The position numbers were made by a program, and so were the translations under genes. Of a stretch of 62,813 bases of DNA, positions 1 to 62,813 are shown piece after piece; the stretch's first letter is position 1, and each line of letters opens with the position of its first letter. This stretch comes from a virus. The stretch lies in the IMG/VR virus record IMGVR_UViG_3300025711_000009; one strand, given 5' to 3'. The notes beneath the pieces are model-generated. The model saw nothing but the letters and a program-made list of their open reading frames with translations. It did no database searches and was not told where the DNA came from.

Positions 1-127
1 ACAAGGCCGCGCGCGCCGCCGCTTCCTACGTCCGACGCCAGCCGAGCGCCGCCTGATGGCCGCCTCCGCCCAGTCGGGCCACAGCATCATCGACCAGCCG
101 GCAACCCCCGCAGCGTGCGCCCAGGAT
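1..127. repeat. Terminal overlap copy 1 (identical to 62687-62813)
   Basis: Read directly: acaaggccgcgcgcgccgcc...gcgtgcgcccaggat occurs at both window ends. Confidence 0.95.
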
Positions 128-223
128 TTCCGGCCGCCGGCTCAGGCCGTGCAGGCCGCCGCCGACGCCCGCAACCAGATCGGCCAGCTCGGCACCGGCC
201 AGCAGCACACCCACCGCAGCTAG
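56..223 (+). CDS. Hypothetical small protein (55 aa)
   Basis: Below the ORF-track cutoff. Its ATG overlaps the stop of ORF 62563-62742 (TGATG) across the junction. Very high GC3. Confidence 0.5.
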   Translation: MAASAQSGHSIIDQPATPAACAQDFRPPAQAVQAAADARNQIGQLGTGQQHTHRS

Positions 224-262
224 CCCATCCCACCCCTCCCACCTGACCACCGAGGAGCACCC

Positions 263-463
263 ATGTTCGGCAGGAAGAGCAAGCCCACCCCCGCCTCTGC
301 TATCCCGTCCCACCCGGACGACAAGATCTACCGCCTCAAGTCCACCGGCGTACTCGTCACCATCCTCTGCCGCTACCCCGATGGGGGCATCAAGGTCGCC
401 CTCGTGGACGAGCCGTACCCGTGCGAGGACATCGTCAGCGCCGACGACATCCGCCCCGCCTGA
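263..463 (+). CDS. Hypothetical protein (66 aa)
   Basis: GAGGAG RBS upstream of the ATG; high GC3. Confidence 0.6.
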   Translation: MFGRKSKPTPASAIPSHPDDKIYRLKSTGVLVTILCRYPDGGIKVALVDEPYPCEDIVSADDIRPA

Positions 464-511
464 AACGACAGTTCAGCCCCCACCCGCCTGACCACCGGAA
501 GGACCACCGTC

Positions 512-667
512 ATGACCCACCTGACCCTGATCCAGGCCGAAACCGAGGAAGCCTGGTACGAACGCGACAACCTGCAGACCCTTAAGGCGAAGGCTGCCGA
601 GCTCGAAGCCCGCATCGAGGTCATCGAGTTCAAGCAGACCGTCTTCGACCCGCCCCAGGCCGCCTGA
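512..667 (+). CDS. Hypothetical coiled-coil protein (51 aa)
   Basis: Not in the ORF track (too short). GGAAGGA RBS; the stop shares A667 with the next ATG. Confidence 0.5.
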   Translation: MTHLTLIQAETEEAWYERDNLQTLKAKAAELEARIEVIEFKQTVFDPPQAA

Positions 668-1179
668 TGGACGTCTCCGGCTACCAGTTATCGACCCGGT
701 ACGCGTCGCTACTGGCCCGCGTCAATGAGATCGCCGACCAGGCCGCCCGACTGGTCGAGCAGCGGATGCGGGAACGAATGGTGCCCACGCGCATCATCGT
801 CGCTGCGGAGAGGCACTGCCCCGAGGCGGTGATCCGAGTGCAGCAGCAGGTCCTGGGAGTCGCCAGCCTGCCCCTGCGCGCCGAGCGAGTCGACTACCTC
901 GGGATCACGACCCTCGCTCGCGACGGTGCAGTCATCGTCCTCAACGCCAACCCTCTGGCCGGCGACACCCGCATGACCGACGAGACCGTCGTGCACGAGC
1001 TCGTGCACGCCGTCCAGTTCAGCCGGCCGGGATCGCGAGAGCTGGCGATGAAGGGCCTGCGCAACAACTACGGCGTCGAGAAGCTCACGCTGACGCGGGC
1101 CTGGAAGACCAACCGCGGCATCGACAAGGACGAGCGCGAGGCCGCAGCCCTGGAGTACCTCGCCCGTGAGATCCGCTGA
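667..1179 (+). CDS. Putative Zn-metallopeptidase-like protein (HExxH)
   Basis: 170 aa with the motif VVHELVHAVQ; coupled to the upstream ORF. Confidence 0.65.
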   Translation: MDVSGYQLSTRYASLLARVNEIADQAARLVEQRMRERMVPTRIIVAAERHCPEAVIRVQQQVLGVASLPLRAERVDYLGITTLARDGAVIVLNANPLAGDTRMTDETVVHELVHAVQFSRPGSRELAMKGLRNNYGVEKLTLTRAWKTNRGIDKDEREAAALEYLAREIR

Positions 1180-1267
1180 CCGGTAGCCCTCGCCGCCCGT
1201 CCCGCACGGGCGGCCTGGAGATCCGTCAGCACCGCCCACCCCACCCCGCCACATGAGGAGCTTCGCC

Positions 1268-1450
1268 ATGCCCTGGGTTCTGACCGTCACCAGCCAGATC
1301 GGCGCCAAGGTCAACATCGTCACCGGTGCGCCGACCGACAGCGCCACCGTCTACGACGAGGCCGACCTGCACCGACGCATCGCCGCTGCCAAGGACGACC
1401 CGCGCCAGCTCAGCATCCACGTCCAGCACGTCACCGGACCGGAGGCCTGA
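1268..1450 (+). CDS. Hypothetical protein (60 aa)
   Basis: GAGGAG RBS 7 nt before the internal ATG of track ORF 1253-1450. Confidence 0.55.
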   Translation: MPWVLTVTSQIGAKVNIVTGAPTDSATVYDEADLHRRIAAAKDDPRQLSIHVQHVTGPEA

Positions 1451-1451
1451 C

Positions 1452-1766
1452 ATGAGCGTCGACATCTCCCACGGCTCCACCCAGTGGGGCACCGAAACCC
1501 TCTCCTACAGCGCGTTCGCCAACATGGGCCGCCACCTCGCCCACGTCCTCCCGGACAGCGACTGGCGTGCGATCCGATTCCTGTTCGACCCCAAGTCCGA
1601 CATCGTCGGACTGGTCAGCCCCCAGCAGGCCGGAGCCATCGCCGACGTCTTCGCCAAGGCCGCCCAGCACCCGAAGATGCCCCACGACTGGGCGAACACC
1701 GTCCGCCGGTGGGCTGCCGCCGGCTACCGCGCCCACGCGGCCGGCGAACCGTGGAGCTGGTCATGA
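1452..1766 (+). CDS. Hypothetical protein (104 aa)
   Basis: ATG lies 1 nt after the previous stop; high GC3. Confidence 0.65.
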   Translation: MSVDISHGSTQWGTETLSYSAFANMGRHLAHVLPDSDWRAIRFLFDPKSDIVGLVSPQQAGAIADVFAKAAQHPKMPHDWANTVRRWAAAGYRAHAAGEPWSWS

Positions 1767-1972
1767 GCGCCGCGATCGCCGCGACGACCAGGGCCCGCAG
1801 CCTCCTCGCTTTCATCGGGGTGCTGTCGATCCTCGGCCTCAACTGGACGGCCACCACCCGCATCGTCGTCGGTCTCGCCCTCGCCGTAGCCATCGCCCTG
1901 GAGATCAGCGGCGACGGCCACCGCATCTGGCCCCGCCACCTTCGCCCCACCCGCTACGACAAAGCCGCCTAA
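1763..1972 (+). CDS. Small 2-TM membrane protein (Spd-like?)
   Basis: ATGA overlap with the upstream stop. Hydrophobic stretches: LLAFIGVLSILGL and IVVGLALAVAIAL. Confidence 0.7.
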   Translation: MSAAIAATTRARSLLAFIGVLSILGLNWTATTRIVVGLALAVAIALEISGDGHRIWPRHLRPTRYDKAA

Positions 1973-1999
1973 CCCCACCCGACAGAGAGGAACAAGACC

Positions 2000-3532
2000 G
2001 TGACCAGCGACCACCGTTCCTGGCAGGAACGCGACGCGGAAGCCGAGCTGATCCGGGTCAAGACAGCGAACGTGGCCGCCAGCGCGGACGCGGACCGGCG
2101 CCGCCGGGAGGCCCTCGACGCCCCGAAGATTGAAGCCGCCCTGGCCAGGGCCGCGGAGATCCGGCGAGAGGCCGCCGCGAAGGCCGAGGCTGAGGAGAAG
2201 GCCAAGGCCGAAGAGAAGGAAGCCGCCGCTAAGGCCCGCGCCGAAGCGCTCGCCGCCGCGAAGGCTGAAGCCGAACGCCAGGCCGAGATCGCCCGCCGTG
2301 ACGCACGGGCCGCCAAGGCAGTGAACATCGCCGTGGTCGCCGCCCTGCTCGTGGCCCTGCCGCTGCAGCTCCGCACCTTCTGGAACCCCGACCGCTGGTG
2401 GGAAGTCGCCGTACCGTTCGTCCTCGAAGGCCTCGCCTGGGTGTTCATCCGCCTCGCCGAAGCTGCCATCCCCGCCCGCCGCATGGTGTGGCACTACATC
2501 GTCGGAGTGTTCGCCTGCTCCGCGTTCGCCGCGACGGTGAACGCCCTGGACGGGTTCATGCACGACGACATCGGCCCGATCTTCGGCATCGTCGGCGGCG
2601 TCTGCTCCATCGCCGGCCCCGGAATCAAGGTCGTGCACGAGTTCGCCGCCCGAGCCAAGGCCGGCAAGGCGACCTGGACGGAGAAGAAGATCGCCGAGGC
2701 CAACGCCGCCCAAGCGGCGGCCGAGGCTGAGGTCCGTAAGGCCGAGCTGGCCGCCCAGACCGAAGCTAAGCGCCGTGAGGCCGACGCCCGCCAGAAGGCC
2801 GAAGCGGACAAGCGCGCCGCCCACGAAGCGAAGGTCGCCGCAGACAAGGCCGCCGCCGAGGCCGCCCTTGCCGCCCAGGACGAGCAGCGCAAGAACCTCT
2901 ACCCAGGAGCCTGGCAGCAGTATGAGCTGATCCTCGCCGCCAACCCGCTCGGGTCCATCAGCCGGGACCGCGCCTGGGACGAGGCCCGCCGAGCCGCCGA
3001 TCACCCGGACGTCTGGGACCACTACCGGGTCTTGGTCCTGAACACCGTCAACGTCAAGGCGGCCGACCTGTGGGCCGACGCCTGGGCGACAGTGAAAGGG
3101 CTCCCCGTCGGTCAGACGATCGAGTCTCTGGCCGCAAAGCTGGCGGCTCGGGAGTACGTGAACCAGACCTTGGCCGAGCACATGGACGCCGCCGGATACC
3201 TGGCCGTGGAGGAACTCCTGGCGGGGATCTTCGGGGGTGGCGGCGGCGACGGCGGAACCCCCGCGAAGGGGGGGCCGAAGAAGCCTCGCGGCGGTCCATC
3301 CGAGGGCGCTGCAGGCCTTGTGAGCATTGGGCAGGAGGGGGATACGGCCCCGCGCTACAAGGACGTCGTAGAGCCCCTCTCTGAGGCCGACCTGAAGGCC
3401 GCCCGCGAGCTCCACGACGCCGACCCGGACGGCTTCTCCACCCCGGCAGTCCAGAAGCTGCTCGGTCGCTCCAGCCGCTACTCGAAGCGCGTTCGAGACG
3501 CCATCACGAACCCGAAGGAGGTAGACCAGTGA
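2000..3532 (+). CDS. Membrane protein with multi-TM core flanked by Ala/Glu/Lys coiled coils (DUF2637/spread-protein-like)
   Basis: 510 aa. KAEAEEKAKAEEKEAAAKA-type repeats lie on both sides of the hydrophobic core WWEVAVPFVLEGLAWVFIRLAEAAI...GIVGGVCSIAGPG. Sits directly upstream of the FtsK-like gene. Confidence 0.8.
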   Translation: MTSDHRSWQERDAEAELIRVKTANVAASADADRRRREALDAPKIEAALARAAEIRREAAAKAEAEEKAKAEEKEAAAKARAEALAAAKAEAERQAEIARRDARAAKAVNIAVVAALLVALPLQLRTFWNPDRWWEVAVPFVLEGLAWVFIRLAEAAIPARRMVWHYIVGVFACSAFAATVNALDGFMHDDIGPIFGIVGGVCSIAGPGIKVVHEFAARAKAGKATWTEKKIAEANAAQAAAEAEVRKAELAAQTEAKRREADARQKAEADKRAAHEAKVAADKAAAEAALAAQDEQRKNLYPGAWQQYELILAANPLGSISRDRAWDEARRAADHPDVWDHYRVLVLNTVNVKAADLWADAWATVKGLPVGQTIESLAAKLAAREYVNQTLAEHMDAAGYLAVEELLAGIFGGGGGDGGTPAKGGPKKPRGGPSEGAAGLVSIGQEGDTAPRYKDVVEPLSEADLKAARELHDADPDGFSTPAVQKLLGRSSRYSKRVRDAITNPKEVDQ

Positions 3533-5544
3533 GCACCGCCCCCGAGTACCCGCGGCTGCAGCTCGTCAAAGAACAGCCGGCCCCCCTCGAGGGCGTCGTC
3601 ATCGAGAAGGCCAGCCGACCCGCATGGCTGGAGGCCGCAGTCGATCACGTCAAGGCGAACAGCGGCTACGCCCCGCTCGTCGGCCGCGGCTACCGGCGGC
3701 TCGGAGCCCACTGGCTCGACCGCTACCACGACGACTACCCCGCGATGATCGAGACCGCCCGGCGCGAACTCCGCGAAGCGCCCGCCGCGAAGCAGCGCGA
3801 ACTCAAGACCCTCGTCCGCGAGCAGCGGGCCGAATACCGGCGCCACAGACTCCTCCACGCCGGAGTCACCGGCGCCTGGACCTTCGCAGGCGGAGCCGGC
3901 ATCGCAGCCGGCACCCTCACCGGCGGTCTCTGGGTCGACCTCGCCGCCGGGCTCGGCGCCTACCTCTACGGCATCTGGCAGGGAGCCGGCGACGACCCGC
4001 AGCCCCCTACGATCACCACCCCCGGACCGGTCGTCCCGATCCTCGGCGGGCCGACTGGCCCCGCCGATGACGAACCCGAACTCCGACTCGCCCTCGCCCA
4101 GCTCGGCTTCCCCAACGTCACCATCATCGACAACCCGCCCACGAACCCGGACGGCACCCGCACCATCACCTTCGACCTCGGCGGCACCGGCACCGTGACT
4201 GACCTCCGCAAGAAGACCGAGGGTCTCGCCGCCGCCCTCGGCCGCGACCTCACCATGGTCGACATCGACAAAGTGCCCGGGAACGCCGGTCGAGCCAGCC
4301 TCTGGACCGCCAGCGCAGACCCCTTCGAAACGCCGCGGCCGTCCCCGTTGCTCGCCCAGCGCGGAGCCATCGACTCCTGGCGTTACGGCGTCCCCGTCGC
4401 CTACGGCAAGCGCGGCAACACGATCAACCTGCCGCTCCTCAACCAGAACTTCGTCATCGCAGGGAAGACCAGGTCAGGCAAGGGAGTCGGCGCCTCCAAC
4501 CTCGCTGTCGGCACGGCCATGGACCCGTGGGTCAACCTCCGAATCGTCGCCGGAAAGGAGAACGGCGAGTGGGACGCCTACGCCAAGGCGGGCGTCGCCG
4601 CGACCTACTTCAAGCCCAACCCCGAACGACTCCTCGCCCTCCTGCAGGCGCTGCTTGCCGACAAGAAGCGCCGGGAGCGAGAGCTCGGCAAGCTCGGCAA
4701 GTCCAAGCTCATCCACGACCTTCGCCCGCAGATCGGCGGAGTCGAACTGCTGATCATCGACGAGCTTGCGACGTACACCCGGCCCGGGAAGCCGCTGCGC
4801 GACGAGATCCTCGAAGCCCTCATCGAGTACTCCGCCGTTGCCGCAGCAGCAGGAGAGCTCTGCGCCCTCATCACGCAGTACCCCGAGGTCGACGTCGTCC
4901 CGCAGGCCCTGAGCATGAACTGCGGCGGCAAATGGGCCATGCTCGTCGAGAACGCCACCCAGTCCAACGCCATCCTCGGAGCCGGTCAGGCCGGCGCCGG
5001 ACGGGACGCCTCGAAGTTCGACCCACCCCGGCCGGGACTGGGCTGGCTGGTCAACCCGTTCGCCGGGATCACCGACCTGGCCCGCTCCTTCGACCTGGAC
5101 GAAGACGAGCGCGGCGAGATCAGCCTGCTGATGCAGCGGGCAGCGGAGCAGCGGAGCATGCTCGGCCGTCTGTCCGGCCAGTGGGACGACCCGATCGAGA
5201 AGCACCTGCTGAACGCGACCGGCCTGTCCTCGGCCGCCGGCGGTCCGAAGAACGACGGCGTGCCCGGCCGTTCCGTCACGCAGCTGACGGGTGAGCAGCG
5301 GCTCCAGCTCGACGCCCTGCGTGGGGCGCTGGCCGCCATGGACCAGCTCGGCCGGGATGTCGCCACCCTCGACGAGATGACGGAAATCATCGGGGGCGGC
5401 ATGACCCGGGACCGGCTGAGCGAGCTGTTGCGCGCTGGAGGGGCGGGCGGCGCCGACAAGGTGAAGATCGACGACAAGTGGACCCGCGGCGGCTACCAGC
5501 GGGCCGACATCGCGGATGCCGAGAGGTTCCTGAGCGGATCCTGA
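3529..5544 (+). CDS. traB: FtsK/SpoIIIE-family dsDNA translocase, TraB-like
   Basis: 671 aa. N-terminal hydrophobic segment, Walker A FVIAGKTRSGKGVGASN, Walker B ELLIIDEL. GTGA overlap with the upstream gene. Confidence 0.9.
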   Translation: MSTAPEYPRLQLVKEQPAPLEGVVIEKASRPAWLEAAVDHVKANSGYAPLVGRGYRRLGAHWLDRYHDDYPAMIETARRELREAPAAKQRELKTLVREQRAEYRRHRLLHAGVTGAWTFAGGAGIAAGTLTGGLWVDLAAGLGAYLYGIWQGAGDDPQPPTITTPGPVVPILGGPTGPADDEPELRLALAQLGFPNVTIIDNPPTNPDGTRTITFDLGGTGTVTDLRKKTEGLAAALGRDLTMVDIDKVPGNAGRASLWTASADPFETPRPSPLLAQRGAIDSWRYGVPVAYGKRGNTINLPLLNQNFVIAGKTRSGKGVGASNLAVGTAMDPWVNLRIVAGKENGEWDAYAKAGVAATYFKPNPERLLALLQALLADKKRRERELGKLGKSKLIHDLRPQIGGVELLIIDELATYTRPGKPLRDEILEALIEYSAVAAAAGELCALITQYPEVDVVPQALSMNCGGKWAMLVENATQSNAILGAGQAGAGRDASKFDPPRPGLGWLVNPFAGITDLARSFDLDEDERGEISLLMQRAAEQRSMLGRLSGQWDDPIEKHLLNATGLSSAAGGPKNDGVPGRSVTQLTGEQRLQLDALRGALAAMDQLGRDVATLDEMTEIIGGGMTRDRLSELLRAGGAGGADKVKIDDKWTRGGYQRADIADAERFLSGS

Positions 5545-5705
5545 CCCCGGAAACCGGACCGTTTTGCCCGGAACGCCCCCCGGAAAGAGGGCGGAAACCC
5601 CCCGGAAAGCACCCGGAACGTTGCCGGGCCAGCCCTAGGCGTTCCGCTGCCATTCCGGGGGACATACCACCGCAAACCGCATGCATGCCGGGCCGATTCC
5701 GGCCC
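5543..5705. repeat. Array of CCCGGAA-type 7-9 bp repeats immediately 3' of traB-like gene (clt-like)
   Basis: Forward copies: GACCCCGGAAA, GCCCGGAAC, CCCCCGGAAAG, GGCGGAAAC, CCCCCGGAAAG, ACCCGGAAC. Inverted copies: GTTCCG, ATTCCGGGGG, ATTCCGGCCC. Confidence 0.75.
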
Positions 5706-5737
5706 GCAAACCACCACAAACCGCATTGGAGCTCACC

Positions 5738-5986
5738 ATGGGCAAGATCTGGAGCATCCAGACTCCGGGAGACGTCAAGGCCCTCGAGCGCTGGGCCCGG
5801 CCAGGCAAATCCGTCTGGGTCATCCGCGAGCAGGCACCCGGCTCCCCGTTCGGGCCATGGACCTGCGATCAGCGCCTCTGTACCGGCTACGGCTTCTTCG
5901 GCAAGCCCTCCTTCGAGGGCGACTCCGCAAAGAGCCTCCTCCGCTGGTACGGCGAGCTCCACGAAGTCCCGCCCTCCCGCACGTAG
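5738..5986 (+). CDS. Hypothetical protein (82 aa)
   Basis: Internal ATG (MGKIW) of track ORF 5681-5986; high GC3. Confidence 0.6.
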   Translation: MGKIWSIQTPGDVKALERWARPGKSVWVIREQAPGSPFGPWTCDQRLCTGYGFFGKPSFEGDSAKSLLRWYGELHEVPPSRT

Positions 5987-6033
5987 ACCCCACCGCGCAA
6001 CCCACCCCAGACCCGCCATCAAAGGAGAACGTC

Positions 6034-6489
6034 ATGAGCAAGGACTACCGCGGCAAGAGCGGCGCACGGCAGCTGGAGCGCGACGCCCGAGAAGGAATGA
6101 TCGTCTACTACGTCACCGGGCACGCCACCAACCTCGCCGCCCAGTTCGAAGCCCAGACCTGGTCCGCCCTGATCTGCACCCACTACTCCCGAATGTGGCA
6201 GGCCTGGATGTTCGGCCACTACTCCGTACACGCCGGACGCCCGCTTGAAAAGAAGGGCAGCATCCAGGCCGCGAACGTCGTCCTCCAGCTCGGCAGCACG
6301 TACTGCAGCACCACCCCGCCCCTCGGCCTCCGTGAACTCGCCTCACCCGAACGCGGATGCGGCCTCCGGCCCGAGATCACTGGCGACATGTACGACTTCG
6401 AGGGCGCCACCAGCTTCGGCCACTGGAACGACCCGAACATGGCCCGCAAGGTCGACGAGCACTCCGGATGGGGGCGCGGCCGCCGATGA
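6034..6489 (+). CDS. Hypothetical protein (151 aa)
   Basis: AAAGGAG RBS 6 nt upstream of the ATG. Confidence 0.7.
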   Translation: MSKDYRGKSGARQLERDAREGMIVYYVTGHATNLAAQFEAQTWSALICTHYSRMWQAWMFGHYSVHAGRPLEKKGSIQAANVVLQLGSTYCSTTPPLGLRELASPERGCGLRPEITGDMYDFEGATSFGHWNDPNMARKVDEHSGWGRGRR

Positions 6490-6950
6490 TCGCCACCCGC
6501 ACGGCCGCCGCGACCCGCGCGGCGGCCCCGGCCCTCACCCTCGACGAGCGGCTCACCCTGAGCAGCCTGGCCATGGATGAGCGGCTCGCCGGTGCCCACG
6601 GCGGCATGGCTATCCGCACCGCTGGCATCGACACCGAGGCGCCCGAAATCCTGGCCGCACCCATGCCAGCCGCCGCCCCGAAGCCGGCCACGGTCGAGGG
6701 GGTCTTCGCCGAGGCGGCCCGCCTGATCTCCGTCCACGGCTGGATCCAGGGCTACGTTGGCCACGCAGACGTCGGCTACTGCCTCATTGGCGCCATCCGG
6801 AAAGCAGCTGGCGGCGAAGGGCCACTCGCCGACCAGGCATGCGACGCCATCTGGGACCGGATCCGGCGAGAAGCACCCGACGCCCTCTCGGCCGGCGCCT
6901 GGAACGACGCCCAGTCTGGACCAGCGCCCGTGATCCGAATGCTCGGCTGA
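6486..6950 (+). CDS. Hypothetical protein (154 aa)
   Basis: ATGA overlap with the upstream stop. Motif HGWIQGYVGHADVGYCLIGAI. Confidence 0.7.
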   Translation: MIATRTAAATRAAAPALTLDERLTLSSLAMDERLAGAHGGMAIRTAGIDTEAPEILAAPMPAAAPKPATVEGVFAEAARLISVHGWIQGYVGHADVGYCLIGAIRKAAGGEGPLADQACDAIWDRIRREAPDALSAGAWNDAQSGPAPVIRMLG

Positions 6951-7041
6951 CTGCCGCTCACCGACAGACCCAGCCCCAACATTCACCACCCAACCACCGC
7001 ACCCAACATAGACTGGCCCAGCCGCCACGGAAGGATTCCTC

Positions 7042-7515
7042 ATGCGCCCCGCACGGTTCCACCAGTTCGCAATCGACACCCTGCCCAAGGCCCCCGACGT
7101 GCAGGCAGTCGAAGACGGTGGAGAGAGCGGCCGGCCCTACAGCCTGCACGTCACATTCACCAACGGCTCCCAGGTATGGATCGGCGTCACCGGCACACTC
7201 GCCCCCGGCGACAAGTACGACATCGAGGAGCAGCCCGTCCACGGCGACGCACCATCCGAAATCCCGTACCCACCACTGTTCGACAGCGGCAACGTCACTC
7301 CCGCCACCGCCCAGGCATACCTCGCCGCCGCCACCACCAATACCGGCAACACGGAGATCCTCGCCGCCGAGCCGTACAACGACGACGACGTCCAGAACCC
7401 CGGCTTCGGGGTCACCTTCCACAACGGCGCGAAGATCTGGTGCCTGTTCACGCACACCGCCCGAGCCGGACAAGCTCGCGGCAATCGCGCCTACGACCTC
7501 CAAGGCTCGTTCTAG
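7042..7515 (+). CDS. Hypothetical protein (157 aa)
   Basis: GGAAGGA RBS; high GC3. Confidence 0.7.
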   Translation: MRPARFHQFAIDTLPKAPDVQAVEDGGESGRPYSLHVTFTNGSQVWIGVTGTLAPGDKYDIEEQPVHGDAPSEIPYPPLFDSGNVTPATAQAYLAAATTNTGNTEILAAEPYNDDDVQNPGFGVTFHNGAKIWCLFTHTARAGQARGNRAYDLQGSF

Positions 7516-7578
7516 CCCTAGCCGACCCCAACTACCCGCAGGACACTGCCCTCGCCAACCCGAGCGAGGAGGCAGCAC

Positions 7579-7740
7579 ATGCCCTGTGTCCCCGGAAACC
7601 GCTTCGACCCAGGCCAATGCAACGGCGGCTGCTCAGTATGCGGCGCTATCGTCGGCGCCGAACCCGGACAGCCCGCCGCCATGCACCAACGAGCAGGCGG
7701 CCTCGAAACCTGCCCGGGCAGCGGACAACCAGCCGTCTGA
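7579..7740 (+). CDS. Small Cys-rich protein (53 aa)
   Basis: Not in the track. GAGGAGG RBS 6 nt upstream. Six Cys residues, including CNGGCSVC. Moderate GC3. Confidence 0.4.
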   Translation: MPCVPGNRFDPGQCNGGCSVCGAIVGAEPGQPAAMHQRAGGLETCPGSGQPAV

Positions 7741-7741
7741 C

Positions 7742-7981
7742 CTACCGCTCCACCGACAGGCCCTCGCCGACCGCGGGGGCCTTCGTCATGGGCACCGCGC
7801 GAGCCAGCCAGCCGTGACCGTGCCGGTCCGTCGGCAGCATCGTCACCACCGCGCCCCGCTCCCGGCACAGCCAGTCCAGCTCCCGTCGGCACTCGGCCTC
7901 CGTCGCACACCGCACCATGAACGAGACCCTCATGGCGGCAGTCTGCCGGATCGGTGATCCCTTGACCGACCGAACCGGCAT
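7742..7981 (-). CDS. Hypothetical protein (start uncertain, 63-79 aa)
   Basis: GC3 about 90 percent when read by eye. Convergent with 7579-7740; the two stop codons are 1 nt apart. Confidence 0.6.
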   Translation of the reverse strand: MPVRSVKGSPIRQTAAMRVSFMVRCATEAECRRELDWLCRERGAVVTMLPTDRHGHGWLARAVPMTKAPAVGEGLSVER

Positions 7982-8028
7982 ATGTCACAGTGCCCTCAGC
8001 GAGCACACGTATGCCCGCCGCCGCTTCC

Positions 8029-8054
8029 AGCCCCCAGCCTCGCCGGGGGCTTTT
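8029..8054 (+). terminator. Hairpin + T-tract (terminator/attenuator-like)
   Basis: AGCCCCC-agcctcgcc-GGGGGCT followed by TTT, 20 nt before the 8074 start. Confidence 0.35.
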
Positions 8055-8073
8055 CGCATTCCAGGGGGTGGGC

Positions 8074-8319
8074 ATGGAACTCCATCAACTGTTCCCCGAC
8101 GACCTCGTCTTCGAGAGCGAAGCAACCGAAGCGACCGGTGTCCCCGGAACCGTGATCCGCCAATGGGCGCGCCGGGGCAAGATCCGGCGATTCACCGGGC
8201 GGACCAGCGAGTACGCCGGCAACGGCCGTGAGCACACCACCATGTACGCCCTCCCCGAGATCCGCGAACGGGCCGCCACCTACCGGCCCATGCCGCAGCG
8301 GAAGCCCAAGGCCGCCTGA
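8074..8319 (+). CDS. HTH DNA-binding protein (MerR/excisionase-like)
   Basis: 81 aa with ATEATGVPGTVIRQWARRGKIRRF. Confidence 0.75.
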   Translation: MELHQLFPDDLVFESEATEATGVPGTVIRQWARRGKIRRFTGRTSEYAGNGREHTTMYALPEIRERAATYRPMPQRKPKAA

Positions 8320-8334
8320 CGAGGGGAGGCCGCC

Positions 8335-9045
8335 ATGCGCCGCCACCGTCTCATCTGGCTCCTCCTCGCCGCACTGATCGCCACGGCCGCCTGCACCCCC
8401 ACCGCGGCCGCCGCGACCCCGCCGACGATCCGCGTCATGCCGCTCGGGGATTCGATCACCGCCGGCCTCGGCTCCACCTCCGGCGCCGGATACCGGCTCC
8501 CGCTGTGGAACCGGGTCGCAGGCCAGTCCCGGTACCGGGTCGACTACGTCGGCTCTCAGCACGACGGCGCCATCCCCGACCCGGACCACGAGGGGCATCG
8601 CGGCTGGCAGATCGCGCAGATCCGGGCCGAGATCGACAGCTGGCTGGCCGCCTCCCAGCCCCGCTACGTGATCCTGCACATCGGGATCAATGACCTCGCC
8701 TGGGGCGCAGACCCCGCCGTCGCAGCCGGCCAGTTCGCCGACCTCGTCGCACGGATCTACGCAGACCGGCCCGGCGTCATCATCATCGTCATGGGGTTGA
8801 TCCCGACCAGTGCCGGGATACAGGCCCAGGTTGCCGCCTACAACGCCAAGATCCGCACCACCCCCGGGCCCCACTACGTGGACGCGCCCGCCCTCACCAG
8901 CAGTGAGATGGTCGACGAGCTCCACCCCAACGACCAGGGCTACCAGCGGATCGGCGACGTGATCTACACCGAACTCAACCGGCTGGAGATCGCGAGGCAG
9001 AGGGCCGGCAGTCAGCCGCCCGCCACACGGATCCCACGCGGATAG
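8335..9045 (+). CDS. Secreted/lipoprotein SGNH (GDSL) hydrolase
   Basis: Signal peptide with lipobox LIATAAC. Block I PLGDSIT, block III GINDL, block [10 protein letters not shown]. Confidence 0.9.
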
Positions 9046-9062
9046 ACCACGAGGAGGTGGCC

Positions 9063-11414
9063 ATGTCGTTCCCCGCTGGCGCCTCCACGATCACGATTGT
9101 CGGAACCTTCCCAGTCTCTGTCGGTGGCGGCACGCGTGCCGGTCGCGTGGTCTTCACCCCGACCGCGGTCCTCGTTGACTCCACCCAGCATGCGATCTAC
9201 AGCGGCGGCGGGCCCGTCGCGATCGCCAACGGGACCATGACGGCCACCCTGCTCTGCAACGACGACCCCGACATCAAGCCCACCGGCTGGCGCTGGCACG
9301 TCGAGGAACAGCCGGCTGGCGGCGTCTGGCGGGACTACTACATCGACCTGCCCTCCACCCTCGGGGCAACCGTCCACCTCGACCAGGTCGCCGAAGTCCC
9401 GGCGCCTGACGGAGGCGAAGGGGGCGCCGTTGGACCTCAGGGGCCGGCCGGCCCTGCCGGACCCCAGGGTGCTACGGGCGCCACTGGAGCAACAGGCCCC
9501 CAGGGCCCGGCTGGACCGACGGGGGCAACTGGCCCGGCGGGTGCCGATGGAGCGACCGGCGCGGCAGGCCCGCAAGGGCCCAAGGGGGATACCGGCGATA
9601 CGGGCCCCGCTGGGCCGGCGGGCGCGACAGGTCCGCAAGGGCCCGCAGGTGCAGACGGAGCCACGGGAGCTACAGGCCCCCAGGGTCCCACCGGAGCAAC
9701 CGGACCGCAGGGAGACGCTGGCCCCGCAGGAGCGACAGGGGCCACCGGAGCGACGGGCGCAACAGGGCCCACTGGGGCAACGGGCGCGCAGGGCCTCCAG
9801 GGCGTCCCCGGTGTGGACGCGTCCGGGAATCGCACCAGCGAGGTCCGCATCACCGACGGAGCCGTCCAGGATCTGGCCAGTGCCGCCGCCTGGACGATCG
9901 CCACAACCAGCGTTGGCACCCAGCTCAAATGCTCCATCCCCGCCGAGGTGGGCGACCGAATCCGCGTCGATATCGGCATGCTGTACTCCGGTACCCGCTA
10001 CCTCGACGCCGTCCTCCTGGATTCGGCCGGCGCCATCAACCTCTACGCAGGCACCCTCACCACCAGCCCGCTCGCCGAAGGCAACCCCGAGCTGTACCCG
10101 TCGACCTCGTTCGGCAAAGCATCCTCGGGGATTGTCTTCACTGTCGCGGCCGGACATCTCTCCGGCGGGCAGGCGACCATCGCCCTCGCCAACCAGGGCA
10201 CGGGCGCCGGCAGGGTCTACGCCTTCTCCGGCTACCCCTTCCGCCTCGGCCTGACCAACATTGGGCCGGCAATCGCCCCTTCCGGCATAAGCGTCGCCCA
10301 GACCAGCACGCCCACGTCCGGCTACATCAAGTACGCGCCCGCCGGAGTCGCGCTGTCCGGCAGTGACGTCACCGGCCCGTTCAGCTACCTCGGCGCCGGA
10401 GGCTTCCAGATCGGCGTCGGCACCCCCGATTCAACCTACGTCCTGCCGACGACGAGGTATCCCAACACCCGGGGCACGCTCAGCTCCAGCCAGTCGATCT
10501 ACAGCATCGAGTTCGGAACGGACGCGACCGCCTTCCAGCTGCGCTTCAACTGGCAGACCGGCGGATGCATCCGGATCACGGTCGACGGTCGCCGCATGAC
10601 CGACCTCATGCAGTCCCTGGGTGGCATCACCCTCGGCAGCAGCCACTTGATGACCGTCAGCCTGGGCGCCGCCCAGCCGCGAACGATCCGCCTCGACTTC
10701 AGCGTCGCCCCATACGGCGGGATTTTCCTCCCGCCAGGGGCCTCGATGTGGAAGCCAGCGACGCCGAGCAAGCGAATCATGATCCTCGGGGACAGCATCT
10801 CCGGTGGCAGCAGCATGAACACTGCTGGTGGCGCCGGAACTTGGTTCCCGCGGGCCGCCCGCCTCCTCGGGTACAGCGACATCTGGAACGAGTCCCTGGG
10901 AGGCACCGGCTACATCACGGCCGGCTCCTTCGCCACCCTCGGCACCCGGGCCCCGATCGACGTCATACCGAACGCCCCCGACACGCTGATCATCTCGGCC
11001 GGCTACAACGACAACGGTGGCAGCCAACCGTCCATCAGTTCGGCAGCAGCCGGCCTGTACAGCGCCATCAAGGCCGGCCTGCCCAACGCCGCGATCTACG
11101 TGATCGGCTGCTGGTCACCCAGCGGCTCCCCCGCCACGTCGATCACCAACACCGACAACACAATCAAGGCGGCCGCAGCTGCGGCCAACCTGCCGTTCAT
11201 CTCGCCCCTCACCGGCGGCATCTACAACTCGGCAGGCACGCTCATCGCCACCCACGGGGCGTGGATCACCGGCACCGGCCGGGTCGGCGCAACCACCGGA
11301 TCCGGCAACGCCGACACGTACATCGGTACCGACGCCGTCCACCCCACGGACGCCGGCCACAAGTACCTAGGCGACCGGGTCACCGCGGCAATCCAGGAAC
11401 TCCAGAACGCATAG
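9063..11414 (+). CDS. Collagen-like fibre protein with C-terminal SGNH hydrolase domain
   Basis: GAGGAGG RBS. About 40 Gly-X-Y triplets. C-terminal motifs [14 protein letters not shown] and [10 protein letters not shown]. Confidence 0.9.
9411..9815 (+). repeat. Gly-X-Y collagen-like triplet repeat (coding)
   Basis: [31 protein letters not shown]... read in frame. Confidence 0.9.
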
Positions 11415-11423
11415 GAGGTGGCC

Positions 11424-12122
11424 GTGGACGACCTCCTCATGATCGTGCCCACGCGCGGCAGGCCGGACAGCGTCCCAGCCATCATGGACTGCTGGCGGCA
11501 GACCGGCGCCACCGCCGACATCCTGTTCGCCGTCGATGACGACGACCCCATGCTGCCCGGCTACCGCGAGCACATGGAAACCCTCAATGACCCGCACATC
11601 CGCTGGCGGACCGGGCCTCGCCTGCGGATGTGCGGCACCCTCAACGCCGCCGCCGTCGAGATGGCGCCGCACTACCGGTTCCTCGCCTTCATGGGCGACG
11701 ACCACCGTCCTCGCACGCCCGGCTGGGATGAGCGCTTCCGGATCTGCATGTCCGCCGGCCCAGGCATCGTCTACGGCAACGACCTGCTGCAGGGCGAGAT
11801 CATGGCCACCGCCGTAGCGATGACCTCGGACATCGTCACCACGCTCGGCTACATGGCACCGCCCGCCCTCATCCACCTCTGCCTCGACCTGGTCTGGATG
11901 GACTGGGGCCGTGGCATGGGCCGCATCACCTACCTCGGCGACGTGATCCTCGAACACATGCACCCGGCCAACGGCAAGGCAGACATCGACGCCGGCTACA
12001 TCGAGTGCAACAGCTCGGCCGTGTCCACCGCTGACGCCACCACCTACTACGACTACCGCGACAACGGCGGCCTCCAAGCCGACCTGGAGAAGCTGCGGGC
12101 CCTCATCGAGGAGACGGCATGA
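11424..12122 (+). CDS. GT-A fold glycosyltransferase (family 2-like)
   Basis: IVPTRGRP, AVDDDD and GDDH motifs. GTG start 5 nt after AGGAGG; an alternative GTG lies at 11418. Confidence 0.8.
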   Translation: MDDLLMIVPTRGRPDSVPAIMDCWRQTGATADILFAVDDDDPMLPGYREHMETLNDPHIRWRTGPRLRMCGTLNAAAVEMAPHYRFLAFMGDDHRPRTPGWDERFRICMSAGPGIVYGNDLLQGEIMATAVAMTSDIVTTLGYMAPPALIHLCLDLVWMDWGRGMGRITYLGDVILEHMHPANGKADIDAGYIECNSSAVSTADATTYYDYRDNGGLQADLEKLRALIEETA

Positions 12123-12715
12123 GCATCGACAGCGTCATCGACGCCTGGAACGAAGCAGACCCGTCCGCGATCCACCCCACCCGCGGCATCTCTGAAGAGG
12201 CGTACCAGGCATCCGGGCAGAACCAGGCCGCTCTGCTGGCCACCGTCCTGCCCGAGGGGTGCCGCGTGGTCGACTTCGGCTGCGGAGACGGACGCGTCGC
12301 CATCCCCCTCGGCCGAATGGGCTACCGCGTGACGGCTGCTGACTCCTCAGAGAACATGCTGCGGCGATTTCGGGAGCGTGCGAACGCCTACCCGACCGTA
12401 CTTACCGACGGCACCGACCTGCACGAGAAGTTGGGGCACAAGACCGACGCCGTCATCTCGCTCGCCGTCCTGATCCACCACAGCTACGAGGCCGGTGAGC
12501 GCATCATCGAAGGCCTCCGCACTGCGGTACGCGCGAATGGCCTCCTCATCCTTGACTGGCCTGTCGCCAACGAACCCCGCGAGGGCGGCGGCTGGATCAA
12601 CGTCACCACCTGGTCCCGCGAACAGCAGGACGAAATCTGCCAGCGGATCGGCCTCAAGCGCCTCGACGAACCTGGTCTGCCTTGGGCGGTCTTCCGCGCG
12701 GTCAAGGCCGGCTGA
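12119..12715 (+). CDS. Class I SAM-dependent methyltransferase
   Basis: VVDFGCGDGRVAIPL motif I; ATGA overlap. Confidence 0.9.
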   Translation: MSIDSVIDAWNEADPSAIHPTRGISEEAYQASGQNQAALLATVLPEGCRVVDFGCGDGRVAIPLGRMGYRVTAADSSENMLRRFRERANAYPTVLTDGTDLHEKLGHKTDAVISLAVLIHHSYEAGERIIEGLRTAVRANGLLILDWPVANEPREGGGWINVTTWSREQQDEICQRIGLKRLDEPGLPWAVFRAVKAG

Positions 12716-13596
12716 TGCGCGTCCTCCTCACCGGAGCCGCGGGCTTCGTCGGCCGCCACCTGCACCAAGCGCTGTGGGAGCGCGACTACCAGGTTTCCGC
12801 GATCGACCTCCGGTCGAACCGCGCCGTGCTCAAGCGGGACGCCCTCGACCACTTCCGCACCAGCGACGTCAAGTTCGACTTGGCCATCCACTGCGCGGCC
12901 ATCGTAGGCGGACGGGCCAGCATCGACGGCAGCCCCCTCGGCGTCGCCACCAACCTCGGCCTCGACGCCTGGTACATGCGGTGGCTGGCCCGCACCAAGA
13001 CTCCACGGGCCGTGTACTTCTCAAGCTCTGCCGCATACCCGGTCGCCCTCCAGCAGCCAGGCGAAGTCCGGAGGCTGGTGGAGACGGACATCGACTACGA
13101 GCAGCCCGGCCGCCCGGACGCCACCTACGGCCTGGCCAAGCTGACCGGTGAGCAGCTCTGTCAGTACGCCGCGGCGACCGGCACCCGCATGACGGTACTC
13201 AGGCCGTTCTCCGGCTACGGCAGCGACCAAGACGACAGCTACCCCTTCCCCGCGTTCATCCAGAGGGCGAAGCGGCGGCAGGACCCGTTCGAGATCTGGG
13301 GCGATGGAAGCTCCACCCGCGACTGGATCCACATCGACGACCTCGTGGGCGCCACCCTCGCAGCCGCCGAGCAGGACGTCACGGGCCCCGTGAACCTGGG
13401 CACCGGCAAGGCGACGAGCTTTGACGAACTCGCCGGGCTCGTCACCGCGACGGCTGGCTACCGGCCCGAGCTGAAGCACCTGCCGACCGCGCCGCAGGGC
13501 GTCCATCACCGCGTATGCGACCCGTCACGGATGCTCGACTTCTACACGCCCACCGTCACCCTCGAAGAGGGGATCCGGCGGGCACTCGCCGACTAG
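12715..13596 (+). CDS. NAD-dependent sugar epimerase/dehydratase (SDR)
   Basis: LLTGAAGFVGRHL Rossmann motif and YGLAKLTGE (YxxxK). TGATG overlap. Confidence 0.9.
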   Translation: MRVLLTGAAGFVGRHLHQALWERDYQVSAIDLRSNRAVLKRDALDHFRTSDVKFDLAIHCAAIVGGRASIDGSPLGVATNLGLDAWYMRWLARTKTPRAVYFSSSAAYPVALQQPGEVRRLVETDIDYEQPGRPDATYGLAKLTGEQLCQYAAATGTRMTVLRPFSGYGSDQDDSYPFPAFIQRAKRRQDPFEIWGDGSSTRDWIHIDDLVGATLAAAEQDVTGPVNLGTGKATSFDELAGLVTATAGYRPELKHLPTAPQGVHHRVCDPSRMLDFYTPTVTLEEGIRRALAD

Positions 13597-13611
13597 AAAG
13601 AGGCCGGCGCC

Positions 13612-13944
13612 ATGGCCCGCATCCAGATCCTCGAACTGCCCACCATCTACCGCGAGCACGGCGACGACGAGACCCCGTTCGTTCTGATCGTTGACCAGTA
13701 CGTGCCCGAGCGACACCTCACCGGGCTCGACCAAGTTGAGCCCGTCTCGCAGTGGAACGGGCTGGCCGAGCGAATCGGAGCCCGTGCCGTCCTGGTCTTC
13801 GAAGAGGCCATTGAGATTCCGGCTAACGAGGTGCCCATCGGACCGGACGGTTACCCCGTTCGCCTGAGGGTCGTAGGTGATTTCACCGGCTTCCGGCAGC
13901 AGATCGAGGAACAGATCAAGTACGTAGAGGGTCGACTCGGATGA
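13612..13944 (+). CDS. Hypothetical protein (110 aa)
   Basis: High GC3; coupled to the HNH gene. Confidence 0.7.
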   Translation: MARIQILELPTIYREHGDDETPFVLIVDQYVPERHLTGLDQVEPVSQWNGLAERIGARAVLVFEEAIEIPANEVPIGPDGYPVRLRVVGDFTGFRQQIEEQIKYVEGRLG

Positions 13945-14234
13945 GCGGCGGCTGGCGGGGCTCGGATCGCAAGGCCCGGTTGCCTTCCGGCTGGTCAAAG
14001 ATCCGGGCTCAGATCCTGGCCCGCGACCCGGTGTGCAAGATCTGCAACGTGCGGCCGTCTAGGTTCTGCGATCACATCAAGGCCAAGGCCGACGACCATA
14101 GCGAGGCCGGCCTGCAAGGCGTCTGCGGCCCCTGCCACGACCAGAAGAGCAGCACCGAAGGTAACGCTGCGCAGCGTGCCAACCCCAGGCCTGGACGTGC
14201 ACGGCCGCCCGAACAGCACCCTGGACTGAGGTGA
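13941..14234 (+). CDS. HNH endonuclease (packaging-associated)
   Basis: CKICN...CDHIKAKADDH...CGPCHDQKS. Sits just upstream of the terminase genes. Confidence 0.85.
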   Translation: MSGGWRGSDRKARLPSGWSKIRAQILARDPVCKICNVRPSRFCDHIKAKADDHSEAGLQGVCGPCHDQKSSTEGNAAQRANPRPGRARPPEQHPGLR

Positions 14235-14473
14235 TCAGCGTGGCGCGTAAGCCCAACCCCCGAGGCAACGCCGAGACCTTGCGCAGGTACTGGAGCACAG
14301 GCCAAGGCTCAGCCAAGATCCGCTGGAACACGCCAGGCGACTGGACCAGGTGCAACCGGCAGTTGCACAAGTACCTCGGAGCTCGGGCCAAGGGTTACTG
14401 CCAGCTGCTCCACATCCGGAACACCGGAGTCGGCACAGGCAGCAGGGCCAACGTCGGCAGGCGGAGGCGTTAG
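14231..14473 (+). CDS. Conserved phage protein (80 aa)
   Basis: GTGA overlap. LRRYWSTGQGSAKIRWNTPGDWTRC-type motif, which I recall from head-module proteins. Confidence 0.6.
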   Translation: MISVARKPNPRGNAETLRRYWSTGQGSAKIRWNTPGDWTRCNRQLHKYLGARAKGYCQLLHIRNTGVGTGSRANVGRRRR

Positions 14474-14483
14474 CAGGTCGAGG

Positions 14484-14763
14484 GATCGACCGCAAGGGTT
14501 CGACAGCCTCGAACGTTCGATCGGTTGAGGCGAAGCAGTGATGATCGACTTCCCTGTCAAGGGGTTGACAAGATCAACATTGAAGATCTTTTGGATCTCC
14601 TAACCCATGATCATCGGCCCCCAAATTCCATGATCCTTTAGAAGGTTTCATGATCCGGGGGGATACCCTTGATCCACTTTTCTCAGGGATCGGGGCCGTA
14701 TAGCACCTGGAATCCTGTACGGGTTTTCTAGGCCCCTGACCTGCGCGAACACCGCATCTGATC
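14484..14763. promoter_or_regulatory. GATC-dense, lower-GC cos/pac-like region upstream of terminase
   Basis: 12 GATC tetramers counted in about 280 bp, four of them as ATGATC and two more as TGATC. No credible ORF. Confidence 0.5.
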
Positions 14764-14852
14764 AAGGGCGGCCCTGGTGGCGGCCCTTGCCTGCCTTTCT
14801 CGTCCGCCCCCTTGCTGGCCCTGGTGGCCGGCCGCAGACCCTGGAGGTCGTC

Positions 14853-15290
14853 GTGGGCACTCGTGGTCCCGTCCCCAAACGCTCCGAGGAGCGCCGCCGC
14901 CGCAACCTCGACGACGGCCCCGGTCTCATCCAGGCCCCGGCCGGCCCGCCGACTGACTTGCCGGAACTCCCGGAGCCCGACGAGCTGTGGCATCCGATCG
15001 CCACCGAGTGGTACCTCTCGCTCCGCGAGTCCGGCCAGGCCGCGTTCTATCAGCCCTCGGACTGGGCGATGGCCCGCTACGCCGCCGAGCTCATGTCCCG
15101 CGGCCTGCAGTCGGATCGCCCGCCGAACGGTCAGTACGTGGCTGCGCTCAACAGCGTGATGGCCTCGCTGCTGACGACCGAGGGCGACCGTCGGCGGGCC
15201 CGCATCGAGCTGGAGCGCAAGAAGCCCGTGACCGCGGTGCCGGCCAGCGTCACGGCCATAGCCGACTACCGATCTTCGATCGGTGGCTGA
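14853..15290 (+). CDS. terS: Terminase small subunit
   Basis: GTG start after GGAGG. N-terminus GTRGPVPKRSEERRRRN is typical of P27-type small terminases. Confidence 0.75.
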   Translation: MGTRGPVPKRSEERRRRNLDDGPGLIQAPAGPPTDLPELPEPDELWHPIATEWYLSLRESGQAAFYQPSDWAMARYAAELMSRGLQSDRPPNGQYVAALNSVMASLLTTEGDRRRARIELERKKPVTAVPASVTAIADYRSSIGG

Positions 15291-17013
15291 CGAGGAAGTC
15301 CCCGAGGTCGTCACCCCGTTCACGATCGGTCCGACCTGGAAGCGGGGACCGGATGGGAAGTTCCTGCTGCCCGAGTACACGCTCGGCTGGCATGCCCTCG
15401 CGTGGACGGCGACCTACCTGCAGCACTACGTCGGCGCCCCGTGGCGGTACACGCCCGAGCAGGCCCGGCTGACCCTGTGGTGGTACGCCATGGACCCGGC
15501 GACGAACCGGTTCCTGTGGCGGGATGGTGTCATCCAGCGGATGAAGGGCCACGGCAAGGACCCGCTGGTGGCGACCTTCGCGGCCTTCGAGTTCGTCGGC
15601 CCGTGCCGCTTCGGGCAGGTGGCCGACGAGGGAAACGAGTGGGGCGTGCCCGCGGGTCAGCCGCTGGGGCAGCCGCATCCGGCGGCCTGGGTACAGATCG
15701 CCGCAGTCAGCCAGGACCAGACCAGAAACACGATGACCCTGTTTCCGTCGATCCTGACGCGGCGGGCCATCGAGGAGTTCCGGATCGATCTCGGCAAGGA
15801 GATCATCTACGCCGACAAGGGACGGGCCCGGATAGAGGCAGTCACCAGCTCCCCTCGTGCATTGGAGGGCGGCCGGCCGACGTTCGTGTCCCTCGGGGAG
15901 ACGCACCACTGGCTGGAGTCGAATCAGGGTCACGAGATGGCGGCGGTCATCGAGCGTAACGCCACCAAGTCAGCAGACGGTGCGAGCCGGACACTGGCGA
16001 ACACGAACGCCTACGAGCCGGGCGAGGACTCGGTGGCGGAACGCACGCGGGAGGCCTTTGAGTCGGCCGCGGCCGGCCGTGCGGTCGATACGGGGCTGTT
16101 CTACGACAGCCTCGAAGCGCCCGCCGAAGCGAAGCTGACCGAAGCCTGGATCATTCCGACGCTTCGCGCGGTCCGCGGCGATTCGACGTGGCTGGACATC
16201 GACCGGTTGAAGGCGTCCATTTTGGACGTCCGCAACCCGCCATCGAGGTCGCGCCGCTTCTGGTTCAACCAGATCACGGCAGCTGAGGATGCGTACCTGG
16301 CACCCTACGAGTGGGACGCCTGCCCTCACGACGGCATCGACCTGCAGCCGGGCGACGAGATCGTCGTCTTCTTCGACGGCTCCAAATCAGACGACGCGAC
16401 CGGCCTGGTCGCCTGCCGCCTCTCGGATGGCTTTACCAAGACGCTCGGCGTCTGGCAGAAGCCGGCGAACTGGCCCGACGGTACCCCGTGGCGGGTGCCT
16501 CGCGAGGAGGTCGACGGCGTCGTGGATCTGGCCTTCGCCACCTACAAGCCGCTCGCATTCTTCGCCGACCCAGGCTCGGGCTTCGACGAGGCGGACGGCG
16601 AACGCTACTGGGACGGCTACATCGACGCCTGGGCCCAGCGGTACGGGAAGCGGCTGAGGCTTAAGGCGGTGGCCTCCGGTCACGGCCAGCACGCGGTCAT
16701 GTGGGACATGCGCGACCGGCGCCGACAGCAGACGTTCACCGAGGCCGTGGACCGCTTCTACCGGGACGTACTCGAACGCCAGCTCACGCATGACGGCCAC
16801 AAGGTGCTGCGTCAGCACATCGCCAACGCCCGGCGCCGCACCAACGCCTGGGGCTACACGATCGGCAAGGAGCATCGGGAGTCGGCCCGCAAGGTCGACT
16901 TGGCGGTGTGTGCGATCGGCGCGCGGATGCTGCGCCGGATGGTCATGAACTCGACGGCCTGGACCAAGAGGTCAACGGTCCGCGGTAAGGGACGGGTGGT
17001 GGTGCTGCGGTGA
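15283..17013 (+). CDS. terL: Terminase large subunit
   Basis: 576 aa at the expected position. Nuclease-domain motif VVFFDGSKSDDATGLV. Confidence 0.9.
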   Translation: MADEEVPEVVTPFTIGPTWKRGPDGKFLLPEYTLGWHALAWTATYLQHYVGAPWRYTPEQARLTLWWYAMDPATNRFLWRDGVIQRMKGHGKDPLVATFAAFEFVGPCRFGQVADEGNEWGVPAGQPLGQPHPAAWVQIAAVSQDQTRNTMTLFPSILTRRAIEEFRIDLGKEIIYADKGRARIEAVTSSPRALEGGRPTFVSLGETHHWLESNQGHEMAAVIERNATKSADGASRTLANTNAYEPGEDSVAERTREAFESAAAGRAVDTGLFYDSLEAPAEAKLTEAWIIPTLRAVRGDSTWLDIDRLKASILDVRNPPSRSRRFWFNQITAAEDAYLAPYEWDACPHDGIDLQPGDEIVVFFDGSKSDDATGLVACRLSDGFTKTLGVWQKPANWPDGTPWRVPREEVDGVVDLAFATYKPLAFFADPGSGFDEADGERYWDGYIDAWAQRYGKRLRLKAVASGHGQHAVMWDMRDRRRQQTFTEAVDRFYRDVLERQLTHDGHKVLRQHIANARRRTNAWGYTIGKEHRESARKVDLAVCAIGARMLRRMVMNSTAWTKRSTVRGKGRVVVLR

Positions 17014-18440
17014 CGATTCCTACCCTCCCCCTCCTGTCGCTGTCGGAAGAGGAGCTGGGCATTCTCACGATGCTCCGCTCGGACCTCCTGAACCAGCGCT
17101 TCAAGTTGGAGCTATTCGATGCCTACTTCAACGGCGAGCAGCTGGTCCGCGACTTGGGGATCAGCATTCCGCCGCAGTTGAAGACCCTTCACACGGTGAT
17201 CGGCTGGCCGCGTATCGGCGTCGAGGCACTGGAACAGCGTCTCGACCTTGAGGCGTTCCGTTGGGCGGACGGGGGCGACTCCTCGGATCTGCTGGAGATC
17301 GCCGAAGCGAACGACTGGTACGACGAGGCGTCGCTGGGACACCTGGACGCGCTTACTTACGGCCGCGAGTACATGGCGGTCGGCACCGGAGAGGCGGACG
17401 GTCCTCCGCTGGTGACGTTCGAGTCTCCGCTGGATATGACGATGGACTGGGACGCCCGGCTGAGGTTGGCGAGGTCGGCGCTGCGAGAAAGTCAAGGTGG
17501 GCAGCTCGGCTTGGGTCTCGCACCCGAGGATCGGGTCGTCTCCCTCTACCTGCCTACCGGGAACGTGTATGCGGTGGAAACTGACGGCGGCTGGGAGGTC
17601 GTCGATCGGGACGAGCACAACCTCGGCGTGGTGACAGTGTTGCGGATGGCGAACCGCCAGCGGACCGCGGACCGTGTGGGCCGTTCGGAGATCACGCCCG
17701 AGGTCATGTCCATCACGGACGCGGCTTGCCGTCGCCTGATGGGCATCGAGGTTGCCGCGGAGTTCTTCGGGGCACCCCAGCGCTACATCCTCGGCGCCTC
17801 GGAGTCCGCCTTCCAGGACGCGGAGGGCAACGCTAAGAGCGCCTGGGATACGTATATCGGCCGCGTCCTGGCTCTGGAGCGGGACGAGGACGGCAACGTC
17901 CCGACGGTCGGGGCCTTCACGGCTCACGACCCGTCCGGCCAGACCAAAATCATTGACTTGTACGCACGCATCATGGCCACGCAGCTCGGCTTGCCGCCAC
18001 ACATGCTCGGTTACACCAGCGACAACCCTGCGAGCGCGGATGCTATCCGCTCCAGCGAGGGCATGCTGGTCAAGAAGGCCGAGCGCAGGATCCGCAGGTT
18101 TAGCGCCACCCACCGGGAGGCCATGCGGTTGGCTCTGTGGGTGCGTGACGGGGAGCCGCCGGAGAAGAGCCGCCGCATTGAGACGGTGTGGCGCAACCCA
18201 GCCACCCCGACGATCGCCGCCCAGACCGACGCCGCGGTCAAAATGGTTCAGGCGGGGATTCTGCCCGCCGACGGCGACGTCGTGCTGGAGATGGCCGGCC
18301 TGACCGAGGACCAGCGGCAACGAGTCGCAGCTGAACGGCGACGAGCCCGCGGGGCGGACATGGTCCGACAGCTGACGGCTTTGTCCTCACCGGACGGCCA
18401 GCCGCACACGGTGGCTCCCGATGCCGTCGCCAGCGTCTGA
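17010..18440 (+). CDS. Portal protein
   Basis: 476 aa; follows terL with a GTGA overlap. Confidence 0.9.
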   Translation: MTIPTLPLLSLSEEELGILTMLRSDLLNQRFKLELFDAYFNGEQLVRDLGISIPPQLKTLHTVIGWPRIGVEALEQRLDLEAFRWADGGDSSDLLEIAEANDWYDEASLGHLDALTYGREYMAVGTGEADGPPLVTFESPLDMTMDWDARLRLARSALRESQGGQLGLGLAPEDRVVSLYLPTGNVYAVETDGGWEVVDRDEHNLGVVTVLRMANRQRTADRVGRSEITPEVMSITDAACRRLMGIEVAAEFFGAPQRYILGASESAFQDAEGNAKSAWDTYIGRVLALERDEDGNVPTVGAFTAHDPSGQTKIIDLYARIMATQLGLPPHMLGYTSDNPASADAIRSSEGMLVKKAERRIRRFSATHREAMRLALWVRDGEPPEKSRRIETVWRNPATPTIAAQTDAAVKMVQAGILPADGDVVLEMAGLTEDQRQRVAAERRRARGADMVRQLTALSSPDGQPHTVAPDAVASV

Positions 18441-19191
18441 CGGCGGCCGGGCAGCGGACGCGCAGCGCCGGGCGCAGCGCGGCCTGTCGCGACTACTGGC
18501 CCGGGATATGCGCGGCCTGCGACGGCTCATCATCCCGTCGCGGCTTGAGGCGTCGGTGCCAGAGTGGATTGAGGCAGTCCGGGCCCTGGTCGAGCAGTAC
18601 GGGGCGGCCTCCTCAAGCCTGGCGGCCGACTACTACGAGGCGGAGCGTGTGGCCGCCGCGGTCACCGGACGTTTCACGGTGCCGTTGGTCGGCCCACCGT
18701 CGGATGGGCAGGTCGAGAACAGCCTGCGATGGGCGACCAAGGACATCTGGGAGCGTGATCCGGATGATCCGGCCACCACTGACGCGCAGCGGGAGCCGCT
18801 GGAAGTCCGCCTGGAGCAGGCCGAGAAGAAGGCGGAGGCGGTCGCTCAGAAGCTGGTCACCGGTCAGGGTCGTGGCACCGTCCAGGAGGCGGTACGGCAG
18901 GATCGGCAGGCCACCGCCTGGGCACGCACGGCTGCTCTCGGCGCCTGCGCGTTCTGCAAGCTCCTCGCAACCCGCGGGGTGGTGTACAAGCAAGACACGG
19001 TGCGCTTCCGGGCCCATGACGGATGTCATTGCGGCGTGGTCCCGGTGTTCAAGGGACAGAAGTTTGAGCTGTCCGATCATGCGCGCGAGTGGGAGCGGCT
19101 TTACCGCGACTATGCCGCGCCCTATCCAGGCGACCAGCTGCGCCGGTTCCGGCAGGCGCTCGCCGAGCACGGGCATCTGCCCGTGCTGTAA
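18421..19191 (+). CDS. MuF-like head morphogenesis / minor capsid protein
   Basis: Located after the portal gene. Cys cluster CAFCKLLATRG...HDGCHCGVVPV. Confidence 0.75.
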   Translation: MPSPASDGGRAADAQRRAQRGLSRLLARDMRGLRRLIIPSRLEASVPEWIEAVRALVEQYGAASSSLAADYYEAERVAAAVTGRFTVPLVGPPSDGQVENSLRWATKDIWERDPDDPATTDAQREPLEVRLEQAEKKAEAVAQKLVTGQGRGTVQEAVRQDRQATAWARTAALGACAFCKLLATRGVVYKQDTVRFRAHDGCHCGVVPVFKGQKFELSDHAREWERLYRDYAAPYPGDQLRRFRQALAEHGHLPVL

Positions 19192-19245
19192 CCCATGGCC
19201 GCCCTGGAGGTGGCCTCATCTCAGCCCCTGGAGGGCCGTTTCACC

Positions 19246-19830
19246 ATGCCCGAAAACGAGGAGACCGAGCAGTCCGTCGAGGAACCGCAGGTTACCGAAA
19301 CCGCCCTGGAGGCGGACGGCGCCGAGGAAGAGCCCTTCGACCGGAAGCGGGCCGAGGCCGCGCTGAAGAAGAAGAACTCCGAGGCGGAGAACCTGCGCAA
19401 GCGTCTGAAGGAGCTGGAGCCCCTCGCTGCGAAGGCGAAGGAGCTCGAAGACGCCCAGAAGACCGAGGCTGAGCGGCTGAACGACCAGCTCGCCGCCGAG
19501 CGGGAGCGGGCCGACAAGGCCGTCCGCGCTGCGGTCGCCTCGAAGGTCGAGGCGCTGGCGCGCGACTTTGCCGACCCGGAAGACGCGGTCGGCTCGCTGG
19601 ACCTCACAGCCTTCGTGGACGAGGACGGCGTGATCGACACCGACGCCATCAAGGAAGCTCTCGCCGATCTCCTCAAGCGCAAGCCGCACTGGGCCCGCCC
19701 CGACGAGGGCGGCCCGCGCCGTCCCGCCCCGGACCGGACCCAGGGCTCCTCGGGCAACGGCAACAGATCCCCCTCCGAGCCGGCGCAGATTTTCGCCGGC
19801 CTCATGGAACAGGCCCTGAAGGGCCGCTGA
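19246..19830 (+). CDS. Scaffolding protein
   Basis: Glu/Ala-rich coiled coil between the MuF-like and capsid genes; GGAGGG RBS. Confidence 0.75.
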   Translation: MPENEETEQSVEEPQVTETALEADGAEEEPFDRKRAEAALKKKNSEAENLRKRLKELEPLAAKAKELEDAQKTEAERLNDQLAAERERADKAVRAAVASKVEALARDFADPEDAVGSLDLTAFVDEDGVIDTDAIKEALADLLKRKPHWARPDEGGPRRPAPDRTQGSSGNGNRSPSEPAQIFAGLMEQALKGR

Positions 19831-19845
19831 GAGAGGTAGCCCTCC

Positions 19846-20802
19846 ATGGCTCACACGAATCCCATCAAGCTGAGTGACGTCAACGCGACGTTCCTCCCCC
19901 CGACCCTGACCGGCCCGATCTTCGAGAAGTCGGTCGAGCAGAGCGCGGTCATGAGCCTCGCCCGCCGGGTGCCGCTGTCGATGTCGGCGAACACGGCCGT
20001 GCCCGTGCCGCTCGACGTGCCGACCGCGGACTGGGTCGAGCAGGCCGGCCGTAAGCCGCTCGGTACCGGCGGCGTCGACATCAAGACGATGACCGGCAAG
20101 AAGATCGCCGTCCTCATCCCGGTGGCGATGGAGGTCGTGCAGTCCAACGCCGCCGGCCTTTGGACGCAGCTCCAGTCCGACCTCCCGACCGCCTTCTCCC
20201 GCGCCTTCGACCGCGCGGCGATCCACGGCAAGACGATGAAGGGCGCCACCGGCCCGTTCGCCGACTACCTGGCCGCGACCACGAAGTCGGTCACGATCGG
20301 CACTGCCTCGCAGTCCACTGGCGGCATCTACAAGGACATCGTCAACGGTATGCGGGAGGTCGTCACCGACGACTGGGACTACACCGGCACCGTCGCCGAC
20401 CACCGTCTCCAGCTGGACCTGCTCGGCGCGACCGACACCACCGGCCGCCCCATCTTCGTCGAGACCCGGGACCCGGGGATGGACATGGCGGTGGCTGGCT
20501 CGCTGGTCGGCAATCCGCTGGCCTACTCCCGTGCCGTGTCCGGCAAGCTGCGCCGCCAGTCAGGGTCGGTCGACACCGGCCTGCGTGCCATCGGTGGCGA
20601 CTGGTCTCAGACCGCCTACGGCGTCGGCATGGACATCACCGTCAAGATCTCCCGCGAGGCGACGTACATCGACGAGGATGGCGGCGTGCACTCCGCGTTC
20701 CAGGAGAACCTGGTTCTCCTCCTGGCGGAGGCGTACTACGGCTTCGTCCTCGGCGACGAGGAAGCGTTCGTGAAGTTCCTGGCGGCGGGCGGCTCCTCCT
20801 GA
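19846..20802 (+). CDS. Major capsid protein (HK97 fold)
   Basis: 318 aa; position and sequence character fit. Confidence 0.9.
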   Translation: MAHTNPIKLSDVNATFLPPTLTGPIFEKSVEQSAVMSLARRVPLSMSANTAVPVPLDVPTADWVEQAGRKPLGTGGVDIKTMTGKKIAVLIPVAMEVVQSNAAGLWTQLQSDLPTAFSRAFDRAAIHGKTMKGATGPFADYLAATTKSVTIGTASQSTGGIYKDIVNGMREVVTDDWDYTGTVADHRLQLDLLGATDTTGRPIFVETRDPGMDMAVAGSLVGNPLAYSRAVSGKLRRQSGSVDTGLRAIGGDWSQTAYGVGMDITVKISREATYIDEDGGVHSAFQENLVLLLAEAYYGFVLGDEEAFVKFLAAGGSS

Positions 20803-21815
20803 TGCCGGGCGTGGGGGGTGGCCGGGCGCCGATGCGGATCGTCGCCCGGCTGCACGGCTACCCGCCGCGCCACAACGCCGGCGCCGAGTGGATGGTCCAC
20901 AGTCAGCTGCGGGCCCTCGTCGAGCGTGGGCATGACGTGTCGGTGTGGCTGTCCCGCTACACCGACGACAAGACCGACTACGACCTTGACGGCGTCCAGG
21001 TGGTACCGCTTCAGTCGCGCCTGGACGCCGCCTCGGCCGTCCGGCGCGCCGACGTGGTCGTCTCCCATCTGGAGAACGTCCCCTCGGCCGGCGCGCTGGC
21101 CCGCGGGTACGGCAAGCCGCTGGCGGTGGTATGCCACAACACCCACCGGCAGAGCTTCCGCGAGATGGCTGGCGGATGCGAGCTGGCCGTCTACAACTCG
21201 CAGTGGATGAAGCGAGAGGCGGAGCTCTTCTTCGCCGAGTACCCCAAGGGGGTCCGGCCCAGCCGGGACGTCATCGTCCGGCCGCCGGTCTTCGCCGAGG
21301 AATACCGCACCAAGCCCGGCAGCAAAGTGACCCTGGTCAACCTGAACCTGGAAAAGGGTGGGGCGCTCTTCGGCAAGCTCGCCGCTCGCATGCCGGATGT
21401 TCAGTTCCTGGCGGTCGTCGGCGCTTACGGCGAGCAGCTCGTCCCTGACCTGCCAAACGTGCAGGTAATCGACCACATGTGTGGCCACGAGATGCGGGAT
21501 GTCGTGTATCGCAAGACGAAGATCTTGCTCATGCCTTCGTCCTACGAGTCGTGGGGCCGCGCCGGGGTCGAGGCTTTGGCCTCCGGCATTCCGGTCATCG
21601 CCCACCCCACCCCGGGGCTGTGCGAGTCGCTGGGCGAGGCCGGCGTGTTCATCGATCTGCACGACGTGGACGGCTACGAGATGGCCATCCGTAAGCTGCT
21701 GACCAGCAAGACCGAGTACGGGCTCGTCTCGAAGCGGGCCAAGGCTCGGTCTGCCGAGCTGGATCCCGCTCCCGACCTGGCTACCTGGTGTGATGCCGTG
21801 GAGGCCCTGGCCTAG
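20802..21815 (+). CDS. GT-B fold glycosyltransferase (family 1/4-like)
   Basis: ESWGRAGVEALASGIPVIAH (EX7E motif). TGATG overlap with the capsid stop; an alternative ATG lies at 20832. Confidence 0.9.
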   Translation: MPGVGGGRAPMRIVARLHGYPPRHNAGAEWMVHSQLRALVERGHDVSVWLSRYTDDKTDYDLDGVQVVPLQSRLDAASAVRRADVVVSHLENVPSAGALARGYGKPLAVVCHNTHRQSFREMAGGCELAVYNSQWMKREAELFFAEYPKGVRPSRDVIVRPPVFAEEYRTKPGSKVTLVNLNLEKGGALFGKLAARMPDVQFLAVVGAYGEQLVPDLPNVQVIDHMCGHEMRDVVYRKTKILLMPSSYESWGRAGVEALASGIPVIAHPTPGLCESLGEAGVFIDLHDVDGYEMAIRKLLTSKTEYGLVSKRAKARSAELDPAPDLATWCDAVEALA

Positions 21816-21824
21816 GAGGCTCCG

Positions 21825-22241
21825 ATGGCGTTCATCCCTCCTACCGCCGAGCAGCTGGCCCTGTACCTGGGGCTGGAGGAAATCGCCGGCGACCGGGCGG
21901 ACCTGCTGATCGAGCAGGCTGTCGCGCTGGCGCAGTCGGTCGTCAAGCCGTTGCCGGATGAGGCGACCGCGGTCGTCCTGTCCGTGGCGGGGCGCGCCTA
22001 TGTCAATCCGCAGCAGGTGTCCTACGAGACGATCGGGCCGATGTCGGTCCAGCGTCCGACGGGCAGCGGCGGCCTGTATCTCACCAAGGCCGACAAGGCG
22101 GCTCTGAAGTCCCTGGCTGGCCGCGGCGGGGCGTTCACGGTCGACCCCACGCCATTGGCGGCCGACCCGTCGCCCACCTGGCCGGTCGATGAAGACTACG
22201 GCCCGGGGCTGGAGTACGAGCCGGGCTGGGGGTGGGTGTAG
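21825..22241 (+). CDS. Head-tail connector (gp6-like)
   Basis: EQLALYLGLEE...DLLIEQAVALAQSVV signature. Confidence 0.8.
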   Translation: MAFIPPTAEQLALYLGLEEIAGDRADLLIEQAVALAQSVVKPLPDEATAVVLSVAGRAYVNPQQVSYETIGPMSVQRPTGSGGLYLTKADKAALKSLAGRGGAFTVDPTPLAADPSPTWPVDEDYGPGLEYEPGWGWV

Positions 22242-22603
22242 TGCCCGCCCCGTATCCCTACGGAGAGACGGTGGTGCGGCTGCGCCGCGGACCGTCTCCT
22301 GGCCGGGACCCCCGAGGTCAGCCGATCCCGGGCACCCTGACGGAGGCTCCCATCCCGGGTTGCGTGGTCACCCCCAGGGCTGAGACGCCCCAGGTGGGCG
22401 GCGAGCAACAGCAGGCGCGGGACACCGTCATCGTCGGATGGACCGTGTACGCGCCGCCCGGATCCGACTGGAAGACCACCGACCAGGTGCGGATCCGCGG
22501 CGAAGTCTGTGAGATCACCGGCGAGCCGGGAGACTGGGGTCAGAACGCGTTCACGGGCTTGAATGGGCCGGTGCAGTTCGCGGCAGATCGGGTTTCCGGC
22601 TAG
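22241..22603 (+). CDS. Head-tail adaptor / head closure protein
   Basis: Called from position. GTG overlaps the upstream TAG; an alternative GTG lies at 22232. Confidence 0.7.
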   Translation: MPAPYPYGETVVRLRRGPSPGRDPRGQPIPGTLTEAPIPGCVVTPRAETPQVGGEQQQARDTVIVGWTVYAPPGSDWKTTDQVRIRGEVCEITGEPGDWGQNAFTGLNGPVQFAADRVSG

Positions 22604-22926
22604 TCGTTCCGAGCCTGCTCGACGGCGGCGACCAGCTTGGCCGCACCCTCGTTGCTTCGACGAGGGATTGACAGGCTGTACGGATCATCGTAGGGCGGCC
22701 GACCGCCGCCGAAGGACCCGCTCGGCTTCACCGCAATAGGCCGGTTGTCGGGAAGAATGAACTGCACGTAGCCATGGAAGAGCCTGTTGCCCGGCTTCAT
22801 GCGGATCGCGGTTACGTCCGCCGCCCGAATCCTGATGGGCGCTGGCTTGGGCCCGATTGGCGTCTTCGTGATGGTGATCCATTCTCCGTCGAAACCGATC
22901 CGCCCAAGCACGCCCTTGACGTCCAT
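22600..22926 (-). CDS. Bacterial PH-like (DUF4429-like) domain protein, antisense moron
   Basis: 108 aa. GRIGFDGEWITITK...LFHGYVQFIL. GC3 is lower than in the neighbouring genes. Confidence 0.75.
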   Translation of the reverse strand: MDVKGVLGRIGFDGEWITITKTPIGPKPAPIRIRAADVTAIRMKPGNRLFHGYVQFILPDNRPIAVKPSGSFGGGRPPYDDPYSLSIPRRSNEGAAKLVAAVEQARND

Positions 22927-22954
22927 GCAACCCCCTCAGTGAGGAGGCGAGGCT

Positions 22955-23287
22955 ATGGCTGCTCGATTCAAGATGTCCACCCGAGGCGTCGGTCAGCTTC
23001 TCAACTCGCCGGAGATTTCTGCCGAGATGCTTCGCCGCGCGGAGGTCATCAAAGGCGCGGCCGAAGCGATCTCTCCTGTTGGCGGCCCTGGCGACCCGCA
23101 CCCGGGCCAGTACAAGTTGTCCTGGTACGCCAAGGTGGATCGCAAGGCGATCGGCCGGTCCCGCAAGAAGCGCCCGGTGGGCGTGGTGGGCAATAGTGCT
23201 TACTACGCGCGATGGGTGGAGTACGGAACCGAGCGGGTCCGCGCGCACCACGTGCTGCTGCGGGCTGCCCAGGCAGGGGGCGGCTGA
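22955..23287 (+). CDS. HK97 gp10-family head-tail joining protein
   Basis: YYARWVEYGT motif. Confidence 0.8.
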   Translation: MAARFKMSTRGVGQLLNSPEISAEMLRRAEVIKGAAEAISPVGGPGDPHPGQYKLSWYAKVDRKAIGRSRKKRPVGVVGNSAYYARWVEYGTERVRAHHVLLRAAQAGGG

Positions 23288-23688
23288 TGGCAGTGGTCGG
23301 TTCTGTCGATGTGGAGCTGCTGCTCATCCAATGGCTTCGAGCGCAGCTCGGCAGCGGAGTCGTAGTCCGCGACGAGCTCGACAATAATCTTCTCAACGAG
23401 CTGCCGACGGCCCAGGTCGAGAGGCTGCCCGCTGGCGACGATGACGGCTACCGGCTCGACCGGGCCTTGGTCGACGTCGACGTGTACGCCGCCACCCGGG
23501 GCTCTGCCATCGCCTTGGCCCTCCAGATCCGCGGCCTGCTCCTGGGATCCCTCCCCGGCTCAACCGCTGGCGGCGCAGTCGTCGGCAAGGTCAGGACGGT
23601 GGCGGCACCAGGCGTCCGTCCCTACGAGAACACAGGGCTCCGACGTATCGGGGCCACCTACGAGATCTACAGTCATCCGGTCTCCTGA
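23287..23688 (+). CDS. Tail terminator-like protein
   Basis: TGATG overlap; located before the tail tube gene. Confidence 0.7.
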   Translation: MAVVGSVDVELLLIQWLRAQLGSGVVVRDELDNNLLNELPTAQVERLPAGDDDGYRLDRALVDVDVYAATRGSAIALALQIRGLLLGSLPGSTAGGAVVGKVRTVAAPGVRPYENTGLRRIGATYEIYSHPVS

Positions 23689-23762
23689 CCGGCCCAGGAC
23701 CGCGCCGGCCCTGTCCCGACCCCGTCCGTTGGCGGGGTCTTCGCATGTAGGAGACCCACCTC

Positions 23763-24347
23763 ATGGTCAACATCACCCGCGCCGCGGACCTGACTCAGAT
23801 CGGCGCCAACGGCGGCGGCTGGGTCGCCGACCTCGGCACCGCTGCTCCCGCCACCCCCCTCACCCAGCCGGCCGCGGCGTGGAAGCCTCTCGGTTGCATC
23901 TCCGATGACGGCCTCGTTCAGGGCTTCGACGAGGACTCTCAGGAGTTCACGCCGTGGGGTCTGACCTCCCCGATCCGCACGCAGATCACCAAGTCCCTGA
24001 GGACGTTCAAGCTGACCGCCTGGGAGACCAGCCGGACGACCGTCCAGTCGCTGCAGTACCGGATCCCGGTCGCCGAGCTCGCCCCGGTCGGCAGCCTCAC
24101 AAACTTCGCCGAGACCGCCTCGCCGACCCCGGACCGGCGGGCGTTCTGGTTCGCGATCTTCGACGGCGACACGAGCCGCGGTTTCTACGTCCCCGAGGGC
24201 GAGATCTCCGATCGCTCGGATGTCACCCACAAGCAGGACCAGATGGCTGGCTTCGAGTGGACGATCACTGCCTACCCGGACGCCGCCGGCAACACCGTCT
24301 ACCACGCGGACATGGTCCCGGTCACACCCGCCTACACCGGGTCCTGA
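23763..24347 (+). CDS. Major tail (tube) protein
   Basis: 194 aa, immediately upstream of the G/GT chaperones. Confidence 0.8.
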   Translation: MVNITRAADLTQIGANGGGWVADLGTAAPATPLTQPAAAWKPLGCISDDGLVQGFDEDSQEFTPWGLTSPIRTQITKSLRTFKLTAWETSRTTVQSLQYRIPVAELAPVGSLTNFAETASPTPDRRAFWFAIFDGDTSRGFYVPEGEISDRSDVTHKQDQMAGFEWTITAYPDAAGNTVYHADMVPVTPAYTGS

Positions 24348-24438
24348 CCCCTTCGACGGCGGGCAGGTCGAACCTGGCGCGGTCCCGGCCTGTCCGCTTC
24401 ACCGCCCCCTGACCGCGCCCTCATGAAAGGACCGCGCC

Positions 24439-24768
24439 ATGACAGAAACCCAGGAAGTGACCCCCGCCGAGGCCCAGGAAGACGAGGCGCTCGGCCACTA
24501 CGTGACCGCCCAGTTGTGCGGGAAGGACGTCGAGGTTGTGCCGTCCGGCGCCTGGCGGCAGAGCACCATGCGACTGCTTCGAACGGGAGACATCGACGGG
24601 TTCATGGAGCACGTCCTGAGCCCGGAGTCCTACGAGCTGTATCTCGAACTCGACCCCAGGAACGACGAGGTCGGGGAGTTCGCCAACAGTGCTGGCAACG
24701 CCTCTGGCGAGCCGGTGGGAAAGTCCAGTGGACCCAAGGCGTCGCCGAGGAGCACGCGGAGGCGCTAG
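24439..24768 (+). CDS. Tail assembly chaperone G
   Basis: 109 aa, acidic, upstream of the tape measure gene. Confidence 0.85.
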   Translation: MTETQEVTPAEAQEDEALGHYVTAQLCGKDVEVVPSGAWRQSTMRLLRTGDIDGFMEHVLSPESYELYLELDPRNDEVGEFANSAGNASGEPVGKSSGPKASPRSTRRR

Positions 24769-25184
24769 AGGCGGACCTCGCCCACTACTACCCCCGGGAC
24801 GCCGATCAGCTCGACGCCTACCACCGCGGGGAGATGACGTCACGGCGGCTACGGGTTCTGATTCAAGGCCTGCCACCGGAGTCCGCAACCATGACGGCGC
24901 TCCGCGCGGCGACGCCCGAGGACGAGCTGGACAGGCAGGCGGAGACAGGTGAGCCAGAGAAAGCGCGCTGGTCTCAGACTGAGCTGCTCCTGGCCTCAAC
25001 GATCGACGCTCTGCGCCGTGTCGAGTACGTGCTGATCTGCGCGAACACTGACAGCAAGGGTAAGCGGCCCAAGCCGCCCGAGCCTATCGCCAGGCCTGGC
25101 GTCAGGACGCGACGAGCCAAGCCCGTACTCACCGAGACGGGCGCCAACAAGCTGTTCGAGCTGATCAATGGAGGCGCGGCCTGA
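24439..25184 (+). CDS. Tail assembly chaperone GT (-1 frameshift fusion)
   Basis: The -1 frame stays open from the slippery site to 25184 and encodes VQWTQGVAEEHAEALEADLAHYY... Confidence 0.75.
24717..24723 (+). promoter_or_regulatory. Slippery heptamer G GGA AAG for -1 programmed frameshift
   Basis: X XXY YYZ pattern in the zero frame, 45 nt before the G stop codon. Confidence 0.75.
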
Positions 25185-25203
25185 CGCGCGAGAGGAGGCT
25201 CTC

Positions 25204-28200
25204 GTGGCGATCACCGTTGGTTCCGTTGAGGTCGACGTCATCCCCAACACTCAGGGAATTTACGCCCGCCTGAGGGAAGGTCTCGTTCCTGCGGCCACTC
25301 GGGCGGGCAACGATGCTGGCACGGCCGCAGGCCGGGCGTTCGGGCCTGCCATGCAGCGGGAGGTTGGCGCGGTCGGCCTGTCCGTCGGACAGCAGATCGG
25401 CGAGCAGATCGCCAACAGGGTCACCGCGGCGATTCGCGGGGCTCTGCGGGATGGAGTCACCCAGGGCGGACGTGAGGCTCGCGCGTCCGCTGTCCGGCAG
25501 GGTGACGAGACCGGAGGGGCTTTCTCCCGCTCTCTGAAGGCACGCCTGGAGGCCGCATTCCGCTCCCTCCCGAAGATCAATATCGACGCCAACACGACCG
25601 AGGCCGACGCGGATCTGCAGGCCCTGCGGGTTCGCCTGGAGACGCTCTCCGGGAAGCGCGTCGGCATCGACATCGACGTGGCGGAGGCGCGGGCAGAGAT
25701 CCGATACCTCGAAGCGGAGCTCCAGCGGCTGGGCGCCCAGCACCCGAACGTGCAGGTCCGTGCCGACACGGCCGCGGCCCGCGCCCAGCTCGCCCTGGTT
25801 CACGCCGAGATCGAGGCAGTCGACGGTCGGACCGCCCGCATCGACGTTGACACGTCCGGGGCGCTCTCCGCCGTGCTTCACCTGGCCGTTGCCATTGGCG
25901 GCCTGGCGGTCATCCCTGCCCTTCCTATCCTCGCAGCAGGTATCGGCGCCATCGGCTCGGCGGCACTTACGTCAGCGGCCGGCGTCGGCGCCCTAGCTGC
26001 CGTCGCCGCCCCGGCATTCATCGGAATTGCCGGCGCCCTGCAGGCCCAGAAGGCCGCGCAGGACGCATCGACCGCCGCCTCGAACCGCGGCTCTCAGGCT
26101 GGAGCGCAGGCGGCATCCCGGGCGCTGCAGATGGCCGGCGCCCAGCAGGCCCTAGCATCGGCGCAGCGCAATGCGGCATCGCAGATCGCGTCAGCCCGCG
26201 ACCAGGTCGCCCAGGCGGCCCGCAGCGTCGGTGACGCGGAGCGTCAGCTGGCGGACGCGCAGAAGGCCTCCACGAAGGCACAGGCGGACCTGGTCCAGGC
26301 GCGCAAAGAGGCTGCTCAGCAGCTCGAAGACCTGTCCTCCCGGTACGCGGACGCCCAGCTGTCCGTCCGGGACGCGGAACTGTCCCTGGCCGAGGCGCAG
26401 CAGCGTCGGCGTGAGGTCGAGGCCGACCCGAAGGCGACGCTGTTGGATCGGCAGCGTGCAGCGCTCGCCGTCGATCAGGCCACGCAGCGCCTGAGGGAAC
26501 AGACCACCGAAACCAAGCGCCTCGCGGACCAGACTGCCACTGCGAACAAGGCTGGCATCGAGGGCTCGGACACCGTGCGGCAGGCGCAGGATCGCCTCGC
26601 GGGCGCCCAGCAGACGGTCGTCGACCGCACCAGAGCTGTCGCCGACGCGCAGCAGGCCGTCGTCAAGGCACAGGAGAACGTCGCCAGGGTCTCAGCTCAG
26701 GCTGCAGATTCGATCGCCTCGGCTCAGCGTCAGATTGCCTCCGCGTCCGCTTCGGCGGCCGGGGGCGTTGATCAGGCTGCCATCGCGCAGGCCAAGTACC
26801 AGGACGCGCTGAACAAGCTGACCCCGTCGGCACGCGGTACGTTCGATGCCTTCCAGTCGCTCCGCACGGCGTTCAAGGGCTGGTCAGAGTCCCTGCAGCC
26901 CGCTGTCATGCCGCTGTTCACCCGCGCCATCGAGGGCATCAAGAACTCCCTGCCAGGCCTTACCCCCTTCGTGCTGGCCGCGGCTAAGGCCATCAGCATC
27001 CTGCAGGACAAGGTGTCGGCCGGCTTCAAGACGCCCTGGTGGCAGTCCTTCCGTGACGACCTCGCCAAGGCAGTGATCCCGGCAACCGTCGGCCTCGGAG
27101 TCGCCCTGGGCAGGACGTTCAAGGCGCTCGGTGGGATCGTCGATGCCTTCCTGCCTCACATGGATGAGATCTCCCGCAGGATGACGGAGATCACCGGCCG
27201 GTGGGCGACGTGGGGGACCGGCCTCAAGGGGTCCGAGAAGTTCACGAACTTTTTGGCGTACACGGCCCAACAGGGCCCGATCCTCGCAAAGCTGATCGGC
27301 GACATCGCGGCTGCGATCTTCCAGATCTCCCGCGCTGCATCCCCGCTGACTGGCCCCGTTCTCGGGACGCTCGGGGCGGTGCTGAGCGCGGTCGCCTCGA
27401 TCGCGAATACCCTGCCGTGGCTGATTCAGCTGATGTACGGGGCCTGGGTCGTCACGAAGCTGTGGACCCTCGCGCTGATCGTCTTCAACGCGGTGATGAA
27501 CGCCAATCCCATCAGCCTGATCATCATCGGGATCATTGCGCTCGTCGCGGCTGTCATCTACGCCTACAAACACTGGGGCTGGTTCCACGACGTCGTCGAT
27601 GCCGCCTGGCGCGGCATCCAGGCCGGAGCTCGATACGCCTGGTCGATTCTGCAGCCCATCCTCGCTGGCATCTGGACTGGCCTGCAGTTCCTCGGTCGCA
27701 TCGCCGTGTGGCTGTGGGAGAACGCGATCAAGCCCGCCTGGGACGGCATCGTGACTGCGTCGAAATTCCTGATCACGATCGTTCTGGTCGCTCTGATCAC
27801 GCCCCTCTATCTGGCTTTTCAGGGGATCGGTGCGCTGGCGGGCTGGCTGTGGCGTAACGCCATCGGCCCGGCTTTCGACGGAATCGCGACCCTGGCGATC
27901 TGGCTCTGGCGGTACGGTCTGAAACCACAGATCGATCTCGCCGTGGCGGCTTTCAGATTCCTGGGTGACATCGGCGCATGGCTCTGGCGAAATGCCCTCG
28001 CGCCAGCGTTCCGCGGCATTGCTGATGTGGCGATCTGGCTCTGGAATTCCGGGATCAAGCCGGTGTTCGGATGGATCACTGACGGAGCGCGGTGGCTCTG
28101 GGCCAACGGCCTGAAGCCGCAGTTCGACTCCATTCGCTCCGGCGTGGGGTACGTCAGGGACGCTTTTTTCTGGGCGAAGGACGGCATCAAGTCGGCCTGG

Positions 28201-29361
28201 GATCAGCTGTACGAGATCACCCGGAAGCCCGTCCAGTTCGTGGTCGACACGGTCTACAACAACGGCATCCGCAAGGTGTGGAACGCCGTCGCGAAGATCA
28301 CCGGCGTGGGCGAGCTGGCCGAATACAAGTTCGCGACCGGCGGCATCCTGCCCGGCTACACCCCGGGCCGTGACGTCCACCTCGCAGCCCTGTCCGGCGG
28401 CGAGGCGGTCATGCGGCCGGAGTGGACCCGAGCGGTCGGCGCCGGCTACGTCGACACAATGAACGCGGCCGCCCGTTCCGGCGGCGTCGCCGGCGTGCAG
28501 CAGGCCCTCGGCCTGCCAAAGTTCGCCGACGGCGGCATCTTCGACCGGATTGCTTCCGGGGTGGCGACGGCGGGCAGCTGGCTGTCGAACGGCGTGGACC
28601 TGCTCGCCGACCCGGGCAAGGCCTGGGATAAGGCGACCAGCTTCATCCGGGAGATCTCCGCCGGTATCAGCGGCAGCCCGTGGGCCGACGTGATCGCGAA
28701 GGTTCCGGGGGCCATGCTCGGCGGCCTGAAGGACGCCATCGTGAAGGCGGCGGGCAACCTTGGCCTCGGCGGAGGTGCGACTGCCGCGCCGGGCGGGGGC
28801 GTCAGCCGGTGGACGGGAGTCGTGCAGCAGGCCCTCGGCCTGGTCGGTCAGCCCCTCGCCTACACCGGCACCACCCTCCGTCGCATGGAGCAGGAGTCCG
28901 GCGGCAATCCGTCCATCGTCAACACGTGGGACTCCAACTGGCTGGCAGGCTATCCGTCGGTCGGCCTCATGCAGGTCATCCGGCCGACGTTCCAGCGGTA
29001 CGCCGGCCCGTTCGCCGGCACCGGGCCGTTCCTCTACGGGGTGTCCACGAACCCGCTGGCCAACGTGTACGCCTCGATGAAATACGCCCTGTCGGCCTAC
29101 GGCAGCCTGCCGCGGGCCTACGACCGGGCGGGAGGCTATGACTCCGGCGGCTTCCTCCAGCCCGGCATGAACTTGGCCTACAACGGGACCGGCCGGCCCG
29201 AGCCCGTCCTGACGACGGCCCAGTGGAACACCCTGGCCGGCTCCGGGGTCAAGCAGGCCGCAGCCGATCAGCGTTCCTACCAGATCGTCCTCAACGGCTC
29301 CGGCATGACCACTGCCGAGCAGGCTGCCGACCTGCAGCGACGCCTGACCTTTTACGGCTAA
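25204..29361 (+). CDS. Tape measure protein with C-terminal lytic transglycosylase-like motif
   Basis: 1385 aa; GAGGAGG RBS then GTG. Coiled coils, TM-like repeats, and EQESGGNPS...VGLMQV near the C-terminus. Confidence 0.95.
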   Translation: MAITVGSVEVDVIPNTQGIYARLREGLVPAATRAGNDAGTAAGRAFGPAMQREVGAVGLSVGQQIGEQIANRVTAAIRGALRDGVTQGGREARASAVRQGDETGGAFSRSLKARLEAAFRSLPKINIDANTTEADADLQALRVRLETLSGKRVGIDIDVAEARAEIRYLEAELQRLGAQHPNVQVRADTAAARAQLALVHAEIEAVDGRTARIDVDTSGALSAVLHLAVAIGGLAVIPALPILAAGIGAIGSAALTSAAGVGALAAVAAPAFIGIAGALQAQKAAQDASTAASNRGSQAGAQAASRALQMAGAQQALASAQRNAASQIASARDQVAQAARSVGDAERQLADAQKASTKAQADLVQARKEAAQQLEDLSSRYADAQLSVRDAELSLAEAQQRRREVEADPKATLLDRQRAALAVDQATQRLREQTTETKRLADQTATANKAGIEGSDTVRQAQDRLAGAQQTVVDRTRAVADAQQAVVKAQENVARVSAQAADSIASAQRQIASASASAAGGVDQAAIAQAKYQDALNKLTPSARGTFDAFQSLRTAFKGWSESLQPAVMPLFTRAIEGIKNSLPGLTPFVLAAAKAISILQDKVSAGFKTPWWQSFRDDLAKAVIPATVGLGVALGRTFKALGGIVDAFLPHMDEISRRMTEITGRWATWGTGLKGSEKFTNFLAYTAQQGPILAKLIGDIAAAIFQISRAASPLTGPVLGTLGAVLSAVASIANTLPWLIQLMYGAWVVTKLWTLALIVFNAVMNANPISLIIIGIIALVAAVIYAYKHWGWFHDVVDAAWRGIQAGARYAWSILQPILAGIWTGLQFLGRIAVWLWENAIKPAWDGIVTASKFLITIVLVALITPLYLAFQGIGALAGWLWRNAIGPAFDGIATLAIWLWRYGLKPQIDLAVAAFRFLGDIGAWLWRNALAPAFRGIADVAIWLWNSGIKPVFGWITDGARWLWANGLKPQFDSIRSGVGYVRDAFFWAKDGIKSAWDQLYEITRKPVQFVVDTVYNNGIRKVWNAVAKITGVGELAEYKFATGGILPGYTPGRDVHLAALSGGEAVMRPEWTRAVGAGYVDTMNAAARSGGVAGVQQALGLPKFADGGIFDRIASGVATAGSWLSNGVDLLADPGKAWDKATSFIREISAGISGSPWADVIAKVPGAMLGGLKDAIVKAAGNLGLGGGATAAPGGGVSRWTGVVQQALGLVGQPLAYTGTTLRRMEQESGGNPSIVNTWDSNWLAGYPSVGLMQVIRPTFQRYAGPFAGTGPFLYGVSTNPLANVYASMKYALSAYGSLPRAYDRAGGYDSGGFLQPGMNLAYNGTGRPEPVLTTAQWNTLAGSGVKQAAADQRSYQIVLNGSGMTTAEQAADLQRRLTFYG

Positions 29362-29374
29362 GAAGGGGGGCGAA

Positions 29375-30229
29375 GTGGCAGTCGCCGTCGCCATCGCTGT
29401 CACGCTGGGCACGTTGCAGCTCAGCACCACAGACTCCGCAGGAGTGCAGTGGATCGTCACGGATGTGAAGGGCTGGCGAACGCCGGGAATCCGGGCCGAA
29501 TACCACTCCCGGCAGTCGGACCACGGAAGTTGGGCGTCTCCCGTCTATCTGGAGCCGATGCCGCTGACCATATCGGGGCTGATAGCGGCGCCCAGCACCA
29601 GCGCGCGGGACGCGGCGATCGAGCAGCTGATCGCCGCGGACGCGCTCACCGATACGGTCCTCACCGTCGCAGAGACCATCCCCAAGCAGGTGACCGTGAG
29701 ACGGTCGGGGGAACCGCTGATCGAACTGGTCGGCGCAACCGGCGTCAAATACAGCGTGCTGGTGACCGCGGCGGATCCTCGCCGTTACGCGACTGTCCTG
29801 CAGTCGCAGTCGACGGGGCTTCCGTCGGTGACGGGCGGCTTGACTCTGCCGATCACCCTGCCGATCACCATCAGCACCACGTCGACAGGTGGCGGCTTCA
29901 CGCTGTCGAACGCGGGAACGATCGCGACCAGGCCGGTTTTCACGCTGCTCGGCCCGGCCGCATCGCCGGTCATCACCGCCACCCGACCGGATGGAACGAT
30001 CTTCCAACTGTCCTACTCGCAGACTCTCGGCGCCGGCGACACCCTCGTCATCGACACGGGCGCGCACAGCGTGATGCTCAACGGATCCGTCAGCCGCCGT
30101 CCCTTCCTGTCCGCCCAGCCTTCCTGGCCGGAGATCCTGCCCAGCAGTTCGCTCGCGGTGCGCTGGACCGCGTCCGCTTACGACCCTGCCGCCCTGCTGA
30201 CTGGCACCTGCCGATCCGCCTGGATGTGA
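29375..30229 (+). CDS. Distal tail protein (Dit-like)
   Basis: First gene after the tape measure gene. Confidence 0.8.
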   Translation: MAVAVAIAVTLGTLQLSTTDSAGVQWIVTDVKGWRTPGIRAEYHSRQSDHGSWASPVYLEPMPLTISGLIAAPSTSARDAAIEQLIAADALTDTVLTVAETIPKQVTVRRSGEPLIELVGATGVKYSVLVTAADPRRYATVLQSQSTGLPSVTGGLTLPITLPITISTTSTGGGFTLSNAGTIATRPVFTLLGPAASPVITATRPDGTIFQLSYSQTLGAGDTLVIDTGAHSVMLNGSVSRRPFLSAQPSWPEILPSSSLAVRWTASAYDPAALLTGTCRSAWM

Positions 30230-30239
30230 GGAGACGCCG

Positions 30240-31283
30240 ATGCCTACCGATCCGCTATGGCTGTCTGGCCTGAGTTACGACGAGACCGAGCTCCGCAAGA
30301 TGGACACGGTCCTGACCATGGCCACGTCCACGGCTGGGATGGGGCGCGGCGGTGTCCGCCCCGGGGACCCCGGCCTGACCGTGTCGCTGGCGGGCACCAC
30401 CGTGAACGTCAGCGCGGGCGCCGGCGTCGCCACCCGAAGCGGGCAGGGCACGTACCGGTTCCAGCTGGGCGCAGTCTCGCCCGGCACGCTCTCCGCGGCG
30501 CATGCCACGCTCACCAGGATCGACCTCGTTTACGCCAGGGTCTGGGACAACGCGGTCGACAGCAGCGGCCTGAACAGGGCTGATGCGGTCCTGTTGGCTG
30601 GCACGCCGGCCGGTTCGCCGGTCGCGCCGACGCCTGGCGCGACGGAGATCTACACGGTCCTGGCCACGATCACCGTGCCCTCTGTGGCCGGTGGCGGTAC
30701 GGGCGCTGCGACGGTGTCCACGACGGCGCGGCAGGTAACGGTCGCCCCGGGCGGCATCCTGCCGGTGACGTCCTCCACGGACATCGCCCTCGCTGGCCTG
30801 TACGCGGGGCAGGCCAGGTACAACACCGTGCGCGGCGTGTTGGAGTTTTGGACCGGTAGCGCGTGGGCTGCCCAGGGTGACTGGACGGCATATACCCCGA
30901 CCTGGGCCGGTGGCCTCGCGACGATGGGCTCGGCGGTTTCGAAGGGCCGGTGGACCCGAGTCGGCAACATGATCACCGTTGTGGGCAGCCTGAAGTGGGG
31001 CACTGGTTCGACGATCAATAGCAGCAACATCACCGCCACCCTGCCCACGGCCGCCCTGAGCGGCTCGCCCACCACCGACCTGGTGTGGGAAGGCAAGGGC
31101 CTCTACTACGACGGCTCGAACCCATTCAAGCCGTTGGCGCCGGTGATCTCCTCCGGCGGCTCGACGCTGATCCTGTACGCGATCCGCCAGTCTGACCTGG
31201 GCTATCAGTCCCCGGGCGGCCTCAGCTACACGTGGGGGTCGGGCGCGACGATGAATTTCCAGATCGCCTACGAGGCGGCATAG
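30240..31283 (+). CDS. Minor tail protein
   Basis: Position; 347 aa. Confidence 0.8.
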   Translation: MPTDPLWLSGLSYDETELRKMDTVLTMATSTAGMGRGGVRPGDPGLTVSLAGTTVNVSAGAGVATRSGQGTYRFQLGAVSPGTLSAAHATLTRIDLVYARVWDNAVDSSGLNRADAVLLAGTPAGSPVAPTPGATEIYTVLATITVPSVAGGGTGAATVSTTARQVTVAPGGILPVTSSTDIALAGLYAGQARYNTVRGVLEFWTGSAWAAQGDWTAYTPTWAGGLATMGSAVSKGRWTRVGNMITVVGSLKWGTGSTINSSNITATLPTAALSGSPTTDLVWEGKGLYYDGSNPFKPLAPVISSGGSTLILYAIRQSDLGYQSPGGLSYTWGSGATMNFQIAYEAA

Positions 31284-32363
31284 GTGCCCGCGCTCGAACT
31301 CACCTGGTATGGCTGCGACCTGCGGACCGGCCGGATCTCAGAAGAGCTCGCAGCGATCACCGCGCAGACGCTTTCACGGAAGCTCGGCGCGGCGACCAGC
31401 ACCACGGTCGACCTTGCCCTCGACGGAGCTCCCGCCGAGTGGGAGTCGGCCACCGACCCGGGCCGCACCATGCTCGTCGCCGTCGACACCCTCTCCAGCA
31501 CGCCGATCTGGGCAGGCATCGTCTGGACCCGACAGGGCGGCAGCGACTCCAATGTCCAGCTGGGCGTCGGCTCACCTGAGGGCTACCTGGACCGCCGCTA
31601 CCCCGGCACCTACTCGGCCACCCAGGCCGACGCGTCCACCGTCATCGCGGATCTCGCAGCACCGATCCTGACGCAGGGCCTGCCCGTCTCCTGGGATACG
31701 ACGGCGAGCGGCCTGCTCATCGACTACGTGTCCGTCGACACCGACGACAAGACGATCGTCTCGTCGATCCAGACGATCTCCGCGATGGAGGGCGCCCCGG
31801 AGTGGACGATCGATGTCGTCTGGGGCGACGCCGCACACACGATGTTTGCGCTGGTCATGCGGATCCGGCCGACGATCGGCACCACCTCGTCGCCACAGGC
31901 AGTCCTCGACATGCCCGGCTGTATCAGCTCCTACTCGCTCACCGAGTCCTACGAGCAGGGCAAAGGGGCGACCGTGGTCCAGGCGTCCGGCGACGGCGAG
32001 GGTGACGCACGGCTGCAGTCCGACGTGTACACCGCCGACGACCTGATCGCCGCCGGCTGGCCTCGCTACGTCCACCGCTACAGCCCCGGCACCGGAATCA
32101 CCGACGTCGACCAGCTGAACGCACATGCGGCTCGGACGCTCGACCTGCTGCGAGGGGGCGCCCGCGCATGGACGGTGCAGGCCGCCACGTCCGCGGCACC
32201 CCGTCTCGGAACGGACTGGGTCCTCGGCGACAGTGTCGGCATCGAGATCGCCCCCGGGGTGAGCCGCCGGCACCCGCGCGGGATCTCCACGACGGGCCGC
32301 GCCTACGGCTGGGACCTGAACGTCGGCGGCGACAGCGTGTCCCCGATCCTCCTGGAGGGCTGA
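31284..32363 (+). CDS. Minor tail protein
   Basis: GTG start directly after the upstream TAG; 359 aa. Confidence 0.8.
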   Translation: MPALELTWYGCDLRTGRISEELAAITAQTLSRKLGAATSTTVDLALDGAPAEWESATDPGRTMLVAVDTLSSTPIWAGIVWTRQGGSDSNVQLGVGSPEGYLDRRYPGTYSATQADASTVIADLAAPILTQGLPVSWDTTASGLLIDYVSVDTDDKTIVSSIQTISAMEGAPEWTIDVVWGDAAHTMFALVMRIRPTIGTTSSPQAVLDMPGCISSYSLTESYEQGKGATVVQASGDGEGDARLQSDVYTADDLIAAGWPRYVHRYSPGTGITDVDQLNAHAARTLDLLRGGARAWTVQAATSAAPRLGTDWVLGDSVGIEIAPGVSRRHPRGISTTGRAYGWDLNVGGDSVSPILLEG

Positions 32364-33085
32364 TGCCGACCCCCGCCGACCTCCTGCCGCCCAAGCCCTC
32401 CGACCTGTGGCGGACGATCAAGGAACTACAGCGCGACTTCCGGGAGTTCGTAGCCGCCCGCCGCTCGGAACGCATGAGCAGCATGCGGGTGTACACGTCG
32501 ACCGGGACGCTCATCCTCGAGACCGGCACCGTGCCGTACACGCACGCTGACGGCTCTGAGCAGCAGGGCATCCGCCTGTACCGGGAGGACGGCACCCTCG
32601 TCGCCGCGGTGCAGGCCCAGCCGGCGGTGACGGGTACGGACCGGCAGTCATGGACGCTGTACGACCGCGCCGGGAACGCGATCCTCGGCGACGACCCGAT
32701 CGCCGGCGCCGGACTGTCAGGGCCATACGTGCCGTTCAACTTCGGCAGGGCCTGGTACCTGGACTGGGCTGGCACCAACAGCGCCGGCTTCGTGGACGTC
32801 TACCAGACGACGATCTACAAACAGCACGCCATGGCCGTCGTCCAGGTCGCCCACTCCAATGACGTCGCCGCGGCGACCGGCCAGGTCAGGTTGACCGTGA
32901 ACGGAGTCGCAACCGGCTCCACGCTCAGTACAACGTTCTCCGGCGGCACGGTCGGCACCATCGGCCCCTTCGCCCTACCTGGCGCCCACCTCGCCAGCGT
33001 CGACCTTCGCATCCAGGCCCGCCTCGCCTCCGGCACCGGCAACGTCCGGTGCGAGGTCCAGGGCGCCTGGTCCGTCAAGTCGTAG
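32363..33085 (+). CDS. Minor tail protein
   Basis: TGATG overlap; 240 aa. Confidence 0.75.
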   Translation: MPTPADLLPPKPSDLWRTIKELQRDFREFVAARRSERMSSMRVYTSTGTLILETGTVPYTHADGSEQQGIRLYREDGTLVAAVQAQPAVTGTDRQSWTLYDRAGNAILGDDPIAGAGLSGPYVPFNFGRAWYLDWAGTNSAGFVDVYQTTIYKQHAMAVVQVAHSNDVAAATGQVRLTVNGVATGSTLSTTFSGGTVGTIGPFALPGAHLASVDLRIQARLASGTGNVRCEVQGAWSVKS

Positions 33086-33093
33086 GAGGCGAT

Positions 33094-33240
33094 ATGGGTA
33101 CACCGCCCGAGGTCTGGCCGCGGGACCGCAGCATCCCCGCCGTCGACCTGCCGCTGCCGCTGTCGGAACAGCACCCGCCCGACCTGCCTCCACCCGCGCC
33201 GCCGGCCGACCCGCCGGACCGTGACGCCGAGGCCACCTGA
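33094..33240 (+). CDS. Small Pro-rich protein (48 aa)
   Basis: AGGAGG RBS, but low-complexity sequence. Confidence 0.35.
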   Translation: MGTPPEVWPRDRSIPAVDLPLPLSEQHPPDLPPPAPPADPPDRDAEAT

Positions 33241-33288
33241 CCCAGCCCCCGAGCCCACCGCCGGGGGCTCCCTCATGAAAGGCCCACC

Positions 33289-34137
33289 ATGGGCGAGATC
33301 TGGATCCCCGAAGCCGAGCGTCTCGGTGATGGCGTCATCGCAGGAGCGGGCGCCATGGATACCCCCGACGCTCCGCCGCGCGTCGTCTGGCACACCACCG
33401 AGGGCAGCGCGGGCAGCAGCGAGGCGTTTCACGGCACCGCCGACTATCTGATGTCCGAGAACTACGAGCCGCACATTCTGTACGACCCGATCACGGACCA
33501 GCTCGGCCAGTTCGGGCCGCTCAATCAGTCCGCGAAGGCCCTGGTCAACGCGGGCGCCGTCCGGACGAACAGGACCGGACGAGTGTGCATACAGATCGAG
33601 GTCATGGCCAAGGCCGGCGCCCCGTTCACCGGCTACTGGAAGCCCGGCCCCAACTTCGCCGCCCTGCTGCGGGCGATCCGCTCGTGGGGCGTCCCGGATG
33701 AGTGGCCAGCCGGCCGACTGGCCCAGTCGTACAGCGACGACTCCCCGCGCCCGCTGACGATCTGGCAGACCCGCGGCGGCCACTACGGGCACAGCAACAT
33801 CCCCGGCAACGACCACTGGGACCCGGGCGCCATCGACACCACCGCGCTGCTCGCGGCTGGAACCACTGAGGAGCAATTCATGACCCCCGACGACAGGAAC
33901 TACCTCGAGCGCTGGTTCGGCGCGCTCAACGCGATGGCCTGGGGCAACAAGAACGACCTTGCCGCGCTGACCGGCACCGTCGGCGCACTGACCAAGCTGG
34001 TAGCCGCCGCCGACAACAACCTCGACGAGGCCACCGTCCGAGCCGCCGTCAAGCAGGGCGTTACCGAAGCCCTCGCCGCCTCCACCGTCGATGTCGACGT
34101 CACCGTCCACGACAAGACCACCACCCCGAAGGGCTGA
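33289..34137 (+). CDS. Endolysin, N-acetylmuramoyl-L-alanine amidase (PGRP/Amidase_2-like)
   Basis: VVWHTTEG...GHSNIPGNDHWDPG; located before the holin. Confidence 0.9.
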   Translation: MGEIWIPEAERLGDGVIAGAGAMDTPDAPPRVVWHTTEGSAGSSEAFHGTADYLMSENYEPHILYDPITDQLGQFGPLNQSAKALVNAGAVRTNRTGRVCIQIEVMAKAGAPFTGYWKPGPNFAALLRAIRSWGVPDEWPAGRLAQSYSDDSPRPLTIWQTRGGHYGHSNIPGNDHWDPGAIDTTALLAAGTTEEQFMTPDDRNYLERWFGALNAMAWGNKNDLAALTGTVGALTKLVAAADNNLDEATVRAAVKQGVTEALAASTVDVDVTVHDKTTTPKG

Positions 34138-34139
34138 CC

Positions 34140-34460
34140 ATGAACGTGAATCTCGACAAGGCCTACTGGCTCGGCCTCCTCGTCTCCGTGATCCTGCCGG
34201 TCCTCGTCGGCCTGGTCACCACCCGGGTCACCTCCGCCGGCACCAAGGCCGTGCTCCTGTTGGCTCTGTCCACGCTGAACGGACTCCTCGTCGAGGTTGC
34301 CAACCCGGGCCCCGGCTTCGACCTCGGCACCGCCACGATTCTGTCGCTCGTGGCCTTCGGGACCGGCGTCCTCGCCCACTTCGGCCTGTGGAAGCCGGCC
34401 GGCGTCTCCGGCAAGGCGCAGGACAGCCTGGTCACAGCCGGCTCACCTCGGAGCGTGTAA
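34140..34460 (+). CDS. Holin-like membrane protein (3 TM)
   Basis: Three hydrophobic helices, located after the endolysin. Confidence 0.8.
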   Translation: MNVNLDKAYWLGLLVSVILPVLVGLVTTRVTSAGTKAVLLLALSTLNGLLVEVANPGPGFDLGTATILSLVAFGTGVLAHFGLWKPAGVSGKAQDSLVTAGSPRSV

Positions 34461-34883
34461 GTGCGGTGCCGTGCGGCCCGTCGGCTGAGCCGACAGCTGG
34501 GCCGCCGCGGCAGGTTCCTGGCTATCCTCGGCATCGGCAAAACCTGCTGGGGGATTTCCTTCTACGTGACCCCTCCGCCCGTGCACCCCATCCCCGGCCT
34601 GTGCCACTGGGCGTGGATCTGGATTGCCGCAGGGCTGGTCACCTTCGTCAGCGCGTTCCTCCAGGTAGGGCGTGATCGTTTCGGATTTGGTGCCGCACTG
34701 GTTCCGCCGGCCGTGTGGGCCATCGCGTATCTCGTCGCTGCCTTAAGCGGCGTCTACCCCCGCGGCGTCTGGGTCGCGGTCTGGTATCTGACCTCCCACG
34801 TGGGGGTGATCCTGTGGGCCGCGACGGTGCCCGAGCACTCCGTGCCCAAGCCTCCGCGCGGCCGGAGAGCTGAGGGCGGATGA
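34461..34883 (+). CDS. Membrane protein (4 TM), lysis cassette
   Basis: GTG start adjacent to the upstream stop; hydrophobic. Confidence 0.7.
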   Translation: MRCRAARRLSRQLGRRGRFLAILGIGKTCWGISFYVTPPPVHPIPGLCHWAWIWIAAGLVTFVSAFLQVGRDRFGFGAALVPPAVWAIAYLVAALSGVYPRGVWVAVWYLTSHVGVILWAATVPEHSVPKPPRGRRAEGG

Positions 34884-35242
34884 GCGACGTGTGGTCGGCG
34901 GTAGCGACAGTCAGCGGTGCGGTGCTGACACTCCTTGGTGTCCTGTTCACGGCCCGGTCATCGCGGGCGGCAGCAGCGGCGTCGGCGCGGGCTACAGAGG
35001 TGGCGGCCGTAGTGCAGGCCGAGCCGGCCCAGCGGACCGCAGACCTACAGGCGTTCCGGGAGATCCGCGAAAAGCAGAGCCAGGACTTGGCGGAGACTCG
35101 CGAGGAGGTTCGGTCGCTCCGGTCGCTGGTACGGGCCTTCGTCCACTACGTGGGCGACTTGACTGCGGAGATGCGGCAGGCCGGCATCGAGCCTCCAGCA
35201 CCACCGGACCGAATCACCGAGTACAACCGAACTGGAGTCTGA
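34880..35242 (+). CDS. N-terminal TM + coiled-coil protein, lysis cassette
   Basis: ATGA overlap. TM segment VATVSGAVLTLLGVLF followed by a coiled coil. Confidence 0.7.
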   Translation: MSDVWSAVATVSGAVLTLLGVLFTARSSRAAAAASARATEVAAVVQAEPAQRTADLQAFREIREKQSQDLAETREEVRSLRSLVRAFVHYVGDLTAEMRQAGIEPPAPPDRITEYNRTGV

Positions 35243-35248
35243 GCAGCA

Positions 35249-35280
35249 GCCCCCGCCCGTCTGGGCGGGGGCGCTTTGCT
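35249..35280 (+). terminator. Intrinsic terminator ending the late operon
   Basis: GCCCCCGCCC-gtct-GGGCGGGGGC followed by GCTTTGCT. Confidence 0.7.
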
Positions 35281-35458
35281 GTGCCCGGGCGCCTTCGTCG
35301 GCGTACCCTGGAGTCAGCCTCGCGCTGGCGAGGGGTCTCCGGGTTGATCGCCGGAGGCTGCCCCGACGACAGGTCGTGGATGGGATGGGTTAGTGCACAC
35401 CCTGCCCCTGTATCGCCTGGCTCGCAAACGGCCTGGACTTGGGCTCCGGGCGAGACTT

Positions 35459-35494
35459 GACCCCCACCGCTTCGGCGGTGGGGGTCTCTTGTTG
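35459..35494 (+). terminator. Intrinsic terminator after a structured non-coding stretch
   Basis: GACCCCCACCGC-ttcg-GCGGTGGGGGTC followed by TCTTGTTG. Confidence 0.65.
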
Positions 35495-35585
35495 CGCCCA
35501 ACTCCTGCCGCCTGCCCGGCGATAAGATGCCATACGGATGATCGCCCCTGCCGCCCGCGCGGTGGGGGCTTCTCGCTGTCCGGGG

Positions 35586-35840
35586 TCAGGAACTCTGCCG
35601 ACTCGCAAGGGCCGCCGCGGTCTCAGTGAAGCCGAAGGCGGCCAAGCCCTCAGCCGGGCTGTCGCCGTTGAGGGACTTCGCCAGGTAGTGATCGAATATC
35701 ACGATCATCTGACGAAGTAGCGCCCCCTCCCCACGAGGATCGTCTGGGGTGCACTCCGCTGAGACGAGCCGTGACAGGTAGTCGAACGGGAGCCCGCTCT
35801 TCTCGGCTGCTTCGCGAACGCGGTCCGTGTCGTAGGTCAT
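35586..35840 (-). CDS. Hypothetical protein (84 aa)
   Basis: Divergent from the serine recombinase gene; good GC3. Confidence 0.65.
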   Translation of the reverse strand: MTYDTDRVREAAEKSGLPFDYLSRLVSAECTPDDPRGEGALLRQMIVIFDHYLAKSLNGDSPAEGLAAFGFTETAAALASRQSS

Positions 35841-35901
35841 AACTCCCCTTGATCGCCTTTTGACGGCAATCCACCGTCTGTCGTCATCTCGTCAACCAGC
35901 C

Positions 35902-35928
35902 TATCGACGCAGGAAGTTGATGTCGATA
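35902..35928. promoter_or_regulatory. Inverted repeat TATCGAC-N13-GTCGATA (candidate res/crossover or operator site)
   Basis: Read in the 140-bp divergent intergenic region upstream of the resolvase-type gene. Confidence 0.3.
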
Positions 35929-35980
35929 ACTCGCGTCGAGAATCTATGACGGGTAACCCCATCACAGGTAGAGTCGTCAC

Positions 35981-36565
35981 ATGGACTTCGGATACGCCCG
36001 GGTGTCGACCACTGACCAGAACCCGGACCATCAGATCGACGCCCTCCTCCGCGCCGGCGTCGACCGCGACAACATCCACATCGACTACTTCAGCGGCGCC
36101 AAGGCCTCCCGCCCCGAGTTCGACATCCTCATGAAGCGCCTCCGTGAAGGCGACACCCTCAAGGCCACACGCTTGGACCGCATCTCCCGCTCCCTGCTCC
36201 ACCTCGTCACGCTCGGCGAAGAGCTGCAGCAGCGGAAGGTGGGGCTGCACATCATCGAGCAGAGCATCGACTCGTCCACCCCCGAAGGGCGCGCGATGTT
36301 CGGCATGCTCGGAGTCATGGCGCAGTTTCAACGCGAGCTCATTCACGCGAACACGATGGACGGCCTTGCAGCCGCTCGGGCCCGCGGTCGCGTCGGAGGC
36401 CGAAGGCCGAAGCTCAGCGAGCAGCAGGCCAACCTCGCTCAGGAGCTGTACGACAAGCGCGAGAAGACCGTGCAGGAGATCGCCGACCTGTTCGGCGTGC
36501 CGCGTACCACCGTGTACGGGCACCTGAACCGCTCGGGGGGCAACGCCCGCAAAGCCAGCAAGTAG
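35981..36565 (+). CDS. Small serine recombinase (resolvase/invertase family)
   Basis: 194 aa. FGYARVSTTDQ catalytic Ser motif and a C-terminal HTH (VQEIADLFGVPRTTVY). Confidence 0.95.
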   Translation: MDFGYARVSTTDQNPDHQIDALLRAGVDRDNIHIDYFSGAKASRPEFDILMKRLREGDTLKATRLDRISRSLLHLVTLGEELQQRKVGLHIIEQSIDSSTPEGRAMFGMLGVMAQFQRELIHANTMDGLAAARARGRVGGRRPKLSEQQANLAQELYDKREKTVQEIADLFGVPRTTVYGHLNRSGGNARKASK

Positions 36566-36597
36566 GCAGTCGTTATGCGTTCCCGAGAGGAGGACCC

Positions 36598-36798
36598 GTG
36601 ACCTATGTGGCCCACTACTTCCGATACGGCGAGCTGGTGGCCGAGGAGACCGACACGATCGACGAGGCCGTGGCCTTCCTGGCGCTGGGCTGGGAAGCGG
36701 GGCAGCTGTCGGAGAAGTGCGTGACCGACGCGGAAGGGAAGGTCATCCTGGACGGCGCCCCTCTGTTCGAGCGCATGAACACCTGCCTGGGAGCGTAG
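36598..36798 (+). CDS. Hypothetical protein (66 aa)
   Basis: GAGGAGG RBS, GTG start. Confidence 0.6.
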   Translation: MTYVAHYFRYGELVAEETDTIDEAVAFLALGWEAGQLSEKCVTDAEGKVILDGAPLFERMNTCLGA

Positions 36799-36809
36799 AT
36801 GGAGGGAAG

Positions 36810-37013
36810 ATGAGCAGAACCGTGACCGTGATCTTCCATGGCGGCCCGCTCGACGGGCAAGCGATAGATATGACGGTGCCGATCCCTAGGGTGGTCAAGC
36901 TGGACCAGCAGGTCGGGACCGCCATGGAGTTCACCTACGAGCGATACACCCCAGAGCAGCCCGACCAGTACGCACACTTCCAGATGACCGAATGGAAGCC
37001 AGCCGCCGCCTGA
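36810..37013 (+). CDS. Hypothetical protein (67 aa)
   Basis: GGAGGGAAG RBS before the ATG. Confidence 0.6.
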   Translation: MSRTVTVIFHGGPLDGQAIDMTVPIPRVVKLDQQVGTAMEFTYERYTPEQPDQYAHFQMTEWKPAAA

Positions 37014-37057
37014 CCGCCCTGCCACACTGGTGCTCCGCCGCTGGAGGAGGAGGAACC

Positions 37058-37603
37058 GTGCCGCTGCTCGACCGCCCCGCCCTGTCTGTCGATGACGCTC
37101 GCATGCTGTTGGCGGAGACTCGTCAGGATCCGCTGCTGCATGCGGCCGCATCGCTGATGCTGCTAGCTGGCGCCCGTCCTCAGGAGGCCGCCGAGGCGAC
37201 GATTGCCGACTATGAACCCGGTACGGAGCCCCGCATCTGGCTCGGACAGCGCTGGGTAACCCAACGCCAGGTCTGCATCGCGCCTGCGGCGGCCCGCGCC
37301 CTCGACGAGTACCTGGCTACACAGGACGCAGACCCGGAAGAGCCGCTACTCCTTGGGCTGCAGCGGGTAAATACGGTGCACGACCTGGTCCGGCGCGCCG
37401 GCGTGCACGCGGGCGTCGACGCGGGCGCCCACTCACTGCGGCGGGCGGCCATTGCGGCTGCCTGGGAGGACGGGGCGCCTGCCGGCCACATTGAGGCGTA
37501 CTTCGGCATCAACAAGGCGGTGGACCCGAAGGCGCTGACTAGCCTGCCGGATGGCTATGACGCCGCGATGGCCCGCACCCTCGAGGCCGCATTCGGGGCC
37601 TGA
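37058..37603 (+). CDS. Short tyrosine-recombinase-like protein (catalytic domain only, probably degenerate)
   Basis: GGAGGAGGA RBS then GTG. Has LLAGARPQE (Arg I) and HSLRR (HxxR). No N-terminal core-binding domain, and the Tyr spacing is atypical. Confidence 0.7.
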   Translation: MPLLDRPALSVDDARMLLAETRQDPLLHAAASLMLLAGARPQEAAEATIADYEPGTEPRIWLGQRWVTQRQVCIAPAAARALDEYLATQDADPEEPLLLGLQRVNTVHDLVRRAGVHAGVDAGAHSLRRAAIAAAWEDGAPAGHIEAYFGINKAVDPKALTSLPDGYDAAMARTLEAAFGA

Positions 37604-37786
37604 CCGTCTTGACGCCCGCCTCCGCCCCAGCGGGGGCGGGCTTCTCCGTATCCGGCCCGGCCGAAGCCCTTCCCGCCCAGGTCACGCCTCCTCGTGGCCC
37701 CGGCCGTCACGCCGCCGGGATGCGCGCACGCGCCAGCCGGGTGAAGCTGAAGGAGATCCCGACCCCCTCACATGCAAGGGATAGCC

Positions 37787-38059
37787 ATGATCAAGAAGCT
37801 GCACGAGATGGGCTTGCGAAGCGAGCACGCGTACATGGCAGCGTTCGCCTCGATCGGCCTTTCCATCGCCACATGGATGACGTCCCTCAAGGCCGAACCG
37901 GGGGCCGACCTCGCCCGCGCCGACCGGTGGGGCATCTTCGTCGGCGAATGGGCCCCCACCTTCTTCGGGCTCGGCCTGGCTCTGTCCCACTACGAGCAGT
38001 CGGAAGGCACCCTTCTCGCCAGCGTCAGCGACATCCGCGAGGAACGCGAAGCCATGTAA
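37787..38059 (+). CDS. Small membrane protein (2 TM)
   Basis: Hydrophobic segments AAFASIGLSIATWM and FVGEWAPTFFGLGLAL. Confidence 0.65.
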   Translation: MIKKLHEMGLRSEHAYMAAFASIGLSIATWMTSLKAEPGADLARADRWGIFVGEWAPTFFGLGLALSHYEQSEGTLLASVSDIREEREAM

Positions 38060-38100
38060 ACGACCCGGCTGCCGGTGCCCCGTGGGTACTGGGCGCATCG

Positions 38101-38146
38101 GAACGCCCGCCCCTGGTGACGCTCGGGGCGGGCGTTCTGCTGTATG
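38101..38146. terminator. Strong hairpin between convergent genes
   Basis: GAACGCCCGCCCC-N11-GGGGCGGGCGTTC followed by TGCTGT. Confidence 0.7.
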
Positions 38147-38265
38147 GAATCCGTCCTGTCATATGCCTACCGCTGTCCCGGCCTGCGGGTTTACGGTGTG
38201 CACACCCGATCCCCCCCGGGGGCCGGTGTCCCTCCCGCTCTTCCCCACGGGAGGGCTGCCGCGCG

Positions 38266-38502
38266 TCACGGCCCGTCGGGCTCCTCGTACTCGTGCGGCC
38301 GTCCGCCCTGCCAGGCGATGGCCTCCGAGTCGCCGTACACCAGCTCCTCCGGGTCGGGTACTTCGATCCGCCGCAGGAACTCGATCAGGTCCCGGTCGCT
38401 GTAGGCGATGCCGAGGACGGTGTCGACGCCGGCGATCCGGATCACGACCCGCCGGCCGCCCGACGGGCTGATCCGGTGCACGAGGATCGGCGCATGCTCC
38501 AT
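38266..38502 (-). CDS. Hypothetical protein (78 aa)
   Basis: Downstream partner of 38526-38855; high GC3. Confidence 0.6.
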   Translation of the reverse strand: MEHAPILVHRISPSGGRRVVIRIAGVDTVLGIAYSDRDLIEFLRRIEVPDPEELVYGDSEAIAWQGGRPHEYEEPDGP

Positions 38503-38525
38503 GGATCCAGCCTGCGCGGCCAGGG

Positions 38526-38855
38526 TCAGTCCAGCACCCCGAGCGCCGTGTCGGGCCGGCAGTGCGTGCACGCCTCAACCCCGTCGGCGAGCGCCCGGCG
38601 CGCGGCATCCCGGCTGGCGGGGTGGCAGCGGGAGCGGGTGTCCCAGCAGCCGCCGGCATGGACGCGGACGGGGTGGGCGCCGACACCGATGCCGTGCTCG
38701 ATCAGCCAATCCGGGGGCGGGGAAGGTTCCCGGCGTACCGCGGCTGCTTCCCGCTGCTCGGCTGCCGTGATCTGCTGCCGGACCCGGTCGAGGCTCATGG
38801 CGAGCCACGTCTCCAGGGTGCGGAGACGAGGCAGGTCGGGAGGCAGATCGGACAC
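38526..38855 (-). CDS. DUF6233-like protein (start uncertain)
   Basis: LPPDLPRLRTLETWL... and C-terminal VHAGGCW...ACTHCRPD. The first ATG at 38945 would overlap the divergent gene's start, so the GTG at 38855 is preferred. Confidence 0.65.
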   Translation of the reverse strand: MSDLPPDLPRLRTLETWLAMSLDRVRQQITAAEQREAAAVRREPSPPPDWLIEHGIGVGAHPVRVHAGGCWDTRSRCHPASRDAARRALADGVEACTHCRPDTALGVLD

Positions 38856-38943
38856 AAGTTCGATTCTACGTCGATCGGCGCACACCTTGACATCAAATAC
38901 CCCCCATCGGTATCCATAACTACACAAAACGACTGGAGGACTC

Positions 38944-39366
38944 ATGGCTGACGCCCTACCCCACGACCACTACATGGATTTCGTCGCCCACCAGCTGGCG
39001 GCCTACGGAATCGAACCCGGCCGCTGCTGGACCGAAACCCCCGACGGCCTGCAGCTCGACGCCGTGTTCCTCGACTGGCCGGCCGGTACCGTCAACGCCG
39101 AACACTGGCCGCACGACGTGGCTCTCGCGTGGGACCAGAACCGCGGCTGGATGCTCATCGAGCAAGGCGGCGGCCGAACCGTATGGCCGCTATCCAAGGA
39201 CTCCGGCACCTACACCCACCCCCGGCAGATCGCCGCCGACACGATGACCCGCCTCTACCGCGGCATGGACGACTACTACAGTCCCGGCCCCGTCACCATC
39301 GCCGGGCCCCGCTGGGACGGCCAGGCGGTGCACGAGGCTGTGACGGCTTGGGAGGCCGCCGAATAG
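38944..39366 (+). CDS. Hypothetical protein (140 aa)
   Basis: GGAGGA RBS. Divergent from 38526-38855. A TTGACA box lies at 38886-38891. Confidence 0.7.
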   Translation: MADALPHDHYMDFVAHQLAAYGIEPGRCWTETPDGLQLDAVFLDWPAGTVNAEHWPHDVALAWDQNRGWMLIEQGGGRTVWPLSKDSGTYTHPRQIAADTMTRLYRGMDDYYSPGPVTIAGPRWDGQAVHEAVTAWEAAE

Positions 39367-39381
39367 CCGGTCAGACGCGAC

Positions 39382-39414
39382 GATGCCCCGCCCATTCGAC
39401 CTGGGCGGGGCATC
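39382..39414. terminator. Hairpin between convergent genes
   Basis: GATGCCCCGCCC-N9-GGGCGGGGCATC. Confidence 0.55.
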
Positions 39415-39569
39415 TGCACGTCAGCGTACCGGCCCGTTGTCAGTGGCCGCGGCTAGCCTGTTCGTATCCCATTCACGGGTTGAGGCAAAGGCTGCGCCTC
39501 GTGCTCGCTCCGCCCTACCGGACCCCGCCCCAGGGGACAGCGCCCGGTGGGGCGGACGCACGTCAGGCC

Positions 39570-39716
39570 TCAGGCCGCCAGCTCCTGCTCAGCACGGACC
39601 GCCTCAGCCCACTCGACGACCAGCTGCTGGTAGCGGTCAACGTCCTCGGCCGCCAGCGAACCACCCGCCCACAGCTGGCGGATCTCGGCGTTCACGACCT
39701 CCGCGGACCGGATCAT
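39570..39716 (-). CDS. Small protein (48 aa) downstream of XRE regulator
   Basis: Not in the track. High GC3. Starts 9 nt after the upstream TAA. Confidence 0.5.
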   Translation of the reverse strand: MIRSAEVVNAEIRQLWAGGSLAAEDVDRYQQLVVEWAEAVRAEQELAA

Positions 39717-39725
39717 GTGCCGATC

Positions 39726-40481
39726 TTACGAGCCGCCACCGACACCCGGAACTGGCCGCCCGCCTTCCCACAGGGCGTCTACGTGCTGCGCGAACCGGTC
39801 GAAGAGGCCGTCGGCCTGTACCCGGCGCAGGTGCAGCATCGGCGACTCGTGCCCGAGGAGGTTCGCGATGTGCGGCGTCACCAGCATCTCGTCGTCGAAG
39901 ATGAACGCACTGAGCGCGATGTGATCGTCCGAGAAGCGCGCCTCGAGGCCCGGCAGCGGGCCCATCTGCTGCAGCTGGGCCAACGTCATCCGGATGCGCG
40001 TGCCGACCGTCAGCGGGTTGTTCTCGACCTGCTCGCGCTTGCGGGTGATCTCCGACTCCGGATCTCCGACTAGGAAGCGGACCTGGACGCCGGCCTCCGC
40101 CTTGGCGCGTAGCCGCTCGGCGGCCTTCGGCTGCTCCTGCCAGATGAAGTAGTTCGTGTACCCGGCGAACACGATCCGCCGCTTCGCCCCGTCGATCAGC
40201 GACGACCACACGGTGGGCGGGCAGGTGTTCCGGTAGGCGTAGGTACCGGCGACCTCCCGGTCCGTACCGGTCTTGATCGCATCCCTGACGGCCTTCGGCC
40301 AGAGCATTTCCGCACTCACTCCCAACACCTCGGCGACCGCGGCCCGAGCCTCAGCCCGCGGCACGCGCGCCTCTGAAGCCAGCCACCTGTCGACCGTCTT
40401 CCCCGCGACGCCGACCTTACGGGCCAGGCTTGAGCGGGTCATCCCGGCCCCGCTCATGGCGTCTCTGAGTGCGACGTTCAC
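39726..40481 (-). CDS. XRE-family HTH regulator with large C-terminal domain (DUF5919-like)
   Basis: GTG start after GGGGGA. HTH MTRSSLARKVGVAGKTVDRWL. About 180 aa of C-terminal domain. Confidence 0.85.
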   Translation of the reverse strand: MNVALRDAMSGAGMTRSSLARKVGVAGKTVDRWLASEARVPRAEARAAVAEVLGVSAEMLWPKAVRDAIKTGTDREVAGTYAYRNTCPPTVWSSLIDGAKRRIVFAGYTNYFIWQEQPKAAERLRAKAEAGVQVRFLVGDPESEITRKREQVENNPLTVGTRIRMTLAQLQQMGPLPGLEARFSDDHIALSAFIFDDEMLVTPHIANLLGHESPMLHLRRVQADGLFDRFAQHVDALWEGGRPVPGVGGGS

Positions 40482-40592
40482 GAATCCCCCCAGGGCGGTC
40501 TGCACGGTGTACGGCGACCGTATCCGGGGAGCGTCCCGGGTGTCCCGGAAAGGACGGTAGAAGCGTCCCCGCGGGCCGGGCAGAGTACGGGC

Positions 40593-40793
40593 ATGAGCAA
40601 GCCGCCATCTTCTCCCCTTCCCCCGCTCCCGCCGGTCGCCGACCTGTCGGAGCAGCAAGTCCGCGGGACCGCCTGCGTGTACTGCGGCGTCCACCTCGGG
40701 CCCACGGCTGTCGATCTCGGCGAGCGTAAGGCCGGCCGGGCGGGCGACAGCGTCTCCTGGTTGCCGCGGGCCTGCCGACTGCCGCACCCCTAA
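40593..40793 (+). CDS. Small Pro/Cys-containing protein (66 aa)
   Basis: Divergent from the XRE gene; GC3 about 80 percent by eye. Confidence 0.5.
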   Translation: MSKPPSSPLPPLPPVADLSEQQVRGTACVYCGVHLGPTAVDLGERKAGRAGDSVSWLPRACRLPHP

Positions 40794-40796
40794 GCT

Positions 40797-40834
40797 CCCG
40801 CCCCTCCCGCTGCGGCGGCTACGGGAGGGGCGGG
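40797..40834. terminator. 13-bp-stem hairpin
   Basis: CCCGCCCCTCCCG-N12-CGGGAGGGGCGGG, with no T-tract. Confidence 0.5.
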
Positions 40835-40898
40835 TACCAGCCAAGTCCCGAGTTACTGAATGGTTGACTCCGGTTCAACTCGATCGTAGGTTCGACCC

Positions 40899-40926
40899 GT
40901 GACAGGGGTGACAGGCGGGACAGGGC
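40899..40926. repeat. Three 9-bp-phased GACAGG direct repeats
   Basis: gtGACAGGggtGACAGGcggGACAGGgc. An AT-rich tatagatatat stretch lies about 40 bp downstream. Confidence 0.6.
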
Positions 40927-41057
40927 TGGCAAAAGTTACAGATTCACACAGGGTGCGAACCCAACGTATAGATATATGCGCCACGCACCCTTCCCGTAGT
41001 GGCATATGCCAGGCAGGATGAAGACGTTCCGCGTGGCCGAAACAGGGCATGCGGGAG

Positions 41058-41291
41058 CTACGGCATGAGGTCCCTTGCCGGAACTCGTAGTGCGGCGGCG
41101 ATACGGAAGAGGTGACTGAGCTTGAGATCGTTCTGACCAAGCTCGGCACGCTGAACCGTTGACCGGTCCACCTCGGCGCAGTGAGCCAATTCCTCTTGCG
41201 TCATTTCAGCGGCCATCCGAGCGTCGCGAATTCTCAGGCCTACCCGCCGGCGGGCATCGAGGATCCAGTCGGGTTGGTCTGCGGGACGCAC
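41058..41291 (-). CDS. XRE-family HTH protein
   Basis: 77 aa with MTQEELAHCAEVDRSTVQRAELG. Confidence 0.85.
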   Translation of the reverse strand: MRPADQPDWILDARRRVGLRIRDARMAAEMTQEELAHCAEVDRSTVQRAELGQNDLKLSHLFRIAAALRVPARDLMP

Positions 41292-41457
41292 CTACAAAAA
41301 CTGAACCGAAGATCATCGTAAGTCAGCAGCTATCTAGCCGCTTCGCTGACTCATTCCGATTGGGCTCGGCTTAAGGCTGCCCAATCCCGGAGATGACCGT
41401 CGGCCGGCTGCGGCACCCCCCTCGGCGGCCGACCGACGGCAACACTCCCCCAAGAAC

Positions 41458-41508
41458 GCCGAAGCCGGAGTGCAGTCCACCCCCCAAGGTGAGCACTCCG
41501 GCTTCGGC
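41458..41508. terminator. Perfect 16-bp-stem hairpin
   Basis: GCCGAAGCCGGAGTGC-N19-GCACTCCGGCTTCGGC followed by TTGTTCG. Confidence 0.5.
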
Positions 41509-41510
41509 TT

Positions 41511-41531
41511 GTTCGAATCCCTCAACCTCCA
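41511..41531 (+). other. tRNA 3'-end-like segment (candidate attP core)
   Basis: GTTCGAATCCCTCAACCTCCA matches T-loop, T-stem and acceptor 3' strand. No matching 5' half is present. Confidence 0.3.
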
Positions 41532-41573
41532 TGGGAGACACATGGGAGTTGATCATGGTGAACAACCGCGCGA

Positions 41574-41603
41574 TACCGCTAAGAACCGCTAGGATCCGCT
41601 AGA
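41574..41603. promoter_or_regulatory. Three tandem 10-bp CCGCTA repeats (operator/arm-type sites)
   Basis: taCCGCTAag aaCCGCTAgg atCCGCTAga. Confidence 0.6.
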
Positions 41604-41734
41604 TTAAAGAGGGATCGCCGCAGGTCAAACCCGCATGTCAGCAGGTCAGGGTCAGACCTTCGGCTGCTGCTGGGTGATGCAGTGGATACCGCCAGAAGAT
41701 CCCCGCTGGACGCTGCGGCCTGCGCACACCTTGA

Positions 41735-43045
41735 TCAGTGTGCCTCAGATGGGAGAACAATGGGAGGCGCTACCTTCCTCGCCCGCTCCGTCTTCTCCCA
41801 CCGCTTCTGCAGCACGTCGATGACCTGCTGCTCCATCGCAGGCGTCACGTCAGAGTAGACGCCCCGGACCCCCTGCAGAATGTGACCGAGCCTCTCCTCG
41901 ATAGCCACCGCCGGCACTCCCATCTCCTCAAGCATGGGCGAGTGTGCGTGCCTCATCAGGTGGATGCGGCGGCCCGCGAACGACGGCACCTTGGGCATCT
42001 TGTCCCTGGCGTAGCGCCCAGTCCGCTGGTCAGAGCCATCTCGCACGGGCTTCCAGTAGTACGTGTGGAAGTCGGTGGTCAGCAGAGGGCCGCCGCTGAT
42101 TGCCGGGAACAGCCACTCGGAATCATGACTGTCGAGCAACTGCTGATGCAGTGCTGCGAGAAAGGGTGGAATTACCAAGCTCCTCTCGGACCCGTACTTT
42201 GGAAGCGCCAGGACGGGCACGCCCTTCTCGTCCGGGCGGGCCGGGTCCTTGCGGTACTTGTGCTGCCACTGCACCCGGATGACCGGCATCGGCTTCTTGC
42301 CGCAGTAGCGCAGGAGGGCTTTCTCCCGGCGCTTTCGGTCTTCGTCACACTCGGGCCAGTTGGGGCCGACGAACTCTCGCCTAAGTCCGTACATCTCCCC
42401 TACACGCATCCCGGTGTAGGCCTTGGTCAGCATGAAGACATAGCCCGTAAGGCCCCAGACCTGGCGCGCATTGTCGGCCAGCTGATGTAGGTCTGCTGTC
42501 GGAACGGTTTCCTTCTCTTCACGCTCCGGACGCACGTACCGGCCGCGGCGCCTGTTCTCCTTGGGGACTGGAGACTCCGGGATCAGCGCCGGCTTGTGGG
42601 ATGCCGCATCATCCATGATCATACAGAAGAGGACTTTGAGATCGCGCACATAGTTCGCGGAGTACTTCTCTTTGAGGCTCTTCATCCAGAGCTGGTAACC
42701 AAGCGTCGTGATTGCATTGACCGGCTCCTCGCCCCACTTGGGCAGGATCTGTGCCCTCAACCGCTTTCGATAGAGGTGCACGGACGTCGGATCCAGGTCG
42801 CGCGACTTGAGCCAGAGGTTGGCCCAATGCTTGAACAGGATCGATCCGTCGGCCTTTACGACGAGGCGCCCGTTGCGGGCGTCCGACTCGCGGTCCAGGC
42901 CGTAGTTCAGGGCCGCCTCTTCATCCCAGTCCTCGCTGGGCATGCCTGACTTGTAGCCGTAGATCTTTCTACCGGTGTCGGGGTTGACCCGCCCGGTGTC
43001 CCACTTGACGCGGAGGCTGTTGCCCCGCCATTCCGTCCATGGCAT
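41735..43045 (-). CDS. int: Tyrosine integrase
   Basis: 436 aa. TGMRVGEM (Arg I), HLMRHAH (HxxR) and LGHILQGVRGVYSDV (His/Tyr). Confidence 0.95.
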   Translation of the reverse strand: MPWTEWRGNSLRVKWDTGRVNPDTGRKIYGYKSGMPSEDWDEEAALNYGLDRESDARNGRLVVKADGSILFKHWANLWLKSRDLDPTSVHLYRKRLRAQILPKWGEEPVNAITTLGYQLWMKSLKEKYSANYVRDLKVLFCMIMDDAASHKPALIPESPVPKENRRRGRYVRPEREEKETVPTADLHQLADNARQVWGLTGYVFMLTKAYTGMRVGEMYGLRREFVGPNWPECDEDRKRREKALLRYCGKKPMPVIRVQWQHKYRKDPARPDEKGVPVLALPKYGSERSLVIPPFLAALHQQLLDSHDSEWLFPAISGGPLLTTDFHTYYWKPVRDGSDQRTGRYARDKMPKVPSFAGRRIHLMRHAHSPMLEEMGVPAVAIEERLGHILQGVRGVYSDVTPAMEQQVIDVLQKRWEKTERARKVAPPIVLPSEAH

Positions 43046-43463
43046 GAGGACCCCTTGCGGTGGTGTTGCGGGTTCCCGGCTGGCACCCCTGCCACCGGGT
43101 CTCCGCACCTACTGGTCAGGCGCTGCTCTGCCCCACCGGGCAGCCGCCGCATCCCTCACAGTCTCCTCCGCTACGCCTCACGGTCTCACGCATGGACTGC
43201 CGGGCGGCGGCGTCCTTCGTGATCGTGGGAGGCGCCACGCAGACCATTCTCCCATCGGCTGATCCGGACCAACCCGCAAACGTCGGTCCGATGTCCATGA
43301 GTAGCAGGTGTCTGCGCACACCGATTCCCCCCTTCCGGGACTGGGAATCCCCCAAGGTGATGCTTCGACTCTCCCACGTGTGGGGCTGGTTGGAACCTGT
43401 GTGAGCCAGATTGACTGTCACATTTTCAACATCGCGAAAGGTTGTACGACAAAGGGCTGAGTT

Positions 43464-43886
43464 TCAGAGGATCCCGCGCTCGCGGAGCTCCTCCATGACT
43501 CGGCGGTTCAGCTCGAGGATCTGATCCCCGGTCATGTCCCCCTTCGTCGCGAGGGCGGCGCTCTGCACGGCGTCGCCGAAGACGCGCTCGAGCTCCCGCT
43601 TGGGGATCCGGGAGATCTGGACGACCTCACCCCCCTCTTGCACAACCTCCACGGCGATGGCGTCGCCGCCTTGAAGCACCGCCACGCAGCCGCCGGACGC
43701 CCACTGGAGGGCGCGATCGACGGCCGCGTAGGTGGTGTCGCGCACCTTCAGGCCGGCTTCCACCCGCTTCCAGGTGTCCTTGCTGATACCTGCGAGCTTG
43801 GCGGCCGGCTCGATGCCCAGCCTGAGCTCCGTGCGGCGCTTGCGGACGGCTGTCGCAAGGGCCATGAGGTCGCGGTCCATAGGCAC
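43464..43886 (-). CDS. CI-like immunity repressor (HTH)
   Basis: 140 aa. IEPAAKLAGISKDTWKRVEAG. Divergent from the cro-like gene. Confidence 0.85.
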   Translation of the reverse strand: MPMDRDLMALATAVRKRRTELRLGIEPAAKLAGISKDTWKRVEAGLKVRDTTYAAVDRALQWASGGCVAVLQGGDAIAVEVVQEGGEVVQISRIPKRELERVFGDAVQSAALATKGDMTGDQILELNRRVMEELRERGIL

Positions 43887-43899
43887 ATAGTGGCAGGAC

Positions 43900-44060
43900 C
43901 CGCTAGGACCGGCCAGGACCAGGGGGTAAAGCGGCTAGAACGCGCCGGTCTACTGCGACCACGCGCCGCGCATGCTCCCGCACCCAAGGCTACTGACGGG
44001 TACAAGCTTCCGCGAACTTCCGCTAACTTCCGCTAGACAAGGACCGCTACCTCCGGCTAG
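43900..44060. promoter_or_regulatory. Switch region with at least 5 CCGCTA-type sites, three in 10-bp tandem
   Basis: cCCGCTAgg; cttCCGCGAa cttCCGCTAa cttCCGCTAg; gaCCGCTAcc; CCGGCTAG. Confidence 0.6.
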
Positions 44061-44069
44061 CTTTGAGGC

Positions 44070-44312
44070 ATGGAAAGACCCCCCACCTACCAGGTGAACG
44101 GGGCAGTAATCCGCTCGGTCCGCATGCAGGCAGGACGCGGCACGAACGAAGTGGCACAGGCGGCCGGCATAAGCCAGCGCTACCTGAACCACCTCGAAAA
44201 CGGCTACCGCAAGCAGATGCGACCAGCGCCTTACGTCCGGCTCCGCACAGCCCTTGGCCTTGAGCCAGACGACGAGCGCCTCCTCGATGAGGCCCCCAAC
44301 GAAAGAAGGTGA
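44070..44312 (+). CDS. Cro-like XRE HTH protein
   Basis: 80 aa with NEVAQAAGISQRYLNHLENG. Confidence 0.85.
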   Translation: MERPPTYQVNGAVIRSVRMQAGRGTNEVAQAAGISQRYLNHLENGYRKQMRPAPYVRLRTALGLEPDDERLLDEAPNERR

Positions 44313-44313
44313 C

Positions 44314-44607
44314 ATGTCCACCCGCAGGATCGACACGCAGAAGTTCCAGCCCCTCTACAACGTGAAAGAAGCCGCTGACCTGCTTCTTCGCCTGAAGGGC
44401 GAAGAACACAAGAAGGAAAGCGAGGCAGGCCAGCGCTGGCTTCGCGACGGCGTCAACCACAAGGGCTTCCCTCACTACCGCGTCGGCCGACGCCTCATGT
44501 TCACCGAGGCGGACCTGATCACGATCGTCGAGGACTTCTGCCGGGTCCCCGGCACGTACCGCCGTCCGCGGCGCACCAATCGGAAGCCGGCCACCTCCGC
44601 CGCCTAA
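44314..44607 (+). CDS. xis: Excisionase-family HTH DNA-binding protein
   Basis: 97 aa. YNVKEAADLL...FPHYRVGRRLMFTEADL. GAAGG RBS. Confidence 0.8.
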   Translation: MSTRRIDTQKFQPLYNVKEAADLLLRLKGEEHKKESEAGQRWLRDGVNHKGFPHYRVGRRLMFTEADLITIVEDFCRVPGTYRRPRRTNRKPATSAA

Positions 44608-44705
44608 GCGGCATGCGGCCCCGACCAGCGGGCTTCGACACACCGCCGGCCGAGGCCTCCCGATCCACCCCTCACCTGCACGCATCTGCAAGGAGAAGAG
44701 GACCC

Positions 44706-44915
44706 GTGAACCACATGATGCCCGATCCGGTCGTGGACCTGATCGAATCCCGCTACCCGGAGCGCATCCGCGAGGCCGCGCAGGAGATGCGCAAGACCCG
44801 CTGGCAGTTCCTGCTTCCGGAGTCGATCGAGGCCCGCGAGAAGTCGATCTCCACTATGGCACGCGCGGCGAAGGTGCTGGCGACGTACCCGCAGCCGACG
44901 GAGGTCGTCCGATGA
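44706..44915 (+). CDS. Hypothetical protein (69 aa)
   Basis: AAGGAG RBS, GTG start. Confidence 0.6.
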   Translation: MNHMMPDPVVDLIESRYPERIREAAQEMRKTRWQFLLPESIEAREKSISTMARAAKVLATYPQPTEVVR

Positions 44916-45124
44916 GCGCCCGCGAAGAGCTGTTCCGGCGAGTGTCCGGAGCCTTCATCGACGACGCCAAGGCGAACGCCCTGCTCGACGCCTACCGAGC
45001 CGAGGTGCTGGCTGAGGCCGCCGATCAGATGGCCGAGCTTCTCAAGGACACCCCCGAGTACGGGCCGTGGGTCGCCGACCAGCTCCGCAACATGGCCACC
45101 GAGGCCGGTGAGTCTCGTGGCTGA
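44912..45124 (+). CDS. Hypothetical protein (70 aa), paralog family member 1
   Basis: ATGA overlap; DAYRAEVLAEAA; ends in GESRG. Confidence 0.65.
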   Translation: MSAREELFRRVSGAFIDDAKANALLDAYRAEVLAEAADQMAELLKDTPEYGPWVADQLRNMATEAGESRG

Positions 45125-45377
45125 CACCAACCCCACGGCTCGTGACTGGCTCCTGAACTATGCCGGCGACAGCGACTGGCGTACCCAGGTCGACCGGCTG
45201 CTGGACCAGCACCGCGCCGAAGTCCTGTCCGAGGCTGCCGTGATCGCGCTCAACCTCCGCCAGTTCGAGAAGGCCTTCGGCGCCCGTGCTGGCGCGCAGA
45301 TCTCCGAGAACGTCGGGATCATCCGGGTCGCCGATGAGCTGCTGCGGCTTGCGGACGGCGGTGAGTCTCGTGGCTGA
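45108..45377 (+). CDS. Hypothetical protein (89 aa), paralog family member 2
   Basis: Starts within the repeated junction GTGAGTCTCGTGGCTGA. DQHRAEVLSEAA; ends in GESRG. Confidence 0.65.
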   Translation: MSLVADTNPTARDWLLNYAGDSDWRTQVDRLLDQHRAEVLSEAAVIALNLRQFEKAFGARAGAQISENVGIIRVADELLRLADGGESRG

Positions 45378-45627
45378 TGTCCTCCCAAGCAGTGTCCTCC
45401 CGGCCGACACCGCCTCCCCGGCCATCGCCGAGCTGCCCCCGGCTGGTATCGCCGGCCTGGACGTGCCGCTGCCCGTGGTCGAGGCCTCCGTTCACCTGGC
45501 CGACCTGCTGGCGCACCCGCCGCTTGGCCACGTCGAGGAGCTGCAGCCCCGCGAGTGGTACGAGGCCGTCTTTGACGACATGGCCACCGCCTACAAGGCC
45601 CGCCGCAACGCTGGAGGCCAGTCATGA
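45361..45627 (+). CDS. Hypothetical protein (88 aa)
   Basis: Starts at the second copy of the junction repeat. Confidence 0.6.
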   Translation: MSLVADVLPSSVLPADTASPAIAELPPAGIAGLDVPLPVVEASVHLADLLAHPPLGHVEELQPREWYEAVFDDMATAYKARRNAGGQS

Positions 45628-45806
45628 ACGCCCCGGCGGAGCAGCGTCTCGAGGACCGGCTGCAGGCCGCTCTGGCCGCCGAGGACAAGCACTACCAGGA
45701 CGTGTTCGGCCCTCCGGAGACCTGGTCGCCGGTCATCGTCGAGCGGTACGTCACCGACTGCCACCTCGCCCGCCAGCGGGCCACGGACTGGGCGGAGGCG
45801 GCGTGA
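45624..45806 (+). CDS. Hypothetical protein (60 aa)
   Basis: ATGA overlap. Confidence 0.6.
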   Translation: MNAPAEQRLEDRLQAALAAEDKHYQDVFGPPETWSPVIVERYVTDCHLARQRATDWAEAA

Positions 45807-45967
45807 TGGCCCGCATCGAGAACGTGACGTCGCCTCTGCTGTCCGACCCGCCCGTCGAGCCCGAGGCGCCGGAACGCTCCGTCGCCAAGAACTACTCCGA
45901 CTCCGTCAAGTCGGGCTACGTCGAGACGCCCGACGAGTGGATGGCGCGGATCGGAGGCGGGCGATGA
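45806..45967 (+). CDS. Hypothetical protein (53 aa)
   Basis: TGATG overlap; high GC3. Confidence 0.5.
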   Translation: MARIENVTSPLLSDPPVEPEAPERSVAKNYSDSVKSGYVETPDEWMARIGGGR

Positions 45968-46632
45968 CCGTCGACGTGCTGGAAACGGATGACCCCGAGG
46001 CGCTCGCCTTCTTTGAGGCCGCCCGCCGCTCCCTCACCCCGCAGCCTCGCCCCACCGTCGGGGCAACATCGCCTTGGATCGCGCCAGTCGCCCCGGTGCC
46101 CGACCTTTCCGACCTGACCGGCATGCCGGACGGGCCGCACCCGAACGACGTGATCGACAGCTCCTGGGTGCTGTCCACGATGCAGGCGAAGCTCGACGCA
46201 CGGCGACGGCTCGCCGCGAACACGGCAGCCCGCAAGGCCGGCGAATGCCAGGCGACGGGCAGGTGGACGCGGGACTGGGATTCAAGCCGCTACGGCGCCG
46301 TCCTGTCGCTGCTCGCCGCAGCCGAACAGTCCGCGCTGGAGACTGACCGGCCGTGGCATGCCGCCCGCCTCGACGCCTACGCCGCGGCCTACGGGCTGCG
46401 CGGCTGGCACCGGTACACGGACCTCCGCGGCCGGCACGCCATCCAGGTCAACTACATCCGCACCTACGCCGACGGTGAGCGTGACCGCTACTACGTCCAC
46501 GCCGCCTACCGAGCCCTCCATGGCCCGACGAACTACTGGGTGATCGACCGCGACACTCACCGCACCGCCTACCGGACGATCTCGTCCGGCGTCGCGAAGC
46601 AGTGGATCGACGAGATGGAGGCCAGCTCATGA
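45964..46632 (+). CDS. Hypothetical protein (222 aa)
   Basis: ATGA overlap. Confidence 0.7.
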   Translation: MTVDVLETDDPEALAFFEAARRSLTPQPRPTVGATSPWIAPVAPVPDLSDLTGMPDGPHPNDVIDSSWVLSTMQAKLDARRRLAANTAARKAGECQATGRWTRDWDSSRYGAVLSLLAAAEQSALETDRPWHAARLDAYAAAYGLRGWHRYTDLRGRHAIQVNYIRTYADGERDRYYVHAAYRALHGPTNYWVIDRDTHRTAYRTISSGVAKQWIDEMEASS

Positions 46633-46733
46633 CCCTCCGCCGTATCGCCGCCCTGGACGCCCTCGCGGGTGTCGCCTCGCTCCTGCTCCTCGCCCTCGGG
46701 CGCCATCTTCAGACCGGAGGCCACCGTGGCTGA
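46629..46733 (+). CDS. Possible 34-aa single-TM peptide
   Basis: ATGA overlap upstream. Its stop overlaps the next GTG start. Too short to be sure. Confidence 0.3.
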   Translation: MTLRRIAALDALAGVASLLLLALGRHLQTGGHRG

Positions 46734-47073
46734 CACGACCGTCCGTATCGCTCCGACTGCCGACGTGCAGCGTCTCGCTGACGCTCTGAACGCGGCCCAG
46801 CTGATCGGCATCAAGTTCAAGATCGGCCCGAACCCTCACATCCACCAGGACTCGATCACCGGCCGCTTCGTGCCGACCTTGAAGGCGCTCCCCGACGAGG
46901 ACTTCCCGGCGACGTGGGAGGGCGGCCACTCACTCGTCATCGAGTACGGGGACTGCGAGTTCTACGGCCGTTGCCAGTGCGGCAAGGACCTCGGGATGCA
47001 GACCCCGAACAAGCCGCTCGACGACTTCGGAGCCAAGTGGGAGCGGCACGTCATGACGGAGGTCGGACGGTGA
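46726..47073 (+). CDS. Hypothetical protein (115 aa)
   Basis: GGAGG RBS, GTG start. Confidence 0.65.
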   Translation: MADTTVRIAPTADVQRLADALNAAQLIGIKFKIGPNPHIHQDSITGRFVPTLKALPDEDFPATWEGGHSLVIEYGDCEFYGRCQCGKDLGMQTPNKPLDDFGAKWERHVMTEVGR

Positions 47074-47519
47074 CCATCGACACCCGCCTCGCCGAAATCC
47101 GCGTAGCCCTCGCCGCCATCCCCGCCCCGCCGTGGCTGTGGATCGGAAGCCGGGACGCGGGCGGCCCGCAGCTGGTCACCGACCACTCCGGCCGCCAGTA
47201 CATCCTCTCCGCCGTCAAGCCGGTCGACTGCAAGGGCGACGAACTGTCCGACCCCTACGCCGACGTCCCGATCTACGGTGACCTGCAGTTCCGGGACCAG
47301 CGTCCCAACGAGAAGTGGGCCAGCATGCGCACCGGCAACCAACTGGCCGTGGGTCGCACGAGCTACGACCCGGACTCCATCCGAGACGTCGACAACCCGG
47401 TAGCCCGCTGGCTCAGGGACTCTCCCCAGTACGTGGCCGAGCTGCTGGCCGAGGTCGACCGGCTCCGCAAGGAGAACGCCGACCTGGAAGCCGGCCTCGG
47501 CTTGAACGAGGCGGCGTGA
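47070..47519 (+). CDS. Hypothetical protein (149 aa)
   Basis: GTGA overlap; C-terminal coiled coil. Confidence 0.7.
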   Translation: MTIDTRLAEIRVALAAIPAPPWLWIGSRDAGGPQLVTDHSGRQYILSAVKPVDCKGDELSDPYADVPIYGDLQFRDQRPNEKWASMRTGNQLAVGRTSYDPDSIRDVDNPVARWLRDSPQYVAELLAEVDRLRKENADLEAGLGLNEAA

Positions 47520-47685
47520 GCGCGACCCGCGGGGAAGGCAGCCGCCCGGCCAACGCCACCCCGCCCCGCCGCCCGATACGAGTTCTGCCGCTGCACCTCT
47601 CGCCGCTCGCCGGCCTCTGATACCCGCCGGGCCGGTCGTGCCCAGTCCGACCGCCCCGGCGCCCCAACCACTGCAGGAGCTTCCG

Positions 47686-47838
47686 ATGCACGAGCAGCTC
47701 GCCCTGTTCCCCGACTCCGAGATCACCCTGCCGGAACTGCCGGCCACCCCGACGTTCCGCATCCTCCCCCTGCCCACCCCCACCGAGACCAACGTCCCCC
47801 AGGCCGAGACGCTGCCGTTCAGCGAGGACGCGGCCTGA
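47686..47838 (+). CDS. Small protein with clamp-binding-like motif QLALF
   Basis: 50 aa, AGGAG RBS. N-terminus MHEQLALFPD. Coupled (TGATG) to the clamp gene. Confidence 0.55.
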   Translation: MHEQLALFPDSEITLPELPATPTFRILPLPTPTETNVPQAETLPFSEDAA

Positions 47839-48947
47839 TGCACGTCACGATCCCCCAGCCCGAGCTTGCCGCGGCCGTCTCCTGGGCGGCCCGGCAGCTC
47901 CCCAACAAGCCGACCTACCCGGTGCTGACCGGGATGCGGCTCCAGGCTACCGACGGACGCTTGCATTTGAGCGTGTGGGACGGAACGACCGCCGCGCACG
48001 CCGAGGTCGACGCCGACGTCGCCGAGGACGGCACCGTCATCGCCCCCGGGCAGATGCTGCACCAGATCGTCGGGGCCCTCCGCAAGAGCGAGGTCACCTT
48101 CAGCGACGCCAGCGGCGAACTGGAGATCACCACCCTCGGCGCCCACTTCAGCCTGAACGTCCTCGACGGACGGGACTACCCGACCCTGCCCGCCATGCCG
48201 ACCGCCCAGGGATCGGTGGAGGGCGCCGACTTCGCCGCCGCCTACAAGCGGGTCAAGGCGGCCATGGATCCGAAGGCGGAAGGCCCGGTTGCTGGCATGA
48301 GTGGCATCCGGGTCCGTATCGACGGCGACCTGCTCACCCTCACCGCCACCGACCGCTACCGGATCGCAACCGCCACCGTGCCGTGGCAGTCCGATCAGCC
48401 GGTCACCGCCATGGGAGTGATCCCCGGGAAGGCGCTCGCCGACAACGCTGCCGCCATTGACGGCCGACTGCACGTGGCCCTGCCCGCGGATGGCGCCGGC
48501 ACCTGCGGCCTGGCCGGCGGCGGACGCCAGGTGTCGACGATGCTGATTGACCCGTCGCTGTTCCCGCACCGGGTCGACCAGGTGGCCAGCAAGAAGACCG
48601 GCGTCATCATCGGCCAGGCTCCCGACCTCGTCGAGGCGGCACGTGCGGCCATGGCGGTGTCCGAAGCGGGCAAGCCGCTGTGGATCAACGCCAGCGAGGT
48701 CGGGGTGACGCTGCGCGCCGGCCGCGACGCCCGCTCCGTCGTCGAGGTCGACGCCCAGTACGACGGCGCTGACGAATTCGAGGCGGCCATCAATTCCATC
48801 TACTTCCTCGACGGGCTGGCCCCCCTGTCCGGTGTCACGCACATCGACGTGTCCACGCCGAAGACCCCGGCCGTGATCTACGACCCCGGCGACGACACCT
48901 ACCGGTACGTGGTCATCCCGATCCGCGACCCGCACAAGACCGCGTAG
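47838..48947 (+). CDS. dnaN: DNA polymerase III beta sliding clamp homolog
   Basis: 369 aa. N-terminus ...ELAAAVSWAARQLPNKPTYPVLTGMRLQA... and a three-domain length. Confidence 0.9.
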   Translation: MHVTIPQPELAAAVSWAARQLPNKPTYPVLTGMRLQATDGRLHLSVWDGTTAAHAEVDADVAEDGTVIAPGQMLHQIVGALRKSEVTFSDASGELEITTLGAHFSLNVLDGRDYPTLPAMPTAQGSVEGADFAAAYKRVKAAMDPKAEGPVAGMSGIRVRIDGDLLTLTATDRYRIATATVPWQSDQPVTAMGVIPGKALADNAAAIDGRLHVALPADGAGTCGLAGGGRQVSTMLIDPSLFPHRVDQVASKKTGVIIGQAPDLVEAARAAMAVSEAGKPLWINASEVGVTLRAGRDARSVVEVDAQYDGADEFEAAINSIYFLDGLAPLSGVTHIDVSTPKTPAVIYDPGDDTYRYVVIPIRDPHKTA

Positions 48948-49018
48948 CCCACCCCACCACCGCCCCGGACGGGCACACCGCCCGCCCGGTCGGCACCCCC
49001 TACTCGAAAGGCGTCACC

Positions 49019-49657
49019 GTGATACCGATCTGTACCGACTGCCACGCTGAGATCCGAGGGAAACGCCGGCTGGGGCGGTGTGAAAGGTGCTACCAGCGAG
49101 ACCTTGCGGCACGCAAGAGAGACGGGCTCTTCGTTCCGCCGCTCCGAAACGCCGACGGAGGAGCTCGCCTCTTTGCGCAGGTAACACCCGGCTGGGGCGG
49201 CTGTTGGATCTACACAGGCCCGACCAACGAGCAGGGATACGGAAGGGCATCGGGAAGCAGGGGGTCGGCCACCAGCGCTCACCGCCTCGCCTACGAGCTG
49301 ACAAAAGGCCCCATAGCCCCTGGCATGCAGCTCGACCACACCTGCCACACAGAGGCCGCTGACTGCGCAGGAGGCGTCACCTGCCTCCACCGACGGTGCA
49401 TCAATCCGGACCACCTAGAAGAAGTAACTCGCGCGGAGAACATCCGTCGGAGCAACGGCTTTTCCGGGGTCAATGCCCGCAAAACCCACTGCAAGGCAGG
49501 CCACGAGTTCACGGCCGAGACCACCCGATGGCGAACACGTACAAATCCTCCGTATCGACGCTCCCGCGAGTGCATCCCGTGCATGCGTCAAGCCAGTCGC
49601 GAATACATGCGAGCCATCCGCAACGGCTCCCGCCGCCCCCTGAAGGACTCACGATGA
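49019..49657 (+). CDS. HNH endonuclease
   Basis: SAHRLAYELTKG...QLDHTCH...CINPDHLEEVTRAENIRR. Confidence 0.85.
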   Translation: MIPICTDCHAEIRGKRRLGRCERCYQRDLAARKRDGLFVPPLRNADGGARLFAQVTPGWGGCWIYTGPTNEQGYGRASGSRGSATSAHRLAYELTKGPIAPGMQLDHTCHTEAADCAGGVTCLHRRCINPDHLEEVTRAENIRRSNGFSGVNARKTHCKAGHEFTAETTRWRTRTNPPYRRSRECIPCMRQASREYMRAIRNGSRRPLKDSR

Positions 49658-50700
49658 GTACCGAAATCGTCCGCGCCGCACCCACACCGCAGGGTCTCGA
49701 CGCATCCGTCCGCTTCGCCCAACTCCTGGCCGATGCCGACCTGCTGCCGAAGCAGTTCGTCGGCAAGCCGGCCAACGTCCTCTACGCCATCGAGTACGGC
49801 CGCACCCTCGGGATCGCCCCGGTCGCCGCCATCACCGGCATCCACGTCATCGAGGGCAAGCCGTCCGCCTCCTCCGGCCTGATCGGCGGTCTTGTCCGCC
49901 AGGCCGGACACAAGCTCCGCGTCACCAGCGACGGCGCCACCAAGGCCACCGCTCAGATCATCCGCTCCGACGACCCCGAGTTCGTCTACGAGGCGACCTG
50001 GACGCTGGACCGGGCAGTCGTGGCCCGGCTCTGTGAAATCAAGGATGGCAAGCCGTGGGCCCGTGACCGCAACGGCAAGCCCACGGCGTGGGAGAAGTAC
50101 CCGGCCGCGATGCTCAAGGCCCGCGCCATCACCGAAGTCGCCCGAGACGCCTGCGAAGACGTGCTCTTCGGCCTGCACTACACGCCGGAGGAACTCGGCG
50201 CTGTCGTCAACCAGGACGGGGAGCCGATCGAGGCGTCGGTTACCCAGCTCCACCGCGTCCAGCCTGGCGAGCCCGATCAGTGGGCCACCCCCGCCGCGAC
50301 GGTACAGGCGGCCGTCGCCGACCTGCCGCCGGAGTCGCTGACCCCGGCAGGCCGCGACTACCTGCACGAGGCGCACAAGGCTCTCGACGCAGCCACGGTC
50401 CGCCTGATCTGGAAGGACGCGCAGACCGAGGGCGCCCGCCCCGAATACCTCGCCCAGATCGCCGAGGTGGGCAAGGGTAAGGCTGCCGCCCCCACCAAGG
50501 CGCCGGCCGAGACAGTCACCGACGCCGAGTTCGTCGACCCGGTAGCCGAGGCCGAGCAGCAGCTCCGGGCCACTGCCGCCCGCGTCGGGCTCGACACCCT
50601 CGACCAAGACTTCGAGCAGTCCTACGGCCTGCCGATTTCCGAGGCCGGCGTGCAGCAGCTCAACGAGATGAACAAGATTCTCGGCGGGGCAGCCGCATGA
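49654..50700 (+). CDS. recT: RecT-family single-strand annealing recombinase
   Basis: VLYAIEYGRTLGIAPVAAITGIHVIEGKPS...AMLKARAITEVAR. Confidence 0.9.
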   Translation: MSTEIVRAAPTPQGLDASVRFAQLLADADLLPKQFVGKPANVLYAIEYGRTLGIAPVAAITGIHVIEGKPSASSGLIGGLVRQAGHKLRVTSDGATKATAQIIRSDDPEFVYEATWTLDRAVVARLCEIKDGKPWARDRNGKPTAWEKYPAAMLKARAITEVARDACEDVLFGLHYTPEELGAVVNQDGEPIEASVTQLHRVQPGEPDQWATPAATVQAAVADLPPESLTPAGRDYLHEAHKALDAATVRLIWKDAQTEGARPEYLAQIAEVGKGKAAAPTKAPAETVTDAEFVDPVAEAEQQLRATAARVGLDTLDQDFEQSYGLPISEAGVQQLNEMNKILGGAAA

Positions 50701-51308
50701 GCCTCAAGGATGCAGCCGCCCGCGAGGCCACGCTGAAGACCCTGCTCGACGTCATCGACGGCGAGTACAAGGCCGCCCGCGCCGAGGTCCAGACCCTCCT
50801 CGACGAGGCCGCGACGGAGACTGGCACCACGCAGATCAAGGCGATGCTGCCCGACGGCACGCCGGTGGCCACGGTCAGCATCTCCAGCGGATCCGCCGAG
50901 GCCCGGGTCACCGACCCTGAGGCGTTCACGGCCTGGGTGCTGGCCACCCATGGCAGCGAGATCGAGCGCCGGTTCGTCACCGAAGTGCGGGCCGCGTTCC
51001 AGAAGAAGCTGCTGGCCGAGCTGACCGCTACGGGCGGTACGGAGTGGGCCGACCCGGAGACGGGCGTTATCCACGACGTGCCCGGCGTGGCCATCCAGCC
51101 GGCCAGGGCCCGCACGCACAACGTCCGGTTCACAAAGACCGGCCGCGACGAGGTGATGGCGGCATGGCGTAACGGCCAGCTCGCCGGGGTCGCCCTGCCG
51201 GAGTTGGCCGCGGAGACGGAGCCGATCCGCTGCAGCCGCTGCCAGGGCGACGACGGCCCGTTCACCGACGCCGGCCTCTGCGAGGCCTGCGCCCGCCCCG
51301 TTCCGTAG
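50697..51308 (+). CDS. Hypothetical protein (203 aa), C-terminal CxxC...CxxC
   Basis: ATGA overlap with recT. Confidence 0.7.
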   Translation: MSLKDAAAREATLKTLLDVIDGEYKAARAEVQTLLDEAATETGTTQIKAMLPDGTPVATVSISSGSAEARVTDPEAFTAWVLATHGSEIERRFVTEVRAAFQKKLLAELTATGGTEWADPETGVIHDVPGVAIQPARARTHNVRFTKTGRDEVMAAWRNGQLAGVALPELAAETEPIRCSRCQGDDGPFTDAGLCEACARPVP

Positions 51309-51384
51309 CAGCACTCGGGGCCGCTCTCGCCCAAATCGGGAGCGGCCCCACCCCTCCAGTACAGCACGTGAGAGGACCATCGCC

Positions 51385-51753
51385 ATGCCCCGTCGCCTCA
51401 CCGTCGCCGAACGCCACGCCACCACCGCCAAGGACTTCCGCCTCGAGGAGATAGCCGAGCGGTCCGCCTGGGACCAGTTCCTCGTCGAGCAGGCCCTCTT
51501 CGTCACGCTCCTGACCCAGGGCACCGCATCCGCCAACGACGTCCGCGACCTCCTCCCGGAGATGGGGCACGGCTTCCTCGGCGCCGCGATCAACGCGATG
51601 CGGACCGGCGGACTGATTCAGCACACCGGGCAGACCGTCCCGTCGACGCTCGACTCCACCCACGGGCATCGGATCGCGGTCTGGGAGTTCACCGCGAAGG
51701 GTCTGGCCGTCGCCGCGAAGAGCGCCGCCGCACGCAGGGAGACGGCGGCATGA
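51385..51753 (+). CDS. Hypothetical protein (122 aa)
   Basis: High GC3. Confidence 0.7.
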   Translation: MPRRLTVAERHATTAKDFRLEEIAERSAWDQFLVEQALFVTLLTQGTASANDVRDLLPEMGHGFLGAAINAMRTGGLIQHTGQTVPSTLDSTHGHRIAVWEFTAKGLAVAAKSAAARRETAA

Positions 51754-52022
51754 CCGCCTGGGATTGGGCCCTGCTCTTCGCCTCCTGCGCCCTGATCGCG
51801 ATCGTCGGCTACTGCTGCGCCCGCACCGCCGCCCAGGACGACGACCAGGCCGCCTGGCAGGAGTCGACCACGACCGCCCGCACCGAGGACGACGTCCGAC
51901 GCGACCTCCGCAAAACCCGGCGGGACCTCGAACTCGCCCAGCTGTACGAAATCTGGCCCGACCCGCCCCGCGGCAAGCGCCAGATCCCCCACCAGACCCG
52001 CCGGACGGAGGACAACCAGTGA
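51750..52022 (+). CDS. Small membrane protein (90 aa)
   Basis: ATGA overlap. TM segment WALLFASCALIAIVGYCCA. Confidence 0.65.
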   Translation: MTAWDWALLFASCALIAIVGYCCARTAAQDDDQAAWQESTTTARTEDDVRRDLRKTRRDLELAQLYEIWPDPPRGKRQIPHQTRRTEDNQ

Positions 52023-52579
52023 CCAGCACCGTCTCCAGCTCCATCAAGGCCAGTCGCGCCATCAGCATCCGCCCCCGCGTCGCCCTGCCGATCGAGACGT
52101 ACAGCAACGACATCGACTGGATCGCCGTCCAGCGAGTCATCGAGGACGACCGCCCACTGCCCGCCCTGACCCGCGAAGAACAGCGGGTCGCCGCGCTCCT
52201 CCTGACCGCGGCCGGCCGCAGCGAGAAGGACGCCGCCCGCCTGGTCGGCACACACGACCGCCAGGTAACCCGGTGGAAAGAGCAGTCCGGCGCAAAGCCC
52301 CCACGACCCTGCACGGTTGACGACTGCGACAGCCCGATCAAGGCGCTCGGACTCTGCCACCGCCACTACCGGCAGGAACAGCGCCGCCGGAACCCGCAGC
52401 CCGCCAAGTCCACCAAGTCCACCAAGACGACGTGCCGCCGCGGACACGCCTACCCCGACTGCCTCGGCTACCGGTCCAGCGGCAAGCCCTACTGCCGGCC
52501 CTGCGACCGAGCCGCTCGCAAGGCCTACCGGGAACGGGCATCAGCCGCCACCCAGACCGACATGCGGAAGGCCGCCTGA
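52019..52579 (+). CDS. HTH + Cys-rich (zinc-ribbon-like) DNA-binding protein
   Basis: GTGA overlap. SEKDAARLVGTHDRQVTRW and CDSPIKALGLCHRHY. Confidence 0.7.
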   Translation: MTSTVSSSIKASRAISIRPRVALPIETYSNDIDWIAVQRVIEDDRPLPALTREEQRVAALLLTAAGRSEKDAARLVGTHDRQVTRWKEQSGAKPPRPCTVDDCDSPIKALGLCHRHYRQEQRRRNPQPAKSTKSTKTTCRRGHAYPDCLGYRSSGKPYCRPCDRAARKAYRERASAATQTDMRKAA

Positions 52580-52649
52580 TGGGCCGCCGGATCGCCACCG
52601 CGGCCTAGCCGCTTCCCCACCCGCACCAGCCAGAGAGAAGTCCCTCCCA

Positions 52650-53492
52650 ATGGCCCGTATCCGTTCGATCAAGCCGGAGTTCTTCACCTCCCTGACGATC
52701 GCCGAGCTGCCGCTGTCCGCGCGCCTCACGTTCATCGGCTTGTGGACCTACGTCGATGACAACGGCGTCGGGCCGGCGGATGCCCGTCTCATCCGGGCCG
52801 CGATCTGGCCCCTCGAAGAGGCTCCGGACATCCTCCAGAGGACTCGCGAGGACCTCCAGAGGCTTCACGCGGCCCGACTCATCGCCCTGTACGAGGTCTC
52901 CGGACGGCCTCTCGTCGCGGTCAACAGCTGGTCCGAGCACCAGAAGGTCAGCCACCCCCGCAAGAACCGCTTCATGCGACCCGAAGAGGCCGCTGAGCTG
53001 GCCAAATACCCGACTCCGGAGGACTTCCAGAGCCCTCCGGAGGATTACCAGAGTCCTCCGGAGACCCTCCGCCCTGAGCAGGGAGCAGGGAGCAGGGAGC
53101 AGGGAGCAGGGAATAGAGGCGACGCGGAGCCTCCGGCATCCGCTGACGACCCTCCCCGAGCCGACGTCGAACGCGTCTGCCGACACCTGGCCGACGTACT
53201 CGAGAAGAGCGGCAGCAAGAGGCCGATGATCACGGCGAAGTGGCGCAACGACACCCGCCTGCTGCTCGACCGGGACGGCGTCACCACAGAGCAGGCCCTG
53301 GCTGCCATCGACTGGGCCCACGCGGACAGCTTCTGGACGGCCCACATCCTCAGCCCCGGCAAGCTCCGCGCCAAATACGAAACCCTCCGCCGCCAGGCGA
53401 TGAACGGCGGCCGGAAGCACGCCGCCGGCCCCCAGACCACCGAACGCAACCTCACCGACGAGGAGATCGAAGATGCCTCCCACTTCGCCTGA
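52650..53492 (+). CDS. Putative replication initiator / replisome organiser
   Basis: MARIRSIKPEFF N-terminus, which I recall from prophage replication proteins. Sits upstream of the loader and helicase. Has a low-complexity linker. Confidence 0.75.
   Translation: MARIRSIKPEFFTSLTIAELPLSARLTFIGLWTYVDDNGVGPADARLIRAAIWPLEEAPDILQRTREDLQRLHAARLIALYEVSGRPLVAVNSWSEHQKVSHPRKNRFMRPEEAAELAKYPTPEDFQSPPEDYQSPPETLRPEQGAGSREQGAGNRGDAEPPASADDPPRADVERVCRHLADVLEKSGSKRPMITAKWRNDTRLLLDRDGVTTEQALAAIDWAHADSFWTAHILSPGKLRAKYETLRRQAMNGGRKHAAGPQTTERNLTDEEIEDASHFA
53076..53110 (+). repeat. Perfect heptanucleotide tandem repeat (GAGCAGG)x5 inside the initiator gene
   Basis: Counted base by base. Confidence 0.95.
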
Positions 53493-54102
53493 CGAGAACC
53501 CCAGGAGCTCCGGCTCTTGGCGCGAAGAGCGCCGCCACGAAGCCGTCGCCGCGTTCGCTGCCCGCATCCCGGCTCTGTACGCCGAGGAGATTCAGCTACA
53601 CGACGACGTGGTCAGCTGGGCCGACCGTGCGGCCGAGGCGCCCACTAGCCTCTTCGTCTGGGGCCCGATCGGCGTCGGCAAGACCCACGCTGCATGGCAG
53701 GCGGCGCGCCGATGGGTCGGTGCCCAGTTCGCCGATGCCTACCGCGGGACACCCGTCGTCCAGACCTGGCGCTCCACCGCCCTCTTCGACGCCCTCCGCC
53801 CCGACAGCGAGGGCGGCACCCCGAAGAAGCTCATGCGGGAACTGCAGACTGCGGACCTCCTGCTCATCGATGACCTCGCCGCCGCCCGCGTCTCCCCGTC
53901 CGGCTGGACCCAGGAACGCCTGTACGAGATCTTCGACGAGCGCTACATCAACCGCCGTCCCGTCCTGGTCACCAGCGACGTGAAACCGAACCAGATCAGC
54001 CACATCGTCGGCGAGCGCGTCACCTCCCGAGCCGCCGAGATCTTCCGCGGCGGAGTCGTCCACCTCGCCGGCCGCGACCGTCGCCAGGGCGGTGCCTCGT
54101 GA
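53473..54102 (+). CDS. DnaC/IstB-like AAA+ helicase loader
   Basis: Walker A GPIGVGKTH; Walker B LLLIDDL. Confidence 0.85.
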   Translation: MPPTSPDENPRSSGSWREERRHEAVAAFAARIPALYAEEIQLHDDVVSWADRAAEAPTSLFVWGPIGVGKTHAAWQAARRWVGAQFADAYRGTPVVQTWRSTALFDALRPDSEGGTPKKLMRELQTADLLLIDDLAAARVSPSGWTQERLYEIFDERYINRRPVLVTSDVKPNQISHIVGERVTSRAAEIFRGGVVHLAGRDRRQGGAS

Positions 54103-55460
54103 ACGACGACATGTGGGACGGAGCCCCCGAGGCCCAAGACAAGACGTCCTTCGGGGACATCGACGCCGAGAAGGTCCTCGCCGCGACCGCCATGGCCCGG
54201 CCTGACGTCGTGGACGAGCTCGCCATGCAGGGCTTCGACCCGGCCGACTTCACCCGCGACCAGTACCGGTGGGTCTGGTACGCCGTCGAGGAACTCCGCG
54301 CCAGCTTCAAGGGCGGCGAGATCCGCTACATCGCCGTCGACCGGCAGCTGCAGGCCTGGAAGGCCGACGGCCGCATCCCCACCGTCCCGCTCAACCAGGA
54401 CCAGCTGACCGAGCTGTACGCCCACGCCCAGCACGGATCCGCCGACTGGTACGCCGCCCGAATCACCGAAAAGGCCGTCGCCCGCCGCCTCGCCGCCGTC
54501 GGCGTGGACGCCGAACTCCGTGCCCGCTCGGCAACCTTCAACCCCGACGAGGACGTGGCCGTCATCCAGGCCGCCCTCGACGGCGTCGTCCGCACCAGCG
54601 CCGAGGACGAGACCTGCCTCGTCGGGACCCTCCTCGAGGAAGTGCTCACTGAGGCGACGACCCCGCCCACCAACGACAACCGCATCCCGACCGGCTTCAC
54701 GGACCTCGACAACCTGCTCGCCGGCGGATTCGCCCCCGGCCAGCTCATCGTCATCGGCGCCCGGCCAGCCATGGGCAAGACCACCGGCGCTCTCGGGTTC
54801 GCCAGGGCCGCGGCAATCCAGCACGGCATCCCGACCCTCTTCGAGTCCCTGGAGATGAGCCGCCAGGAGCTCGGCCGCAGCATCGTCTCCGCCGAGGCCC
54901 GCGTGGCCCTGCACCACATGAAGCTCGGCATCGCCACCGACGACGACATCCAGCGCATCGCCCGCCGGACGCCCGACATTGCCGCCGCGCCGCTGTACAT
55001 CAACGACGGCGCCACCCTGTCGGTGCCGATGCTCCGGGCTCGGGTCCGCAACCTGGTCCGCACTGCCGGCCTGCGGCTCGTGATCGTGGACTACCTGCAG
55101 CTGATGCAGGCACCCAAGGCCGAGTCCCGTCAGGTCGCCGTCTCTGAGATGTCCCGCCAGCTGAAGCTCCTCGCCAAGGAGTTCCAGATCACCGTCGTTG
55201 TCCTGGCCCAGCTCAACCGCGGGCCTGAGCAGCGGCAGGAGAAGCTCCCGCAGGTCTCCGACCTCCGCGAGTCCGGCTCCATCGAGCAGGACGCCGACAT
55301 CGTGATCCTGCTGCACAGGCCGGATGCCTACGAGAAGGAATCCCCGAGGGCCGGCGAGGCCGACTTCATCGTCGGCAAGCACCGCGGCGGCCCGACGGCC
55401 ACGATCACGACCGCCTTCCAGGGCCACTACGCCCGGTTCGTGGATATGGCGAACACGTGA
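54099..55460 (+). CDS. dnaB: Replicative DNA helicase DnaB
   Basis: GFTDLDNLLAGGFAPGQLIVIGARPAMGKT, VIVDYLQLM, SGSIEQDADIV. Confidence 0.95.
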   Translation: MNDDMWDGAPEAQDKTSFGDIDAEKVLAATAMARPDVVDELAMQGFDPADFTRDQYRWVWYAVEELRASFKGGEIRYIAVDRQLQAWKADGRIPTVPLNQDQLTELYAHAQHGSADWYAARITEKAVARRLAAVGVDAELRARSATFNPDEDVAVIQAALDGVVRTSAEDETCLVGTLLEEVLTEATTPPTNDNRIPTGFTDLDNLLAGGFAPGQLIVIGARPAMGKTTGALGFARAAAIQHGIPTLFESLEMSRQELGRSIVSAEARVALHHMKLGIATDDDIQRIARRTPDIAAAPLYINDGATLSVPMLRARVRNLVRTAGLRLVIVDYLQLMQAPKAESRQVAVSEMSRQLKLLAKEFQITVVVLAQLNRGPEQRQEKLPQVSDLRESGSIEQDADIVILLHRPDAYEKESPRAGEADFIVGKHRGGPTATITTAFQGHYARFVDMANT

Positions 55461-55777
55461 CCGACCTGACGCCCGAGGACATCACCGCCGCCCGCGCCGA
55501 GGGTGACCTTGTCGCCCTGCTCCTCATGGCCGCCGGTCTCACGCCCAAGGCCCCCCGGCAGCGGAGCGCCGAACCGGCGCCGGAACTCGACCAGGTCCAC
55601 ATCGCCCGCCCCGGCGCCTGGCCCACCGGCGCCAGCCGGCCCGCTCCGATCGCCGCACCGTCCGGCCCGCAGATCGATGCGGCCCTTACCGACTACCGGC
55701 GGTGGCTCGTCGCCGACCGGCCCCACGCCACCACCAAATGCCCCTGCCCCGGCTGCACCCCCGGAGGGATCACATGA
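55457..55777 (+). CDS. Hypothetical protein (106 aa)
   Basis: GTGA overlap. Confidence 0.6.
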   Translation: MTDLTPEDITAARAEGDLVALLLMAAGLTPKAPRQRSAEPAPELDQVHIARPGAWPTGASRPAPIAAPSGPQIDAALTDYRRWLVADRPHATTKCPCPGCTPGGIT

Positions 55778-55950
55778 CCGCGGAGTTCACCGACAGCTGC
55801 CCCAACTGCCTCGAGCGGGACATAGAGCCCGTCCTGGAACGGCGCCGCGGCCAGAGCACCCGCCACGGCTACCAGTGCCCCCGCTGTCGTCAGCAGTGGA
55901 TCACCGAGCGGATCGACAGCGCCTACCCCAACCGCAAGCGCGCCGCGTGA
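55774..55950 (+). CDS. Zinc-ribbon protein (58 aa)
   Basis: ATGA overlap; CPNC...CPRC. Confidence 0.6.
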   Translation: MTAEFTDSCPNCLERDIEPVLERRRGQSTRHGYQCPRCRQQWITERIDSAYPNRKRAA

Positions 55951-55990
55951 CCCGCCGTCAGGCATCACGCCGACCCCGAAAGGCAACCCC

Positions 55991-56737
55991 ATGACCGAGC
56001 CCTACTACTCCGACGGTCAGGTCGAGCTCTATCTCGGCGATATGCGCGAAGTCCTGCCCACGCTCGCCCTGCAGGCCGACCTGGTCGTCACCGACCCGCC
56101 GTACCAGTGCACGTCCCTCGCCTGGGACAGCTGGCCGGAAGGCTGGCCCGCCATCGCGGCCCAGACAGCCAGCAGCATGTGGTGCTTCGGCTCGATGCGG
56201 ATGCTCCTCGACCGGCGCGCCGAGTTCGACGGCTGGAAGCTCTCCCAGGACGTCGTCTGGGAGAAGGCGAACGGCTCCGGATTCGCCCGCGACCGGTTCC
56301 GCCGCGTCCACGAGATCGCCACCCACTGGTACCGCGGCGACTGGCGGGACATCCACCACGACACCCCGCGGACCGCGTACAGCGGGCCCGACAAGTCGGC
56401 CCGCGGCCGAGGCTCCCGCACCCCGCACACCGGGGTCATCGGCCCGCACACCTACGTCGACAACGGGACCCGGCTCGCCCGGTCGGTGATCAAGGCGGGG
56501 GCGGTGCGCTATCAGCGGCGGCACCCGACGGAGAAGCCGGTCGAGTTGCTGGCCCCGCTGATCGAGTACGCCAGCCCTGTCGGCGGCCTGGTCGTGGATC
56601 CCTTCGCCGGTTCAGGCAGCACCCTGGACGCCGCCCGGATGCTCGGCCGCCGCGCCATAGGCGTCGAGGCCGACGAGCGGTACATCGAGGCCGCGGCCCG
56701 ACGGCTCGCCGCAGCCTCACTGATCCCCACCCCGTGA
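55991..56737 (+). CDS. DNA methyltransferase (N6-A or N4-C, beta class), orphan
   Basis: DPPY precedes VVDPFAGSGST. No restriction endonuclease gene nearby. Confidence 0.9.
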   Translation: MTEPYYSDGQVELYLGDMREVLPTLALQADLVVTDPPYQCTSLAWDSWPEGWPAIAAQTASSMWCFGSMRMLLDRRAEFDGWKLSQDVVWEKANGSGFARDRFRRVHEIATHWYRGDWRDIHHDTPRTAYSGPDKSARGRGSRTPHTGVIGPHTYVDNGTRLARSVIKAGAVRYQRRHPTEKPVELLAPLIEYASPVGGLVVDPFAGSGSTLDAARMLGRRAIGVEADERYIEAAARRLAAASLIPTP

Positions 56738-56812
56738 CGCAGACGGCTGGCCCCCTCGTCGCAACCGAGGGGGCCAGCCAGACCGATCATCCACCATCCC
56801 GAGGAGAACCCG

Positions 56813-57019
56813 ATGCACAAGCCCATCCCGTTCTACGCCGAGGCCGGCACCAGCGGCTGCCCCCACGGTACTGACGGCGACCACCCCCGGCACGCACCCG
56901 GCGGCGAGATCTGGATCTGCCTCGACACCCCTACCGGCGACGGCTGCGACACCCACACCGACGACTACGGCTACGGCGTCATGTGGACCGACTGCCCTGA
57001 GCGGCAGGCCGAGTCGTGA
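56813..57019 (+). CDS. Hypothetical protein (68 aa)
   Basis: GAGGAG RBS. Confidence 0.6.
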   Translation: MHKPIPFYAEAGTSGCPHGTDGDHPRHAPGGEIWICLDTPTGDGCDTHTDDYGYGVMWTDCPERQAES

Positions 57020-57366
57020 CCGCGCCCGCCCTCGACGAGCGCGAGCAGCGCGTCCTCGAACTGTCAGCCGCCGGGTTTACCTACGAGCACATCGCCCGCG
57101 AACTCGGCACAGGGCGGCCGTTCACGGCGAAGCTCGCTTCCCAGCTCCTGAAGAAGCTCGGCGCCCGATCGATGCCGCAGGCGGTCCTGCTCGCCTGTCG
57201 GGCCGGCCTCCTCGACGGCCGCCCTCAGCGCCACGGCGATCACGCCGGCTACGAAGCGCACCGGCGCCGCGGCGAGGACCCGAAGCTCTGCGAGGCGTGT
57301 TCGGCCGGGGAGCGGGAGCACAAGGCGGCCCTCAGGGCCCGCCAAAGGCTCTCAGCGCCCGCGTAA
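57016..57366 (+). CDS. LuxR-type HTH regulator
   Basis: EREQRVLELSAAGFTYEHIARELG... Confidence 0.8.
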   Translation: MTAPALDEREQRVLELSAAGFTYEHIARELGTGRPFTAKLASQLLKKLGARSMPQAVLLACRAGLLDGRPQRHGDHAGYEAHRRRGEDPKLCEACSAGEREHKAALRARQRLSAPA

Positions 57367-57520
57367 CGCCACGGAAGCCCGCCAAGGTCCCGTTTCAGCT
57401 CCCAGCTTCTACGAGCCCCTCAGAGACCCCGTAGAGCCCCGCCACCCGAACTCGCCCCACCGGCCGTCCCTGTGGCGGCCGGCCCGGACACCACCCACGC
57501 CACCGGAAGGACCCGCCCTC

Positions 57521-57847
57521 ATGCACGCCGAGACCAGCCCGCACCGTCCGCCCGCCGAGACCCGCCTCCCGCTGTCCGTGATCGCCGGTACCCGGCCGCC
57601 CGCCGGAGACCCGGGCTGCCAGTGCCTGCCCGCCACCCCGACCGTGGACGCCGCACACTGCGACAACTGCGCCGCCGAGGGGGACGACGAGGCCAGCCTC
57701 ATCCCCCCGTCCGAACGGCGCGCCCAGCTCCTGGGAGAGATCAGCGTGACGGTCGAGAACCAGCTCCGCGCCATGGGCCACGCAGCCGCCGCAGACGAGA
57801 TCCTCGGCATCATGCGCGAGCTGGCCAACGACGGGAGCGGCCGATGA
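57521..57847 (+). CDS. Hypothetical protein (108 aa)
   Basis: High GC3. Confidence 0.6.
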   Translation: MHAETSPHRPPAETRLPLSVIAGTRPPAGDPGCQCLPATPTVDAAHCDNCAAEGDDEASLIPPSERRAQLLGEISVTVENQLRAMGHAAAADEILGIMRELANDGSGR

Positions 57848-58014
57848 GCGGCCAGCCCCCACCCTGCGCCTACCAGCCTGCCGCCTGCGGATTCGACGAC
57901 GAGCCAGGCACCTGCCCCTGCTTCGACGCCGACATGACCCCGCCCGAGCTGTGGGACGAACCGGCGCCGCGCACCGTCACCGACGTACCGATCAAGATCG
58001 GAGGCATTTTGTGA
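57844..58014 (+). CDS. Hypothetical protein (56 aa)
   Basis: ATGA overlap. Confidence 0.5.
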   Translation: MSGQPPPCAYQPAACGFDDEPGTCPCFDADMTPPELWDEPAPRTVTDVPIKIGGIL

Positions 58015-58313
58015 CCGACCAGCCAGACCGCCGTGATCTCGCCCGTGCCGCCTTCGACGCGGAACTCCAGGTCACCGGCTACTCGCTGCCCCGCTACGCC
58101 CGCCAGCAAATCGCCGATGCCATCCTCACCGCCACGCTGGCCGCCGTCGCCGAAGAGCTCCGCGGCCAAGCCAACCACCACGACACCTGCGGCGAACTGT
58201 CCAAATACCCCGAGACCGCAGCCGGCCACCACAACCTCGCAGCCGGATTCCTCGCCGCCGCAGCCCACGTCCACAGCATGAACCGACAGTCGAAGGGAAC
58301 CCCCGATGACTGA
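58011..58313 (+). CDS. Hypothetical protein (100 aa)
   Basis: GTGA overlap. Confidence 0.6.
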   Translation: MTDQPDRRDLARAAFDAELQVTGYSLPRYARQQIADAILTATLAAVAEELRGQANHHDTCGELSKYPETAAGHHNLAAGFLAAAAHVHSMNRQSKGTPDD

Positions 58314-58851
58314 CCTGCACGGCTGGATCCGCCAGAAGATCGACGAGCGGGAAGCCCTTGCCCGGCAAGCCGCTGCGAACGGCGCGGACTGGACCGTCGA
58401 CCTTCCCATGCGGGCGATCCGAACCGCAGGCGACTTCGCGGTCGCCACCACCTCCGGCACGTGGGCCTGGCACATCGCCGCCAACGATCCGGCCGTGGTC
58501 CTCCGTCGCTGCGCCGCCGACCGGAAGATCCTCGAAATCCACCGCTACAAGGGCGGCAGTTGGGAGCCCTACGCCTGCGACGGATGCGGAGCCGACGACG
58601 TGGGCGCGCTCGTCGACCACGCCAACGACTGCCCGACCCTGGTCGCCCTCGCCGAGGGATACGGCATCACCGCCGACGAGCTCGCCCAGCTCGACCGACC
58701 CCAGCCTGACCGGCCGGTGAACCTCTACAAGTCCTACGCCGACCAGGTCGACGCGTATTGCCGCCGCCTCGACGACCTCCTGCGGCCGACCAACCCCACC
58801 TCCGCCGTCCCCGCCGCACTCCGCGGACCCAACTGGAAGGGCCGGCCGTGA
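58306..58851 (+). CDS. DUF6221-like protein
   Basis: VLRRCAADRKILEIH...CDGCG motif, from my recollection of that family. Confidence 0.65.
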   Translation: MTDLHGWIRQKIDEREALARQAAANGADWTVDLPMRAIRTAGDFAVATTSGTWAWHIAANDPAVVLRRCAADRKILEIHRYKGGSWEPYACDGCGADDVGALVDHANDCPTLVALAEGYGITADELAQLDRPQPDRPVNLYKSYADQVDAYCRRLDDLLRPTNPTSAVPAALRGPNWKGRP

Positions 58852-59198
58852 ACATCCACCGCGATCACGACCTCGTCGTCGCCGTATGGCGCACCGTCCA
58901 CGCCGGCGACTGGATCTGGGAATGTCCCGGCGAACACTGCCAGCAGTCCAGCGGCCGCGCCGCCACCCACGCCGAGGCCATGAACGCCGCATGCCGGCAC
59001 CTCGCCGACCAGTTCAACGCCCACCACCAGGTCGACTTCGCCACCGAAGGCGGCGGCGGTTGCGACGGCCGTGCCACATGCCGCTGCGGCACTGAACGCT
59101 CCGGTCACCCCGAAACCAACGCCGCCGAGAACGACCTCGAATGGCACATCACCTGGGCCGCGGAGAGCATCCCCGCCGCGTACCGCAAGCACGCCTGA
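58848..59198 (+). CDS. Hypothetical protein (116 aa)
   Basis: GTGA overlap. Confidence 0.6.
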   Translation: MNIHRDHDLVVAVWRTVHAGDWIWECPGEHCQQSSGRAATHAEAMNAACRHLADQFNAHHQVDFATEGGGGCDGRATCRCGTERSGHPETNAAENDLEWHITWAAESIPAAYRKHA

Positions 59199-59231
59199 CC
59201 CACCCCGTACCGCCCGCACGAGGAGCACGCC

Positions 59232-59834
59232 GTGAACGACGCCACCAGCACCTGCGCGATCTGCCGAAACCCGTCCAGCACCCGCGTTCACCCCGGCTGC
59301 GAGGAACGCCTCGACGGCAACCTCGGCGCCCTCCCCGGCCTGTACCGGGAACTCGAAGAGCACCTCGCCCCCAGCCGCCGTGGCGAAAGCGGACGCTCCG
59401 GCAGCCGCACCGCACCCCTGCCGGTCAACGAACGAGTCCTCGACCTCCGGGCCCGCGGCGGCATCGAAGGCGTCGTCACCACCTGGGAACGCGACGCCCG
59501 GGAAACCCTCGGCTGGGAGCCGGCACCGTTCCGCGGCGACGTACAGCAGACCATCGATGGCGCCGTCACCTTCCTCCGCCTGCAGGTCTCCTGGTTCTGC
59601 GACGCCCACGATGCCGTCTTCGAACTCGCCCAGGACATACGCCGGGTCCGCTCCGAATGCGAGGCGATCATCGGCGGCGACAAGCCGCCCCGCCGGATCC
59701 CCGTCACCTGCCCGTGCGGAACCGTCCTCCGCATCACCCTCGACACCCCCGGCGCCCGCTGCCCCGGATGCGAAGCCCAGTACGGGCATGCAGAGGTACT
59801 GCGGCTGCCCATGGCGGAGAGGTCCGCGGCATGA
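59232..59834 (+). CDS. Hypothetical Cys-containing protein (200 aa)
   Basis: GAGGAG RBS. CAIC...C at the N-terminus and CPCG...CPGC at the C-terminus. Confidence 0.7.
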   Translation: MNDATSTCAICRNPSSTRVHPGCEERLDGNLGALPGLYRELEEHLAPSRRGESGRSGSRTAPLPVNERVLDLRARGGIEGVVTTWERDARETLGWEPAPFRGDVQQTIDGAVTFLRLQVSWFCDAHDAVFELAQDIRRVRSECEAIIGGDKPPRRIPVTCPCGTVLRITLDTPGARCPGCEAQYGHAEVLRLPMAERSAA

Positions 59835-59835
59835 C

Positions 59836-59867
59836 GAAGCCCCCACCGCTACGGCGGTGGGGGCTTC
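59836..59867. terminator. Bidirectional terminator hairpin between convergent operons
   Basis: GAAGCCCCCACCGC-tacg-GCGGTGGGGGCTTC. Confidence 0.75.
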
Positions 59868-59879
59868 GTGCGTCCGGGG

Positions 59880-60548
59880 TCAGGCGGCGTCGGAGAGTTG
59901 GAGCTGAAGAGCTGCCAGGAGATCGGCGAGTTGGTTTGCGGTCATCGACTCACGCAGGATCGCAGCCGCCTCCTCCGCGCGCCCAACAGGAATGTGCGCA
60001 GTCCTGTCTTCGGCGGGGAGAACTATGTACCCCTTGGCGCGACGCTCAATGACGTATCCGTCGGTGACTAGATCGAGTAGTGCCCGCTGTACGGCTGCCC
60101 CAGTGACCCCAAACTGCTCCTTGAGATGCGCCTGTTTGGGCAGGGCGGTCCCGACGGGAAGCGCACCCGAGTCGATCTGGTTGCGGAGGTAGACGTTTAA
60201 TCCGCCGGCTTGGGGAGCTTGCCCCGCACCTCCGACCGCGTCGATCTTCGTTCGCTTCCGGGCACGAACCGCCACTGCCGCGTGCACTGAATGATCGGCA
60301 TGGAGATTGTGGCGCGCGTTGAACCTGGGCCGCTCCGTCTTGATCGCAGCTTTCTCTGCCTGCTCGGCCTCATTGCGGGTGTCGAACCAGACCAGCGTGC
60401 GCCGCACCTGAAGGGGATACCAGGTGTCCGCCGCATCCCGTGCGTGCTGCCCTTGGCGGGAGTCGGGGATGTATGCGATACCGACGTACAGCAGCACGTC
60501 ATCGGCGTCGAAGAACCTGTAGAGAGCGGTTCGGCCCTGGTGAGTCAC
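59880..60548 (-). CDS. GIY-YIG nuclease domain fused to GntR-type winged HTH
   Basis: ALYRFF..LLYVGIA...EAEKAAIKTERPRFN, then LPKQAHLKEQFGVTGAAVQRALLDLVTDGYV. GTGA overlap with the upstream gene. Confidence 0.8.
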   Translation of the reverse strand: MTHQGRTALYRFFDADDVLLYVGIAYIPDSRQGQHARDAADTWYPLQVRRTLVWFDTRNEAEQAEKAAIKTERPRFNARHNLHADHSVHAAVAVRARKRTKIDAVGGAGQAPQAGGLNVYLRNQIDSGALPVGTALPKQAHLKEQFGVTGAAVQRALLDLVTDGYVIERRAKGYIVLPAEDRTAHIPVGRAEEAAAILRESMTANQLADLLAALQLQLSDAA

Positions 60549-60967
60549 TGAGCAGCCCCGTCCTCGGCGAGAACCCCGGCCAGGTATTCCTGCACAGGCC
60601 CGAAGAGCCCCCACGGCACGTAGGTCGGGATCTCTTCCAGACGAATCCAGGCGACCTCGGCCAGCTCCTCCTCGTCGGCGACTCGGGCCTCCCCGCCGAC
60701 GACCTCGCACGCCACGTAGGACATGTGTCGGCCGGTCTGCGGGTGCACCCGCTCACCCAGGGGCTTGATCGCCTTCACCTCCAGGTCGACCTCCTCGGAG
60801 GTCTCCCGCACCGCGGCCTGCTCCGGCGTCTCGCCATCCTCGATGCCGCCGCCCGGGAACGCCCAGAGCAGCCTTCCCTCCCGCTCCCGCCGCCTGATCA
60901 TCAGGACACGTCCAGCGTCCGTAATGATCGCCGTCGAGATTCCCTGCTCGGTCGTCGTCTCGGTCAT
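60545..60967 (-). CDS. Nudix hydrolase
   Basis: Near-canonical Nudix box GGIEDGETPEQAAVRETSEEVDL; ATGA overlap. Confidence 0.9.
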   Translation of the reverse strand: MTETTTEQGISTAIITDAGRVLMIRRREREGRLLWAFPGGGIEDGETPEQAAVRETSEEVDLEVKAIKPLGERVHPQTGRHMSYVACEVVGGEARVADEEELAEVAWIRLEEIPTYVPWGLFGPVQEYLAGVLAEDGAAQ

Positions 60968-61635
60968 GCCAGCGCCTCCAGAACGGGCGGATAGATGTGC
61001 TGCTCGGGAATGAAGCGGGTCAGTTCGGCGCGCGGGATCCACGCGACATCACTGTTCTCATTGGGATCGCGGTTCTCTGCCTCGCCCATTAGGTACTCGG
61101 CGAGGTGGTACTCGATGAGCACCCCCGTCTTCGGGTGGATTCGCTCACCGAGGTGCCGCCGGATTGCACACCGCACGCCGGTCTCGGCGCGGGTTTCCTC
61201 GACGGCGACTACGGACGCCGTTCGTCCCGGCTTCACGGTGCCGGCCGGGAACTGCCAACTGAGCGAGTCGTCACCTCTTCGGCAGACAAGGAGGACGTCC
61301 AGCCCGCGCATTACGACGGCCACGGCCACCCGGAATGTCTGCGCTTGAGGTTCAGCTGCAGGCGGTCGAGCGAGGAGTCGGAATCGGTGGCGGTCGCTTT
61401 CGTCGGCCCTCTTGTAGGCGAGGTCAAGAAGGCGCTGCATGTCTGAGCGTGGCCGACCCTCCTGGTCGGCGTGCCACTTGCCTACCGTGCGAACTGAGAC
61501 CTCCACGTACTCGGCGAATTCCTCTTGTGTCATGCGGAGTGCCTCCTGAAGGAGGCATGCCCGCCGACCGTCCCATGAGTCGATCACATCCACTGTCGGG
61601 CCCCAGAAGCGTCGCTGGCGGGGAGTTGCTGACAA
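60964..61635 (-). CDS. XRE HTH fused to Nudix-fold domain with degenerate Nudix box
   Basis: MTQEEFAEYVEVSVRTVGKW, then WQFPAGTVKPGRTASVVAVEETRAETGV. The start (TTG at 61635) is uncertain. Confidence 0.8.
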   Translation of the reverse strand: MSATPRQRRFWGPTVDVIDSWDGRRACLLQEALRMTQEEFAEYVEVSVRTVGKWHADQEGRPRSDMQRLLDLAYKRADESDRHRFRLLARPPAAEPQAQTFRVAVAVVMRGLDVLLVCRRGDDSLSWQFPAGTVKPGRTASVVAVEETRAETGVRCAIRRHLGERIHPKTGVLIEYHLAEYLMGEAENRDPNENSDVAWIPRAELTRFIPEQHIYPPVLEALA

Positions 61636-61748
61636 CGTGCTGACCCAATGCCGACAGCGCGCCGACGTGGGCGGAAGAGTGCTGGAGTGTGCTGACGCCG
61701 CTCATGGATTGGCCGGCCCCTGAGGGCTTGACTCGAAGCCATGAACAG

Positions 61749-61982
61749 TTACTTCGCTGGCGAGCCACTGCTCGGGTCCGACCAAGGTCCGACCTCGGGG
61801 CGCTCGGGCTGCTTGGCGCCGGGCTCCCTCATGTACCACCGCATGAGATCGCGGATCACCCGGCTACGCGGGGGGCGCCCTGCCTCGCCGTGAACTGAGC
61901 GCGTCGCCTTGTCGAAGCGATCCCACTCGCTCTTCGTCATGCGGATCTTCGCAGTGAAGTCCTCGTCAGTCTCAGCACTCAT
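61749..61982 (-). CDS. Ribbon-helix-helix-like DNA-binding protein
   Basis: 77 aa; N-terminal AKIRMTKSEWDRFDKA (beta-strand then helix pattern). Adjacent to the repeat array. Confidence 0.7.
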   Translation of the reverse strand: MSAETDEDFTAKIRMTKSEWDRFDKATRSVHGEAGRPPRSRVIRDLMRWYMREPGAKQPERPEVGPWSDPSSGSPAK

Positions 61983-62001
61983 ATCAAGAGGTTAGTGCTT
62001 C

Positions 62002-62104
62002 GTGGCTACGACCTGCAAGATTCCAGCCATCTGGGTTGTGGCTACAAAAAGTCTCCGCATCGGCTTGCTTCGTAGCCACAAACACCCTAGCTTTGTGGCT
62101 ACAA
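62002..62104. promoter_or_regulatory. Four GTGGCTAC/GTAGCCAC operator-like sites in divergent promoter region
   Basis: cGTGGCTACg (62002), TTGTGGCTACAA (62036), cGTAGCCACAAa (62072, inverted), TTGTGGCTACAA (62093). Confidence 0.6.
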
Positions 62105-62194
62105 GGCGACTTCGGAAACGAAGCAGCCCCGCCCGGTGCGTCAACACCAGACGGGGCCTTGGCCGCGCCCCCTTCATCACAAGGGAGTACAACC

Positions 62195-62566
62195 ATGAGC
62201 ACCACTGTATCCGCTTTCACCAGCGGCTCTAGCGTTCCCCGCTCCATCATTGCCCAGCCCGCCCTTCGCCTGCTGCCGGGACAGCGGCCGAGCCTCGACT
62301 ACGTCCTCGACGCCCCGCTCGCCGACATGCTGTCCGAGCTGCATGTCGAGGTCATCACCTCCGAGATCACCGACGCTGAGTTCTTCGGCTGCGTGGTGGT
62401 CCGCGGGTCTCGGATCGTCGTGATGCTGTCGCCGAACCTCAGCGAGTACGAGACGGACTTCTTCACCCGCTACCTGACGGCGCAGGCGTACAAGCTGGAA
62501 ATGACTCCGCTGCCGACGCCGTTCGAGGTCGAGCTCAGCTCGATGCTGGAAGGGGTGCCCGCATGA
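62195..62566 (+). CDS. Hypothetical protein (123 aa), first gene of plasmid-like operon
   Basis: AAGGGAG RBS; high GC3. Confidence 0.7.
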   Translation: MSTTVSAFTSGSSVPRSIIAQPALRLLPGQRPSLDYVLDAPLADMLSELHVEVITSEITDAEFFGCVVVRGSRIVVMLSPNLSEYETDFFTRYLTAQAYKLEMTPLPTPFEVELSSMLEGVPA

Positions 62567-62742
62567 GCGCCTCCGCCCCGCAGGCCACCACCCAGCCCAC
62601 GCCGGCCCGGCGTTTGATCGCCGCGCCCAGCTCCGACCCGTCGATGGACGAGGCTCTGGCCCGCGTCCGCCGGATCGAGGCCCTCGACAAGGCCGCGCGC
62701 GCCGCCGCTTCCTACGTCCGACGCCAGCCGAGCGCCGCCTGA
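62563..62742 (+). CDS. Hypothetical protein (59 aa)
   Basis: ATGA overlap. Runs into the terminal overlap region. Confidence 0.55.
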   Translation: MSASAPQATTQPTPARRLIAAPSSDPSMDEALARVRRIEALDKAARAAASYVRRQPSAA

Positions 62743-62813
62743 TGGCCGCCTCCGCCCAGTCGGGCCACAGCATCATCGACCAGCCGGCAACCCCCGCAGC
62801 GTGCGCCCAGGAT
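62687..62813. repeat. Terminal overlap copy 2 (identical to 1-127)
   Basis: Read directly. Confidence 0.95.

Follow-up and report, generated by a model that had tools for sequence, protein, structure and literature searches.

The question raised by this locus is why a phage genome would carry, beside its virion genes, a set of genes of the kind with which Streptomyces plasmids transfer dsDNA, and what such a set might do there. The stretch of 62,813 nucleotides that was analyzed (hereafter, the window) corresponds to a circle of 62,686 bp, the exact 127-bp repeat of its ends being an assembly overlap. Its confirmed gene content comprises virion and lysis genes (TerS, TerL, portal, protease, major capsid protein, tape measure, Dit, endolysin, and holin), a tyrosine integrase, and replication and recombination genes (a lambda-O-like initiator, a DnaC-like loader, DnaB, DnaN, and RecT). 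The element is a complete temperate Streptomyces phage genome with a lambda-like replication module and a siphovirus-type virion set, and the end repeat together with these gene assignments bore out the circular replicon with full virion, lysis, and integrase genes proposed in a preliminary description of this DNA. The same description had noted the lack of relaxase and type IV secretion genes, and a Pfam search of the window ORFs, covering the small ORFs in part, likewise found neither a relaxase nor a T4SS gene. Three translationally coupled ORFs on the plus strand (1763–1972, 2000–3532, and 3529–5544), located where the preliminary description had placed them, form the core of the locus. 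The reading we favor, with slightly better than even confidence, is that they belong to a pSG5-type Streptomyces DNA-transfer or spreading module that is kept as a conserved cassette of integrase-encoding temperate siphoviruses; the phage would then carry the three-part dsDNA kit of plasmids, i.e., a TraB motor, an SpdB2-like protein, and a repeat-rich candidate docking site.

The largest of the three ORFs (3529–5544, +) encodes a protein of 671 aa with Gly/Ala-rich helices in its N-terminal part, followed by an FtsK-like α/β motor and, at residues ~588–668, a C-terminal domain that resembles a winged helix. In BLASTP comparisons, it aligned with pSG5 TraB over residues 46–580 (E 1e-25), and the bit scores descended from prophage relatives (640–840) through TraB-like proteins of Streptomyces plasmids (195–254) to pSG5 TraB (100; E 5e-25), a mycobacteriophage FtsK-like protein (37), and E. 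coli FtsK (30). Since pIJ101 Tra reached only 27 bits, no nearer than FtsK, the match belongs to the pSG5 branch of the TraB family. Profile comparison by hhalign yielded a probability of 99.8% (E 5e-30) against pSG5 TraB versus 95.8% (E 7e-9) against the E. coli FtsK motor, and the family profile of the TraB-like protein matched PDB FtsK at E 3.5e-9. When the fold predicted by AF2 was submitted to Foldseek, the top 23 matches were all FtsK motor or TcpA (E 2e-9 to 7e-7, ~320 columns aligned), led by the FtsK motor on dsDNA (E 2e-9) and followed by TcpA. Because the Pfam FtsK_SpoIIIE model gave 14.7 bits, under its cut-off of 24, the TraB assignment rests on these profile, BLAST, and fold comparisons. 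By their measure, the protein is a TraB-type translocase grouping with Streptomyces plasmid TraB and not with chromosomal FtsK or FtsK-like genes of cultured actinophages, in agreement with the preliminary description, which had recognized a TraB-like layout and had left it to fold and profile searches and a phylogeny to place the protein with plasmid TraB or with chromosomal FtsK and phage ATPases. That it might instead be a cellular-FtsK-type or generic phage ATPase engaged in host takeover or chromosome handling is hardly credible: the protein does match phrog_1358 ('FtsK/SpoIIIE-like') at 9.6e-18, and Streptomyces phages often carry FtsK-like genes, but the FtsK-like protein of phage Schatzie scored 329 bits against E. 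coli FtsK and 37 against the window protein, whereas plasmid TraB-like proteins scored 100–254 against the latter, and a tblastn search for TraB relatives in 50,697 cultured-phage records returned no match. The bit-score gradient refutes this identity.

The N-terminal hydrophobic segment pointed out earlier corresponds to helices at ~110–150 that pair with the pSG5 TraB membrane region in the alignment, but these are Gly/Ala-rich, stay below a Kyte–Doolittle value of 1.4, and were modeled at low pLDDT. The C-terminal domain was modeled at a pLDDT of 83.6 with the topology H-b-H-H-b-b; its best Foldseek match was the winged-helix domain of Rex (probability 0.99, TMq 0.57, but a weak E of 0.13), and FtsK gamma was not found among the top 50 matches.

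The ATPase motifs, in turn, are deviant. The Walker A reads GKTRSGKG, a non-canonical form with Gly in place of the Mg-coordinating Ser/Thr after the Lys, the Walker B reads LLIIDE, and the FtsK TQRP motif reads TQYP, so that a canonical Walker A (GxxxxGK[ST]) and a TQ[RK]P finger are both absent. The two Walker motifs had been located correctly from the outset, but the departures from the canonical Walker A and from TQRP are family-wide: among the 120 close homologs listed out of more than 336, the GKG form was found in 117 and a Tyr at the arginine-finger position in 107. Distant relatives and pSG5 carry GK[ST] and TQ[RK]P, and the plasmid-borne TraB-like relatives also have the GKG Walker A. 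Because of these deviations, ATP-driven pumping or any other motor activity cannot be assumed. The loss of GK[ST] and TQ[RK]P across the clade, along with a P-loop modeled at low pLDDT, would suit a TraB-like protein without motor activity that serves as a membrane DNA-binding or exclusion factor (blocking or hijacking plasmids and AICEs, excluding superinfection, or tethering the genome). We consider such a role improbable, given that the homologs have without exception kept the Walker A Lys, the Asp-Glu of the Walker B (IIDE), and the sensor Gln, that the same motifs occur in TraB-like proteins of large plasmids with a DUF2637 partner upstream, and that a cognate repeat cluster is retained. 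The GKG/TQYP clade raises the question of how FtsK-family motors work without the Mg-binding Ser/Thr and the arginine finger.

The ORF upstream of traB (2000–3532, +) encodes a protein of 510 aa in which four hydrophobic helices (104–212) are flanked by an N-terminal charged coiled coil and a second charged region, with an HTH-like tail at the C terminus. The four Kyte–Doolittle segments (104–122, 135–153, 162–185, and 191–212) correspond to four TM helices, the number reported for SpdB2 (PMC4447253). The family profile of this protein aligned by hhalign with the pSG5 ORF located directly upstream of traB (99.1%, E 6e-19, 289 columns) and with an NCBI-annotated plasmid DUF2637 protein encoded upstream of a TraB-like gene (96.8%, E 2.8e-10), and the corresponding HMM scored plasmid-borne members at 1.6e-22 and 4e-8. 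The Pfam DUF2637 model itself gave no match to the window protein and a weak match in just 1 of 24 family members. The start codon, GTG at 2000, is preceded by the RBS GAGAGGA, and an AAGGAGG together with a GTGA overlap at 3529–3532 couples the ORF to traB. On profile homology and position, we regard it as a four-TM protein of the SpdB2-position/DUF2637 type that is homologous to plasmid proteins; both the GTGA-coupled multi-TM protein and the similarity to Spd/DUF2637 proteins raised in the preliminary description were thus recovered. An SpdB2-like ORF upstream of the TraB gene was detected by HMM in all ten (pro)phage loci scanned and by tblastn in 17 of 25. Further upstream, the ORF at 1763–1972 (+) encodes a 69-aa protein with two TM helices, whose start overlaps the stop of the DUF7739 gene (ATGA, 1763–1766) and which is kept at the same position in the related loci L004 (58%) and L015 (54%). 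Its two TM helices and its location upstream of both large genes agree with what was first noted, but homology to any Spd protein was not established, and domain and profile searches gave no family match; the protein may be a small Spd-like partner.

A 193-bp gap (5545–5737) directly follows traB and harbors five direct copies of CCCGGAA (5546, 5567, 5579, 5601, and 5612) and a sixth in inverted orientation (5653), along with an imperfect inverted repeat (5599–5620/5640–5661). Six of the 25 copies of CCCGGAA in the genome thereby fall within 114 bp after the traB stop (5546–5659), which makes it the second most clustered 7-mer of the genome. The arrangement is positionally conserved: of 26 related (pro)phage loci, 19 have three to six copies of CCCGGA at the same place, as does pSG5, against an expectation of ~0.3; pSG5 itself has five CCCGGA(C) copies directly 3′ of traB. 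For comparison, the recognition sequence of pSVH1 TraB is GACCCGGA. The repeat motif also co-varies with the C-terminal domain of TraB, which could reflect physical linkage and not recognition, because the repeats and the domain-coding sequence are adjacent. Position and conservation make the cluster, which is new relative to the preliminary description and its question about a cognate clt, a strong clt candidate and the predicted docking site of TraB; an operator or a promoter element serving the genes downstream would explain the repeats equally well.

Candidate regulators lie on the other side of the module. A leftward cluster, which diverges from the operon of the module, includes a gene (59880–60710, −) in which a GIY-YIG nuclease domain (Pfam, 1e-4) is fused to a GntR-type HTH (Pfam, 9.5e-11) without UTRA, confirming the fusion described before. 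Its HTH is 41% identical to the GntR of L038, and we consider it a candidate regulator. In the close relatives L038 and L004, a full GntR+UTRA regulator, homologous to pSG5 GntR and to pIJ101 KorA, precedes the module by a few kb and in L038 is transcribed divergently from it; the idea of GntR control advanced at the outset is hence supported by analogy to these relatives, but the window protein keeps the GntR HTH only. Adjoining the fusion gene are two NUDIX hydrolase genes that the preliminary description did not mention (60545–61042 and 60964–61635, the latter with an N-terminal HTH_3; both −; Pfam NUDIX 2e-23 and 2.5e-15), both of which are kept in prophage L005 (82% and 60%). This gene content resembles Pif of pSAM2, a conjugal immunity factor (for Pif and the NUDIX proteins of AICEs, see PMC3218068). 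The divergent intergenic region at 61983–62195 separates the leftward cluster from the rightward operon, which runs over the circle junction into the module, and contains all four genome copies of GTGGCTAC; these four TTYGTGGCTAC sites (61996–62107) are operator-like, with a presumed operator function. Other genes accompany the module. Those for a 104-aa DUF7739 protein (1452–1766, +; PF24881, E 9e-31), found beside it in L004, L006, L038, and many IMG/VR loci, and for a DUF6197 protein (6486–6950, +; PF19698, E 4e-16), located downstream of the TraB-like genes in L004, L005, L006, and L038, travel with it. A 170-aa HExxH protein with weak Pfam matches (SprT-like; 667–1179, +), encoded upstream in the same operon, was detected by tblastn in some relatives (L003, L018, L029, and L032) and in plasmid CP042280.1.

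From these features, the favored pSG5-type module can be given a mechanism. Membrane-anchored TraB would bind the excised or replicating circular phage genome through its C-terminal winged-helix domain at the CCCGGAA repeats directly 3′ of traB, and the TraB ring would pump dsDNA across the envelope at hyphal contacts and/or septal cross-walls, with the four-TM SpdB2-like protein and the small two-TM protein forming part of a spreading channel. The regulator/NUDIX cluster would repress the module and might confer Pif-like conjugal immunity. The outcome would be a virion-independent movement of phage DNA from cell to cell, parallel to ordinary infection. DNA binding, ATP-driven pumping, and indeed any transfer at all are steps that we infer from sequence comparison. 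The presence of the plasmid-type TraB/SpdB2-like/repeat kit therefore suggests that this phage lineage may spread without virus particles, and a dual spread, by particles as well as by conjugation, is what we infer from it. A narrower role, to which we attach an appreciable but clearly minor probability, would be confined to a single mycelium: once infection or induction has taken place, the module would carry the DNA of the phage or prophage through septal cross-walls or into spore compartments, for intramycelial spreading or segregation and not for mating with another strain. For passage from cell to cell, the phage can already rely on its virions, and the SpdB2-like partner is coupled to TraB in all loci examined, both of which fit this role; the same TraB in plasmids also performs the intermycelial step, however, and the NUDIX pair resembles a conjugal immunity function that is relevant only to between-cell transfer.

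The module recurs across many (pro)phages. More than 336 TraB homologs were found, nearly all of them covering >70% of the query, with 52–77% identity among the 120 listed, and the module occurs in at least 22 IMG/VR viral contigs and several prophages. Intact syntenic copies (50–77% identity) occupy over 25 distinct (pro)phage loci whose structural modules differ, with the coupling and the repeat cluster preserved, and in phages of different portal types the module has the replication module on one side and the packaging module on the other. The cassette is under purifying conservation across an integrase-encoding temperate siphovirus lineage. The mosaic nature of phage genomes, and the frameshifted copy in CP042280.1, the best plasmid match, would be in keeping with a cassette that has no role in the phage, whether as inert cargo or as the scar of a recent recombination with a plasmid or AICE; set against the intact copies and the retained coupling and repeats, this is very improbable. 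The cassette is common in genomes and viromes, whereas none of the 50,697 cultured-phage records contains it, a combination that will lead prophage and ICE finders to misclassify such elements.

A more far-reaching proposal, which we advance tentatively and somewhat short of even confidence, is that this uncultured lineage of temperate Streptomyces phages is also AICE-like, its genomes of 55–90 kb leaving the cell both as virions and as naked dsDNA. The GKG-clade TraB would dock on its own clt, and a circuit of the Pif-like NUDIX and GntR proteins would pick the route. If so, conjugation or intramycelial spreading would be a regular part of the phage life cycle in multicellular bacteria. Streptomyces forms a compartmented mycelium in which the movement of phage DNA is poorly understood, and a phage with its own TraB, SpdB2, and clt kit would offer a concrete route for virion-independent spread. 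Such transfer would ignore receptor-based host range and blur the boundary between prophages, AICEs, and plasmids.

Several known systems share parts of this organization, and two of them, pZL12 and the SpdB2 homologs of phiC31 and VWB, serve as precedents. The FtsK/SpoIIIE-like genes of cultured actinophages (cluster J mycobacteriophages, Jaresh, and Naboo) are likewise phage-encoded members of the FtsK/HerA superfamily, but the protein of Schatzie, the one compared directly (442 aa), is of the cellular-FtsK type with GKS and TQRP motifs, and no Spd-like gene is annotated beside its gene. For the SpdB2 homologs reported in phiC31 and VWB, a part in the spread of phage DNA has been suggested (PMC4447253); in phiC31, the HMM of the SpdB2-like family gave no match, and the annotation lists no TraB- or FtsK-like gene. 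The plasmid-phage pZL12, for which conjugal transfer needs the tra locus (PMC3583192), resembles the window element in combining virions (phage ZL12; GQ919031) with a tra locus (an FtsK-like gene and its two neighbors) beside packaging genes and a GntR gene nearby. It differs in being a 90-kb ParAB plasmid-prophage, whereas the window element has an integrase and lambda-like replication genes. Its proteins pZL12.71c (FtsK-like), 72c, and 73c (membrane) have no detectable similarity to the window proteins, and neither ParA nor ParB was found among the window ORFs scanned, a part of all ORFs; a pZL12-type plasmid-phage was accordingly rejected.

AICEs, elements of ~9–25 kb such as pSAM2, SLP1, and pMEA300, share with the phage a tyrosine integrase, TraB-type transfer, Spd proteins, GntR kil-kor control, and NUDIX (Pif) genes. 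They replicate through RepSA, RepAM, or Prim-Pol and have no virion genes, in contrast to the lambda-O/DnaC/DnaB-like genes and the full virion and lysis set of the window. As an AICE is defined by Int, Tra, and an AICE-type Rep (Ghinet et al. 2011), this classification was also rejected, with Int and Tra present and no match to RepSA, RepAM, or Prim-Pol among the window ORFs scanned.

The closest nonphage relatives are located on large Streptomyces plasmids (NZ_CP108495.1, NZ_CP108415.1, and CP042280.1), with 37–56% identity over the aligned regions, and share the GKG Walker A and a DUF2637 protein upstream of the TraB-like gene. Apart from the plasmid location, they differ in the repeats downstream of the traB-like gene, which are unlike those of the phage. 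CP042280.1 may be a phage-plasmid, because it is also an IMG/VR viral contig (L032). The fullest counterpart is pSG5 (Streptomyces ghanaensis/viridosporus), a 12-kb rolling-circle plasmid without virion genes, whose TraB has a GKS Walker A and TQKP where the phage protein, at ~27% identity, has GKG and TQYP. Both large proteins are nonetheless homologous between the two (TraB, E 1e-25 by BLASTP and 5e-30 by hhalign; membrane protein, 6e-19), and the two loci share a GntR gene in divergent orientation, small ORFs, a coiled-coil four-TM protein, traB, and CCCGGA repeats. The pSG5 order, namely GntR (−), small ORFs, a 404-aa SpdB2-like ORF, a small ORF, traB, and the repeats, is mirrored in L038, the closest relative, by its divergent GntR+UTRA gene upstream of the module.

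Sequence comparison revealed an exact 127-bp repeat common to both ends of the window, which shows the assembly to be circular, with a length of 62,686 bp and a G+C content of about 69%. The same TraB protein was found on contigs of 60.5-62.8 kb in independent data sets (JGI, ENA, and Logan), which fits a discrete replicon. The genome is that of a complete temperate siphovirus, encoding TerS (14787-15290), TerL (15283-17013), portal, protease, major capsid protein, a tape measure of 1397 aa, Dit, a collagen-like/GDSL fibre, endolysin, and holin, together with a minus-strand tyrosine integrase (41735-43108), a lambda-O-like initiator (52317-53492) with internal iterons, a DnaC-like loader, DnaB, DnaN, and RecT. 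The preliminary description had placed a full virion, lysis genes, and an integrase on one circle, which was borne out, and it had reported neither relaxase nor type IV secretion genes, families for which we likewise obtained zero matches among the ORFs scanned. The densest repeat cluster of the genome, with seven copies of CTCCGGA and five of AGCAGGGA in ~200 bp at 52890-53110, falls inside the initiator gene and hence probably comprises the origin iterons in a lambda-like arrangement. A plus-strand block (8335-13596) that separates the transfer module from the terminase codes for a GDSL lipase, a 785-aa collagen-repeat/GDSL fibre protein, a protein resembling glycosyltransferases, a SAM methyltransferase, and a sugar epimerase dependent on NAD, and may serve sugar modification of the cell envelope or virion. 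A further plus-strand feature at 35981-36565 could drive an inversion switch of the tail fibre or host range.

The three ORFs initially described as a plasmid-type conjugation module were present. The 69-aa ORF (1763-1972), overlapped by an upstream DUF7739 gene through ATGA, encodes two TM helices according to hydropathy and had no family match in Pfam, NCBIfam, or PHROGs. The 510-aa ORF starts at GTG 2000 behind a GAGAGGA ribosome-binding site, extends to 3532, and is linked by AAGGAGG and a GTGA overlap to the 671-aa ORF (3529-5544). Genes for DUF7739 (1452-1766), DUF6197 (6486-6950), and DUF6221 (58306-58851) recur in prophages together with the TraB/SpdB2-like pair and may represent unrecognised parts of the transfer system.

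Against Pfam FtsK_SpoIIIE, the 671-aa protein reached a sub-threshold score of 14.7 bits, so other comparisons were needed. BLASTP aligned its residues 46-580 with TraB of the conjugative plasmid pSG5 (E 1e-25), and a TraB-family profile built from 28 homologues matched pSG5 TraB with 99.8% probability (E 5e-30, 382 columns) and the E. coli FtsK motor with 95.8% (E 7e-9, 196 columns). The best PDB match of its AlphaFold model (pLDDT 69.8) was the dsDNA-bound FtsK motor (E 2e-9), followed by the conjugation coupling protein TcpA, and hydropathy revealed a Gly/Ala-rich, weakly hydrophobic N-terminal segment. Pairwise scores descended from 640-840 bits with prophage relatives through 195-254 bits with Streptomyces plasmid TraB-like proteins and 100 bits with pSG5 TraB to 37 bits with a mycobacteriophage FtsK-like protein, 30 bits with E. 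coli FtsK, 27 bits with pIJ101 Tra, and 21 bits with pZL12.71c. This gradient agrees with the TraB identity first proposed, rather than with a grouping among chromosomal FtsK or generic phage ATPases. The mycobacteriophage protein itself scored 329 bits against E. coli FtsK, which indicates that the FtsK-like genes of cultured actinophages, sampled here by one example, are of a different, cellular type.

The catalytic motifs of the 671-aa protein depart from the usual pattern. Its Walker A reads GKTRSGKG, with Gly in place of the Ser/Thr that normally binds Mg, and the FtsK arginine-finger motif TQRP is changed to TQYP. Among 120 close homologues, 117 have the Gly and 107 the TQYP; the nearest plasmid relatives also exhibit both changes, and GK[ST] and TQ[RK]P are kept in pSG5 and more distant relatives. 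No variation was seen in the Lys of Walker A, the Asp-Glu of Walker B, or the sensor Gln. These shared changes assign the protein to a distinct TraB sub-clade (the window protein and its listed homologues P0001-P0120, plasmid-borne members included) with the Walker A G-x-[ST]-R-S-G-K-G and an invariant Arg within the P-loop, and they leave its ATPase chemistry putative. This sub-clade may have an FtsK-family motor whose catalytic residues are arranged in another way.

No match to the 510-aa protein was found in Pfam, NCBIfam, or PHROGs; its lack of a DUF2637 match is uninformative, because Pfam also missed the pSG5 counterpart. Direct BLASTP against the pSG5 proteins, including the 404-aa ORF directly upstream of traB, was not significant, and the kinship with this ORF was visible by profile comparison only: an SpdB2-like family profile from 24 homologues matched it with 99.1% probability (E 6e-19, 289 columns), in an alignment that begins in the TM core and reaches the HTH-like tail at the C terminus. 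The same profile matched, with 96.8% probability, an NCBI-annotated DUF2637 protein of plasmid NZ_CP108495.1, which precedes a TraB-like gene; on a second plasmid, too, a DUF2637 gene is followed by a TraB-like gene. These two matches substantiate the Spd/DUF2637-like membrane protein that had been suspected beside TraB. In every (pro)phage locus scanned, the family HMM detected an ORF of this type preceding the TraB gene. Hydropathy predicted four TM helices in the 510-aa protein, and these, together with its flanking charged coiled coils and its coupling to traB, agree with SpdB2 as described in the literature (PMC4447253).

The 193 bp that separate the traB stop codon (5544) from the following gene (5738) are a candidate clt (the docking site for TraB); here, CCCGGAA occurs five times in direct and once in inverted orientation within 114 bp, along with an imperfect inverted repeat. 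In an unbiased scan, this motif (25 copies genome-wide) was the second most clustered 7-mer, behind the replication iterons. Within 220 nt past the TraB stop, 19 of 26 related (pro)phage loci carry three to six copies of CCCGGA, where ~0.3 would be expected, and pSG5 carries five. Vogelmann et al. in 2011 reportedly gave GACCCGGA as the recognition sequence of pSVH1 TraB, with the CCCGGA core in common. The repeats also follow the protein: the window and locus L015 have in common a distinctive TraB wing sequence and CCCGGAA, most of the loci whose wing reads RVNGY have CCCGGAC, loci L019 and L027 (QVRGY wing) have other repeats, and L028 and L032, with another TraB C-terminal domain, have CGAGCAG instead. 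The repeat motif tracks the TraB C-terminal domain; this domain adjoins the repeats, so linkage alone could yield the co-variation. For this domain, in which a winged HTH had been suggested at first, a confident model (pLDDT 83.6) had a winged-helix-like fold, and its PDB matches were generic (Rex, E 0.13); FtsK gamma, with which comparison had been proposed, was not recovered among them. A terminator reading of the repeat region found no support, as neither an intrinsic terminator nor a sigma-70-like promoter was detected there. A cis site is predicted at these repeats.

The module stands at the end of an operon that is read rightward from near 62196 across the circle junction. A divergent cluster, read leftward, consists of a 77-aa ORF, a gene for an HTH-NUDIX protein, a further NUDIX gene, and the GIY-YIG/GntR-type HTH fusion already recognised in the initial reading. 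The AT-richer divergent region between them (61983-62195) holds four TTYGTGGCTAC sites, with none elsewhere in the genome, which make up all genomic GTGGCTAC sites, and also a hairpin with a 15-bp stem at 62125-62158; it looks like an operator set that governs the operon ending in the transfer module. In L038, the closest relative (77% identity in TraB), the module is preceded by a divergent GntR+UTRA gene with homology to the GntR of pSG5 and to pIJ101 KorA, and locus L004 also has such a gene.

Homologues of the 671-aa protein numbered more than 336, and the 120 listed were 52-77% identical, nearly all with query coverage above 70%; every named homologue was from Streptomyces, with S. erythrochromogenes, S. 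vinaceus, and S. goshikiensis as the nearest sequenced candidates for a host. The module was present in 22 IMG/VR viral contigs of 34-92 kb, and in prophages of differing portal families it lies between replication and packaging genes. Cultured phages gave no match to the region at the DNA level, and tblastn found no relative of the 671-aa or 510-aa protein in 50,697 cultured-phage records. The 92,592-bp circle CP042280.1 (L003/L032) of Streptomyces sp. WAC08241, a "plasmid" in PLSDB and a viral contig in IMG/VR, possibly represents a phage-plasmid relative; its TraB-like gene, associated with CGAGCAG repeats, appears frameshifted near position 21602 of L003.

Together, the comparisons indicate that the cassette is real, conserved, and homologous to the machinery by which plasmids transfer and spread. 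The best-supported reading is that it would move phage DNA from cell to cell; we hold this reading with slightly better than even confidence, and it is qualified by the deviant ATPase motifs. A purely intramycelial role of the cassette is, in our assessment, rather unlikely. For the SpdB2 homologues of phiC31 and VWB, a part in the spread of phage DNA has been suggested (PMC4447253). The literature searched yielded no description of temperate phages that carry an integrase together with a pSG5-type cassette of TraB, SpdB2, and clt. The family HMM had no match in phiC31, pZL12, or pIJ101, and the idea that phiC31 carries this SpdB2-like family was hence rejected. The Streptomyces plasmid-phage pZL12 was also rejected as a direct relative, since its FtsK-like and membrane proteins are unrelated to those of the window module. 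Pif, a NUDIX protein, is the conjugal-immunity factor of pSAM2, and NUDIX genes are frequent in AICEs (PMC3218068); the two adjacent minus-strand NUDIX hydrolase genes of the window (60545-61635), one fused to HTH_3 and both kept in prophage L005 (82% and 60%), recall pSAM2 in this Pif-like gene content.

Follow-up and report, generated by a model that had tools for sequence, protein, structure and literature searches.

In FtsK, whose gamma domain reads KOPS, and in SpoIIIE, which reads SRS, a hexameric pump of double-stranded DNA recognizes an oriented 8-bp motif through a C-terminal winged helix. TraB, the translocase of the Streptomyces venezuelae plasmid pSVH1, has been likened to FtsK (PMC4447253), and it recognizes the TRS repeats of the plasmid's clt locus (Reuther 2006 and Vogelmann 2011, in the form in which PMC3583192, PMC4447253, and PMC5133688 cite them). 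What an earlier note on the DNA studied here had stated of this system agrees with the record on each count: a clt made of 8-bp direct repeats recognized by TraB (PMC4447253), a TRS consensus of GACCCGGA (PMC5133688), and a location at the 3′ end of traB, since in the pSVH1 sequence (NC_007431.1) the copies of GACCCGGA(C) begin just past the traB stop. The clt-recognition domain of pSVH1 TraB is placed at amino acids 717–772 (PMC4447253), and the pSVH1 work, as PMC3583192 cites it, assigns TRS recognition to helix alpha3.

The same concept, that is, cis-acting direct and inverted repeats adjoining or overlapping the 3′ end of a tra gene, recurs in pWTY27, pJV1, and pIJ101. In pWTY27, the clt consists of 16 bp of traA and 159 bp downstream and is bound by the translocase TraA; in pIJ101, it does not follow the tra gene but is found close to korB (PMC3583192). 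The motifs themselves (TGACACC and CCCGCCC in pWTY27, CCGCACA[C/G][C/G] in pJV1, and G(C/A)AAC in pIJ101; PMC3583192) are unrelated to the one described below. Phage and transfer functions have also been found on one replicon: the Streptomyces plasmid-phage pZL12 combines a phage cycle with tra-dependent transfer (Zhong et al. 2010, to the extent cited in PMC3583192 and PMC4487206).

Our question is a narrow one: what reads the block of short repeats that begins at the stop codon of a TraB-like gene in a phage-like element? We argue, from sequence comparison, that the array at 5545–5704 is probably the cognate recognition site of the adjacent upstream TraB-like translocase and, as such, the counterpart of the clt/TRS of pSVH1. 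The window, as we call it throughout, is the whole stretch of DNA that was analyzed (62,813 nucleotides, IMG/VR record IMGVR_UViG_3300025711_000009), and all positions are counted from its first letter.

Results

The gap that follows the TraB-like gene is noncoding over 193 bp (5545–5737), judged by gene calls on the same contig and by a start that is conserved in relatives, and within 160 bp of it, from the traB stop onward, lie six forward and three inverted copies of one short motif. The forward copies (5545–5619, plus strand; consensus (C/G)CCGGAA(A/C), cores CGGAA) are R1 (CCCCGGAAA, 5545–5553, its 5′ GA being part of the TGA stop at 5542–5544), R2 (GCCCGGAAC, 5566–5574), R3 (CCCCGGAAA, 5578–5586), the degenerate R4 (GGGCGGAAA, 5589–5597), R5 (CCCCGGAAA, 5600–5608), and R6 (ACCCGGAAC, 5611–5619). 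The inverted copies (5641–5704, minus strand) are GTTCCGCTG at 5641–5649, ATTCCGGGG at 5652–5660, and ATTCCGGCC at 5696–5704, with TTCCG cores at 5642, 5653, and 5697. From core to core, the six forward repeats are 21, 12, 11, 11, and 11 bp apart; the spacing is 11–12 bp or roughly twice that, and the array is in this sense phased. Every copy claimed in the earlier note, six of six forward and three of three inverted, is in place, as are the two CAAACCGCAT direct repeats that it had listed (5673–5682 and 5718–5727), and the array does occupy the same position as the pSVH1 clt, beginning likewise at the traB stop.

Could so many copies have come together by chance? Counted over the whole 62.8-kb window, as the earlier note had suggested, CCCGGAA proves to be clustered here, with 5 of its 14 forward copies inside 73 bp. 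Of all the 7-mers in the window, CCCGGAA attains five nonoverlapping copies in 100 bp, as nothing else does except a perfect (GAGCAGG)5 tandem, and it is the only dispersed 7-mer to do so. None of 300 composition-matched Markov simulations (orders 1, 3, and 5) reached that number, the maximum for any 7-mer being four. The core, CGGAA/TTCCG, is found nine times in 200 bp against an expectation of 0.42 (Poisson P of about 8e-10 per 200-bp segment and about 2e-7 after correction for ∼314 segments), the second-best cluster in the window holds three, and the 62.7-kb circular element has only one such cluster. Chance clustering of CCCGGAA is ruled out by the 7-mer comparison, the simulations, and the core count taken together; the array is real, nonrandom, and phased.

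Compared at the level of sequence, the layout of the array matches the region downstream of traB in both pSVH1 and pSG5. The pSVH1 region has, like the window, forward 8- to 9-bp repeats that contain CCCGGA, a central palindrome, inverted copies, a CAAACC box, and a ribosome-binding site (RBS). The earlier note had called the two motifs nearly the same, which they are (the window has (C/G)CCGGAA(A/C), and pSVH1 has GACCCGGA(C)), but they are not identical, since the exact 8-mer GACCCGGA is absent from the array. In pSG5 (Streptomyces ghanaensis/viridosporus), traB is followed by three forward copies of CCCGGAC, the palindrome GGACGCCGCGCGTCC, inverted GTCCGG, and CCCCCAAACC before the RBS; unlike the window's element, it is a small plasmid, and its motif is of the CGGAC type, as in most of the family.

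The palindrome of the window (5599–5661) is long and imperfect. It joins R5 and R6 to the first two inverted copies as an inverted repeat with 22-nt arms that are 77% complementary, and it matches in position the perfect palindromes GACCCGGACGCCCGCGTCCGGGTC of pSVH1 and GACGCGACCCGGGTCGCGTC of the relatives, in which the arms are 10–11 bp long. Beyond it come the CAAACC boxes (5670–5727, plus strand), CCGCAAACCGCAT at 5670–5682 and CCGCAAACCACCACAAACCGCAT at 5704–5727, and a GC hairpin (5689–5706); CCCAAACC-like boxes also precede the RBS in pSVH1 and pSG5. Because the boxes and the GC hairpin are conserved whatever the repeat class, we place them outside the class-specific site; they are probably leader or control sequences of the downstream gene, which encodes 82 amino acids without a family match (5738–5986, plus strand; ATG at 5738, RBS GGAG at 5728–5731).

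The TraB-Like Translocase

The gene upstream of the array (3529–5544, plus strand) encodes 671 amino acids arranged as an N-terminal helical region, a hydrophobic stretch, a motor, and a C-terminal winged helix. Because neither Pfam nor NCBIfam gave a match (the protein falls below the Pfam FtsK_SpoIIIE threshold, and PF01580 is recorded for many of its homologues), we have taken its identity from profile and fold searches. A PDB profile search found FtsK (2iuu, E = 3e-10); Foldseek with an AF2 model found the FtsK motor (6t8b, E = 1.5e-11) and then TcpA and EssC/EccC; and PHROG 1358, “FtsK/SpoIIIE-like,” matched at E = 1e-17. BLASTP aligned it with pSVH1 TraB at 29% identity over 359 amino acids (E = 8e-25), and pSG5 TraB matches at 27.7% identity (E = 5e-15); tblastn against the isolated phages of INPHARED returned no match. 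These comparisons and the model mark the protein as a divergent member of the FtsK/SpoIIIE translocases and a relative of pSVH1 TraB, which likewise couples an FtsK-type motor to a C-terminal winged helix.

The motor has a Walker A of GKTRSGKG and a Walker B of LLIIDE. Where pSVH1 TraB has GKS, the window's protein has GKG, and because GKG in place of GK[ST] is the rule throughout the TraB-like family, motor activity is not to be assumed. The hydrophobic stretch, GVTGAWTFAGGAGIAAGTLTGGLWVDLAAGLGAYLYGIW, is about 40 residues long (residues ∼108–150) by direct reading and helical in the AF2 model at low confidence.

The C-terminal domain (residues 578–671, 5260–5541, plus strand) is, according to the AF2 model (pLDDT 83.5), a predicted winged-helix DNA-recognition domain with the topology H-b-H-H-b-b-H: H1 at 588–607, a short strand, H2 at 614–621, H3 at 627–636, a beta-hairpin wing at 645–657, and a last helix at 658–668. 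The best Foldseek matches of the isolated domain are winged-helix DNA-binding domains and repressors (for example, Rex 5zz5, probability 0.99, TM 0.57, E = 0.12); none is below E = 0.1, and FtsK gamma is not in the top 50, so that the winged-helix call rests on topology and weak matches. With the C terminus of pSVH1 TraB, hhalign gives a colinear alignment (E = 0.001, probability only 21%). The H3-like segment reads VTAEKLGAL in pSVH1 and, almost unchanged, MTAEKLGAL in one family member (P0008); the wings differ, the window having KWTRGGY and pSVH1 TRVTGY.

The Wing and the Motif Change Together

We compared 69 distinct related loci, in every one of which, where inspected, the same architecture follows traB. 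The pairing of wing and motif had been predicted before these loci were compared. Five loci with a “W..G(G)Y” wing have CGGAA, and 47 with an “RVNGY” wing have CGGAC (Fisher p = 3.8e-7 for wing class against motif class, uncorrected for phylogeny). The four loci L040, L041, L042, and L043, which have the window's wing, each hold eight to nine copies of CGGAA/TTCCG and no CGGAC, and the 47 RVNGY loci hold on average 6.0 CGGAC/GTCCG and 0.3 CGGAA. Other wings come with unrelated motifs: QVRGY with GGGTGGA, RTTGY with GTAGGAC, and NPRGYK with CTGCTCG. Among relatives, the repeat slots keep their positions, one class filling them with GGAA and the other with GGAC, and the change is made slot by slot, in four forward and three inverted slots, the CGGAC-class relatives having GTCCG where the window has its inverted copies.

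Which part of the protein goes with the motif? Only residues 641–671, the wing and last helix (DKVKIDDKWTRGGYQRADIADAERFLSGS, 5449–5541, plus strand), separate the classes with a clear margin, at 65 or more to the window for the CGGAA-class loci and 56 or less for all 47 CGGAC-class loci. Residues 1–180 do so marginally (52 vs. 49), and H2–H3 do not separate the classes at all. The discriminating segment here is the wing and not helix 3, in contrast to the helix alpha3 assignment in pSVH1. Among the neighbors compared (the upstream 510-aa protein, DUF7739, the downstream 82- and 151-aa proteins, and DUF6197), none tracks the motif class.

In the closest motor-domain relative of the window's TraB, both wing and motif are of the other kind. 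Along the motor (4229–5129), the DNA of locus L039 shows 96–100% identity to that of the window, yet its wing and its motif both belong to the other class; its identity drops to 64–71% from about 5330 through the array. L040 keeps 80–88% identity through the C terminus and the array. Across the 69 distinct loci, the sequence comparison supports the conclusion that the repeat motif class follows the C-terminal wing of TraB and not the similarity of the motor domain or the neighboring genes, and it is indirect evidence for a repeat sequence specific to the cognate TraB. Because the array adjoins the DNA that encodes the C terminus, linkage contributes to this covariation and would produce it even if TraB and the repeats did not interact; for this block, the five CGGAA-class loci may share one lineage.

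The Element Around the Array

The array lies in a complete, circular, phage-like replicon of 62.7 kb that encodes a terminase, a portal, a capsid, a tape-measure protein, an integrase, replication proteins, and several helix-turn-helix (HTH) proteins, whereas pSVH1 is a 12.6-kb rolling-circle plasmid. Actinomycete integrative conjugative elements (AICEs) are 9–24 kb in size and are without virion genes; the element described here has a full siphovirus-type structural module. It does resemble an AICE in having all four of the gene kinds that AICEs bring together (PMC2440964), namely an integrase, an XRE or GntR regulator, a Tra translocase, and a NUDIX hydrolase (60545–61042). Unlike in pSVH1, no SpdB2 or TraR homologue was recognized: among the 34 window proteins scanned, of ∼82 candidate open reading frames (the rest mostly small), none was a GntR-type TraR, the Kil-Kor partner, or a recognizable Spd/SpdB2, and because Spd proteins are poorly conserved, their absence is weak evidence.

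The upstream gene for the 510-aa protein (2000–3532, plus strand), whose end overlaps the start of traB, occupies the place that SpdB2 has in pSVH1, and a BLASTP comparison of its product with the part of pSVH1 SpdB2 that locus L085 contains (294 aa) was not significant (E = 0.11). Proteins flanking traB belong to families of unknown function (DUF7739 and DUF6197).

Megablast of positions 1–25000 against plasmids matched only the structural-gene block, in two Streptomyces “plasmids.” The TraB-like family, which counts at least 336 homologues, is common among viral contigs of IMG/VR (17–92 kb). The traB–array arrangement is the same in 12-kb plasmids and in phage-like elements of 45–92 kb with otherwise different gene content, and the array follows traB in all replicon types seen, that is, small plasmids, linear plasmids, and chromosomal elements.

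Discussion

A layout shared with pSVH1 and pSG5, a motif that tracks the wing, and the lack of any neighbor that tracks the motif make the array most likely the clt of the window's TraB. How might such a site work? A membrane-anchored hexamer of the FtsK type would bear six C-terminal winged-helix domains, and these could bind repeats that lie on one face of the helix, as the 11-bp phasing would place them. Binding would load the TraB ring onto the circular replicon, and the loaded motor would then pump double-stranded DNA. Of each repeat, the portion in common with the pSVH1-type motif, CCCGG, would go with the conserved helix 3, and the final base, which is A in the window and C in pSVH1 and most relatives, would go with the beta-hairpin wing and the last helix, the variable segment. 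Physical binding, this residue-to-base reading, and the conjugative transfer and intramycelial spread of a phage-like element are the inferred parts of this scheme. KOPS and SRS are dispersed and strand skewed over a chromosome, whereas the window has nine copies within 160 bp, forward and then inverted.

Because the host element is phage-like, the pump may serve a task other than conjugation. The same TraB–array pair could be a loading or orientation site for segregating or moving phage-plasmid or prophage DNA within the mycelium, for instance, across vegetative or sporulation septa in the manner of FtsK/KOPS and SpoIIIE/SRS. The complete circular replicon with its terminase, portal, capsid, tape-measure, integrase, and replication genes fits such a role, as do the frequency of the TraB-like family in viral contigs of IMG/VR (17–92 kb), the recurrence of FtsK-like genes of unknown role in Streptomyces phages (PMC13587820), and the fact that no TraR or Spd homologue was recognized among the 34 proteins scanned. 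We nonetheless consider it unlikely that this is the job of the array in place of conjugation: the architecture is that of pSVH1 and pSG5, where TraB is a conjugative translocase (PMC4447253), and the NUDIX gene is typical of AICE conjugation modules (PMC2440964). Moreover, pSVH1 TraB also drives intramycelial spread (PMC4447253), and because it does both, the two roles are compatible.

A different objection would leave TraB out altogether and make the repeats operators for another DNA-binding protein, a repressor or activator of the downstream operon. The array does sit immediately before a gene whose RBS and start are conserved, its palindromic symmetry is of the operator type, conserved CAAACC boxes are close by, and HTH proteins are at hand in the element. 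Yet the 82-aa downstream gene does not covary with the array, nor does any other neighbor track the motif class; L043 keeps its CGGAA array with a different downstream gene; the arrangement after traB persists in small plasmids and large phage-like elements of differing content; and a consensus scan of 5300–5900 found no sigma-70-like promoter (a scan that is weak for Streptomyces). We regard operators as a rather improbable explanation.

Might the repeats be nothing but the arms of hairpins, in a region whose main role is to terminate or attenuate transcription of traB or to form a structured 5′ leader RNA? The palindrome at 5599–5661 is the main hairpin of the predicted RNA fold, the GC hairpin lies beyond it, the whole gap folds slightly better than its shuffles (z = −1.93; 8 of 200 were as good), and relatives have their perfect 10- to 11-bp-arm palindrome in the same place. 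A hairpin, however, has no need of 11-bp phasing or of an identical motif in all slots, and any compensatory change would serve it, yet the same base is fixed in nine of nine copies. The main hairpin does not include R1 to R4, four of the six forward copies, which are unpaired or weakly paired; the scan of 5300–5900 found no T-tract terminator; and Rfam found no family in 5300–6000 (two sub-threshold chance matches). A hairpin as the main function strikes us as very improbable, and a terminator role could in any case coexist with protein binding.

An iteron-type replication origin or a partition centromere for a Rep- or ParB-like protein, which phased short direct repeats with a hairpin do resemble (RepAM of pMEA300 binds multiple 8-bp repeats able to form a hairpin; PMC2440964), is scarcely credible here, given that the replication genes (DnaB-like helicase, sliding-clamp-like protein, and RecT) are 42–50 kb from the array, that the array always follows traB whatever the replicon, that the motif class goes with the TraB wing, and that a second repeat cluster, TGTGGCTACAA four times at 62002–62102, is an alternative candidate for an origin or operator. 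A pac or cos site for the terminase was rejected, as ∼9 kb separate the array from the terminase gene and plasmids without terminase have the same array.

We return, then, to the array as the clt of the adjacent TraB. The array itself is what established knowledge of pSVH1-type plasmids would lead one to expect, and what is less ordinary is its setting, a circular and complete replicon that carries siphovirus structural genes together with an integrase and a NUDIX gene. The strongest support, and a new one, is the covariation of motif and wing, seen in 69 distinct loci. Should the array indeed serve to load the pump, the element could be recognized and moved in cis by its own translocase, and the 160-bp fragment should then suffice to mobilize other DNA, which would make it a useful genetic tool.

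One can go further, and we do so tentatively, with the thought that a whole family of complete, temperate siphovirus-like Streptomyces elements (28 IMG/VR contigs of 17–92 kb, several database entries labeled “plasmids,” and numerous copies in chromosomes) may have a functional TraB–clt module. They would be phage–AICE hybrids with two possible routes of spread, one in virions and one by the pumping of naked double-stranded DNA from hypha to hypha. Target specificity would reside in a swappable cassette of wing and array, and the one-base switch from GGAC to GGAA, which the wing and not helix 3 would read, would keep the pump of one co-resident element from acting on another.

For the FtsK/SpoIIIE-like genes of Streptomyces phages and prophages, a cognate repeat array just 3′ of the gene would then offer a testable hypothesis of their role. 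The GGAA and GGAC variants, with two wings on near-identical motors (as in the window and L039), would amount to a natural experiment on how winged helices of the TraB type read DNA, and these same pairs would also bear on how co-resident elements may avoid mobilizing one another.

Results

The non-coding gap between the TGA (5542-5544) of the plus-strand ORF 3529-5544 and the ATG at 5738 of the next gene (RBS GGAG, 5728-5731) is 193 bp long, and it holds six forward repeats of the form (C/G)CCGGAA(A/C) (5545-5553, 5566-5574, 5578-5586, 5589-5597, 5600-5608 and 5611-5619), three copies in the opposite orientation (TTCCG cores at 5642, 5653 and 5697) and the CAAACCGCAT box twice, at 5673 and 5718. 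All lie where the earlier note had put them, and the array, as an observation, is confirmed. So is its predicted enrichment: 5 of the 14 forward copies of CCCGGAA in 62.8 kb fall within 73 bp. How unusual is this? When all 7-mers of the window were scanned, only CCCGGAA and (GAGCAGG)5, a perfect tandem at 53076-53112, reached at least five non-overlapping copies per 100 bp; in 300 sequences simulated with Markov models of order 1, 3 and 5, no 7-mer reached five copies; and the pentamer core is present in 9 copies within 200 bp where 0.42 would be expected, the runner-up cluster in the window having 3. Forward cores are spaced 21, 12, 11, 11 and 11 bp apart (i.e., one or two helical turns), a spacing that recurs in relatives.

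The 671-aa product of the upstream ORF, which scores below Pfam and NCBIfam thresholds, is clearly an FtsK/SpoIIIE translocase by profile, fold and homology to pSVH1 TraB: a profile of 25 homologues matches FtsK structures (E=3e-10), its AlphaFold model (pLDDT 69) has FtsK motor structures as its best fold matches (E ~1e-11), ahead of TcpA and EssC/EccC, and it aligns with pSVH1 TraB at 29% identity over 359 residues (E=8e-25), pSG5 TraB being matched as well. Walker A is GKTRSGKG (residues 311-318; 4459-4482), Walker B is LLIIDE, and a hydrophobic stretch of ~40 residues lies N-terminal to the motor. Whereas FtsK and pSVH1 TraB have GKS, with the usual Ser/Thr after Lys, every Walker A in the window family has Gly there, within an invariant 'RSGKGVG' (family alignment A1). 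This is a caveat for the putative motor activity, bearing on Mg-ATP binding, and it may also be the source of the weak Pfam scores.

The last 94 residues have the predicted topology H-β-H-H-β-β-H (pLDDT 83.5), and among known structures they come nearest to winged-helix DNA-binding domains, e.g. those of Rex, MarR/ArsR-like proteins and LexA, at E-values that are not significant; FtsKγ was outside the top 50 fold matches of this domain. Its profile is colinear with the pSVH1 TraB C-terminus ('SVTAEKLGAL…TRVTGYPLARVEAA'; hhalign E=0.001, probability 21%), the same region (aa 717-772) that has been described as the clt-recognition domain (PMC4447253).

The pSVH1 TRS consensus is GACCCGGA (PMC5133688), and the direct repeats of clt regions, 8 bp long, are what the cognate TraB recognises (PMC4447253), both in line with the earlier note; its near-match to the pSVH1 motif stands as a resemblance of CCCGGAA to the TRS, but the exact 8-mer GACCCGGA is missing from the array. 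In pSVH1 (NC_007431.1), several GACCCGGA(C) copies 3' of traB are followed by the palindrome GACCCGGACGCCCGCGTCCGGGTC, inverted GTCCGG and then 'CCCAAACCGGTACATA' right before the RBS. The same plan follows traB in pSG5, with CCCGGAC as the motif, and in the window, with CCCGGAA, which bears out the claim of a shared position; by position and organisation, therefore, the array corresponds to a proven clt. In pWTY27, the clt footprinted by the translocase takes in 16 bp at the 3' end of the tra gene and 159 bp downstream (PMC3583192). CAAACC boxes (5670-5727 in the window) stand just 5' of the RBS after traB and are conserved in both repeat classes as well as in pSG5 and pSVH1 ('CCCAAACCGGTAyATA'; L084 4560-4580 and L085 3845-3860). 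They are a separate, class-independent element, perhaps a leader or control site for downstream genes.

To ask what sets the motif, we gathered 84 loci from GTDB genomes, IMG/VR, metagenomes, plasmids and exact-protein look-ups, which gave 69 distinct downstream regions. A short repeated motif fills the gap after the traB homologue (~170-240 bp where measured) at every locus read by eye or tabulated for motifs, and across the 69 regions, the choice of motif depends on the TraB C-terminal wing. Behind the 'RVNGY' wing (47 loci), CGGAC/GTCCG averages 6.0 per gap and CGGAA 0.3; 'QVRGY' goes with GGGTGGA, 'RTTGY' with GTAGGAC, a different C-terminal domain ending 'NPRGYK' with CTGCTCG/CGAGCAG and the window wing, 'KVKIDDKWTRGGY', with CGGAA. 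Predictions drawn from the protein alignment alone, before the arrays were checked, were correct in 4/4 homologues: P0005, P0008 and P0009 (window-type wing) have CGGAA arrays, and P0002, the closest homologue overall (77%) with an 'RVNGY' wing, has CGGAC. With L043, a fifth locus of the class, from IMG/VR, CGGAA arrays are found at 5/5 window-wing loci against 0/47 'RVNGY' loci (Fisher p=3.8e-7, a value that ignores phylogeny).

Relatives with other C-terminal domains carry equally dense arrays of unrelated motifs after traB (CTGCTCG/CGAGCAG, GGGTGGA, GTAGGAC/GTCCTAC, CCGTGAT and ACCCTGC, the last in 8 copies), at loci L008, L031, L057 and L001; L011, L026 and L028; L022 and L080; and L066-L070. 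Taken together, these arrays already catalogue a set of putative specificities of TraB.

Linkage partly explains the covariation, because the wing coding region lies only 4-96 bp from the array. Against L039 (a Streptomyces erythrochromogenes-type contig), the window's motor DNA (4229-5129) is 96-100% identical, identity is 64-71% from ~5330 through the array, and flanks, N-terminus, wing and array are at only 30-70%; against L040, 80-88% is maintained through the C-terminus and array and drops after them. The co-travelling unit thus joins the array to the wing rather than to the gene as a whole, a mosaic that points to recent recombination having exchanged the motor (or the ends) between elements of putatively different repeat specificity. 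When each window protein segment was compared with all loci, only TraB 641-671 (the wing and last helix) split the classes with a clear margin (CGGAA-class loci at least 65, CGGAC-class at most 56); TraB 1-180 split them narrowly (52 vs 49). H2-H3 of the same domain (64 vs 82) did not separate them, nor did the upstream 510-aa protein, DUF7739, the downstream 82-aa and 151-aa proteins or DUF6197; at L043, the downstream gene differs from the window's.

Aligned slot by slot, the gaps change from GGAC to GGAA at four forward slots and from GTCC to TTCC at three inverted slots; one base is fixed in nine copies, in both orientations and at conserved slots, as a common reader would be expected to impose. 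Mosaic structure, segment test and uniform change argue for a functional pairing of wing and array. It is a reasonable inference that the conserved helix 3 would read the shared CCCGG and the wing the variable 3' base; the pSVH1 work, as cited in PMC3583192, emphasises recognition by helix α3, and our reading would add the wing.

What kind of replicon carries this pair? An exact 127-bp direct repeat at the window ends (1-127 and 62687-62813) makes it a complete element of 62,686 bp, a closed circle or terminally redundant genome rather than a fragment. It is a temperate siphovirus-like element with phage-like gene blocks at 13600-32400, 39700-43900 and 47800-55500, encoding a terminase large subunit (15283-17013), portal (17010-18440), major head protein (19846-20802), tape-measure protein of 1397 aa (25168-29361), sliding-clamp-like protein (47838-48947), RecT (49396-50700) and DnaB-like helicase (54099-55460) and, on the minus strand, a tyrosine integrase (41735-43108), XRE-type HTH proteins (39726-40844 and 43464-43886) and a NUDIX hydrolase (60545-61042), ~5 kb upstream of traB on the circular map. 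Its structural block is similar to that of two Streptomyces entries filed as plasmids. Members of the TraB family were found in 28 IMG/VR contigs (17-92 kb) and in none of the isolated phages searched. NUDIX proteins are typical of actinomycete integrative conjugative elements; one of them, Pif of pSAM2, blocks redundant donor-donor transfer. The element encodes the canonical AICE set of integrase, XRE regulator, Tra and NUDIX (PMC2440964), and pZL12, a Streptomyces plasmid-phage with a tra function (PMC3583192; PMC4487206), is a precedent. Among 34 scanned window proteins, there was neither a GntR-type TraR nor a recognisable Spd protein.

Other features of the element deserve mention. Two GDSL-lipase-domain proteins are encoded at 8335-9045 and 9057-11414, the larger (785 aa) with collagen triple-helix repeats that show in the DNA as tandem repeats of 27 and 81 bp (9642-9795). 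This larger protein, encoded between the TraB module and the virion genes, probably belongs to a tail fibre or acts on the cell wall. Near the contig junction, a non-coding stretch of lower GC (62002-62102) holds three forward copies of TGTGGCTACAA (62002, 62038 and 62095) and an inverted one (62072), which make up a candidate array of operators or iterons. Two tandem sets of 10-bp repeats share CCGCTA(A/G), ACCGCTAAGA ACCGCTAGGA TCCGCTAGAT (41575-41602) just past the integrase gene 3' end and CTTCCGCGAA CTTCCGCTAA CTTCCGCTAG (44007-44035) in the divergent gap beside an HTH repressor-like gene; a single protein may use both sets, as arm-type or operator sites.

Discussion

Independent comparative evidence supports the array as a putative clt-like recognition site for TraB. 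The alternative that remains live concerns the function of the TraB-array pair, not its identity: TraB and the array might act together to move a phage-plasmid within the mycelium or to segregate it, and not to conjugate it from donor to recipient. A role of the gap as terminator or leader hairpin is compatible with protein binding and could coexist with it, but the gap has only a slight folding advantage over shuffled sequence (z=-1.93), scans gave no T-tract terminator and no Rfam match, and the main hairpin leaves out four of the forward copies. That the array is an operator for another regulator is disfavoured because nothing in the neighbourhood except the TraB wing tracks the motif. An origin or centromere is likewise disfavoured, since the array always lies 3' of traB, in replicons of any type, and the element's replication genes are at a long distance from it.

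Judged from sequence comparison, then, the array would belong to the known clt/TRS kind, with a one-base variant of specificity. Its wider interest lies in the phage-like replicon that hosts it and in a natural switch of wing and motif on near-identical motors.

What the first reader, a model, noticed from the sequence alone, without database searches (positions are those of the whole stretch)
59880..61635. Tightly coupled minus-strand operon XRE-Nudix(degenerate) / Nudix(active) / GIY-YIG-GntR: candidate nucleotide-signal sensing defence or anti-defence module
Three ORFs are joined by 4-nt overlaps (ATGA at 60964-60967, GTGA at 60545-60548). They run opposite to the lytic genes. They are bounded by a bidirectional terminator (59836-59867) on one side and an RHH gene on the other, so they are probably expressed from the prophage. 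Gene A has an XRE HTH followed by a Nudix fold. Its box, GTVKPGRTASVVAVEETRAETGV, lacks the first Glu, the Arg and one Glu of GX5EX7REUXEEXGU. That makes it likely a ligand sensor, reminiscent of NrtR but with the domain order reversed. Gene B is a stand-alone Nudix with a near-canonical box (GGIEDGETPEQAAVRETSEEVDL). Gene C fuses a GIY-YIG nuclease motif set (ALYRFF, YVGIA, conserved Glu/Asn region) to a GntR winged HTH. I do not recognise this sensor + pyrophosphatase + DNA-targeted nuclease combination as a named system. It could sense or degrade ADP-ribose- or NAD-derived or other nucleotide signals: protecting the lysogen, countering host signalling immunity, or serving as the kor-type regulator of the transfer genes.
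Basis: inference. Interest (0 to 1): 0.8.

Follow-up and report, generated by a model that had tools for sequence, protein, structure and literature searches.

The report
Phage HTH–pseudo-Nudix/Nudix switch plus nuclease cargo
A temperate Streptomyces-type phage carries a very widespread but unstudied two-gene cassette, a DNA-binding regulator fused to a dead copy of a Nudix enzyme next to the live enzyme; it probably works as a nucleotide-sensing switch, and the nuclease gene behind it is optional cargo.

Summary
Three minus-strand ORFs are joined by ATGA and GTGA overlaps and have the stated domains: A is HTH plus a degenerate Nudix, B is a canonical Nudix, and C is GIY-YIG plus a GntR winged helix. 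The trio is not a conserved system. A and B are an obligate pair: B follows A in 159 of 160 loci, with a 4-nt overlap in 152 of 158. The pair occurs in at least 236 actinomycete species genomes and at least 101 IMG/VR contigs, in prophages and in relaxase-type ICEs. The Nudix domain of A is a paralogue of B. It never has Glu at box positions 7 or 19 (0 of 159), whereas B is always canonical (158 of 158). Hexamer repeats upstream of A change together with its recognition helix, so A is probably an autoregulator. In other bacteria A and B are fused into one protein. The same pseudo-Nudix/Nudix tandem is also fused to TIR, SIR2, HD-CE, LmuA-like and ShosA-like domains. C keeps all its catalytic residues but follows B in only about 7% of loci; its usual neighbour is a GntR-UTRA regulator. 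Best reading: A and B form a nucleotide-responsive transcriptional switch, and C is accessory nuclease cargo transcribed under it. The ligand and regulon are unknown.

The parts
59836..59867 (.). Perfect GC-rich hairpin between the convergent + strand gene (59232-59834) and gene C. It is a likely bidirectional terminator but has no T-tract.
   Evidence: sequence; dG -44.3 kcal/mol, z -6.5, 0 of 200 shuffles as stable
59880..60548 (-). Gene C, 222 aa, with a GTG start that overlaps the stop of B. It has a GIY-YIG nuclease domain (aa 6-80, nt 60309-60533), a GntR winged helix (aa 117-177, nt 60018-60200) and two C-terminal helices in the YtrA style. It is accessory cargo.
   Evidence: The catalytic set Y10, Y21, G23, R31, H35, E65 and N77 is invariant in 22 homologues. 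The best PDB sequence hit for the winged helix is 1V4R, deposited as 'Transcriptional Repressor'. The GIY-YIG domain matches UvrC 1yd6 (TMt 0.65).
60545..60967 (-). Gene B, 140 aa, a stand-alone Nudix hydrolase. Its box is canonical (G40-L62, nt 60782-60850; E46, R54, E55, E58, E59), with only G22 replaced by D.
   Evidence: E7, R15, E16, E19 and E20 are conserved in 158 of 158 B homologues.
60964..61593 (-). Gene A, 209 aa from the GTG at 61593 (the ORF runs on to a TTG at 61635). It has an N-terminal five-helix HTH domain (aa ~9-75; recognition helix aa 34-42, VRTVGKWH) and a C-terminal pseudo-Nudix domain (aa ~86-209). The degenerate box is G118-V140, nt 61174-61242.
61626..61644 (-). Promoter-proximal pair of candidate operators for A (GTCAGCAC gttg TCAGCAA, 11-nt spacing).
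61679..61696 (-). Distal pair of candidate operators for A (GTCAGCAC ac TCCAGCAC, 10-nt spacing).
   Evidence: YCAGCAM occurs 4 times in 72 bp against 0.057 expected.
61702..61734 (-). Conserved boxes upstream of A: GAGTCAA (61728-61734), a 20-nt spacer here (21 nt as counted for the relatives) and CCATGA (61702-61707). They look promoter-like or are a binding site for an unknown factor. The arrangement is shared by the prophage-type relatives.
   Evidence: The box, spacer and NATGA arrangement occurs in 22 loci, and 20 of them have exactly 21 nt between GAGTCAA and NATGA.
61749..61982 (-). A 77-aa gene upstream of A on the same strand, RHH-like by sequence pattern only. It is a separable module and is not part of the conserved cassette.
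   Evidence: A homologue occurs in only 1 of 80 genome loci (L051).
61996..62107 (.). Four copies of a 12-14-nt operator-like repeat (TTCGTGGCTACGA / TTGTGGCTACAA, in both orientations). They lie in the divergent intergenic region between the RHH-like gene and the + strand operon that starts at 62195.
   Evidence: They travel with the RHH-like gene (L051 has TGTAGCTACA three times plus the homologue), not with A or C.

Best explanation
The region is a lysogeny-strand regulatory island of a temperate actinomycete siphovirus. Its core is a two-gene cassette.

Gene A is a transcription factor. Its N-terminal HTH binds short arrays of hexamers spaced 10-11 bp apart, just upstream of its own gene, so it autoregulates. 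This step is inferred from the way the repeats change together with the recognition helix. Its C-terminal domain is a paralogue of gene B that keeps B's pocket residues but has lost two of the metal-binding glutamates.

Gene B is translationally coupled to A and is the catalytically intact Nudix pyrophosphohydrolase. The two Nudix domains act as one unit. This is shown by their obligate adjacency and by natural A-B fusion proteins.

Inferred mechanism: a nucleoside-diphosphate-X ligand is read by the pseudo-Nudix/Nudix pair and changes A's DNA binding, while B hydrolyses the ligand and resets the switch. The NAD+/ADP-ribose family of compounds is suggested only by the recurrent TIR and SIR2 fusion partners of the tandem; the ligand itself is unknown. 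The cassette would then let the phage (or, in relatives, an ICE) couple gene expression to a host nucleotide state. This is analogous to NrtR and to KorSA/Pif of pSAM2.

Gene C is not part of the cassette. It is a catalytically competent GIY-YIG nuclease fused to a repressor-type GntR winged helix. It sits in the variable cargo slot downstream of B and is co-transcribed here from A's promoter. It is most likely a sequence-directed nuclease (homing or exclusion type) that may also repress transcription.
For: Pairing: B follows A in 79 of 80 genome loci (the one exception is a truncated contig) and in 80 of 80 IMG/VR loci. A 4-nt overlap joins them in 152 of 158 loci.

Paralogy: A's Nudix domain and B are 35-38% identical over the whole domain. 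They share 24 family-invariant residues outside and inside the box, including GxRxHPxT, Y, GxA, D, E and W.

Division of labour: A has Glu at box position 7 in 0 of 159 loci and at position 19 in 0 of 159, but keeps E16 and E20 in 159 of 159. B has E7, R15, E16, E19 and E20 in 158 of 158.

DNA binding: the five-helix HTH domain is modelled with pLDDT around 90. Two to six hexamers, mostly 10-11 nt apart, lie 40-100 nt upstream of A in most of the 84 loci examined. Their sequence tracks the recognition helix. RTVA[AGSTN]W goes with RNTGCA in about 68 of 70 loci, RTI[ST]RW goes with GACAY in all 10 loci, and RTVGKW goes with YCAGCA-type sites in three of four loci: the window (4 sites), L037 (2) and L010 (1). 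In the window the sites occur 4 times in 72 bp against 0.057 expected.

Fusions: HTH-pseudoNudix-Nudix single polypeptides exist (P0162, seen on 4 contigs in an ICE context; also P0163, P0165, P0174, P0175, P0184).

Portable module: the same tandem, with a degenerate first box and a canonical second box, is fused to other N-terminal domains. Among 42 long representatives these are TIR (8), HD-CE (5), SIR2 (2) and kinase (2). Single examples carry a DprA domain matching PADLOC ShosA (106 bits), an LmuA-like domain (239 bits) and an alpha/beta-hydrolase domain.

Slot logic: in related phages the position beside C is taken by other HTH regulators with a second domain: GntR-UTRA, or XRE with an unknown domain.

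C as cargo. C's catalytic residues are invariant.

Literature: Pif (Nudix) and KorSA keep pSAM2 integrated, and xre-nud-mdp clusters occur in AICEs (PMC2440964, PMC3218068). An HTH-Nudix gene on a Streptomyces ICE was noted as possibly cI-like (PMC9513070). Nudix-HTH one-component sensors are described in PMC2330246 and PMC9503650.
Against: No ligand, regulon or phenotype is known, and NCBIfam gives no equivalog for A or B. The helix/repeat relationship comprises only three classes, which follow phylogeny, so there are few independent events. The HTH hit in Pfam is below the gathering score. A keeps two box glutamates and might still be a weak enzyme rather than a pure sensor. The phage has a separate integrase-proximal XRE repressor candidate (43464-43886), so A is not obviously the master lysogeny repressor. 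The effector fusions could mean that the tandem is itself an enzymatic effector (for example ADPR removal) rather than a sensor. Homology of B to Pif could not be tested.
Confidence: 0.55

Rival explanations
1. A, B and C form one three-component defence or anti-defence system, in which A senses a nucleotide signal, B degrades it and C is the DNA-cleaving effector.
For: The three genes are co-oriented and overlap in the window. The same order, with a GIY-YIG gene of C's type directly after B, recurs in divergent loci: full fusions in L037, L054, L173 and L244, a tblastn match to C in L033, and the GIY-YIG part alone in L171 and L192. C's catalytic residues are intact. Relatives of the Nudix tandem are fused to defence-type effector domains. 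If A controls the operon, C's expression would depend on the ligand.
Against: A GIY-YIG gene of C's type follows B in only about 7% of 160 A-B loci. Most GIY-YIG-winged-helix fusions sit beside GntR-UTRA regulators with no Nudix genes nearby. The slot after B holds unrelated cargo elsewhere: a 102-aa protein, T5orf172, Bro-N, or nothing in ICE-type loci. PADLOC finds no system.
Confidence: 0.1
2. A-B is a Pif-like immunity or exclusion module. B hydrolyses a host or element-derived nucleotide so that a cell already carrying the element does not trigger, or does not accept, a second copy. A merely regulates B.
For: Pif is a Nudix protein whose motif is required for pSAM2 conjugal immunity, and it acts together with the regulator KorSA. 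Most AICEs carry a Nudix gene together with a GntR or XRE regulator (PMC2440964, PMC3218068). A-B occurs in relaxase/VirD4-type ICEs as well as in prophages. It lies on the lysogeny strand.
Against: The mechanism of Pif is itself unknown. Sequence relatedness of B to Pif could not be tested because the pSAM2 record and the primary papers are not held. This reading does not explain why a degenerate paralogue fused to an HTH is strictly conserved.
Confidence: 0.2
3. B is a counter-defence or NAD-economy enzyme. It would destroy ADPR-derived immune signals, or ADPR itself, and A would be its regulator.
For: The tandem recurs fused to TIR and SIR2, which are NAD-consuming domains. Phage Nudix proteins are discussed in NAD/ADPr conflicts (PMC9503650).
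Against: The genes lie on the strand opposite to nearly all phage genes and look autoregulated, which suggests expression in the lysogen rather than early in infection. The cassette is equally conserved in ICEs. There is no match to known anti-defence families and no substrate-level assignment.
Confidence: 0.1
4. A sub-hypothesis about gene C only, compatible with the best explanation for A-B. C is a free-standing GIY-YIG homing endonuclease, a selfish mobile gene. It has landed in the intergenic slot after a conserved gene and has no functional tie to A-B.
For: Its distribution at the same site relative to B is patchy, and its C-terminal DNA-binding part varies: none, a winged helix, a winged helix with extensions, or full GntR-UTRA. 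The architecture is an N-terminal GIY-YIG domain plus a C-terminal DNA-binding domain, and the catalytic residues are intact. The nearest phage matches are small genes annotated as GIY-YIG endonucleases in mycobacteriophages.
Against: Copies at the shared site are only 30-54% identical, which suggests old associations rather than recent homing. Winged-helix fusions lie beside GntR-UTRA regulators in 19 of 37 cases, against 5 of 43 for GIY-YIG genes without the winged helix. This points to a link with regulators rather than with a cleavage target.
Confidence: 0.3

Closest known systems
NrtR (Nudix-related transcriptional regulators of NAD metabolism)
   Same: It is a one-component regulator in which a Nudix-fold domain with a degenerate catalytic box serves as the effector-binding domain of a DNA-binding protein. 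It autorepresses, and its ligand is a Nudix-type nucleotide, ADP-ribose (PMC2330246, PMC6800001).
   Different: NrtR has the Nudix domain at the N-terminus and a winged helix at the C-terminus. Here an XRE-type five-helix HTH is N-terminal. NrtR controls NAD genes on chromosomes. Here the gene is on phages and ICEs and is always paired with, or fused to, an active paralogue. Foldseek returns generic Nudix enzymes, and no entry described as NrtR is among the 50 listed.
KorSA (GntR) and Pif (Nudix) of pSAM2, and the xre-nud-mdp clusters of AICEs
   Same: They are on actinomycete mobile elements. An HTH regulator works with a Nudix hydrolase whose motif is needed for function. They keep the element quiescent or immune (PMC2440964, PMC3218068).
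   Different: The regulator and the Nudix are separate, unrelated proteins, and no pseudo-Nudix is described. The elements are conjugative, whereas this one is a siphovirus. Sequence relationship of B to Pif or Nud was not tested.
HTH-Nudix gene noted on Streptomyces ICE01 (Choufa et al. 2022, PMC9513070)
   Same: It has the same domain architecture on a Streptomyces ICE. The authors suggested a cI-like repressor role. It probably matches the ICE-type A-B loci found here (L048-L090).
   Different: The paper mentions it only in one sentence ('data not shown'). It gives no partner Nudix, no operators, no distribution and no link to phages.
Sensor domains shared between immune effectors and transcription factors (CARF/SAVED, WYL; own knowledge and PMC9503650)
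   Same: One ligand-binding module is attached either to effector domains (TIR, HD, nucleases) or to an HTH. Some CARF domains degrade their own ligand to reset the system, which parallels a pseudo-enzyme paired with an active enzyme.
   Different: The fold and chemistry differ (Nudix). No ligand is known. The tandem pseudo-Nudix/Nudix arrangement is not described as a sensor in any paper found with these tools.
GIY-YIG homing endonucleases such as I-TevI and the T4 Seg proteins (own knowledge)
   Same: They have an N-terminal GIY-YIG catalytic domain joined by a linker to a C-terminal sequence-specific DNA-binding domain. They are phage-borne and patchily distributed. I-TevI also acts as an autorepressor.
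   Different: Here the DNA-binding part is a GntR/YtrA-type winged helix, and in some relatives a full GntR-UTRA regulator (L045). The gene lies in a lysogeny-strand regulatory island, usually beside another GntR regulator.
GntR-family repressors (the best PDB sequence hit is 1V4R, which I recall as the Streptomyces plasmid repressor TraR; the Kor link is also own knowledge)
   Same: C's winged helix is most similar in sequence to 1V4R (E 1e-5).
   Different: C carries a nuclease domain. There is no UTRA or FCD effector domain. The FtsK-like gene is found in A-B loci with and without a C-type gene, so the two do not track each other. The GTGGCTAC repeats do not travel with C.

Membership tests
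Nudix hydrolase superfamily (gene B) | Nudix fold and box GX5EX7REUXEEXGU with the catalytic Glu and Arg residues | tested here: met
   Pfam NUDIX at 83.7 bits against a cutoff of 21.1. The box is G40-L62 with E46, R54, E55, E58 and E59; only G22 is replaced by D. All five residues are conserved in 158 of 158 homologues.
Nudix hydrolase superfamily (gene A, as an active enzyme) | A complete catalytic box | tested here: not met
   The fold is present (Pfam 57.1 bits; Foldseek E 3.5e-9 to DR1025). However, box position 7 is never Glu (0 of 159), position 19 is never Glu (0 of 159), and R15 is present in only 63 of 159.
A specific Nudix subfamily or substrate class for B (MutT, NudC, ADPRase, RppH and others) | Score above an NCBIfam equivalog cutoff | tested here: not met
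   The best match is PRK08999 at 51.9 bits against a cutoff of 245. MutT scores 48 against 148. All hits are below their cutoffs.
NrtR family | N-terminal Nudix-like domain followed by a C-terminal winged helix | tested here: not met
   The order is reversed and the HTH is XRE-type.
NrtR family | Closest structural relatives are NrtR proteins, and the regulon is NAD metabolism | tested here: not met
   No entry described as NrtR is among the 50 Foldseek matches listed. The neighbours are phage or ICE genes.
NrtR family | ADP-ribose releases the protein from DNA | not testable with these tools
   This needs binding assays.
XRE/Cro-type HTH regulators (N-terminal domain of gene A) | A significant match to an HTH_3 or HTH_31 profile | tested here: inconclusive
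   HTH_3 scores 17.4 bits against a cutoff of 23. The AF2 model gives a confident five-helix bundle. phrog_7950 'transcriptional repressor' matches at 6.7e-5. Fused relatives have clear HTH_3 hits.
XRE/Cro-type HTH regulators (N-terminal domain of gene A) | Specific operator sites near its own promoter | tested here: met
   Hexamer arrays upstream of A change together with the recognition helix in three classes across about 84 loci. This evidence is computational only.
Pif-type conjugal immunity factor (pSAM2) | A Nudix protein with an intact motif, encoded on an actinomycete mobile element together with an HTH regulator | tested here: met
   PMC2440964.
Pif-type conjugal immunity factor (pSAM2) | Sequence homology to Pif, and blocking of redundant transfer when present in the recipient | not testable with these tools
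   The pSAM2 record is not in the collections. Sezonov 2000 is not held, and Possoz 2003 was not looked up.
GIY-YIG nuclease superfamily (gene C) | Catalytic residues: Tyr of GIY, Tyr of YIG, Arg, His, Glu and Asn | tested here: met
   Y10, Y21, G23, R31, H35, E65 and N77 are invariant in 22 homologues. Pfam GIY-YIG scores 23.6 against a cutoff of 22.6. phrog_3312 matches at 4e-18.
GIY-YIG nuclease superfamily (gene C) | GIY-YIG fold | tested here: met
   The AF2 model matches the UvrC N-terminal domain 1yd6 with TMt 0.65 and rmsd 2.3.
GntR family (gene C) | N-terminal-type winged helix matching PF00392 | tested here: met
   42.1 bits against a cutoff of 27. Foldseek matches YvoA, YtrA and AraR DNA-binding domains.
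GntR family (gene C) | A ligand-binding effector domain (UTRA, FCD or similar) after the winged helix | tested here: not met
   Only two helices follow the winged helix, as in YtrA-type proteins. Some relatives do carry UTRA (L045).
Free-standing homing endonuclease (gene C) | Patchy presence at a fixed site next to a conserved gene | tested here: met
   A GIY-YIG gene of C's type lies directly after B in about 7% of loci, and other cargo fills the site elsewhere.
Free-standing homing endonuclease (gene C) | Cleaves the endonuclease-free allele and spreads in co-infection | not testable with these tools
   This needs cleavage and co-infection assays.
Known anti-phage defence systems (PADLOC-DB v2) | Matches to the component set of a named system | tested here: not met
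   The only matches are PDC-S07, a generic single-Nudix candidate, for A and B, and a weak AbiEi hit (E 0.0068) for C. PDC-S07 is reported in 99% of Enterobacter genomes (PMC12851794), so the hit is not informative.

The most novel reading that the evidence does not exclude
The A-B cassette is the transcription-factor form of a so far unrecognised sensor module: a catalytically dead Nudix domain paired with a live one. In other bacteria this module is wired to TIR, SIR2, HD-CE, Lamassu-LmuA-like and ShosA-like effector domains. It would bind an infection- or NAD-related nucleotide, and the live half would clear the nucleotide to reset the system. Hundreds of actinomycete prophages and ICEs would use it to read the host's immune or nucleotide state and switch genes, here including a repressor-guided GIY-YIG nuclease.
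Probability: 0.3. Interest if true: 0.8.

Novelty: new variant of a known kind. Interest (0 to 1): 0.6.

Why it matters
Nudix genes next to regulators have been noted on actinomycete mobile elements for twenty years (Pif, nud), without a mechanism. This analysis gives a concrete, testable architecture: an autoregulated HTH-pseudo-enzyme that is always coupled, and sometimes fused, to its active paralogue, with predicted operators. It also shows that the same tandem is attached to classic immune effector domains in other phyla. If the pair senses a nucleotide, it would be a new sensor class shared by mobile-element regulation and bacterial immunity. It would also offer a way to find the long-sought signal behind Pif-type immunity. 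The GIY-YIG-GntR fusions are a separate, uncharacterised family of nucleases built on repressor DNA-binding domains.

Tried and rejected
- DNA searches of the region against phage and plasmid collections found only short, generic Nudix matches.
- A tblastn search with A against cultured phages gave one weak hit, in a Microcystis phage. A search against plasmids found nothing close. The phage lineage is uncultured: the portal protein is at most 41% identical to that of any cultured phage.
- The pSAM2 record and the KorSA paper could not be fetched.
- The idea that the GTGGCTAC repeats are operators for C's GntR domain was rejected. They are absent from eight of the ten loci held at that point, six of which carry a C homologue, and occur once (L007) among C-bearing loci. 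They do co-occur with the RHH-like gene in L051, which lacks C.
- The idea that C is a Kor-type repressor of the FtsK-like gene was rejected.
- The idea that A is a true NrtR homologue was rejected.
- NCBIfam gave no substrate assignment.
- The sigma-70 promoter scan found nothing in the island, so the GAGTCAA/CCATGA boxes remain unexplained.
- The RHH fold could not be verified.
- The PADLOC PDC-S07 hits were discounted as generic.
- A literature search for GIY-YIG/GntR fusions found nothing relevant.


Full report
**What the window is.** The window has 68.5% G+C. Its last 127 nt repeat its first 127 nt, so it is a circularly closed assembly of 62,686 bp. It encodes a large terminase, a portal protein, a major head protein, a 1397-aa tape measure protein, a tyrosine integrase (41735-43108, minus strand), DnaN and DnaB. 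It is therefore a complete temperate siphovirus genome. The finding's own homologues are mostly from Streptomyces. No cultured phage is close: the portal protein is at most 41% identical to any. An integrase-proximal XRE gene (43464-43886, minus) lies divergent from an HTH_17 gene (44254, plus). This pair looks like the ordinary lysogeny switch. The finding lies elsewhere. It is a minus-strand island between the end of the replication block and the operon that runs across the assembly junction to a 510-aa protein and an FtsK/SpoIIIE-like protein (2000-5544).

**Observation.** The three ORFs, the ATGA and GTGA overlaps, the quoted motifs and the hairpin are all present. Pfam, PHROGs and two AlphaFold models confirm every domain call. 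Two corrections apply.
- Homologues of A are about 209 aa long and begin M/V-D-V-[IV]. The start is therefore the GTG at 61593, not the TTG at 61635.
- The upstream 77-aa gene is RHH-like only by sequence pattern.

**A and B are an obligate pair; C is not part of it.**
- A scan of one genome per species found 236 genomes with a relative of A, in Streptomyces, Kitasatospora, Catenulispora and Amycolatopsis.
- In the 80 loci kept from that scan, a B homologue follows A in 79. The one exception is a contig that ends there.
- In 80 IMG/VR loci a B homologue follows A in all 80.
- The stop of A and the start of B overlap by 4 nt in 152 of 158 loci.
- A GIY-YIG gene of C's type follows B in 5 of 80 genome loci and 5-6 of 80 viral loci, with only 30-55% identity to C. 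Not all of these carry the winged helix.
- Looking from the other side, 37 of 80 viral loci with a GIY-YIG gene of C's type are winged-helix fusions. Nineteen of the 37 lie beside a separate GntR-UTRA regulator, and only 2 lie behind A-B. Homologues P0002, P0005, P0011 and P0015 show the same picture.
- The slot downstream of B holds other cargo in relatives: a 102-aa protein, T5orf172 or Bro-N. In ICE-type loci it holds nothing.
- The window has no GntR-UTRA gene.

**What A and B are.**
- The Nudix domain of A is a paralogue of B: 35-38% identity over the whole domain.
- The two families share 24 invariant residues, including GxRxHPxT, Y, GxA, D, E and W outside the box.
- Across 159 A proteins, box position 7 is never Glu, position 19 is never Glu, and Arg15 is present in 63. 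E16 and E20 are invariant.
- Across 158 B proteins, E7, R15, E16, E19 and E20 are all invariant.
- The split into a dead copy and a live copy is therefore a fixed property of the family.
- B cannot be assigned a substrate. All NCBIfam equivalogs score below their cutoffs, and the PDB matches are generic MutT, Ap4A-hydrolase, NudC or RppH-like enzymes.

**A binds DNA upstream of itself (inferred).**
- Whatever the orientation of the gene upstream, at least about 100-150 nt of non-coding DNA usually precedes A.
- In the prophage-type loci this DNA contains a GAGTCAA box, a spacer of about 21 nt, a CCATGA box and then short hexamer arrays, mostly 10-11 nt apart.
- The hexamer changes together with the recognition helix of A. 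RTVA[AGSTN]W goes with RNTGCA in about 68 of 70 loci, RTI[ST]RW goes with GACAY in all 10 loci, and RTVGKW goes with YCAGCA-type sites in three of four loci (window, L037, L010).
- The window has four sites at 61626-61644 and 61679-61696, against 0.057 expected.
- There are only three classes and they follow phylogeny, so this supports autoregulation but does not prove it.

**The RHH-like module is separate.** The four GTGGCTAC repeats at 61996-62107 recur as TGTAGCTACA, three times, only in L051. L051 is the one locus with a homologue of the RHH-like gene, and it lacks C. The repeats are absent from most loci with C homologues and occur once in L007. They are therefore most likely the RHH-like protein's operators, not operators for C or A.

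**Two kinds of host element.** Prophage-type loci share the 510-aa protein, the FtsK-like protein and the DUF7341-like neighbours of the window. A second group (L048-L090) is syntenic with an NDK-like gene, a TPR protein and a methyltransferase on one side. On the other side it has a MobA/VirD2 relaxase, a NikA-like protein, DUF2637 and DUF3631, which marks it as an ICE. This matches the single sentence in Choufa et al. 2022 about an HTH-Nudix gene on Streptomyces ICE01 (PMC9513070).

**Fusions.** A profile of A was searched against 1.84 billion representative proteins. It found 3643 hits, 79 of them at E ≤ 1e-30.
- About 30 of the best 150 hits contain two Nudix stretches.
- Some are A-B fusions with an HTH: P0162, P0163, P0165, P0174, P0175 and P0184. 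P0162 is seen on four contigs, in a context with VirD4, DUF2637, a small GntR gene and NDK.
- Others carry the same tandem, with a degenerate first box (including the K4-P5 signature in some) and a canonical second box, behind other domains. Among 42 long representatives these domains are TIR (8), HD-CE (5), SIR2 (2) and protein kinase (2). Single proteins carry a DprA domain matching PADLOC ShosA (106 bits), an LmuA-like domain (239 bits), TIR-TM (96 bits) and an alpha/beta hydrolase. Two proteins (P0185, P0191) have only a short hydrophobic N-terminal segment that reads like a membrane helix.
- The two Nudix halves therefore act as one portable unit that is attached either to an HTH or to effector domains typical of bacterial immunity.
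It cannot distinguish a sensor role from an enzymatic one.
- PADLOC's PDC-S07 hits are not informative. The candidate is a generic single Nudix reported in 99% of Enterobacter genomes.

**Gene C.**
- The GIY-YIG catalytic set (Y10, Y21, G23, R31, H35, E65, N77) is invariant in 22 homologues.
- The model superposes on the UvrC N-terminal domain.
- The winged helix is GntR-type. Its best PDB sequence hit is 1V4R, which I recall as the Streptomyces plasmid repressor TraR. Two helices follow it, as in YtrA-type proteins.
- Relatives range from GIY-YIG alone to GIY-YIG fused to a full GntR-UTRA regulator (L045, 328 aa).
- C is thus a nuclease built on a repressor-type DNA-binding domain. It sits in a lysogeny-strand cargo slot and is co-transcribed here with A-B.
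- A homing-type or exclusion-type nuclease, possibly also a repressor (as is known for I-TevI, from my own knowledge), is the most economical reading. No target could be identified.

[quoted passage not shown] It is not a member of that family. The domain order and HTH class differ, and the closest structures are generic Nudix enzymes. In ecology it resembles KorSA/Pif of pSAM2 and the xre-nud-mdp clusters of AICEs (PMC2440964, PMC3218068), but homology to Pif could not be tested. No paper in the held library describes the pseudo-Nudix/Nudix pair, its operators, its fusions or the GIY-YIG-GntR family.

**Verdict.** The finding is best restated in two parts.
- A widespread, uncharacterised cassette of an HTH-pseudo-Nudix protein plus an active Nudix enzyme, found on actinomycete prophages and ICEs. 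It is probably a ligand-responsive autoregulated switch whose sensor/enzyme tandem is shared with candidate immune proteins.
- An optional GIY-YIG-GntR nuclease as cargo.

It is a new variant of known kinds (Nudix-sensor regulators and Pif-type modules), of moderate to high interest. The ligand, the regulon and the phenotype are all untested.

Noticed in passing
window 1-127 and 62687-62813: The last 127 nt are identical to the first 127 nt. The contig is therefore a circularly closed assembly of a 62,686-bp phage genome, and the + strand operon that starts at 62195 continues at window position 1.
   Followed up: yes
window 2000-5544 (+): A 510-aa protein with no family match is followed by a 671-aa FtsK/SpoIIIE-like protein (phrog_1358, 9.6e-18), in the operon divergent from the island. 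The pair is conserved in many related prophages. It recalls the Tra proteins of Streptomyces plasmids, but its role in a siphovirus is unknown.
   Followed up: partly
window 61996-62107; L051 6550-6652: Four GTGGCTAC-type repeats lie in the divergent promoter region. The only relative with a homologue of the RHH-like gene (L051) has three TGTAGCTACA repeats and a similar upstream hairpin. This suggests a separable repressor-plus-operator module.
   Followed up: partly
window 61702-61734 (-); 22 related loci: Conserved boxes GAGTCAA, about 21 nt and (C)CATGA lie upstream of gene A, often preceded by CATG. They are conserved whichever way the upstream gene points. They do not match a sigma-70 promoter, and their function is unexplained.
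   Followed up: partly
L067 6072-6614 (-); L253 7381-7875 (-): In ICE-type contexts the A-B cassette (or the A-B fusion) sits next to a nucleoside-diphosphate-kinase-like gene. In L067 this gene lies divergent from A and is followed by a TPR protein and a methyltransferase. This is a recurrent pairing of NDK and Nudix on mobile elements.
   Followed up: partly
P0203, P0210, P0218, P0219, P0233, P0245, P0195, P0212, P0242, P0220, P0186, P0205: These single proteins combine TIR, HD-CE, LmuA-like, DprA/ShosA-like or alpha/beta-hydrolase domains with a degenerate-plus-canonical Nudix tandem. Many have the low-G+C amino-acid make-up expected outside actinomycetes, though their organisms are not known. 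They are possible uncharacterised single-gene defence proteins. P0210 stands alone between UvrD/MutS-like genes and an HTH_3 gene.
   Followed up: partly
L045 8578-9564; L094 and L099 (310 aa): The GIY-YIG domain is fused to a full-length GntR-UTRA (HutC-type) regulator. Other relatives carry only the winged helix or no DNA-binding part at all. The series suggests repeated domain shuffling between nucleases and repressors.
   Followed up: partly
L253 5429-5836: A small (135-aa) GntR protein lies directly upstream of, and co-oriented with, the A-B fusion gene on an ICE-like contig with VirD4/TraG. This echoes the KorSA-Pif pairing.
   Followed up: no
window 62125-62158 (-): A 15-bp-stem hairpin followed by a T-rich tail lies inside the divergent intergenic region upstream of the RHH-like gene. 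A similar hairpin occurs at the same relative place in L051 (6490-6525). Its role is unknown.
   Followed up: no
window 39726-40844 (-), 43464-43886 (-), 57016-57366 (+): The phage has further regulators: an HTH_31 plus DUF5919 protein (372 aa), an integrase-proximal HTH_31 protein (a likely CI-type repressor) and a GerE/LuxR-type protein. The A-B island is therefore a second regulatory node, not the only one.
   Followed up: partly
L010 10380-11923; L005 7192-7833; L014, L045, L051, L087: Bro-N and T5orf172 (GIY-YIG-like) genes occupy the same cargo region downstream of B in relatives. The slot seems to collect DNA-binding and nuclease-type genes.
   Followed up: no
L007 8319-8552; L008 3344-3577: A 77-aa gene with a Pfam Acb5 hit lies about 2 kb from the C homologue in two related elements.
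   Followed up: no
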